Part shown: positions 1-32,893 of the stretch, one piece after another | How positions within the stretch are numbered: the first letter of the stretch is position 1 | Layout of the letters: each line of letters opens with the position of its first letter | Origin: a virus | Taxonomy: Duplodnaviria; Caudoviricetes | DNA: 32,893 nucleotides | Reading direction: 5' to 3' (one strand) | IMG/VR virus record: IMGVR_UViG_3300048579_000310 | Span: 1 to 32,893 of that record | Program-made: the position numbers and the translations under genes | Notes under the pieces: generated by a model | What the model was told of the DNA's origin: nothing | Database searches by the model: none | What the model saw: only the letters and a program-made list of their open reading frames with translations

Positions 1-24
1 GGTTCCGCCTGACCCCGCTCCCCC

Positions 25-1602
25 ATGCTCAAGACCATCGCCAACATCCTGAGCCGGGCCACGCGGGGAAACACTCCCAGCGATCTCTCCCCCTCCTCCG
101 CACCCGCGCGCGGCTCGCATGGACGCGGGCCGCGTGCGGGGAGCGGAGCCCGACGCCTTGTCGTCGCCAAGTTCGACTCGGCCAAGACCACGCCGGAGAA
201 CCGCAAGCACTGGGCGAATGCGGACGGCCTCTCGCCCAACGCTGCGATCAATCCCGAAGTGCGGCGGGTCCTCCGGAATCGCGCCCGCTACGAGGTCGCT
301 AACAACTCCTACGCCAAGGGCATCGTCCTCACGCTCGCCAACGACACCATCGGCACCGGTCCCCGGCTGCAAATGCTGTCTGGCGACGCCGACGCCAACG
401 CCCGCATCGAGGACGCGTTCGAACAGTGGTCGCGGGCCGTCGATCTGCCCGGAAAGCTCCGCACCATGCGGATGGCTCGTGCCGAGACCGGTGAGGCATT
501 CGCGCTGCTGGTGAACAACCCCGGCGTGGCATCGCCCGTGTCGCTGGATCTCAAGCTCATCGAGGCCGACCAGGTCTGTACGCCGCTGCTCCAGCGTGGC
601 CGCTCCGATGAGATCGACGGCATCCTCCTGGACCAGTGGGGCAACCCTTCGGCCTATCGAGTGCTCAAACGCCACCCCGGCGACAGCAGTTTCCTCCGCG
701 CCTTGAGCGCTCCGATCGACGACCTGTTCGCCTACGACACGCTCCCCGCCGCTTCGGTCGTGCACTACTTCCGCGCCGATCGACCGGGCCAACTCCGCGG
801 CATCCCCGACATCACGCCGGCGCTCCCGCTGTTTGCGCAGCTCCGCCGGTACACGCTCGCGACCATCGCGGCCGCCGAGACCGCCGCCAACTTCGCCGCC
901 GTCATCTACACCGACAGCCCCGCCAACGGCGAGGCCGATCCGCTCGAGCCGATGGACGAGGTGGAACTCGAGCAGCGTCTCGCCACGGTACTCCCCGGCG
1001 GCTGGAAGCTTGGGCAGGTCCACGCGGAGCAGCCGACGACCACGTTCGGCGAGTTCAAGCGCGAGGTTCTCAACGAGATCGCCCGCTGCCTGAACATGCC
1101 GTTCAACGTCGCGGCGGGCAACTCGTCGGGGTACAACTACGCCAGCGGCCGCCTGGACCATCAGGTGTATTTCAAGAGCATCCGCGTCGAGCAGCACCAC
1201 CTGCAGCTCGCGGTGCTCGACCGCATCCTCAAGGCGTGGCTCAATGAGGCGGTGCTGGTCGAGGGGCTGCTCCCGCAGTCACTCCGCACGATCGCTCGCA
1301 CGCTCCCGGAGCACGCGTGGTTCTGGGATGGTGTCGAGCACGTCGATCCCGCCAAAGAAGCGAACGCCCAGGCCACTCGCCTGGCCAACCACACGACCAC
1401 TCTCGCGGTCGAGTTCGCCCGGCAAGGCCGCGACTGGGAGCAGGAACTCCGCCAGCGCGCCAAAGAGCTCACGCTCATGAACGCACTCGGACTCGCGCTC
1501 GCTACCGCGCCGGCTGCCGCTCCGGCAGCGACTGCGCCCGCAGAGGACCCCGATCCCGCAGACCAAGTAGATGAGGAGACCGCCAGTGCCAGTCACCGCT
1601 GA
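25..1602 (+). CDS. Phage portal protein, lambda family
   Basis: 525 aa with lambda-portal-like motifs: LRNRARYEVANNSYAKG, RPGQLRGIP, GYNYASGRLD, WDGVEHVDPAKEA. Lies directly upstream of the capsid gene. Confidence 0.93.
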   Translation: MLKTIANILSRATRGNTPSDLSPSSAPARGSHGRGPRAGSGARRLVVAKFDSAKTTPENRKHWANADGLSPNAAINPEVRRVLRNRARYEVANNSYAKGIVLTLANDTIGTGPRLQMLSGDADANARIEDAFEQWSRAVDLPGKLRTMRMARAETGEAFALLVNNPGVASPVSLDLKLIEADQVCTPLLQRGRSDEIDGILLDQWGNPSAYRVLKRHPGDSSFLRALSAPIDDLFAYDTLPAASVVHYFRADRPGQLRGIPDITPALPLFAQLRRYTLATIAAAETAANFAAVIYTDSPANGEADPLEPMDEVELEQRLATVLPGGWKLGQVHAEQPTTTFGEFKREVLNEIARCLNMPFNVAAGNSSGYNYASGRLDHQVYFKSIRVEQHHLQLAVLDRILKAWLNEAVLVEGLLPQSLRTIARTLPEHAWFWDGVEHVDPAKEANAQATRLANHTTTLAVEFARQGRDWEQELRQRAKELTLMNALGLALATAPAAAPAATAPAEDPDPADQVDEETASASHR

Positions 1603-3520
1603 ATCCGCCAAGATCCTGCCCGCGCTCACGCTGACCGCGACAGCCGACATCTCGTTCACCGCTGCTGCAGAGGGTCAGAGTGCGCCGCTGCCCCGTTTCA
1701 AGATGGTCGCGTACACGGGTGGCGCGATGCGCGTCGCGGGCTGGCGGCACCCGGTCGTGATCGACCTCGCCGGCCTGGCCGTCCCGTCGCAGGCACGCCC
1801 AATCCGCTTCGGGCACGACCCGCTCTCGGGCGTCGGCCACACCGATGCGATCCGCGTCGAAGCCGGTCAACTCGTCGCCACGGGTGTGATCTCGCGTGAC
1901 ACGAGCGCCGCCAAGGAAGTCGTCGCGTCCTCTCGGAACGGCTTCCCCTGGCAAGCCTCCGTCGGCGCGAGCGTCGAGGAGTTTGAGTTCATCAAGGACA
2001 ACCAGAAGGCGACGGTCAACGGCCAGGAACTCACCGGCCCCGTCAACGTCGTCCGCAAGGCCACGCTCGGCGAGATCAGTTTCGTGGATCTCGGCGCAGA
2101 CGGCCGCACCAGCGCGAGCATCGCCGCGCGTCAGAACAAGGAGCCCAGCGTCATGGCCGACGAGTCCAATCCCACCGCGTCCCCCGTCACCGCCACCGAG
2201 CCCACCGCCGAGCAGATCCGCGCCGCGGCGCTCGCCGAGACGGCCCGCATCACCGCGATCCGCAAGGTCTGCGCTGGAAAGTACAGCGAGATCGAGGCCC
2301 AGGCCATCCGCGACAACTGGGACGCCACCCGCACCGAGCTCGAGGTGCTCCGCGCGAGCCGCCCAAAGATCCCGTTCGTCCAAGCTTCGGACACGAGCGT
2401 GACCACCGAGGTGCTGGAGGCCGCGTGCTTCCAGAGCGCCAAGCTCGAAGGCATCGAGAAGGTCTGCTCGGATCAGGCGATGGACATCGCTGCCAAGCGG
2501 TTCAAGGGCGGGCTGGGCCTGCAGGAGCTCCTGTTCGAGGCCGCCATCGCCAACGGCTACACCGGCCGCACGTTCCGCGACAGCCGCCGCGTTCTTGAGG
2601 CCGCGTTCGGTCGCGGCATCGAGGCGGGCATGACCACGATCGACGTTGGCGGCATCCTTTCCAACGTCGCCAACAAGTTCCTGCTCGAGGGATTCTTCTC
2701 TGTCGAGCGCGTGTGGCGGAACATCTGCGCCGTCCGCAACGTGAACGACTTCAAGACGGTCACGAGCTACCGGCTCATCGGCAAGGACCAGTACGAGGAG
2801 ATCGGCGCGGGCGGCGAGATCAAGCACGGCACGCTCGGCGAGGAGACCTACACCAACAAGGCCAGCACCTACGCCCTGATGCTGTCGATCGATCGCCGCG
2901 ACATCATCAACGATGATCTCGGCGCGATCACGACCATCCCCCGGAAGCTCGGCCGCGGCTCGGGCTTGAAGATCAACGACGTCTTCTGGACGGCGTTCAT
3001 GAACAACGCGGCGTTCTTCAGCGCCGGCAACAAGAACTTCGTCACGGGCGCGGACACCGCGCTCGGCATCGACGGACTGACCAAGGGCGAGCAGGCGTTC
3101 ATGGACCTGGTGGACACCGATGGCAAGCCCACCGGCGTGATGCCGTCGATCATGCTGGTGCCCACGGCACTCTCGGCGATGGGAACGCAGCTCTACAAAA
3201 GCGTCGAGCTCCGGGACACCACCGCGAACACCAAGTTCCCGATTGCCAACCCGCACCAGGGCAAGTTCCGCATCGAGGTCAGCCGCTACCTGGCCAACGC
3301 GATCTACACCGGCAACTCGGCCAAGGCGTGGTACCTCCTGGCAGACCCCAACGATCTGCCGGTGATCGAGGTCGCGTTCCTCGATGGCAAGGAAGCCCCG
3401 ACGGTCGAGAGCTCGGAAGCCGACTTCAACATGCTCGGCATCCGGATGCGTGGGTACCACGACTTCGGCGTCAACCTGCAGGACCCACGCGGAGGCGTGA
3501 AGAGCAAGGGCGAGGTGTAA
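1586..3520 (+). CDS. Prohead protease/scaffold fused to major capsid protein (HK97-fold, Mu gpT-like C-terminal part)
   Basis: GTG at 1586 follows GAGGAG (1573-1578); the ORF track starts at 1571. N-terminal protease-like region (AYTGG, IRFGHD, FPWQASVGA, LGEISFVDLGAD). C-terminal capsid region (SIDRRDIINDDLGA, WYLLADP, IEVAFLDGKEAP, DFGVNLQDPRG). Confidence 0.9.
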   Translation: MPVTAESAKILPALTLTATADISFTAAAEGQSAPLPRFKMVAYTGGAMRVAGWRHPVVIDLAGLAVPSQARPIRFGHDPLSGVGHTDAIRVEAGQLVATGVISRDTSAAKEVVASSRNGFPWQASVGASVEEFEFIKDNQKATVNGQELTGPVNVVRKATLGEISFVDLGADGRTSASIAARQNKEPSVMADESNPTASPVTATEPTAEQIRAAALAETARITAIRKVCAGKYSEIEAQAIRDNWDATRTELEVLRASRPKIPFVQASDTSVTTEVLEAACFQSAKLEGIEKVCSDQAMDIAAKRFKGGLGLQELLFEAAIANGYTGRTFRDSRRVLEAAFGRGIEAGMTTIDVGGILSNVANKFLLEGFFSVERVWRNICAVRNVNDFKTVTSYRLIGKDQYEEIGAGGEIKHGTLGEETYTNKASTYALMLSIDRRDIINDDLGAITTIPRKLGRGSGLKINDVFWTAFMNNAAFFSAGNKNFVTGADTALGIDGLTKGEQAFMDLVDTDGKPTGVMPSIMLVPTALSAMGTQLYKSVELRDTTANTKFPIANPHQGKFRIEVSRYLANAIYTGNSAKAWYLLADPNDLPVIEVAFLDGKEAPTVESSEADFNMLGIRMRGYHDFGVNLQDPRGGVKSKGEV

Positions 3521-3544
3521 ACCGTGCCCACAGAGGTGCTCACT

Positions 3545-3580
3545 GGTGCTGGGGGGCTCGACGACGAGCTCCCCAGCATC
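3545..3580 (+). terminator. Strong 16-bp stem-loop after the capsid gene (putative terminator/attenuator or mRNA stabiliser)
   Basis: GGTGCTGGGGGGCTCG-ACGA-CGAGCTCCCCAGCATC forms 16 pairs including two G:U. No U-tract follows. Confidence 0.45.
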
Positions 3581-3649
3581 CCTGGCGGCGGAATCAATCA
3601 GCAATCGGGCATCGACTCCGATGGCCCCCCAACAGATGGAGGTTCAGGA

Positions 3650-3997
3650 ATGGCTTCAGGACCAGCAAAGTTCGTTCAGGAAGGCGGATCGATCGACTAC
3701 ACCCCCGGCGCTGACGTGCTTGTCGGCGCGGTGGTGGTGCAGGCCGACCTCATCGGTGTCACGCAGGCACCGATCAAGGGGGGCCAGTTGGGATCGCTCG
3801 CCGTTACCGGCGTCTTCGACTTCAACAAAGCGGTCGGCGCGGGCAGCGCCATCCCCGCGGGCACGCTGACGTACTGGGATGCAGCCGCCCAGAACGCCAC
3901 CAAGAACGCGGCCGCCGGCGCGAACAAGCTGATCGGTAAGGCGGTGAAGGCCACCGTCGACGCCGACACCATCGTTCGCGTGCGCCTGCAGCAATAA
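3650..3997 (+). CDS. DUF2190-like capsid cement/decoration protein
   Basis: ATG 3650 follows GGAGGT (3638-3643); the track start at 3524 runs through the hairpin region. KFVQEGGSIDYTP...LAVTGVFDF...YWDA...IGKAV is typical of the small gene after capsid genes. Confidence 0.8.
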   Translation: MASGPAKFVQEGGSIDYTPGADVLVGAVVVQADLIGVTQAPIKGGQLGSLAVTGVFDFNKAVGAGSAIPAGTLTYWDAAAQNATKNAAAGANKLIGKAVKATVDADTIVRVRLQQ

Positions 3998-4006
3998 GGA
4001 GCACCT

Positions 4007-4384
4007 GTGGGCGACCTGCTCGATCGCGGCGCGGCGTTCCTCGATGCCCAGCGTCACCAGCACCTCTCCCGCCTGGTCCGCTACCGGCGTGGCACGGACG
4101 AGAAGGAAGTCCAAGCCACCATCGGCAAGACCGAGTTCGAGCAGGCGGATGACGCGGGGCTCATTCACCGAGTGGAGTCGCGGGACTTCCTCGTGCGGAC
4201 CGGGGACCTGGATCTGGGCGCTGGCCCCATCCTCCCGCGGGCGGGCGATCAGGTGCGAGAGACGGTCGGATTGAGCGTGTTCGTGTACGAGGTCAATGCG
4301 CCCGGAGGGCAGCCGCCGTTCCGCTACAGCGACCCGTACCGCAGGGTTCTTCGGGTTCACACCAAGCACATCGCAACGGAGTAA
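4007..4384 (+). CDS. Putative head-tail joining/closure protein
   Basis: GTG after TAAGGAG; 125 aa, beta-rich (SRDFLV...PRAGDQV...RVHTK); position in the operon. Confidence 0.65.
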   Translation: MGDLLDRGAAFLDAQRHQHLSRLVRYRRGTDEKEVQATIGKTEFEQADDAGLIHRVESRDFLVRTGDLDLGAGPILPRAGDQVRETVGLSVFVYEVNAPGGQPPFRYSDPYRRVLRVHTKHIATE

Positions 4385-4386
4385 CG

Positions 4387-4680
4387 ATGGCAGACGGCAA
4401 CGGACAGAACGGCAGTGCTCGGTGGGCCGGCGTGGTCGTTACGGTCGTGCTCGCGGCGGGCGCGATGACCATCCAGTGGGGCGTGGTGACCACCAAGCTC
4501 CAGCAGGTGGAGAAGCGGCTCGACGAGTTCATCGGCGAGGCCCGCAGCATCCGCGCTCAGTACGCCGAGATGGAACGCAAGATCTGGTTCCTCGAGGGCA
4601 AGCTCTCCGGGCTCACTTCCAACTCGCCGCGCCAGAGCGTGCCGACAACGGGCTCGCCAGTCATCGGAGGTGGCCCTTGA
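4387..4680 (+). CDS. Small membrane protein (one N-terminal hydrophobic helix plus coiled coil)
   Basis: WAGVVVTVVLAAGAMTIQWGVV followed by heptad-like KLQQVEKRLDEF...MERKIWFLEGKL. Confidence 0.65.
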   Translation: MADGNGQNGSARWAGVVVTVVLAAGAMTIQWGVVTTKLQQVEKRLDEFIGEARSIRAQYAEMERKIWFLEGKLSGLTSNSPRQSVPTTGSPVIGGGP

Positions 4681-5108
4681 GCACCATCACCGCCATTGCC
4701 GACGCCGTCGCGGCGCACATCAACGCCGGCACCTTCTCGCAGCCGCTCACGGCCGTGCGGATGTTCCAGCCCGCGTTCACGCTGGAGGACCTCAAAGACC
4801 TGCGGGTCTCGGTGGTTCCCCGCACGCTGCAGATGTCGCCGGTCACGCGGGACAGCCTGGCCATCGAGTACGTCGTGGATGTGGGCGTGCAGAAGAAGCT
4901 CCCCGCCGAAGGGGTGGACGCGGCGATCGATGAACTGCTCGTGCTGGTCGAGGCGATCGCGGATCACCTGCGTTTCAAACGGCTGGAGGGCTTCCCCGAC
5001 GCGGCGTGGGTCGGGATCAGCAACGAGCCGGTGGTGTCGAGCGAGGCGCTCGAACAGCACCGGGTGTTCACGAGTGTCCTGAGTGTGACATACCGCGAGC
5101 GGAGGTAG
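4677..5108 (+). CDS. Putative tail terminator/completion protein
   Basis: TTG at 4677 overlaps the upstream stop (TTGA) and follows GGAGG at 4666-4670. It is the in-frame 3' part of track ORF 4296..5108; ~143 aa, upstream of the tail tube gene. Confidence 0.65.
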   Translation: MSTITAIADAVAAHINAGTFSQPLTAVRMFQPAFTLEDLKDLRVSVVPRTLQMSPVTRDSLAIEYVVDVGVQKKLPAEGVDAAIDELLVLVEAIADHLRFKRLEGFPDAAWVGISNEPVVSSEALEQHRVFTSVLSVTYRERR

Positions 5109-5111
5109 TGC

Positions 5112-5369
5112 GTGAGGAATGCCATCATCTTCAAAGTCGATCTGGACGGAGGCGACAAGCCGCTTTCGGCGACGAAGCTCGTGGCGACGTTCACGCTCAC
5201 GGCATCGCACAAGAACACGCAGGACCTGCTGTTGTCTGACGGCAAGACGGATCCGATCGATGTCGCGCCGGGCACGCAGTACCACTTCGAACGGGTCAAC
5301 CTGGCGGACATTCTGGTCAAGAGCAAGGGCGGCGAGACGGTCTACGTGGTCGGCCACAGCGCCGAGTGA
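5112..5369 (+). CDS. Hypothetical small phage structural protein
   Basis: GTG after GGAGG (5101-5105); 85 aa, beta-rich; fills the gap between flanking genes. Confidence 0.65.
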   Translation: MRNAIIFKVDLDGGDKPLSATKLVATFTLTASHKNTQDLLLSDGKTDPIDVAPGTQYHFERVNLADILVKSKGGETVYVVGHSAE

Positions 5370-5381
5370 AAGGAGTCAGCG

Positions 5382-5810
5382 ATGGCAATCAAGCTCGGCA
5401 TGGAAGCCGCCCTCAAGTACAAGACGGGCGGTCAGGCAGGCGCAGGCGCGTGGACGGCGCTCGGCAACACGCGCGACGTGACGCTGAACCTCGAGGCGGG
5501 CGAGGCGGATGTGACCACGCGAGCCAACAGCGGCTGGCGGGCAACGGTGGCCACGCTCAAGGAAGCGAGTGTTGAGTTCGAGATGGTCTGGGACACCGGC
5601 GACGCCGGGTTCACGGCCATCAAGAACGCGTTCTTCAACAACGACCCCATCGGTCTGCAGATCCTCGACGCGGCCGCGGGCCAGGGGCTCCAGGCGGACT
5701 TCTCGATCACCAACTTCAGCCGCAGCGAAGCCCTCGAAGAGGCCATCACCGTGTCGGTGACCGCCAAGGTCACGTACTCGGCGACGGCGCCTTCATGGAT
5801 CGGTTCATAA
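5382..5810 (+). CDS. Major tail tube protein
   Basis: AAGGAG RBS; 142 aa with RDVTLNLEAGEADVTTR...GWRATVATLKEASVEFEM...FSITNFSRSE, resembling siphophage tail tube proteins. Confidence 0.8.
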   Translation: MAIKLGMEAALKYKTGGQAGAGAWTALGNTRDVTLNLEAGEADVTTRANSGWRATVATLKEASVEFEMVWDTGDAGFTAIKNAFFNNDPIGLQILDAAAGQGLQADFSITNFSRSEALEEAITVSVTAKVTYSATAPSWIGS

Positions 5811-5839
5811 ACCCGGCGGTGGAGTCGGTGCCACAGGTT

Positions 5840-5877
5840 TTCAACGGCTGTTCAACCGCTGTGCAACCGGCACAGCG
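5840..5877 (+). repeat. Three imperfect 11-bp tandem repeats overlapping a perfect 8-bp hairpin
   Basis: TTCAACGGCTG / TTCAACCGCTG / TGCAACCGGCA (5840-5872). Hairpin CGCTGTGC-AACCG-GCACAGCG (5857-5877) lies just before the RBS of the next gene. Confidence 0.6.
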
Positions 5878-5894
5878 TCTCAATGGAGGCACGG

Positions 5895-6392
5895 ATGCGG
5901 CAGTTCAAGGACAACGCGGGTCGGATCTGGACGGTGGACATCAACGTCGCCACGCTCAAACGCGTGCGCGGGTTCACGGGCGTCGACCTCATGCAGGTCA
6001 TCGAGGGGACGCTCATCGAGAAGCTCATCCGCGACCCCGTGCTCCTGTGCGACGTGGTCTACGCGGTCTGCAAGCCCGAGGCGGACTCGGCCAAGGTCTC
6101 CGACGAGGAGTTCGGGAAAGCGATGGCGGGCGACGCGATCGAGGCCGCGACGGGCGTGGTGCTGGATGAACTCATCAGTTTCTGCCCGAGCCCGAGGGAC
6201 CGGGCCAACCTCGGGCGGGTGCTCCAGGCCACCAACCGCGTGATGGAGAAGGCCCGCGACGTGACGGAGAAGCGGATCGAGACGCTGACCAGCGAGGGCG
6301 AGCTGGACAAGCTCGTGAACCGACTGCTGGAGACGTCTGGAAGTTCATCTACCAGTGCGCCGGAGCTCTCGGCCTCGACCCCGGGCCCCTGA
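5895..6392 (+). CDS. Tail assembly chaperone (gpG-like)
   Basis: ATG 5895 after GGAGG (5885-5889); helical, acidic 165-aa protein between tail tube and tape measure. Confidence 0.7.
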   Translation: MRQFKDNAGRIWTVDINVATLKRVRGFTGVDLMQVIEGTLIEKLIRDPVLLCDVVYAVCKPEADSAKVSDEEFGKAMAGDAIEAATGVVLDELISFCPSPRDRANLGRVLQATNRVMEKARDVTEKRIETLTSEGELDKLVNRLLETSGSSSTSAPELSASTPGP

Positions 6393-6403
6393 CGCTGCGG
6401 GAG

Positions 6404-6634
6404 ATGGTCGCCATGCTCGACGGCCGCCAGCGCCACGACTGGTCAATCGCTGCCGCCGTCATGTCCGTGGTGGCCAACACCGCCCGCGACTCCAAGCGAT
6501 CCCGCCTGCTCAAACCCGCCGACTTCGACCCGTTCCACAAGCCATCCCGGCCCGTCAAGGTTGACGTGTCGGTCCTTAAAGACGTGTTCATCGACCGCCG
6601 CATGCCGGAGGTCGCCAAGGAGACTCGTGCATGA
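6404..6634 (+). CDS. Tail assembly chaperone second part (gpT-like), probably expressed by -1 frameshift
   Basis: In the -1 frame relative to the upstream chaperone. This frame is open from 6170 and reads VWKFIYQCAGALGLDPGPLTLREMVAM from 6335, which looks protein-like. Confidence 0.6.
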   Translation: MVAMLDGRQRHDWSIAAAVMSVVANTARDSKRSRLLKPADFDPFHKPSRPVKVDVSVLKDVFIDRRMPEVAKETRA

Positions 6635-7131
6635 AGAGCATGACCACCCGCCATTACGTCTATCTCGGTGCCCTGATCCTGCTGGCGCTCGTGCTCGCGT
6701 CGTGCGCCGGCCTGGACCTTGGCGACATCGTCAAGGTCAAGACGCCCAACACCATCCAGCAGACCACCGGCCTGCCGTCGACGCTGAGCCTCAACGAGGC
6801 CGAGGTCGAGTACCAGAACTGGTTCAACCTCACGCAGACGACCGGCGCGCAGTGGAAGGGCAACATCGAAAAGGCCGGTGAGATCCGCGGGCTGCTGGGC
6901 CAACTCACGCTCTCGGCTCTCGACACCGTCGGCCCGACCGTCGCGGGGCTGCCCGTGCTCGGGCCGGCGCTGCCCGCGCTCACCGGCATCGTCGGACTGT
7001 TCATCGGGTCGGGCCGTCTCCGCAAGGAGAAGGAGGCGTCGTTCAACAAGGGCCTGGAGAAGGGCAGCGGCCTCGCTGGCACCGGCGGCGGGAATGGCGG
7101 TCCGGTTGGGGGGGCGGGGAGTGGTGCGTGA
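6631..7131 (+). CDS. Predicted lipoprotein with a C-terminal hydrophobic segment
   Basis: ATGA overlap. Signal peptide with lipobox L-A-S-C (Cys25); C-terminal hydrophobic stretch VAGLPVLGPALPALTGIVGLFIG followed by RLRKEK. Confidence 0.7.
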   Translation: MKSMTTRHYVYLGALILLALVLASCAGLDLGDIVKVKTPNTIQQTTGLPSTLSLNEAEVEYQNWFNLTQTTGAQWKGNIEKAGEIRGLLGQLTLSALDTVGPTVAGLPVLGPALPALTGIVGLFIGSGRLRKEKEASFNKGLEKGSGLAGTGGGNGGPVGGAGSGA

Positions 7132-7565
7132 TCACCATGCGGATCAAAGACATGTTCTTCGACCGCCACGTCGTCATGGCGGCGGTCGACAACGCCAAGC
7201 GGAAGGTGCTCAGCAAGGCCGGCGCGTTCATCCGCACGGCGGCCAAGACGAGCATCCGCAAACGCAAGGGCTCGGCTCCGCCAGGGGCCCCGCCCTATTC
7301 GCACGAGGGCAGCCTGCGTCGGCTGATCCTGTTCGGGTACGACAAGCCCAACGACTCGGTCGTCGTTGGGCCGGTGGGATTCAAGAAGAGCGAGGCACCG
7401 AGCGCTTTGGAGCATGGCGGCGAAGTCATCGTGCTTCGTAGACGCGGCGGCAAGCTTACATCGCAGAAGGTCAAGATCGCGCCGCGGCCGTACATGGCCC
7501 CGGCGCTGGAGAAGGAGCGGCCAAACCTGCCGCTGTTGTGGCGGAACTCGATCAAGAAAGGGTGA
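7128..7565 (+). CDS. HK97 gp10-like tail/neck protein
   Basis: Basic 145-aa protein with ALEHGG...RPYMAPALEK, resembling the gp10-family motif; GTGA overlap. Confidence 0.65.
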   Translation: MITMRIKDMFFDRHVVMAAVDNAKRKVLSKAGAFIRTAAKTSIRKRKGSAPPGAPPYSHEGSLRRLILFGYDKPNDSVVVGPVGFKKSEAPSALEHGGEVIVLRRRGGKLTSQKVKIAPRPYMAPALEKERPNLPLLWRNSIKKG

Positions 7566-7571
7566 TTGAAC

Positions 7572-9566
7572 GTGGCCGATACGCGGGGCATCCGAGCCGG
7601 GCGAGCCTTCGTTGAGCTGGGCGTCAGCGACAAGCTGTCGGCTGGACTCAAGGCAGCCCAGAAGAAGCTCGAAGCCTTCGGCGCTGGGCTGCGGTCCATC
7701 GGCACGAAGATGGCGGGCATCGGCGTCGCCGCGATCACGGCGCTGCTCGGCACCGCGAAGGTATTCTCTGACTCGGGCGATGCCCTCGACAAGATGAGCG
7801 CCCGCACGGGCGTGAGCGTTGAGGCCCTCAGCGAGCTCGGTTATGCGGCTGACCTCTCGGGCACGGACATGGAGACGCTGGAGAACGGCCTCCGCGTCAT
7901 GCAAAAGACGCTCACAGAGGCGTCACAAGGGTCCAAAGGTGCGAACGAGGCTCTCGCGCAGCTGGGGCTGACGGTGCAGGACCTCGCCAAGCTCTCGCCC
8001 GACGAGCAGTTCAAGCTGCTGGCCGACCGGATCTCCCAGATCCAAGACCCGGCGCTCCGGGCCGCGATCGCAATGGAACTCTTCGGCAAGGCCGGGACCA
8101 AGCTTCTTCCGCTGATGGCCGACGGGGCAGCAGGCATCAACGAGATGCAGGAACAGGCCCGCAAGCTCGGGCTGACGGTGAGCACGGAAACCGCCCGTGA
8201 CGCGGCGGAACTCAACGACGCGCTGGGCACGCTCTGGAAGGTCCTTAGGCAGGGCGTGTTCACCATCGGCGGGGCGCTCGCACCCACCATCAAGGACCTG
8301 ACCGAGCGGATCACCCGCATCGTCGTGAGCGCCACGGCGTGGGTGAAGGCGAACAAGGAAACGGTCGTCTGGGCGCTCAAGGTCGCGGCGGCGGTCGCCG
8401 TCGCGGGGATTGCCATCATCGGCCTGGGCTACATCATCTCGGGCATCGGCGCGGCGCTCGGCATCGTGGCCGCCGTCATCGGCGGGATTGGCACAGCATT
8501 CAGTCTGATCGGGGCCGCGATCGGCGCTGTGCTCACGCCGGTGGGCCTGACCATCGCCGCGATCGTGGCGCTGGGCGGCACGCTGCTGGTCGTCACCGGC
8601 GCGGGCGGCGAGGCGCTGTCGTGGCTCGCGGAGAAGTTCACCGAGCTGCGAGACTGGGTCGGCAAAGTGGTCGGCGGCATCTCCGATGCCCTCGCCGCCG
8701 GCGACATCGCACTCGCCGCGGAGATCCTGTGGCTGTCGCTGAAGGTGATCTGGCAGCAGGGCGTCGCGGCGCTGAACAAGGCGTGGCTGGGGGCGAAGGA
8801 GTTCTTCGTCTCGACCGCGTACTCGATGTGGTACGGGGCGCTGGCCGCCGCAGAGATCGTGTTCCACGCGCTTGAGGTCGCGTGGATCGAGACCACCGCC
8901 TTCCTCTCGAAGACCTGGACCAACTTCGCCACCGGCTTCCAGATGATCTGGGAGGAAGCTTCGTCGTGGGTCGCCAAGAGAATGCTGGAGATACAGGGGC
9001 TGTTCGATGACGGGCTCGATGTTGAAGCCGCGAAGAAGGCGGTCGATCAGCAGCTCGAATCCCGGCTCGTCGAACTCGAGAACACCGCCCAGCAGTCGGT
9101 AACCGCTCGCGACAAAGAGCGCGAGGCCCAGCGTCGCGACGCAGCCGCGATGCACGAAGCAACGCTCGCGGGCATCGGCCAGGACTTCGAGAACGCGCAG
9201 GAGGCCCTGCGCAAGGACACAGCCGCAGGACTCGCCGAGTCGCAGGCCGCTCTGGACGCCGCCAAGCAGAAGCTCGCGGCCGCAATCGAAGAAGCCCGCA
9301 AGAAGCGCGAGGCCGCCGACGCCGAGAAGGGACCGGGTCGCCCGCAGCGCGACCTGCTGGCCGACTTCGAAGACCGGCTCTCGGGACTCGGCGCGGCCAT
9401 TGGCAAGGGCATCAGCGTCACCGGCACGTTCAGTTCCGCGGCCGTCTCGGGGCTTGGTACCGGGGGCGACGCCGCCGAGCGCACGGCCACCGCGACGGAA
9501 GCGACGGCCAAGAACACCAAGCGCCTGCTGGATACCAGCGTGGACAACGGATTGCGGTTCGCCTGA
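7572..9566 (+). CDS. Tail tape measure protein
   Basis: ~664 aa, Ala/Leu/Gly-rich and helical; N-terminal IRAGRAFVEL, AMELFGKAGTKLLPL, central hydrophobic block. Start is GTG 7572 or TTG 7566. Confidence 0.88.
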   Translation: MADTRGIRAGRAFVELGVSDKLSAGLKAAQKKLEAFGAGLRSIGTKMAGIGVAAITALLGTAKVFSDSGDALDKMSARTGVSVEALSELGYAADLSGTDMETLENGLRVMQKTLTEASQGSKGANEALAQLGLTVQDLAKLSPDEQFKLLADRISQIQDPALRAAIAMELFGKAGTKLLPLMADGAAGINEMQEQARKLGLTVSTETARDAAELNDALGTLWKVLRQGVFTIGGALAPTIKDLTERITRIVVSATAWVKANKETVVWALKVAAAVAVAGIAIIGLGYIISGIGAALGIVAAVIGGIGTAFSLIGAAIGAVLTPVGLTIAAIVALGGTLLVVTGAGGEALSWLAEKFTELRDWVGKVVGGISDALAAGDIALAAEILWLSLKVIWQQGVAALNKAWLGAKEFFVSTAYSMWYGALAAAEIVFHALEVAWIETTAFLSKTWTNFATGFQMIWEEASSWVAKRMLEIQGLFDDGLDVEAAKKAVDQQLESRLVELENTAQQSVTARDKEREAQRRDAAAMHEATLAGIGQDFENAQEALRKDTAAGLAESQAALDAAKQKLAAAIEEARKKREAADAEKGPGRPQRDLLADFEDRLSGLGAAIGKGISVTGTFSSAAVSGLGTGGDAAERTATATEATAKNTKRLLDTSVDNGLRFA

Positions 9567-9596
9567 TCCCCACCCCAAGAAAGGAGGTCATCGCTC

Positions 9597-10415
9597 GTGC
9601 CGGTTGAGGTCTTTGAGAAGTTCGAGAGCCGCCGCTCCACCAAGGCGAATCAGGTCTCGCAGTCCTCTGCGGAGCTCGGCTACATCGTGCGCGGCACCGC
9701 GGATGATCTCGTCGCCCGCAACGCGGCGCAGACTGGCTCCCCGGCGACCTACGACGGGCTGGCCCGGCAGAACGTGCAGATCGAGCCGCTCGGGCCGCAA
9801 CTGTGGGACGTGACCGTCCGGTACGGGTCCAGCGATAGCGGCGGAAACCCCACGCCCAGCGAGGCGTCGTTCAACTTCGAGACGGGTGGCGGCACACAGC
9901 ACATCACCCAGAGCAAGGACACGGTGCAGGCGCGGGCGGCATCCGGTTCGACCGCGCCGGACTTCGGTGGCGCGATCGGCGTGACCGCCGACGGCGTCGA
10001 GGGCGTGGATATCACCGTGCCCGTGTATCAGTTCTCCGAGACGCACTACTTCAGCGATGCGCAGGTGACTGGGGCGTACAAAGGGGCGATCTTCAGTTGC
10101 ACTGGCAAGACCAACGCCGGTGGGTTCAAGGGCTTTGCGCCCGGCGAGGTGCTCTTCCTCGGTGCAAGCGGGTCGAAGCGCGGAGATGGTCCCGACGACG
10201 ACTGGGAGATCACCTTCCGGTTCGCGGCCAGCCCCAACGAAACCGGCCTCTCGGTCGGCTCCATCACGGGCATCAACAAGAAGGGGTGGGAGTACCTGTG
10301 GGTCCGCTACGCCGACGCGGAGGACACCGGGTCCGGCGCGATCATCAAGAAGCCCATCGCGGCCTATGTCGAGCGTGTGTACGACGACGCCAACTTTGGA
10401 GCACTGGGGATCTGA
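9597..10415 (+). CDS. Putative distal tail/baseplate protein
   Basis: GTG after AAGGAGGT; 272 aa, beta-rich, immediately after the tape measure gene. Function inferred from position only. Confidence 0.6.
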   Translation: MPVEVFEKFESRRSTKANQVSQSSAELGYIVRGTADDLVARNAAQTGSPATYDGLARQNVQIEPLGPQLWDVTVRYGSSDSGGNPTPSEASFNFETGGGTQHITQSKDTVQARAASGSTAPDFGGAIGVTADGVEGVDITVPVYQFSETHYFSDAQVTGAYKGAIFSCTGKTNAGGFKGFAPGEVLFLGASGSKRGDGPDDDWEITFRFAASPNETGLSVGSITGINKKGWEYLWVRYADAEDTGSGAIIKKPIAAYVERVYDDANFGALGI

Positions 10416-10427
10416 GTCCCTTCAACC

Positions 10428-11462
10428 ATGCCTGACGACCTCCGCAAAGTCCGATCCGGTGATCCACTCCGCCTCCCCGCGGGCGCGTACAACGCGTTCG
10501 TCGACGCGGCGGTCGATCTGCGCCGGCGTCAGGGTCGCGGCGAAGCCGTCGCGGGCCCGCTCGTCGAGTCTGCCCAGCGCGGCATCGTGCTGGTCCGCAA
10601 CGACTCCGGCGAGGAGATCGAGCCGTATCACGCGCTGGCGATCACCGGCGTGCTCGTCGAGCCCGGCGAAGACGACCAGGAGCGGACATTCCAGAGCCGC
10701 ACTCCGCTGACGGGCGACATCGCCACGGAGGAAACGGCAGGCCCAGCGTTTGTCGTCGCACTCCAGCCCATCAAGCCCAACAAGCTCGGGCGCTGCGTGC
10801 TCACCGGCGTCACGGTGGCGCGGGTGTTCATCACCAACGAGACCGACACGACCTGCGAGCTGGCGGCCGAGGAGACGGTCCTGGCCAGCACTCCAATGGG
10901 CGGTATCCCGATCCTCTGGAAGGAAGAGGGCACCGGCGAGAAGTGGGCGGTCCTTGAGCTCGGCCGTCCGTCGCCCGGGCGCGTGACCGCGATCCTCGGC
11001 GCTGCCCAGGCGATCCCGACCGAGCGCAACCGCTGGCGCTATCCGTGGGTGGAAGCCCAGATCGACGGCAACCCCGGCAGCGAGACCTATCTCCGGTACG
11101 TGCCCATCGAAGGTGGTCTGTCGTCGCAGCTCGCAAGCGGCGGTGAAGATCCCACGCGGCTGGCGCTCAACCGGTTCGAGGCTCACCACATGAACGACTC
11201 CGAGCCCGGCTCTGGGTTCGGCGGCCTGCTCGGGCTCGGGCCGGTGTGTGAGTTGCCGGGCGTGCTCCCCAAGTGCCCGCCAGCACGGTCGCTCAAACCC
11301 AAGCTCGTGCCCATTCCTGAAGGCGTGTGCGTGCAGCTGACCTGCGAGCGCAACAGCAAGGGCAAGCCCGTGTGGGTCTTCGAGGCCATGAGCCTGATCG
11401 AGATCGCCGACCCCGCCGATGAGGACCGCAAGTTCAACCTCTACATCGGAGGTGCCGAATGA
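10428..11462 (+). CDS. Hypothetical phage tail-tip protein
   Basis: 344-aa ORF in the operon with host-like codon usage; no recognisable family motif. Confidence 0.6.
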   Translation: MPDDLRKVRSGDPLRLPAGAYNAFVDAAVDLRRRQGRGEAVAGPLVESAQRGIVLVRNDSGEEIEPYHALAITGVLVEPGEDDQERTFQSRTPLTGDIATEETAGPAFVVALQPIKPNKLGRCVLTGVTVARVFITNETDTTCELAAEETVLASTPMGGIPILWKEEGTGEKWAVLELGRPSPGRVTAILGAAQAIPTERNRWRYPWVEAQIDGNPGSETYLRYVPIEGGLSSQLASGGEDPTRLALNRFEAHHMNDSEPGSGFGGLLGLGPVCELPGVLPKCPPARSLKPKLVPIPEGVCVQLTCERNSKGKPVWVFEAMSLIEIADPADEDRKFNLYIGGAE

Positions 11463-12046
11463 CGACGACCCCGACGACTCTGGACACTCGCCGCGAGAAG
11501 GAACGAGCCAAGTACGTGGCGCTGGCCGCCAAACCTGGCTCGACGTACGGCTCGACCAACCACGGCAAACTCGCCGTTCCGATCATCCAGAAGTTCAAGC
11601 CGAGGTTCGTCGTGGACTTTGGATGCGGCCGCAACGACCTCGTGCGGGACCTGCGCCGGCTGGGGATCGACGGGTTGGGCGTGGACTTTGCGTTTCCGGA
11701 TGCGGACCTCGTGCGCCCGATGCACAAGACTGCGCTGCACGCGGGCGTGGCGGACGTCGTCACGAGCTTCGACGCCCTCGAGCACCTGCTCCCCGAGGAC
11801 GTGGACGCTGTCCTCGCGGAGATGCGCCGTGTGGCCAAGCCGCGCGGCCACTTCGTGTTCTCGATCTGCACCCGGCCCAGCAAGACCACCGTCGCGGGCG
11901 AAGGTCTGCACCCGACTGTGCGCCCGCTGGATTGGTGGCTCGACCGCATCGGGCGTGTCGCCACCGTGATCAACCCGCGGGCTGAGCGTCGGTTCATCGT
12001 CGGGCGTTTCAAGGGTGGCAGTGATGGGGGGTGCTGCGGTGCGTGA
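11459..12046 (+). CDS. Class I SAM-dependent methyltransferase (Methyltransf_11/23-like)
   Basis: Motif I VVDFGCGRN, GLGVDF, DVVTSFDALEHL...LAEMRRVAKP; ATGA overlap with the upstream gene. Confidence 0.85.
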   Translation: MTTTPTTLDTRREKERAKYVALAAKPGSTYGSTNHGKLAVPIIQKFKPRFVVDFGCGRNDLVRDLRRLGIDGLGVDFAFPDADLVRPMHKTALHAGVADVVTSFDALEHLLPEDVDAVLAEMRRVAKPRGHFVFSICTRPSKTTVAGEGLHPTVRPLDWWLDRIGRVATVINPRAERRFIVGRFKGGSDGGCCGA

Positions 12047-12935
12047 GAACCAGTCTGACATTGCGGCGCTCCAAGCCGGGTTGAAGGCGCGCAAGCCAGC
12101 GCGAGATGGCCTGCGCCTCTACACCGCCGACTTCGACTCCGTGTCGCTCGGTGGGTTCTATCGCGGGCGTTCGGCGTTCCTGATCCTCTCGGGGCCATCG
12201 CTCACACAGATCGACCTCGCCGCGCTCAACAAGCGTGGCATCGTCACGATGGCCGTGAACAACGCGTGGGCGGTGCATCGCCCGACGCTGTGGACGTGCG
12301 TTGACGATCCCGGCCGCTTCATCGACACCGGCTGGAAGGACCCGGGCATCTTGAAGTTCGTGCCCACGTGCATGTGGGACAAGCGGCTCCGCATCCAAGG
12401 CCCCGACGGCGTGATGCGCAACAGCGCGTTCCGGGTCCGGCAGATGCCCAGCGTCATGTTCTTCCGTCGTGCGGATCACTTCGACCATGAGCGGTTCCTG
12501 ACCGGAGACAGCGTCCCGTGGGGCAACGACGCCAAGAACCCAGACTCTTTGGGCATCACCGGCAAGCGCTCGGTCATGCTCGTGGCACTCCGCCTCCTGC
12601 ACTACCTCGGATTCTCGACGGTGTACCTGCTGGGCTGCGATTTCAAGATGGCCGAAGACCGCAAGTACGCCTTTGCCGAGAACCGGGCCGCCAACGCGAT
12701 CCGGCACAACAACGTGCTGTATGACTCGCTGGCACGGCGCTTCGAGGCCCTCAAGCCGCACTTCGAGAAGCATCGCTTCCGCGTGGTGAACTGCTCGCCT
12801 GGCAGCGAACTGCAGGTCTTCGAGCGCATGGAGTTCGCCGACGCCGTCGCGGCCGCGTCTGCCGAGTGCGGCAAGCCCGTGAACACGCAGGGCTGGTACG
12901 AGCCGAACGTGAAGCCTCAGGAGGCCGCACGATGA
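12039..12935 (+). CDS. Maf/DUF115 (MptE-like, sialyltransferase-like fold) putative glycosyltransferase
   Basis: AFLILSGPSL, TMAVNNAW, WTCVD, SVMLVALRLLHYLGFSTVYLLGCDF and VVNCS match the family pattern. Start is GTG 12039 (overlapping the upstream stop); 12015 or 12024 are also possible. Confidence 0.72.
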   Translation: MRENQSDIAALQAGLKARKPARDGLRLYTADFDSVSLGGFYRGRSAFLILSGPSLTQIDLAALNKRGIVTMAVNNAWAVHRPTLWTCVDDPGRFIDTGWKDPGILKFVPTCMWDKRLRIQGPDGVMRNSAFRVRQMPSVMFFRRADHFDHERFLTGDSVPWGNDAKNPDSLGITGKRSVMLVALRLLHYLGFSTVYLLGCDFKMAEDRKYAFAENRAANAIRHNNVLYDSLARRFEALKPHFEKHRFRVVNCSPGSELQVFERMEFADAVAAASAECGKPVNTQGWYEPNVKPQEAAR

Positions 12936-14440
12936 GCGACGGCCCCACCCGCTACTACCTCTATATCCCGGTCTGGGCGACGGGCCGCGCCCCGCAGGGC
13001 GGCGGCTCGAGCAACTACTCGACGCCGTCGGAGTCGCCCGACTCTTCGTACAGCACCTATTCAACGCCCACCAGCACGCCGAGCATGCCGCCGAGTTACT
13101 CGACGACGGGCGATGTGATCTACACGACCGGGCCGGGCGGCACGCCGACGCTGACGTTCTACACCACCGATGCGTTCACCAGCAACACGCCGGGCACGAC
13201 GCACACGCCATCGAGCACGCCGAGCGATACGCCGTCGAGCAGCGGTGGCATGTCGTCCTCGGGAATGTCGAGCAGCGGCGGCTCCAGCGGGATGAGCAGT
13301 TCCGGCGGCGGCAGTTCGTCGGGCATGAGTTCGTCGGGCGCTTCGTCGGGCATGAGTTCCGGGGCGTCCAGCGGCATGTCGTCGGGGGCGAGTTCGGGCA
13401 TGTCCTCGGGCGGGTCCTCTGGAGGGTCGTCCGGAGGGGGCAGTTCAGGCGGCGGTTCGTCGGGCGGAGGCGGGTCCAGTGGCGGCGGCAGCGGCCCGGG
13501 CGGCTCGGGTCCTGGCGGCTCCGGCCCTGGCGGTTCTGGGCCGGGAGGGTCGGGCCCTGGGGGAAGCGGGCCGGGTGGTTCCGGTCCCGGTGGCTCGGGA
13601 CCCGGTTCAAACTGCGTGCTGGCGGGAACGCCTGTGCGGCTGGCCTCGGGTCAGACCGTGCCGATCGAGCATCTCAAGCCGGGCGACCGCGTCGCGGCGC
13701 TCGACGTGGCGGGTCTGGATCGCGATGTGCCGTGGCGGGCTCAGTACCAGTGGCTGCGTCAGCGAGCCGAAGCAGTGCTCACGCCGGTCACCGGCTCCGT
13801 GGCCAGCGTCACGGTCGGCACACACGACGGGTTCGTCACCATCAACGGTCGCCTGCGGCTCACGCCCGAGCACCCGGTGCTCCTGCGCCGCGGCGATGAG
13901 GTCGGGTTCGTGTCGGCGGAGTTCGTACTCGTCGGCGACTACCTCGTGCGGCACGACCTCAGCGAGGAACGCGTCGAGACGCTTGCCCGCGCTAGCGATC
14001 GCGTCACCACGGTCGCGGTGCATGTGCCCGGCCTGAACGTCTTCCTGGCCGACGGCGTGTGGGTCCACAACGACATGCCCGCGACGCAGGCAACCGGGTC
14101 GGGATCGGCCTCCGGTTCAGGGTCCGGTTCTGGCTCGGGATCAGGCTCATCGAGTGGCAGCGGGTCGGGTTCAGGCAGCGGCAAGTCCAGCGGCTCGTCT
14201 ATGTCGAGCTCTGGAAGTTCTTCAGGATCTGGCAGCTCGTCTGGCTCGTCGAGCGGCAGCGGGAGCGAAAGTGGCTCGGGCCCGCCCGGCTCAGGCTCGG
14301 GGTCTGGCAGCGCCCAGCAGTCCGTGGCGCTCGGTGAGGGTGCGTCGTCGTTCATCGAGGGCGGCATGGAGGGCGTGCCTCCGGCGAAGTGGCAGCAGAG
14401 TGGCGGGGCGTTGAGCAGCGAAGAAGAGGTGAAGGCGTGA
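12932..14440 (+). CDS. Ser/Gly/Thr-rich low-complexity protein with internal Hint (bacterial intein-like) domain
   Basis: ATG 12932 (ATGA overlap, CAGGAGG RBS); ~502 aa. Hint domain 13613-14071: C1-VLAGTPV...PIEHLKPGDRV, block B TPEHP, C-terminal FLADGVWVHN. Confidence 0.88.
   Translation: MSDGPTRYYLYIPVWATGRAPQGGGSSNYSTPSESPDSSYSTYSTPTSTPSMPPSYSTTGDVIYTTGPGGTPTLTFYTTDAFTSNTPGTTHTPSSTPSDTPSSSGGMSSSGMSSSGGSSGMSSSGGGSSSGMSSSGASSGMSSGASSGMSSGASSGMSSGGSSGGSSGGGSSGGGSSGGGGSSGGGSGPGGSGPGGSGPGGSGPGGSGPGGSGPGGSGPGGSGPGSNCVLAGTPVRLASGQTVPIEHLKPGDRVAALDVAGLDRDVPWRAQYQWLRQRAEAVLTPVTGSVASVTVGTHDGFVTINGRLRLTPEHPVLLRRGDEVGFVSAEFVLVGDYLVRHDLSEERVETLARASDRVTTVAVHVPGLNVFLADGVWVHNDMPATQATGSGSASGSGSGSGSGSGSSSGSGSGSGSGKSSGSSMSSSGSSSGSGSSSGSSSGSGSESGSGPPGSGSGSGSAQQSVALGEGASSFIEGGMEGVPPAKWQQSGGALSSEEEVKA
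13493..13597 (+). repeat. Seven tandem GPGGS-coding units (15-bp period) with diversified codons
   Basis: Units start at 13493, 13508, 13523, 13538, 13553, 13568 and 13583, followed by GPGS-N-C(Hint). Confidence 0.9.
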
Positions 14441-15060
14441 TTCCCAAGGTCATCTACACGGCCGACTTGTCCGAATCCCCAGACCGTCAGCGTCTCGCCG
14501 CGTGGAAGCACGCGTGGCAGACGCTGCATCCCGAGTGGGACGTCGTGACGTTCACACTGGAGACCAGGCCGCCGATCCTGAACCACGAACAATGGCAGCA
14601 GACGCTCGACCTCAGCGAACCTGCAGCGTCGGCGGCGCGGCTCAACCTGCTGCGCTACGAAGTACTCGCCCGCGAAGGCGGGGTGTTTGTCGATCCTGAT
14701 CGTCTGCCGCTGCGCTCGCTCGATGAACTCGTCGCCGGCGTCGGCGCATTCTGCTCGACGATCGCCAGCCACGGTGCGAGCCGTCCGCACATGCTGTCGC
14801 CATCGGTGCTCGGCGCAACGCGGAACCACCCGATGCTCTGGCACGCGATCCGCGACCTGCCGCACTCCGTGCTGGTCTATCGCGGCGTGTGGGACCAGAG
14901 CGGGCCGGGGTTCCTCACCCGCGTGGTCCGCGACCACGGGCACTTCCGCGACGTGGTGCCGTTCCACTGGGCGCTCTTCGAGCAGGGCGAAGAAGTCGCC
15001 AAGGCTCACGGCGGCGCGTTCGGGTTCGTGACCGGCAAGGCGGCGGAGGTCGCGGCTTGA
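14437..15060 (+). CDS. Glycosyltransferase family 32-like (DXD sugar-binding region), divergent
   Basis: GTG 14437 (GTGA overlap); IPKVI...HPEW...LLRYEVLAREGGVFVDPD...QSGPGFLT. Confidence 0.8.
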   Translation: MIPKVIYTADLSESPDRQRLAAWKHAWQTLHPEWDVVTFTLETRPPILNHEQWQQTLDLSEPAASAARLNLLRYEVLAREGGVFVDPDRLPLRSLDELVAGVGAFCSTIASHGASRPHMLSPSVLGATRNHPMLWHAIRDLPHSVLVYRGVWDQSGPGFLTRVVRDHGHFRDVVPFHWALFEQGEEVAKAHGGAFGFVTGKAAEVAA

Positions 15061-15731
15061 GCACTACCGCAACCCTGATCCCGCGGGTCCTGCACCAGAT
15101 CTGGCTGGGCAAGGGCGAGATGCCCCTGCACCAGCGGCGCTGGCGTCGCCGCTTCGCCGAGATGAACCCGCACTGGGAGATGCGGCTGTGGACCGACGAC
15201 AACCTGCCGCCGATCCTCAACCGCAACGCTTGGGCGGCGTGCGGCCAAGTCGGCGGCACGCCCGGCTGCGTGATGCGCTCGGACATCCTGCGCCTCGAAC
15301 TCCTGGCCCGCTTTGGCGGCGTCTACCTCGACACCGACGTCAAGCCCATTCGTCCGCTGGACGAGATGTGCCCGCCGGAGGTCCGGGCGTGGGCCGCGTG
15401 CGAGCAACTCGACATCGTCTCCAACGCGGCGATGGGCTTCCCGGCCAACCACCCAGCGATGTGGCACATGGTGGCGATGATCGAAGAGTCGTTTTTCGAG
15501 CGCCGGTACGTTGGCGATCAAGCCGGGCCCGGGCTGCTCGCCCGCGTGGTCACCCAGTACGACGACATCGCGCTCTATCCGCCGGCGTACTTCCACCCGA
15601 CGGTCGGCGAGTCGAAGTGCAATCCGGACGCGAAACAGTTCCTCTTGGGCGCACACCTCTTCGCCGGCACCTGGGTTGAGGCGAACCGGGAGCGGTACCA
15701 GCGGATGTGGCGAGCGAACGACGATGCGTGA
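15057..15731 (+). CDS. Glycosyltransferase family 32 (OCH1/Gly_transf_sug-like)
   Basis: TTG 15057 (TTGA overlap); IPRVLHQIWLG...RLWTD...SDILRLELLARFGGVYLDTD...QAGPGLL...HLFAGTW. Confidence 0.88.
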   Translation: MSTTATLIPRVLHQIWLGKGEMPLHQRRWRRRFAEMNPHWEMRLWTDDNLPPILNRNAWAACGQVGGTPGCVMRSDILRLELLARFGGVYLDTDVKPIRPLDEMCPPEVRAWAACEQLDIVSNAAMGFPANHPAMWHMVAMIEESFFERRYVGDQAGPGLLARVVTQYDDIALYPPAYFHPTVGESKCNPDAKQFLLGAHLFAGTWVEANRERYQRMWRANDDA

Positions 15732-15788
15732 CCTGCCGCTGAAACCGAAGTCGCAGAACCACGACTCTCCGCGATACCCTGCTCTCGC

Positions 15789-16862
15789 ATGAGCAGCATC
15801 TACCTTGACGAAAGCGGGTTTACGGGCACTGATCTGCTCAGCATCGAGCAGCCGTTCTTTGTCGTTTCCAGCTTGGTACTCGATGACACCACAATCGCCG
15901 CATGGTTTCCCGTGCTCACTCAGGCCACGCAAGCGGCGGAGCCGAAGTTCTCGCAGATGATCAAGTCGCCATGCGGTCGGGCGGGGATCACAGCCTTCTG
16001 CCAGCTTCTCGAGCAGAACCAAGGGAAGATGCGGTTTCAACTGGTTCACAAGCGATACGCCCTGCTCGGGAAGCTCTTGGATTGCGTGGTGGAGCCCATG
16101 TACTACGCGCACGGACAGGACTTTTACTTCGAAGGCCACAACGTTGCATTTCTAAATGCGCTGCACTACGCCTCCGAGCCCCATCCCGAATTGAAGAGCG
16201 CCGTGCTGAGCGCTCTCTTGTCGTTGTGTCGAGAGCCTTCGGTTGAGACTCTGGGACAGCTTGGTGCAAGCGCCTCCGCGTTGTCCGCGGCTTCACCGGA
16301 GCTGAAGGCGCTCTGTGTGCCGATAAAGGACGCCGTTCGTTGGCGTCGTACCGCGGGCGTCGAGGACCTGAATCGAAAGCTCCTGACGCTCCAAGTGACT
16401 GCGGTGGTGTCGCTGGTCCGAGGGTGGAACCAAGAATTGACAGGTTCGCTCATCGTGATCGCTGACCAATCGAAGGAGCTCAACGAGTCCTTAGAGACAC
16501 TGATGGCCTTCGCCAATTCGGATCTTCCAGAGGTGAAAGAGATTGCTGCCGGGCGGGAGATCGGGTTGCCTCTACGCATTCAGGAAGCGAGGCTTGCCGA
16601 TTCGCGCACGACGCGGGGCGTGCAACTTGCCGACGTGGCTGCCGGACTGGTCGCACATGTAGCGGTGGCAATGACCGACCCCGCTCGACGGATCGACGGC
16701 TTCACCGACCAGGTGGTGCAACTGGTCAAGGAGTGGCCCCGGGTGTTCCAGATCGTGCCCGAGTCCAAGTTCACGCCGGAAGCCCTTGGGCGAGTGGGGT
16801 TTGATGGCTCGCGGATTGTGGATGCCAGCACCGAAGCCCTGCGGCGTCCGCGAGCACCATAG
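15789..16862 (+). CDS. DUF3800-family protein (predicted RNase H-like fold)
   Basis: N-terminal IYLDESGFTG, central IADQ and C-terminal GVQLADVAAG are the DUF3800 signature motifs. Confidence 0.8.
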   Translation: MSSIYLDESGFTGTDLLSIEQPFFVVSSLVLDDTTIAAWFPVLTQATQAAEPKFSQMIKSPCGRAGITAFCQLLEQNQGKMRFQLVHKRYALLGKLLDCVVEPMYYAHGQDFYFEGHNVAFLNALHYASEPHPELKSAVLSALLSLCREPSVETLGQLGASASALSAASPELKALCVPIKDAVRWRRTAGVEDLNRKLLTLQVTAVVSLVRGWNQELTGSLIVIADQSKELNESLETLMAFANSDLPEVKEIAAGREIGLPLRIQEARLADSRTTRGVQLADVAAGLVAHVAVAMTDPARRIDGFTDQVVQLVKEWPRVFQIVPESKFTPEALGRVGFDGSRIVDASTEALRRPRAP

Positions 16863-16967
16863 GTGCTCGCGGAAAATGCCTCCTCCGGGCCCCCGAGATG
16901 GCGTATCCTGTCAGAACCGCCAAGCTGGCAATCTGGGCTGCGGCGATTCTGAAAGGACCTTGTTCGG

Positions 16968-18188
16968 GTGACTGCCGCGACGGACACATCTCGACCTTCA
17001 CCTGCGGGCCACCGAGAGCGGCTTCGTCAGCGGTTCGCCGCGTCCGCCGCGTTGCTTAGTGACGAACAGAAACTGGAGCTCCTGCTCACCTTTGGCATCC
17101 CGCGTCGCGATGTCGCTCCGATCGCGAGCGAGCTCATGCGGCGGTTTGGCACCATTGCCCGCGTCCTCGCCGCTCGCGAACAGGAATTGCTCGAAGTCGA
17201 TGGGATCGGAGACCATGCCGCCACACTGCTCCGACTTGTCGGAGTGCTTCAGGAGCACAAGGAACCGCCGCCGGCCGAGAAGCCGCGTCCGATCACGCTT
17301 CCAGCTGAGTTGTTCGTCGACATTGCGTCGAAGACAACCCCAATTCCCACGCCCGCGCGTTCCGCCAGAGAGATTCTTGAACCTGCGAAGCCCGTCGCAG
17401 CCGTCGCACCCGAGCCCAGACTTCTGGTGCGCCGCGCTCGGACGGGACTCTTCAGCGCGTGTGTGTTTCGGGACGCGCTCAAGCTCATCCACAAGATCCC
17501 TCTCGGTAGCACGATCGACCAGGCCCGAGAGTTCCTGCAGAATCAAGGCTTGCACTACAGCGGCGCGACGACGCGGCATCGTTACGCGAGTTACATCATC
17601 AACCGCGTGTTTCCGTTGGGGGTGGTCGATCAGGCGTTGTGCCGCTTCGTTCGTGCATTCCAAGGCTCCCAGTCCCATAGGGACGTTTTGGCCTACAGGC
17701 ACATGTGCGCTGAGCCGTTAACGCGGGAGGTCGTACTCGATCTCATCCTGCCAGCGTTGGGACGGCAGGTTGTGCCTCGCACCCACCTGCGCAAGTACCT
17801 TTCACGCAAGTTCCCAAGTGCCAAACCGAACAGCATCAACAGCTGCGGCAAAGCAATCGTTGAGATTCTCGGTGAGTCGCAGTTGGTCGGAGCAACTCGT
17901 ACGGAGCTTTCCGTTCACTCACGGCAAGTCGATGTGAACGCCTTCTGCTTCCTGGTCCACAGCGAATTCCCCGAGGTCGGGATGCACCGCCTCGACGACC
18001 TCGAAGGCTCCGCGGCATTCAAGGCGATGCTCTGGACTAAAGAAGACATGAAGACGTGCCTCTATGAACTCCGCAACCGGGGGCTGATCACCAAGGTGTC
18101 AGAAGTGGACTCGCTCCGTCAATTCACGACACGGTACACGCTGGCTGAGGTCGTCGAACGCATTGAAGCCGGCGGAGGTACCCGATGA
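16968..18188 (+). CDS. RadC N-terminal (HhH) domain fused to a putative BrxA-like DNA-binding domain
   Basis: GHRERLRQRF...LELLLTFGIPRRDVAPIASELMRRFG...ELLEVDGIG is the RadC N-terminus. A Pro-rich linker follows and there is no JAB HxHPSG motif. BrxA-like call rests on first position in the BREX operon and helical character. Confidence 0.7.
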   Translation: MTAATDTSRPSPAGHRERLRQRFAASAALLSDEQKLELLLTFGIPRRDVAPIASELMRRFGTIARVLAAREQELLEVDGIGDHAATLLRLVGVLQEHKEPPPAEKPRPITLPAELFVDIASKTTPIPTPARSAREILEPAKPVAAVAPEPRLLVRRARTGLFSACVFRDALKLIHKIPLGSTIDQAREFLQNQGLHYSGATTRHRYASYIINRVFPLGVVDQALCRFVRAFQGSQSHRDVLAYRHMCAEPLTREVVLDLILPALGRQVVPRTHLRKYLSRKFPSAKPNSINSCGKAIVEILGESQLVGATRTELSVHSRQVDVNAFCFLVHSEFPEVGMHRLDDLEGSAAFKAMLWTKEDMKTCLYELRNRGLITKVSEVDSLRQFTTRYTLAEVVERIEAGGGTR

Positions 18189-18706
18189 AGACTGCTGACA
18201 TCATCGACACGCTCCGCTCCAAGCTCACGGTGCCCACTGGCCGTCACCTCTATGGCATCATGGGCACCTACACGCAGCTGAAGGATTTCTCCAAGCAACT
18301 GTCGCAGGCGCGAACGACGGACGGCTCAAAGTTCCCAGCGCCGATCAACGTCAACAAGGGCATCCTTGACACGATTCCCGATGCCGAGTTCAAGGAGCTC
18401 GTGCAGAACGAGGCCAAACGCCCCGAACCGACTCGGGCGCACGTCCGCATCGCTTTCGAGGCCTTCCTGCGAGACCATCTCCAGAAGAAGGACCTGATCG
18501 TCCTGGCGAACCTGGAGATGATCTTCGCCTACCACCTTGAGCTCAACTTGCTGAGAACGATGGCCGCGGATGACGATCGCGTCGTGCTGCTCCTTCCGGG
18601 CAAGCGAGACGGTGGGAAAGTGGTGATGTTCCCCGATTGGCCCGACGGCAGTTACCAGCTCCCTACCAATTTGATTGCCGACAACCACCTGTGGGAGCTG
18701 CGCTAA
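18185..18706 (+). CDS. BrxB/BrxF-like small degenerate P-loop protein
   Basis: 173 aa; LIVLANLEMIF...RVVLLLPG resembles BrxF/BrxB C-terminal motifs. No intact Walker A. Second gene of the operon. Confidence 0.6.
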   Translation: MKTADIIDTLRSKLTVPTGRHLYGIMGTYTQLKDFSKQLSQARTTDGSKFPAPINVNKGILDTIPDAEFKELVQNEAKRPEPTRAHVRIAFEAFLRDHLQKKDLIVLANLEMIFAYHLELNLLRTMAADDDRVVLLLPGKRDGGKVVMFPDWPDGSYQLPTNLIADNHLWELR

Positions 18707-21240
18707 TGGGCAAGTCCACATCAAGAGAGAAGACGCTGTTCTCTGGCCAACCCAAGGCGGGAGCCGCTGTCTCGTACGCCGGGGACAAGCCCAACCCGGA
18801 GTTGCGTGCATTCGTCGAGCGACACATGGCCGAACGGCCCTACGACCCATCAATGGACGATTACGAAGTGCCAGCCTTCGACAAGACCATTGAAGCGACG
18901 AAGGCAACTGCGATCTACAACATGCACACGTATTGGTCCAAGAAGCCGCATGACGCGATTCGCCAGTACATTCGCCACTACACGAAGTCGGGAGATCTGG
19001 TGCTGGACCCCTTCTGCGGTTCGGGCGGAACGGCGTTGGCTGCGCTCATGGAAGGTCGGAAGGTGATTGCCATCGACCGTTCGCCTGCCGCCACATTCAT
19101 CACCAAGAACTACTGCACTCCCGTGGACCCGGACGAACTCCGCGAGGCGTTCGAGCAGGTAAAGTCGAAGGTACAAGACGAGATCGACTGGCTGTACGAG
19201 ACCCGGTGCGACAACTGCGGCGGGAAGGCGACGACGGCTTACACCGTTTACTCGCAGGTATTTCAATGCCCACGATGCCTCGAAAAAGTGACGCTGTTCG
19301 ACTGCGTGGAAGTGGATGGCGAAACTGCAGCAGGCAAACCAAAGAAGCTAAACGTCTGCCCGTACTGCCACACGAATGGGCACGAGGAGGTCATCCGCAG
19401 CCAGAGCAAGAAGTACGGTTCAGTTCCGGTGATGGTGGTCTACAACTGCTTAAGTGGATGTCGCCCGAGCAAAAGGCAGCGGCACCACCTGGACGAGGAT
19501 GCGGCCAAGCGCCGAAACTTCAGACTTAACGAAACTGAGAAGCTCAAAGTGCTTCAATCGGAGCCAATACCTCACTGGTATCCGCGTGGCTTCGATATGA
19601 CCACGTTCGACCGGTATCAGCGGGATGCCTTGTTCTACTACGAAGTCAAAGAGGTGGCAGACCTCTTCACGCGCCGCAATCTTCGTGCACTTGCTGCTCT
19701 GCGCAGTGCCATCGCCGACTTTCCTCGGCCCGATCTCCGTGATGCAATGATGTTCTCATTCAATGCCTGCATACTTGCGGTATCGAGAATGGTACGTGCC
19801 AGCAACACTGCCACCATGCCTGGCACATACTACATGCCACAGGTATCAAAAGAAGTTCGTGTACTCGATTCGTTCGAAAGCAAATTGAATGTGGCGATTA
19901 AGGGCTTTGGGTCGATTAGCACGACACTCAGTCAGCGGGACGGATTGATCTCGACCCAGTCCGCGACGGACCTGGAGGCTATCCATAGCAACTCGGTGGA
20001 TTACGTCTTTACTGATCCTCCGTACTCCGGAACGATTCAGTATGGAGAATTGAACTACGTTTGGGAGGCGTGGCTCAACGCGGACGTCGGTTGGTTAGCA
20101 GACGAGATGACGGTGAGTCACGTTCGCGACAAGGCGGAGAGTGATTGGGCAGCTGCGATGTCGCGGTTTGCGCGTGAGTGCTTTCGGGTACTCAAGCCCG
20201 GCCGGTGGGTGAGCCTCTGCTATCACGACACTGCAGAGGGAACATGGGGGTTGCTGCAAGACATCATGACCGAAGCCGGCTTCGTCCCGGATGCTGGCGC
20301 ATCAGCGTTGTTTATTGACGCTGTGCAAAAAACTTTCAATCAGCGGACTGCCGATAAGGTCACGAAAAGAGATCTCGTTGTCAACTTCCGCAAGCCGCGA
20401 CCAGGCGAGGCGGGCGGGTTGCGGGTCGTGATCCCCGAGGGTGCCGACGCGAAGACGTTTGCCGATCTCGCCCGCCAGATCATCCGCGATTACTTACAGG
20501 CCAACCCTGCGAGCACCAAGGACCGCGTGTTTGACGAGCTCGTCAGCCGCATGGTTCGTGCCGGCCAGATGCAGGCCCACAACTTCGAGGAACTACTCCG
20601 CGAGGTGGCTGACGAGACCAAGGACGCGGGCGGCGCGAGCCGCTGGTACCTGAAGGAGTCGGAGGAAGGCCAGATCGACGCGGCCGAAGCGGCCAAGGAA
20701 GACTCGGCCTCCAAGGCGATGGAGAAGTTCATCACCAAGACGCTGGAGAAGAACTACGCCGAGGGCGTGCACTACAGCGACCTGTTCGAGCACTACCTGT
20801 ACGCCGTGAAGGACAAGCCGCGGCGGTCGCTCGCCGACTGGCTGCCGGACTACTTCTTCAAGACCGAAGATGGGACCTGGCGTCTCCCGGTGGACGACGA
20901 TGAACGGGATCTCAAGGCGACGGCGCGTGCCTCGGGTGAGAACCGGCGGATCAAGCGGTACGCTGCGATGCTGCAGGCGGGCGTGGCGGTGCCCAAGGAG
21001 CGGGTACCGAGCGCGGCGACGCTGGCGGAGTGGATTCGGCACGCCAAGCGGTCGGGCCTGTACGAGGCGGGCAAGCTGCTTTACGAGCGTGGCGGTCTGG
21101 ACGCCTCGAAGCTGAGTGAAGAGCAGCAGGTCGAGGTGGAAGAGGACTACCAGGTCTGCGTGCGGGCGCTCCAACGCGCCGCGGGCGGAGAAGTCGCCAC
21201 CACGGGCAAGAAGAAGGGTCGCAAGAAGAAGCCCGACTGA
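18706..21240 (+). CDS. DNA amino-methyltransferase 1 (N6_N4_Mtase, PglXI-like)
   Basis: ATG 18706 (TAATG overlap); ~844 aa. HTYWSKKP, motif I VLDPFCGSG, CxxC pairs (CDNC, CPRC, CPYC), motif [17 protein letters not shown]. Confidence 0.92.
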   Translation: MGKSTSREKTLFSGQPKAGAAVSYAGDKPNPELRAFVERHMAERPYDPSMDDYEVPAFDKTIEATKATAIYNMHTYWSKKPHDAIRQYIRHYTKSGDLVLDPFCGSGGTALAALMEGRKVIAIDRSPAATFITKNYCTPVDPDELREAFEQVKSKVQDEIDWLYETRCDNCGGKATTAYTVYSQVFQCPRCLEKVTLFDCVEVDGETAAGKPKKLNVCPYCHTNGHEEVIRSQSKKYGSVPVMVVYNCLSGCRPSKRQRHHLDEDAAKRRNFRLNETEKLKVLQSEPIPHWYPRGFDMTTFDRYQRDALFYYEVKEVADLFTRRNLRALAALRSAIADFPRPDLRDAMMFSFNACILAVSRMVRASNTATMPGTYYMPQVSKEVRVLDSFESKLNVAIKGFGSISTTLSQRDGLISTQSATDLEAIHSNSVDYVFTDPPYSGTIQYGELNYVWEAWLNADVGWLADEMTVSHVRDKAESDWAAAMSRFARECFRVLKPGRWVSLCYHDTAEGTWGLLQDIMTEAGFVPDAGASALFIDAVQKTFNQRTADKVTKRDLVVNFRKPRPGEAGGLRVVIPEGADAKTFADLARQIIRDYLQANPASTKDRVFDELVSRMVRAGQMQAHNFEELLREVADETKDAGGASRWYLKESEEGQIDAAEAAKEDSASKAMEKFITKTLEKNYAEGVHYSDLFEHYLYAVKDKPRRSLADWLPDYFFKTEDGTWRLPVDDDERDLKATARASGENRRIKRYAAMLQAGVAVPKERVPSAATLAEWIRHAKRSGLYEAGKLLYERGGLDASKLSEEQQVEVEEDYQVCVRALQRAAGGEVATTGKKKGRKKKPD
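20497..21190 (+). repeat. Direct repeat copy 1 (~0.7 kb, 3' end of methyltransferase 1)
   Basis: Near-identical to 31075-31768 (offset 10578). By eye, 1-7 mismatches per 60 nt in five sampled lines, mostly synonymous. Confidence 0.92.
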
Positions 21241-21241
21241 T

Positions 21242-22051
21242 ATGAGCAAGTATCTGCCCATCACGGAGCACCTCCGGTCTCTGCCGCTCTCACAGAGCTC
21301 GGTATCGCTCGCCTTCGCCTCGCTGGAGAAGGTGCTCGGGGCTGATCTGCCGAGCACGGCCCGGGTCGACAGGCCGTGGTGGGCGAACACCCTCCAGAGC
21401 AACCACGCCAAGGCATGGCTGTCGGTGGGATGGAAGGTTCATCAGGTTGATTTGAAGGGGCAAACGGTCACGTTCACCCGCGAATCGGCGGCTGTGCCGA
21501 AGGTATCGCGAGGATCAGATGTCTACCGGAGGGTGACAGAGTTCTTCGAACAGCTTCCCGGCGAGCAGACTCAGGTGGCACTCCTGTTCCAGGAGATCGA
21601 GGCCGTCATGGGCCGGCCTTTGCCGAAGACCGCGTTCCGCGATCGAACGTGGTGGGCCAACGCGAAAGAGTACTCGCCGAGCCGGGATTGGCTCGCCGCC
21701 GGCTGGAAGCTTGAGTCCGTGTTCCTGCCCGTTTCGATCGCCGTGTTCAGGCGCAGGCAAGCCGCGACGCTTGAGTCCGTGCGTGCCTGCGTGAAGAGGT
21801 TTCTGGGTGATGGCAAGGGAGGCTCTGTGCCAGACCCACGCCGAGCAGCTGAGTGGATCAGTCTGTGCCGGCGCGTTGGGTGGTACTTCGAGGGCACCGT
21901 GTTGTTTGAGCGCGGCGGCATCTCTTTCAGTTCGCTCGGCGATGAAGCGATCGTGAGCGTGGAAGAGGATTACGGGATCTGCCGACGAGAGTTGGATCGG
22001 TACAAGGCTCTGCCGCAGGCGCATGCTGCCTCGAGAACGGGAAGGTCATGA
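21242..22051 (+). CDS. Tandem DUF7662-like domain protein with a C-terminal module shared with the methyltransferases
   Basis: ATG 21242; 269 aa. Two repeats of Y...L.F..IE..LG..LP.TA...WWAN...WL..GWK, then the AEWI...ERGG...VEEDY..C module. Confidence 0.8.
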   Translation: MSKYLPITEHLRSLPLSQSSVSLAFASLEKVLGADLPSTARVDRPWWANTLQSNHAKAWLSVGWKVHQVDLKGQTVTFTRESAAVPKVSRGSDVYRRVTEFFEQLPGEQTQVALLFQEIEAVMGRPLPKTAFRDRTWWANAKEYSPSRDWLAAGWKLESVFLPVSIAVFRRRQAATLESVRACVKRFLGDGKGGSVPDPRRAAEWISLCRRVGWYFEGTVLFERGGISFSSLGDEAIVSVEEDYGICRRELDRYKALPQAHAASRTGRS

Positions 22052-25000
22052 TGGCAAAGAACGACGAACTGTTTATGGCACGCAAGAGCCTCGGCGAGAT
22101 CTGCACTACGCCAGAGAAGATCATCTCTGTGTACTCGCTGGAGAAGCACGTCTGGTCGGACTCCAACGACCTCAAGTCTCGGCGCGCCCGCAAGCCGGAG
22201 CTTCAGACGATCGACGAGTTTCAGATCGATCCGGTCCGTCCGTTCTTGAACGACATCCTGCGCAACATCTCCGCCCCGTATGACGCGGCCCGGAAAGAGA
22301 ACCCGGTTGGCCAGGGGTACTGGATCCAGGCGGAGTTCGGCAGCGGTAAGTCGCACTTGCTGTGCTGTCTGTCCGCGCTCGCCCTTGGCAGCAAAGACGC
22401 CTGGGAACTGGTTCGCAAAAAAGAGGAGAAGTCAGGGAAGGGCAAGCGTGAGAGCCTGTACCGCTTCTGGGAAGACGGCCTCGAAGCGAAGAACACCAAG
22501 GGCAAGAAGGGCGTGTTGGTCGTCGTCAAGACCCTGGTCGGCGTGGGCAGCGGCACGGTCGGCGTTGCCGGCGACAAAGGCCGCGCGCTTAGTGAGTACA
22601 TCCTGGATGCGATCAAGGAGCAGCTGCAGGCGGAGACCGGGAAGAACCTGTCGCTGTATCCGGTCGAGCGTCTGGCAGATCGGTTTGTCAACGACGATCT
22701 CGACCGCTATCGCAACGACCTCAAGAAGTTCCTGAAGAGCCCGCAGTTCTTCCATGAGGACGAGTTTGAAGAAGTTGACCAGTTCATCAAGGACATCCAG
22801 GCGAACAAGTCGCCGGAGTACAAGCGGAGCTGCGGTAACAAGCTTTGGCGGTTCTACACCGAGTTCCTGAAGGTCCAACCGCACATCCCCGCCGAACCCG
22901 AGGAGATCCTGAAGCACGCGGTCGAGACCGTGCTCGCGGAGGGGTATGCAGGCATTCTGCTCGTCCTCGACGAAGTGTCGCTGTTCATGAAGAACCGCGA
23001 CGAGAGCCAGCGCACAGACGACGAGAAGACATTGGTGGTGCTGGCCAACCGTCTGGCCAAGGTCATGAATCTCCCCGTCTGGCTCGTGTGCTCGGCGCAG
23101 CAGGCCATCGAAAGCAAGCTCGGCGTCAAGAACATCATCGCAGACGATCGGCTCAAGCTGGTCAAGCTCCTCGAGAACGATGCAGACTACTACCAGATCG
23201 TGCTCAGCCGAGTCCGGCAGATCACCGATCCGTCGGCGATCGCGCCGTATTTCATGCACTACAAGAAGGGCTTCTCGTGGCCGCAGAGCATCGGGCAGAG
23301 TGACTTCACCCACTTTTTCCCGTTCCACAAGCCGGCGCTTGAAGTGCTGCGCTCAATCACGCCGCTGCTGACAGAGGCTCGATCGGCCATCCACTTCATG
23401 CACCAGACGCTGAAGCGTCAGATCAAGCAGGAAGGCAAAGAGCTCATCCGGTTGTGGGAGCTCTTTGACGAGACGGTGCAGTATGAGGAGGACCCTAGCG
23501 GTACTCACGCGGGCTTGGTCGCCATCAAGACCAAGATGGACACCGACTACAAGGCCTATGAAGCGAGCCGGCGGCAGATCGACGCGATGATCAGAGGGCC
23601 CCTGAAGGTCCACAGAGACAAGGCGATCAAGGTCGTTCAGACCCTTTTCCTCTACCACATCGGCCGCACCAGGCTTCAGGGGCTCACGCCGGACGAGATC
23701 GCAAACTCGGTGCTCATCGAGAGGAATCCGGACTCGAACGTTGACGAGAACGTGCAGCACTACGAGACGATCGCAGAGTCGCTGAAGAAGGAACTGCGTC
23801 AGATCGCACAGAACTTCGACGAGGACAAGAAGCCTCGGTATCGCTTTGATCCAGTGTTCAGCGGGCTTGACCCACGGAGCGAGTTCAGCAAAGCCAAGAA
23901 CGAGGCCGAGTCGAACGAGCAGATGCGCAAAGAGGCCTGGGACCACCTGCTTGCGCTCGACGAGTGGCCGGTCAAGACCCGCCAGATGACGATGGACCTC
24001 TCCAATGGCATTCGGAGCATCTTCCGCGATGTCGCGCCGTCCGTCGGTTCGTGGAAGTCTGAGCCCCTGATGGGCGGCGGGGAGTTTGACCTCGAAGTCA
24101 CCTGGCTGGGCAGGCAGGTGACGGGCTTTGTGTCCATGCGCGATCTGGCCAAGACCGTGGCCGACAATCTTCGCCTCCCCCCGATCGAATCGGATCGCAC
24201 CGACCGCGACTTCGCGCTATTCGTGAGCTCCCGACCAGCGGAGGGCAAGCACATCGTCTCGCTGCTCGCACGGTACAAAGACCCACGCGCGATCTTCTGG
24301 ACTCCCGACACCCTGCGGACGGAGGAAACGGATCGTCTGATCGAGTTTGCGGCGTACCGGAAGCTCGTGAACGACTGGAGCGGTAAAGACACAGAGGATG
24401 CCGTCACCATCATCAACTGGGTGGCCAACGCACTGCGGACGGATCTGGGGCGGATCTACCAGATTGTTCCAGACAGCTATCGGCGCGGTCGGATGGACGC
24501 TCAGAACAACAGCGAGATGGAGTTTCAGGTGGCCGGGGAGCTCCCCGCCATCATTTCGCCACTCGTCGAGAAGGTGCTGTCCACGGCGTACGAGTCCCGC
24601 GAGATCCGCTTCGATGGGCCGTATGTCTTCAAGAAAGAAGAGGGCATCAAGGTCATCAACGGGATCGTCAAGCGCGGCGAGATCCCCAAGGGTGAAAAGC
24701 CAAACCAGAATGTCAGCGCCGCCCAGAACTTCGGGTTCGGCCTTCGCATCATGAAGAAGTCGGCTGAGCGCAAGCTGGACATCTCCGGCAATGCGTTCGT
24801 TGACGCCATTTGGTCATTCATCGAGGAGAAGCTGCCTGATGACGGCCAGCAGATGAAGGCCGACACGCTCTACAAGAACTTCATGGGGGTTGGCGGCCCC
24901 AAGGACTTCGGCCTGACGAGGCGGATGATCCAGATCTACCTGCTCTGCCTTGCCCGCGAGGGCAAGCTGAGGATCGGCCTGAGCCCCAAGTCGGGCCTCT

Positions 25001-26394
25001 CTACCGACCAGCTCGACTACTCCAACCTCGCCGAGGTTGAGTTCAGCGCCAAGGTCATCGATTCGTTCGTGGACGTGCAGAGACTCAAGCGTCCCGAGAA
25101 CTGGGAAGTGCTCCGTCCGTACGCAGAGAAGCTGCTTCAGGATGAACTCCCCTCTACCCATGACGACTCAGTCATCGCGGGATATCGCAAGAAGCTGAAG
25201 GAGTGCTTCACGTCCGGGCGTGAGCTCGCAGAGAAGCTGACGCGAGAGGCTGCCGATCTCTTCGCCAGCATCAAGATGGAGAACCCCTACAGCACGGAGT
25301 TGAAACAGGCAGACACGCTGTTCCATACCGATCTGGCTTCTGGCGACGACATCGCCCTGATCCTCCACGGTCTCAAGGAGGCATACGGCTACAAGGCATA
25401 CGACGAAGAGCGGTCCACGCCGTCAGAAGTGGATGACCTTGCCAACAGGCTCAAGAACTACCGAGACATCGAGCAGTTCCTGGCATATCAGAGTGAGATC
25501 CGAGCGGCAGTCGCATACTGCAGCCACTCGCTCCCGGACATCCCGGAACTGAAGGCCGCCAGAGCGGCGCAGCAGGTCGTCGCAACAAAGCTGAAGGACA
25601 TCCGCCAATGGATCGATTCGCCCGTCCGACTGAAGACGGAACTCATCGGCCACACTCCTGCCACGGCGGGCGAGTCCGGAACACTCGGCAAGCTGATCAC
25701 CGAGTACTCAACGGCCTACACGGTGCTGCACGACCAGACCATCGAGCAGATCGGTGATGCCTCGACCGCAATCCAGGACTTGGTCGGTAACGACCGGTTT
25801 GTGTTGCTCGAGCGTTGCGAGGGCATCTCGGCATTGAAGCCCGGGGTTTCCGACAGCCTTCGTGGAGCAGCTCAAACCGCGATCGACGGTCTCTTTGGGT
25901 GCGCCGATCCATCGCAGGCATCCATCGAACGTGAACTCCGGCGTCATCCGCATCACGTGTGTGGACTGTCTTTTGAGAACGCATCGGGGCACGTACAGGC
26001 CGCGACCGATGCCCACGCAGCCATACGGCAGCGCGTCAACGAAGCAATCCGCTCGAAGTACTCCATCTTCCTCGCGGCACCAGTGCGGGAACTACTGCAG
26101 CAGGGCAAGAAGGAGGCTGTGATCTCCGAGCTGCTTGGTTGTGACACGGTCGAGGCTGTCGAGGCCGTGCTGGCCAAGCACGTTGTGCCCAAGGGCTCGG
26201 CGGTTGAAGTCATCAACCGCTACCTGAAGACGATTGTCGTCACCAAGGTCCGGGTCAGCGACTTCAAACCCTCGACGACGACGGTCGAGCCAGACGGAGT
26301 CGCAGCAGTTGCCGAGGAGTTCCGTGGGTTCTTGGCCGCGAACTTCGGCAAGTCGAAGGGCAAAGACGTCATTGAGGTGCTTCAGCTCGAGTAG
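22048..26394 (+). CDS. brxC: BREX P-loop ATPase BrxC/PglY-like (DUF6079-like)
   Basis: 1448 aa; Walker A YWIQAEFGSGKSH, Walker B ILLVLDE, FPFH motif, long helical C-terminus; lies upstream of pglZ. Confidence 0.82.
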   Translation: MMAKNDELFMARKSLGEICTTPEKIISVYSLEKHVWSDSNDLKSRRARKPELQTIDEFQIDPVRPFLNDILRNISAPYDAARKENPVGQGYWIQAEFGSGKSHLLCCLSALALGSKDAWELVRKKEEKSGKGKRESLYRFWEDGLEAKNTKGKKGVLVVVKTLVGVGSGTVGVAGDKGRALSEYILDAIKEQLQAETGKNLSLYPVERLADRFVNDDLDRYRNDLKKFLKSPQFFHEDEFEEVDQFIKDIQANKSPEYKRSCGNKLWRFYTEFLKVQPHIPAEPEEILKHAVETVLAEGYAGILLVLDEVSLFMKNRDESQRTDDEKTLVVLANRLAKVMNLPVWLVCSAQQAIESKLGVKNIIADDRLKLVKLLENDADYYQIVLSRVRQITDPSAIAPYFMHYKKGFSWPQSIGQSDFTHFFPFHKPALEVLRSITPLLTEARSAIHFMHQTLKRQIKQEGKELIRLWELFDETVQYEEDPSGTHAGLVAIKTKMDTDYKAYEASRRQIDAMIRGPLKVHRDKAIKVVQTLFLYHIGRTRLQGLTPDEIANSVLIERNPDSNVDENVQHYETIAESLKKELRQIAQNFDEDKKPRYRFDPVFSGLDPRSEFSKAKNEAESNEQMRKEAWDHLLALDEWPVKTRQMTMDLSNGIRSIFRDVAPSVGSWKSEPLMGGGEFDLEVTWLGRQVTGFVSMRDLAKTVADNLRLPPIESDRTDRDFALFVSSRPAEGKHIVSLLARYKDPRAIFWTPDTLRTEETDRLIEFAAYRKLVNDWSGKDTEDAVTIINWVANALRTDLGRIYQIVPDSYRRGRMDAQNNSEMEFQVAGELPAIISPLVEKVLSTAYESREIRFDGPYVFKKEEGIKVINGIVKRGEIPKGEKPNQNVSAAQNFGFGLRIMKKSAERKLDISGNAFVDAIWSFIEEKLPDDGQQMKADTLYKNFMGVGGPKDFGLTRRMIQIYLLCLAREGKLRIGLSPKSGLSTDQLDYSNLAEVEFSAKVIDSFVDVQRLKRPENWEVLRPYAEKLLQDELPSTHDDSVIAGYRKKLKECFTSGRELAEKLTREAADLFASIKMENPYSTELKQADTLFHTDLASGDDIALILHGLKEAYGYKAYDEERSTPSEVDDLANRLKNYRDIEQFLAYQSEIRAAVAYCSHSLPDIPELKAARAAQQVVATKLKDIRQWIDSPVRLKTELIGHTPATAGESGTLGKLITEYSTAYTVLHDQTIEQIGDASTAIQDLVGNDRFVLLERCEGISALKPGVSDSLRGAAQTAIDGLFGCADPSQASIERELRRHPHHVCGLSFENASGHVQAATDAHAAIRQRVNEAIRSKYSIFLAAPVRELLQQGKKEAVISELLGCDTVEAVEAVLAKHVVPKGSAVEVINRYLKTIVVTKVRVSDFKPSTTTVEPDGVAAVAEEFRGFLAANFGKSKGKDVIEVLQLE

Positions 26395-26402
26395 GAACCG
26401 CC

Positions 26403-29321
26403 ATGCTGCAAGACTGGGTCATCTCGAAGCTGGAACCTCGGAAGTCCGCCGCACGGCTGCTCCTGCGGGATCCCTCGCGCCTGCTCGCTGATCGGGAGAA
26501 CGCGATCCATGAGTTTGCCGCAAAGAACAGCTTCACCGTCATCGTCGCCTCCACCAACTTGGTGCTCCGCGATCTTTACGAGACCGCGCGGGCGGATAAG
26601 CAGATCGAGAAGCTGCTGTTGATCGACCGCTGCCCTGTTCGGCGGCGTTCCGGAGTCGGCGAGCAGTCGCCTGCCCCGCTCTATCCAGATCTTGTTGCGG
26701 AGGTCGGTGAACAAGGAATCGTGGACCTCGATCTGCGTGAATACCTGATCGCGGAGACCGGCGACCCTGCCTGGCCGCTTAAGATCAAGGACGCCACGTA
26801 CGCCCGGCTGATTGCCCGGAACCTTCAGGGTGTCATACGCGCTCACAAGAATCTCCGGGCTGCGGATCCCACGCGGTTTACTGATCACGACCTTGCCCAG
26901 ATCGTCGCCTACGCCGCGATGGGCGTGCCCGACGCGGCCTTTAAGCGCAACGACCCGGAAAGCCTGTGGCGCATCGGCCTGATCGCTAGCACCAGGTTTG
27001 GCGAGCTGGAGGCGGTCGCTCCGGACATCGTGGAGACGGTGCGGACCGAGCTCACCAGCGCACCCGCTCCATATTGCTGGCTAGCCCGCCATGATCCGGA
27101 GACCGTTCTCCGCGCCTTCTACATGGCAGTAATCCTCGAGCAGCACACGCCGGAGTGGAAGTTGCTCCTGCCGAACATTGATCCCACGCTCCAGCCATAC
27201 AAAGACATGGACCCCAAAGTCCTCCGCTCCGCTCCTGCCGAGCTTGTGGGCCTGAGCGAGGAGCGGGCCCACTCAGACCTTGCTCGGGCCGAAGAGGCAC
27301 TGAGCCGGGATGGGCTGCAGCTCGTCTTCATCGATCGGCTTGGAGGCGACAAGCCGGACGGCTTTACGGGCATTCTGGAGCGTGAGCGGTACTCAACGGT
27401 CCTGCGGGAACTGGCGCTCTTCCTCGCTTTGCGAGATCAACTGTCATCATTCCCGGCATCCGAGCATCACGGGCGCATTCGAAAGCTGGTGCTGGATGCG
27501 ACGCCCACCCAGGCCTCCGATTCGCCCTTCGTCGAGCGTCGTCCTTCAGCATCCTGGGCCGGCCTCAAGGAGGCCTACGACCTTGCAGGTCAGTTCGCCG
27601 TGCTCCGCAAGGAGCTTGCGAGCTTCGTGAAGGCGCTGGGGGTCCGGAAAACCGAGCACCTGGACTACAAGTACTTCTGGGAGAACTGGAACACAAAGCG
27701 ACTCAACCGCGTTGAGTACTTCGTTTCCGCGATCGACCGAGCGGTGTCTACGAGCGCGCTCCTGCCCCGCCCCGAGGACACGCTGCCCGCAGTCTTTGCC
27801 AACGCCCTTCAGGATCTACGGCAGCGCGTCCTAGCGCTAACCGCAGAGCTCAACAAGCAGCTTGACGAAGTGAACCGCCGCTTCCAGGAGATGGTCGCTT
27901 CACAGTACAAGTCGTGGATCCACGGCGAGACGAACGTCCACCTCACCAGCCAGTTCATCCCGCGGGTTCTCAAACCGAACTGGGACCCTCAGACGGAAGA
28001 TGCCGTCGTGCTCGTCTTCGACGGCATGCGGTACGACATCTTCGATGAACTCCTGCGGCCGGCGATCGCCGACCGGCTCGAAGTAGTCAAGGAGTACCAC
28101 GGCTCCTCAGTCCTCCCGAGTGAAACGGAAGTGTCTCGCTGGGCGATCGCCGCGGGCCAACCGCCCGCCGCATGGTGGGATGACGCTCGCAAGCCGGAGA
28201 ACTTCCACCTCAAGACCGCCCTCGCCCGCGAGTTCGCGTACACCGGTGACGCTGAGTCGTACGCCCCGCCGGGGAGCGGCACAGGTGAAACCGTGAGGTA
28301 CAAGGCGGGTCGGCTGAACTACATCATCTTCGAGTTCTGCGACAAGGAGCTCCACAAGATCACCAGCAAGACGCTGGCTGACGGTCGTCAGGTGCCGTCG
28401 CGGCCGTTGGCGCTCATCTACAAGCAGTTGCTCAAAGACCTCATCGACAACGAAGTCATGGCCGTCATCCGCCAGCTTCCGGCCGGCATGAAGGTGTTCA
28501 TCACGGCCGACCACGGGTTCGGTCGAGTACACCGCGATCGGCTTTCGATCGAGCAGGCATGGCTCAACCAACCAGAGGATTGTCTGCATCTCAACGCTTG
28601 GCTCCGCAAGACGCTAAAGGACTGCGGCGCACCGGACAAGGTCCGGCAGAACGTAATTGAGTTCCCCGTCGACGACCTTCGCATGCCCAAGACCGAAGCC
28701 GCGTATGACAAACAGACGCGGAACACGTACAACAAGACCTACGCGTCCATCGTCTTCCCGAAGGTCGGCTACGCCCTCGCCAGGCCAGGCCGGAACTTCA
28801 ACCCGGACGCCTTCACGCACGGCGGCATCTCGATCCAGGAGTTGATGATCCCGATGGTGGTCATGCGGGTAAAGCGGCCCGATGAGGGGCCGCTCAGCAT
28901 CGAGCAGATCGTCGGCCCCGCCGAGTTCCTCGAAGCCGAAGAGGTCACATTCCGACTGAGTCTTGCCCGTGGTTCGGCCGCAGCCTTGTTTGACGATGTG
29001 CGGGTCGACATCGACCCCACGGTGTCGACGACCAGCGGCGACCCGCAGGACCTGCAGCGGCAGGTTCACTATGTCTCCGGGTCGGGCGTCGACATCGCCA
29101 TGCCGTACCGCTTTGGTCAGCAGGACGCTACGGACGAAGAACGGAAGGCCGGGCAGGCGAAGCGGACGCTCACGGTGGCCGTCTCGTACCGAGACGGTGC
29201 TCGGCAGATCAGGCGAAGCCGAGTTCTGTCATTTGTCGTCAAGTTAAACGCTGAGCAGGTTGTCCGGCGTGTTGGAAACCTGGGGTCTATCTTGGGGCTG
29301 ATGCCGAAGGGAATGAGGTAA
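26403..29321 (+). CDS. pglZ: PglZ alkaline-phosphatase-superfamily protein
   Basis: VVLVFDGMRYD, SVLPSETEVS, VFITADHGF and FTHGGISIQELMIP are canonical PglZ motifs. Confidence 0.93.
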   Translation: MLQDWVISKLEPRKSAARLLLRDPSRLLADRENAIHEFAAKNSFTVIVASTNLVLRDLYETARADKQIEKLLLIDRCPVRRRSGVGEQSPAPLYPDLVAEVGEQGIVDLDLREYLIAETGDPAWPLKIKDATYARLIARNLQGVIRAHKNLRAADPTRFTDHDLAQIVAYAAMGVPDAAFKRNDPESLWRIGLIASTRFGELEAVAPDIVETVRTELTSAPAPYCWLARHDPETVLRAFYMAVILEQHTPEWKLLLPNIDPTLQPYKDMDPKVLRSAPAELVGLSEERAHSDLARAEEALSRDGLQLVFIDRLGGDKPDGFTGILERERYSTVLRELALFLALRDQLSSFPASEHHGRIRKLVLDATPTQASDSPFVERRPSASWAGLKEAYDLAGQFAVLRKELASFVKALGVRKTEHLDYKYFWENWNTKRLNRVEYFVSAIDRAVSTSALLPRPEDTLPAVFANALQDLRQRVLALTAELNKQLDEVNRRFQEMVASQYKSWIHGETNVHLTSQFIPRVLKPNWDPQTEDAVVLVFDGMRYDIFDELLRPAIADRLEVVKEYHGSSVLPSETEVSRWAIAAGQPPAAWWDDARKPENFHLKTALAREFAYTGDAESYAPPGSGTGETVRYKAGRLNYIIFEFCDKELHKITSKTLADGRQVPSRPLALIYKQLLKDLIDNEVMAVIRQLPAGMKVFITADHGFGRVHRDRLSIEQAWLNQPEDCLHLNAWLRKTLKDCGAPDKVRQNVIEFPVDDLRMPKTEAAYDKQTRNTYNKTYASIVFPKVGYALARPGRNFNPDAFTHGGISIQELMIPMVVMRVKRPDEGPLSIEQIVGPAEFLEAEEVTFRLSLARGSAAALFDDVRVDIDPTVSTTSGDPQDLQRQVHYVSGSGVDIAMPYRFGQQDATDEERKAGQAKRTLTVAVSYRDGARQIRRSRVLSFVVKLNAEQVVRRVGNLGSILGLMPKGMR

Positions 29322-29331
29322 GCAGATCGCC

Positions 29332-31827
29332 ATGAGCACTTCTCAGTTCAATTCGTCTGCTCTATTCGGCTCCGCTGAATCAACGGTGCCGCCAGATGCT
29401 TACTTCGCAGATGCGCCCAACCCCTGCATCAGGGCATTCGTGGATCAGCATCAAGCGAGGACGAAGGGCGGCGCAGTCAGCTACAACGTTCCCGCATTCG
29501 CGGAGACCATTACTACGGACAAGGACAATGCCGTTTACGGCATTCATGGCTACTGGTCGAAGAAGCCGTACGACGCCATTCGTCAGTACATCAGACACTA
29601 CACCCAGCCAGGCGATCTGGTGCTCGATCCCTTCAGCGGCTCAGGTACCACTGCTATCGCCGCTGCGGCAGAGGGACGGGACTGCATTGCCGTCGACCTG
29701 AGCGGTGCAGCGACATTCATCGCACGCCATGTTTCCTATCCGACGCCCGGCAACCGAGTACTTGAGCTTGTCGAGCAACTCGCCAGTCGGGTGCGTAGCG
29801 AAATGGCGGCCCTGTACACAACGGTCTGTGATCGATGCAACGGGCCTGCTGAGATCGCCTTCACCGTGTGGTCCAACACGTACCAGTGCTTGAAGTGTAT
29901 GGAAGTGTTTCCAATCTACGACGCTTCGGAGGCACGTCTGTGTCCTCACTGTGGGGATCCACTTGCCGCGAGGTCGCCATACGTTGGGACCGTGCCGGTG
30001 GAGACCGGCTACGACTGCCTTGGTTCGTGTAAACCTCGTCGATCCCGACGGTCGCATCGTGACCACGACTCAAACGCGCAACGTGCGTTTGCTGAGAAAG
30101 ACGTCGCTCTGATTCAGCGTATTGCGAGCGAACCAATTCGCGATTGGTTTCCAACAGATCCATTCTGCAAGGAGTGGGTGTCCTATCGCCCGAATCTTGG
30201 CGAAGCGAAGACCATCGCTGGGTTCTTCACGAAACGAAACCTGCGAGCGTGCGCAAGAATCATGGCGGGAATTGGCGAACTTGAGACAGCTGGCGCAGCC
30301 GATGCGGACGTGCTGCGGTTCTGTTTTACGGCCGCCTTGCTGAACTTTTCACGGAAAGCACAGCATCTCGAGGAAGGCGGCGGGTACATCCCCGGCAACT
30401 ACAACTTTCCCCCGCTGACGAAGGAACGCCACGTCTGGCGCTCATTTGAATCGGTAGCGACGAAGGTGGCGAAGGGGATGGACGCGATCGCCAACATCAG
30501 AAGTGATCGATCGCGAGTACTTCTGTCAACCGGCTCCGCTTTCGAGATGACCGATGTACCGACCAGCAGCATCGACTTCATTTTTACCGATCCGCCCTAC
30601 TCGAACAAAGTACCGTTCGGTGAGTTCAATTTCTTGTACGAGTCGTGGCTGAAGTTCCGCTTGTCGTGGAAGTCGCCAGAGGAGTTGATCGAGAACAACA
30701 AGCTCGGAAAGCCGCCGGCTGAGTGGGAGCGGCTCATGACCCGGGCCGCCAGAGAGATGTTCCGGGTACTGAAGCCAGGCCGTTGGGTCTCTCTGTGCTA
30801 TCACGACTCCGCCGAGGGGTCGTGGGAAATGCTCCAAGACTCAATGGCAGCCGCCGGATTCGTTCCCGACCAGTTGGCGAAGGTCATCTCGATCGAAGTC
30901 CGGAACAAGTCATTCAAGCAACGGACGACTGCTAAGGTGCAGAAGCGGGACCTCGTTGTAAATTTTCGCAAACCTGCCGTTCATGAATTTGGCGACGCAC
31001 AAGTTGTGATTCCAGAGAGTGCCGATGCAAGGACATTTCGCGACCTTGCCCGCGAGGTGATCCGTGAGTATTTGCAGGCCAACCCTGCGAGCACCAGAGA
31101 CCGTGTGTTTGACGAGCTCGTCAGCCGCATGGTGCGTGCCGGTCAGATGCAGGCTCACAACTTCGATGAGCTGCTCCGCGAGGTTGCCGACGAGACCAAG
31201 GACGCAGGCGGCGCGGGCCGCTGGTACCTCAAGGAGTCCGAGGAAGGCCAGATCGACGCGGCCGAAGCGGCCAAGGAAGACTCGGCCTCCAAGGCGATGG
31301 AGAAGTTCATCGCCAAGACGCTGGACAAGAACTACGCCGAGGGCGTGCACTACAGCGACCTGTTCGAGCACTACCTGTACGCGGTGAAGGACAAGCCGCG
31401 GCGGTCGCTGGCAGACTGGCTGCCGGACTACTTCTTCAAGACCGAGGATGGGACCTGGCGTCTGCCCGTGGACGACGAGGAACGGGAGCTCAAGGCGACG
31501 GCGCGTGCGTCGGGCGAGAACCGGCGGATCAAGCGGTATGCCGCGATGCTGCAGGCGGGCGTGGCGGTGCCCAAGGAGCGGGTGCCGAGCGCGGCGACGC
31601 TGGCGGAGTGGATCCGGCACGCCAAGCGGTCGGGCCTATACGAGGCGGGCAAGCTGCTCTACGAGCGTGGCGGCCTGGACGCCTCGAAGCTGAGCGAAGA
31701 GCAGCAGGTTGAGGTGGAAGAAGACTACCAAGTCTGCGTGCGGGCGCTCCAGCGGGCCGCCGGCGGCGAGGCCACTGCCGCACCCAAGAAGCGCGGGCGC
31801 AAGAAGAAAACGGAGACCGGTGAATGA
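29332..31827 (+). CDS. DNA amino-methyltransferase 2 (paralogue of 18706..21240)
   Basis: 831 aa; [44 protein letters not shown]; C-terminus nearly identical to methyltransferase 1. Confidence 0.92.
31075..31768 (+). repeat. Direct repeat copy 2 (~0.7 kb, 3' end of methyltransferase 2)
   Basis: Matches 20497-21190. Shadow ORFs in the track are duplicated at the same 10578 offset (20850 vs 31428, 20870 vs 31448). Confidence 0.92.
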
Positions 31828-32893
31828 ACACGAAGCTCAAAGAGATCTTCAAAGGCAAGGTCGTCAACAAAGCGCTCACGCTCAACACCGGTGTTGACGA
31901 GTTTCCGCGGTACGTGCTGGAGTATTTGATCGACAACTACTGCGCCGAAGAGACCTTCAAGGAGGACATGCAGAAGGTGGTTCGCCGCCTGAAGGAGACC
32001 TTCGTCTACGGTGCCGAGATGGAGCGAGTCAGGCACTTCATTCGCGAGAACCGCACGCACTCGCTGATCGCCAATCTGGAGGCCCGCCTCGTTGAGACGG
32101 AGGACAAGTACTGGGGCACGATCTCGGCGATCAACGAGAACTTCGTCAACATTCCCCAGAGCATCATCAGCCAATATCCAATGCTGCTGGCTGGCGGCAT
32201 GTGGGGAACGATCGAGCTCACGTACGACGAGACCGAGGTTCACAACAAAAAGATCCGGCCCTTCAAGGTGACCGCTTTCACGCCCTTCCAGGTGAGCGTG
32301 ATCAACGTTGATGATTTCATCGAGAAGCGAAGCCAGTTCTCGACCGAAGAGTGGCTGGACATTCTGGTGAACTCCTGCGGCCTCGACCCGGCCCGCATGA
32401 CGCGCCGCGAGAAGCTGTTGTATGTCAGCCGCTGCATCCCGCTGGTGGAGACCAACGTCAACACCGTCGAGCTCGCTCCTCGTGAGACTGGCAAGACGTA
32501 TCTCTACCGGAATATCTCGTACTACGCGCGGGTTCTGTCGGGCGGCAAGGCGTCGCCGGCCCAGCTGTTCATCAACCTCAACACGGGCAAGATTGGCGAG
32601 GTGGGGCTCCGTGATGCCGTGGTCTTCGACGAGATCGCCAACACCGACTTCACGGACCCGAAGTCCTTCGTGAGCATCATGCAGGGGTACATGCAGGATG
32701 CCAAGTTCAGTCGCGGCGGCAAGAAGGAAGTCCTCGCCTTCGGCAGCCTCGTTTTCGTTGGCAACCTCGACGTGCAGGGGAAACTGCCCCACGAGAAGTA
32801 CTTCCACCTGTTCGAGCCCCTCCCCGACTTCCTGCAGGTCATCGCGTTCCTCGATCGCATCCACTCGTACCTCCCGGGCTGGGAGATCCCCAA
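31824..32893 (+). CDS. brxL: BREX Lon-like AAA+ protein BrxL (partial, runs off the window)
   Basis: Not in the ORF track because there is no stop in the window. Translated by hand from ATG 31824 (ATGA overlap): [16 protein letters not shown]...PRYVLEYLI...LLAGGMWG...[12 protein letters not shown]...[10 protein letters not shown]...DAVVFDEIA...[16 protein letters not shown]. Confidence 0.92.

Follow-up and report, generated by a model that had tools for sequence, protein, structure and literature searches.

The BREX systems that most closely resemble the locus described here belong to types 1 and 3. Type 1 systems carry brxA, brxB, brxC, pglX, pglZ and brxL, and in the excerpts available of PMC11842806 the methyltransferase BrxX co-purifies with BrxC and methylation needs BrxB/C/Z. 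Mutations in the C-terminus of PglX have been reported to uncouple restriction from methylation (cited in PMC13326643, in excerpt), and the four-protein BREX complex (BrxBCXZ) has proved too unstable for structure determination (PMC13326643, in excerpt). Type 3 systems are made up of brxF, brxC, pglXI, brxHII, pglZ and brxA; BrxHII occurs in 77% of them and BrxL is absent (PMC12839542, in excerpt). In the same excerpts the helical domains at the C-terminus of type 3 BrxXI are interpreted as DNA binders of HTH-like type, and reuse of such a domain on other proteins was not found in them. A literature search for a BREX methyltransferase docking domain returned nothing relevant.

The window, by which we mean the whole 32,893-nt stretch that was analysed (IMGVR_UViG_3300048579_000310, positions 1 to 32,893), carries a BREX operon whose genes span 16968-32893, all on the (+) strand. 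The BrxA-like gene (16968..18188, +), which stands first here and in related loci, encodes an N-terminal RadC-N/HhH domain (weak Pfam UPF0758_N and HHH_2 matches) and is assigned as BrxA from its position. It is followed by a gene for a BrxF/BrxB-like small P-loop protein (18185..18706, +; NCBIfam BREX_3_BrxF, NF033453, 22.9 bits, under the cut-off of 50), homologues of which are 60-75% identical and occupy the same position in related loci. Two PglXI-like DNA methyltransferases are encoded, MT1 (844 aa; 18706..21240, +; PADLOC PglXI E 6e-98) and MT2 (831 aa; 29332..31827, +; PADLOC PglXI E 1e-87). PglXI is the best PADLOC model for both, and the PglX model is absent from the best 25 of 67-68 PADLOC matches; three CxxC motifs, as seen in MT1, lie between the FxGxG and DPPY motifs. 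Downstream of MT1 lies a gene for a 269-aa protein (21242..22051, +) with two stretches matching DUF7662 (Pfam PF24698, 82.4 bits against a cut-off of 26, E 2e-23), in which a catalytic domain was not detected (model pLDDT 85.7) and whose stop overlaps the start of brxC. Both the BrxC/PglY-like ATPase and PglZ, by which BREX of any type is recognized, are present: the former (1448 aa; 22048..26394, +) has Walker A and B motifs and matches Pfam DUF6079 (40.2 bits, cut-off 23) and, weakly, PADLOC BrxC, and the latter (972 aa; 26403..29321, +) matches Pfam PglZ (26.3 bits, cut-off 25) and PADLOC PglZ (E 5e-10). The last gene, brxL (31824..32893, +; identified by homology to related loci), is truncated by the record end after 356 aa, leaving its protease domain outside the record; the visible part shares 81-96% identity with the N-terminal half of its full-length counterparts in related loci, which makes it the most conserved gene of the operon.

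With type 3 BREX this operon shares a PglXI-type methyltransferase with a Cys4-containing insert, a BrxF-like gene, BrxC and PglZ, and in both the methyltransferase ends in a C-terminal helical domain; it differs in having BrxL and in lacking BrxHII. The helicase was not found among the operon genes at 16968-32893, and the operon may extend past the record end; complete related operons run pglZ-[MT]-brxL. At one related locus (L084) a helicase-like ORF is visible. The gene order, with brxL last, resembles that of type 1, and here too the methyltransferase would need the core to work. Unlike in type 1, the methyltransferase of this clade is PglXI-like rather than BrxX-like, may be duplicated or lie on either side of brxC-pglZ, and is accompanied by accessory genes bearing the methyltransferase tail, and the Lon site of BrxL looks intact. 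The BrxL homologue at L013 scores above cut-off for PF13337, PF20442, PF05362 and TIGR02688 and is also matched by PADLOC BrxL, and the serine of G[PS]SAG together with a lysine 43 residues downstream is kept in 18/18 non-redundant full-length BrxL sequences, a pair with the spacing of the Lon catalytic dyad. The host system is thus type-3-like PglXI plus BrxL with an intact-looking Lon site and without BrxHII, a combination that fits none of the subtype descriptions read. A literature search on type III BREX and BrxHII gave no report of this clade by title, and the supplement of PMC12839542, a source available in part, may list it.

A preliminary description of this DNA had proposed that both methyltransferases and the 21242 protein end in the same 58-aa module, aligned without gaps and with 28/58 identities between the 21242 protein (21827-22000) and either methyltransferase (MT1, 21004-21177; MT2, 31582-31755); retranslation at these positions gave identical counts. 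When the 21827-22000 peptide was aligned to whole MT1 the best local score was 136, against a mean of 29.7 (sd 4.3, max 53) in 2000 shuffles. DNA identity between module copies is 31/35/23 of 58 at the three codon positions, and therefore conservation acts at the protein level. The accompanying statement that the rest of the proteins is unrelated is contradicted by MT1 and MT2, which are 57% identical overall and 94-100% identical across residues 601-800, with a divergent middle region. They are paralogues sharing the whole C-terminal third, not two separately tagged subunits, and because these thirds are near-identical (the 58-aa cores are 58/58 identical) their modules count as one independent copy. 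The proposed length stands as the three-helix core that is also common to kinase fusions found elsewhere; methyltransferases and DUF7662 proteins have in common a longer domain of ~80 aa, which begins one helix upstream of the core, so that the copies lie at 20938..21186 in MT1, 21767..22009 in the DUF7662 protein and 31516..31764 in MT2 (all +). Kinase-class modules are without this first helix. Conserved positions common to the three carrier classes are C, G, Y/F, G, L, Y/F, E, L, Y, C and R; between these classes mean core identity is 42% (MT-DUF), 35% (MT-kinase) and 31% (DUF-kinase), and class-specific residues adjoin the invariant ones (GLYEQGK in methyltransferases, GWYFEGT in DUF7662 proteins and GFYxQG in kinases).

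The module ends three unrelated classes of head: methyltransferase, DUF7662 and Ser/Thr kinase, all of which occur together in one operon (L015). It is retained by 57/68 homologues of the DUF7662-module protein. Proteins of this type carry 1-7 DUF7662 copies or, in some cases, extra heads (RAMA twice, HARE-HTH twice, and Mrr_N), so the predicted fusion to varied N-terminal domains was borne out. An EVE/PUA-like head on P0221 was an impression by eye without Pfam support and was set aside. Kinase-module fusions form 5 clusters among the matches listed, 2 of them seen within these BREX operons; the proteins are 373-377 aa long with a single Pkinase domain whose motifs look intact. Their nearest known counterparts are PglW of type 2 BREX and further defence-associated Ser/Thr kinases, MADS Mad6 and PD-T4-6; the likeness is a kinase domain within a BREX-like operon (PADLOC matches). 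PglW differs in being a NERD-pseudokinase-kinase protein of 1400-1600 aa, whereas the proteins found here are of ~375 aa with one kinase domain and end in the methyltransferase's module.

Among the matches listed, every non-methyltransferase carrier with known context lies in this BREX clade (14/14 DUF7662-module and 2/2 kinase-module genes), as had been predicted of a module confined to BREX-like loci, and for 14/14 DUF7662-module genes (14 loci, 13 contigs) the next BREX gene is brxC. The DUF7662 subunit is optional, being found in 7/23 non-redundant methyltransferase-anchored groups. In a quick tree the 83 DUF7662-type modules cluster (SH-aLRT 98), as do the 6 kinase modules (SH-aLRT 100), which indicates that each version is its own lineage. 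That the 21242 gene might be a one-off recent fusion or a decaying remnant is excluded by its conserved homologues, single module clade and constant context. Searches that find close relatives only gave no match for the module in 50,697 phage records, so a phage-encoded mimic was rejected, and none for the DUF-type module among 72,556 plasmid records; similarly limited IMG/VR pattern scans returned one contig, a full BREX operon in its own right, and no locus with the kinase-type module.

Another suggestion is that the accessory carriers are decoys, titrating an anti-BREX protein by which a phage would target the tail of the methyltransferase. The carriers do copy a methyltransferase surface without a catalytic domain, there are short ORFs made up of the module alone (P0242, for instance, with 6 members of 132 aa), and Ocr makes contact with the CTD of BrxX in type 1 (PMC11842806, in excerpt). 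However, a decoy would not need its heads, which in full-length DUF7662 homologues are conserved as much as the module (46% and 49% against 47%), reach seven copies in number and are joined by domains of reader type or replaced by an intact-looking kinase, and carrier modules are only ~42% identical to those of the methyltransferases. The resemblance of the conserved heads to DNA readers makes this suggestion, one of those in the preliminary description, less favoured, and we give it very little credence.

The AlphaFold2 model of the MT1 module has four helices (mean pLDDT 95.4), two of them linked by a two-residue turn and the last one long, and the predicted fold is a bundle of helical hairpins, for which the closest matches, all of them weak, are TPR-like. 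Proteins of TPR/PPR type make up many of the top 50 VIA rows, again all weak, with Z ≤6.2 (FKBP52, for one, at Z 6.0, rmsd 2.0, 62 aligned); a VIA Z of 6.2 for helical bundles may reflect a common arrangement alone. Foldseek gave no match at E 0.001, Pfam gave no TPR match, and a family for the module was found in none of Pfam, PADLOC, PDB sequences and Atlas. It is improbable that the module instead binds DNA as an HTH-like domain, adding non-specific DNA affinity and corresponding to the third helical domain at the C-terminus of type 3 BrxXI. Three HTH-like C-terminal domains are described in BrxXI (PMC12839542, in excerpt), canonical PglXI and a haloarchaeal relative each have their last domain at the same position as the module by eye, and the haloarchaeal C-terminus aligns weakly to it (hhalign probability 22%, E 0.001); no HMM or hhalign similarity was detected between the module and three canonical PglXI C-termini. 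Against an HTH stand the modelled two-residue turn and long final helix, the helical-repeat proteins that are its top structural neighbours, a core that is net acidic in two of three classes (~-2 in the methyltransferase and DUF classes, +1.5 in the kinases), and the putative DNA-binding heads that the carriers already own. Judged by their titles, the top 50 VIA rows contain no recognizable HTH protein, although one may be present.

We favour, on comparative evidence and with modest confidence, the reading that the module is a conserved helical domain, predicted to be TPR-like, by which carriers dock to the core proteins of the BREX variant described here, and that the DUF7662 protein is an extra non-catalytic DNA sensor. 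Within this reading BrxC is the probable partner, with BrxL on the one hand and PglZ/BrxF on the other as lesser candidates of equal standing. The methyltransferase would reach the BrxC/PglZ core via the module, and oligomeric BrxC would offer several sites, at which accessory carriers could load beside or in place of the methyltransferase. The type 1 data support this to the extent that a different methyltransferase with a type-specific C-terminal domain allows (PMC11842806 and PMC13326643, in excerpt). The optional nature of the DUF7662 subunit counts against docking, as does the HTH-like interpretation of the BrxXI domains. As for the docking domain for alternative subunits first proposed, the genomic predictions held and the TPR-like fold was weakly matched, whilst docking itself and the partner are what we infer. 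Modelling of a complex between BrxC (residues 535-1448) and the DUF7662-type module of the window scored 0.00 in both runs; controls were not folded, and the result carries no weight either way.

That identical positions are conserved from class to class would suit a like-with-like interface equally well, in which methyltransferases dimerize via the module and DUF7662 or kinase proteins, instead of docking to BrxC, join them as hetero-oligomers and tune their activity or their targeting of DNA. Accessory carriers are seen only in operons of the clade with a module-bearing methyltransferase, and profile–profile comparison found no second module copy in BrxC, PglZ, BrxA, BrxF or the first 356 aa of BrxL (probability <1%); a module-like stretch at BrxC 785-823 (weak BLAST, E 0.002) was gone in that comparison. 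Such self-association is nevertheless unlikely, as the class-specific residues beside the invariant ones stayed distinct over long lineages and type 1 BrxX co-purifies with BrxC (PMC11842806, in excerpt). BrxL could also be the recipient in another sense, the module being a recognition tag by which proteins are remodelled or degraded, switching defence on or off. BrxL conservation and the serine and lysine kept throughout the clade fit this, as do canonical type 3 systems, which are without BrxL and without a detectable module, and a BrxL–BrxX interaction has been detected in type 1 (PMC11842806, in excerpt). We consider a tag very improbable, since the module folds stably and has behind it a tail that varies from 0 to 21 residues, unlike a typical degron, and the protease domain of the window's own BrxL is outside the record.

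If the module does dock carriers, then this may be an undescribed BREX subtype working as a plug-in machine, in which one BrxC/PglZ/BrxL engine takes any module-ended protein, with readers of modified DNA (DUF7662, RAMA, HARE-HTH, Mrr_N), themselves non-catalytic, extending the target range and a docked kinase acting as a regulator; this is a real but tentative possibility. In dockerin–cohesin and F-box adaptors one small domain on many heads loads them on one scaffold, and the likeness is in design only, with no homology claimed. A kinase could be brought to a core substrate through the module; because the first helix is missing and the core is net basic, kinase modules may not bind the same surface. 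One 80-aa domain recurring on heads of three unrelated kinds offers a candidate interface and a small soluble handle for finding the methyltransferase–core contact. Were the plug-in reading true, restriction-modification and modification-dependent restriction would share one effector core.

The role proposed for the winged-helix heads is to read DNA, probably modified, which escapes recognition by the methyltransferases, and to pass it on to PglZ/BrxL. Should readers prove able to trigger defence via the module with no methyltransferase involved, BREX could target modified phage DNA too, and its engine might be retargeted through domain fusion. DUF7662 domain 1 (21242..21490, +) has a predicted winged-helix-like fold, with CtsR as its best, weak VIA match (Z 5.4, rmsd 2.8, 65 aligned), and is followed by domain 2 (21515..21763, +); the heads are basic (+2.4 and +5.0). 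As a literature search found no mention of DUF7662, it is this weak fold match that suggests DNA binding. The RAMA, HARE-HTH and Mrr_N heads on module carriers are candidate modified-DNA readers. RAMA and HARE-HTH are listed among suggested readers of modification-dependent restriction systems, with a preference of RAMA for 6mA not confirmed and HARE-HTH possibly sensing cytosine marks (PMC11037411, in excerpt). The DUF7662 protein resembles these readers in its predicted fold and differs in having no nuclease of its own and ending in the shared module. Outside BREX, DUF7662 is fused to regions with faint nuclease matches.

The BREX genes of the window, a 32,893-nt virus record, form a single operon on the plus strand, which runs from 16968 to the window end in the order BrxA-like gene, BrxF-like gene, methyltransferase 1 (18706-21240), the 21242 gene (21242-22051), brxC, pglZ, methyltransferase 2 (29332-31827) and the first half of brxL. 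The operon passes the BREX core tests, and PglXI was the best-scoring PADLOC model for both methyltransferases. It differs from type 3 BREX in lacking BrxHII and in carrying BrxL, and from type 1 BREX in its PglXI-type methyltransferase. Portal and capsid genes are found in the left part of the window, and G+C content falls from ~0.67 to ~0.60 near 16 kb. A DUF3800 gene (15789-16862), for which no BLAST match was found in the related loci, lies at this boundary directly upstream of the operon; the phage-like part at 11459-15731 holds a methyltransferase-domain gene, an MptE-like gene, a Hint-domain protein and two DXD glycosyltransferase-like ORFs.

Both methyltransferases and the 21242 protein end in a common module, the 58-aa core of which lies at 21004-21177, 21827-22000 and 31582-31755. 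These positions and the preliminary description's count of 28/58 identities, which applies to the 21242 protein against each methyltransferase, were reproduced; the shared stretch has a local score of 136, 2000 shuffles reaching at most 53, and its least conserved codon position is the third. The same description held the rest of the proteins to be unrelated, which is not the case for the methyltransferase pair: their 58-aa stretches are identical (58/58), and identity is 24-72% per 50-residue block over the first 600 residues and 94-100% over residues 601-800. The two are paralogues that differ in their middle regions, where the BrxXI target-recognition insert has been placed (PMC12839542), and their modules represent a single independent copy. 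About 1055 nt are common to the two genes at 84% identity (20182-21230 and 30760-31808, 10,578 nt apart), and these shared stretches flank brxC and pglZ; they could permit recombination or an exchange of recognition regions. Two methyltransferases are also present in two related loci, L030 and L036.

A profile search for the module returned 771 proteins among 8000 scored candidates (120 examined), and an exhaustive search with 50% clustering returned 250. The 150 of these that were examined comprised at least 49 methyltransferases, 32 DUF7662 proteins, 51 short ORFs or fragments and 18 others, namely three kinases by Pfam, one kinase-tail-like protein and a remainder resembling, by eye, broken methyltransferase ends. 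The module is thus carried on varied heads, as had been anticipated: methyltransferase, DUF7662 and kinase. Kinase-module fusions made up five clusters among 274 candidates in the protein database and retain the VAIK, HxD and DFG motifs. Nor is the 21242 gene a one-off or a remnant, since 57 of its 68 homologues bear the module and the other 11 have DUF7662 alone in common; named sources include Geobacteraceae, Armatimonadota, Thermodesulfovibrionia and one Bathyarchaeota protein. Family members have one to seven DUF7662 copies, and some add a pair of HARE-HTH domains, a pair of RAMA domains or a single Mrr_N domain. A quick tree built from 128 modules gathered the DUF7662-type modules in one group (83 rows, SH-aLRT 98, one DUF7662 protein, P0044, bearing a methyltransferase label) and the six kinase-type modules in another (SH-aLRT 100), with little else resolved by its 83 columns.

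Among 90 related loci (L001-L090) the module was found in 85, and for 73 of these the fetched DNA included a BREX core gene; the remaining 12 carry methyltransferase ends or fragments, mostly close to contig edges, and in L046 and L050 no BREX gene was seen over several kilobases downstream. Confinement to BREX loci held for every carrier other than the methyltransferase that had context: 14/14 DUF7662-module genes, each with brxC as the next BREX gene (13 genome and metagenome contigs, L008 and L011 being one contig), and 2/2 Ser/Thr kinase-module genes (L015:770-1891; L034:9188-10321), both inside this operon type. In L015 the methyltransferase, kinase and DUF7662 versions are consecutive. 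In the metagenome scan 125 matches were ranked by their similarity to the methyltransferase copy and the best 80 retained, so that accessory carriers are under-sampled. Three further proteins (P0242, with six members of equal length, P0251 and P0237) are ORFs of 132-138 aa consisting almost entirely of diverged module, which may represent stand-alone regulators or fragments produced by gene calling. At L052:1055-1675 (P0143) the RadC-N/HhH start of a BrxA-like protein runs straight into a methyltransferase-type module, probably as the result of a deletion that brought the operon ends together.

The DUF7662-module gene is optional, occurring in 7 of the 23 non-redundant groups formed by 46 methyltransferase-anchored loci that show the brxC start. 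Some module-bearing gene lies upstream of brxC in 23/23 groups, and in 20 it is the anchor methyltransferase itself. In the three groups whose only anchor is a methyltransferase following pglZ, it is the DUF7662-module gene that occupies the position before brxC (3/3, two with the upstream view cut short, versus 4/20; Fisher p 0.02). A module gene lies between brxF and brxC in 35/35 loci showing both, these loci having been chosen for module presence. At L004:67-2693 an insertion-sequence-like ORF pair splits the DUF7662-module gene immediately ahead of its module, which remains as a 77-aa ORF upstream of brxC. That the accessory carriers are decoys is the least probable of the explanations considered.

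AlphaFold2 predicted four helices for the methyltransferase module (pLDDT 95.4), the 58-aa stretch corresponding to helices 2-4, and two alpha/beta domains followed by the same four helices for the 21242 protein. Structural neighbours of the module are helical-repeat proteins, many of TPR type, with Z scores of 5.1-6.2 that are too low for family assignment. The module core of methyltransferases and DUF7662 proteins is net acidic, that of kinases mildly basic. DUF7662 is basic and its fold weakly winged-helix-like (CtsR, Z 5.4, rmsd 2.8, 65 aligned). Outside BREX (L005:2897-4192; L007:10276-11106; P0059) its fusion partners are regions giving faint PD-(D/E)XK, GIY-YIG and NERD matches (E 0.08-0.12, all below the cut-off), which hint that it reads DNA.

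A common domain on three head classes, in one operon type and in old separate lineages, is the basis for proposing that the module docks its carrier on the BREX core, most likely on BrxC, a reading we consider somewhat better than even. In type 1 systems BrxX co-purifies with BrxC, and its methylation activity requires BrxB, BrxC and BrxZ (PMC11842806); BrxC assembles into dimers and larger oligomers, and C-terminal PglX mutations uncouple restriction from methylation (both PMC13326643). The module would then be the contact between the methyltransferase and a BrxB/BrxC/BrxZ-type core in this clade, the 21242 protein would contribute recognition of DNA, probably modified DNA, without catalysis, and the kinase would be brought to a core substrate. 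That the module instead serves self-association is unlikely. The last helical domain of BrxXI has been called HTH-like (PMC12839542), but DNA binding by the module is improbable: a kinase would gain little from a DNA-binding tail and much from a machine-targeting tag, which is the main reason for preferring a protein interface.

The module was undetectable in three canonical type 3 PglXI sequences taken from annotated plasmids, and a haloarchaeal methyltransferase relative aligned to it weakly; the module may thus correspond, in diverged form, to the last helical domain of BrxXI. The relative belongs to a Halorarius plasmid operon (L091:11857-21679) encoding a methyltransferase, BrxA, a small gene, a BrxC-like protein and PglZ, with no annotated brxL nearby; its methyltransferase is nearer to this clade than canonical PglXI is, and its C-terminal helical region shows weak similarity. 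DUF7662 is absent from the main text of PMC12839542, and neither it nor a shared BREX tail was found described in the literature searched, which lay largely outside subscription papers. The genomic support is strong for a real, conserved and apparently undescribed modular trait in an unclassified clade of BREX systems, with BrxC as the candidate partner and modified DNA as a candidate target.

Of the genes in this clade, brxL is the most conserved (for example L008:17597-19735 and L086:213-2300). The Lon-type G[PS]SAG serine and a downstream lysine, considered against the serine-lysine spacing of a Lon-type site, are kept in 18/18 non-redundant full-length BrxL proteins. This intact-looking site, set against the Lon domains called inactive in most BrxL variants (PMC12839542), raised the alternative that the module is a tag for BrxL, which we regard as improbable beside docking on the core. 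At L084:11124-15702 the methyltransferase and brxL are separated by two ORFs for BrxD-like ATPases and one that is helicase-like (by eye). Slots beside the methyltransferase elsewhere (L025:10354-12299; L043:10437-12342; L032:2116-2803; L037:3229-5054) often hold toxin-antitoxin-like or ATPase-plus-partner pairs, one identified by an AbiEi match and the others judged by eye.
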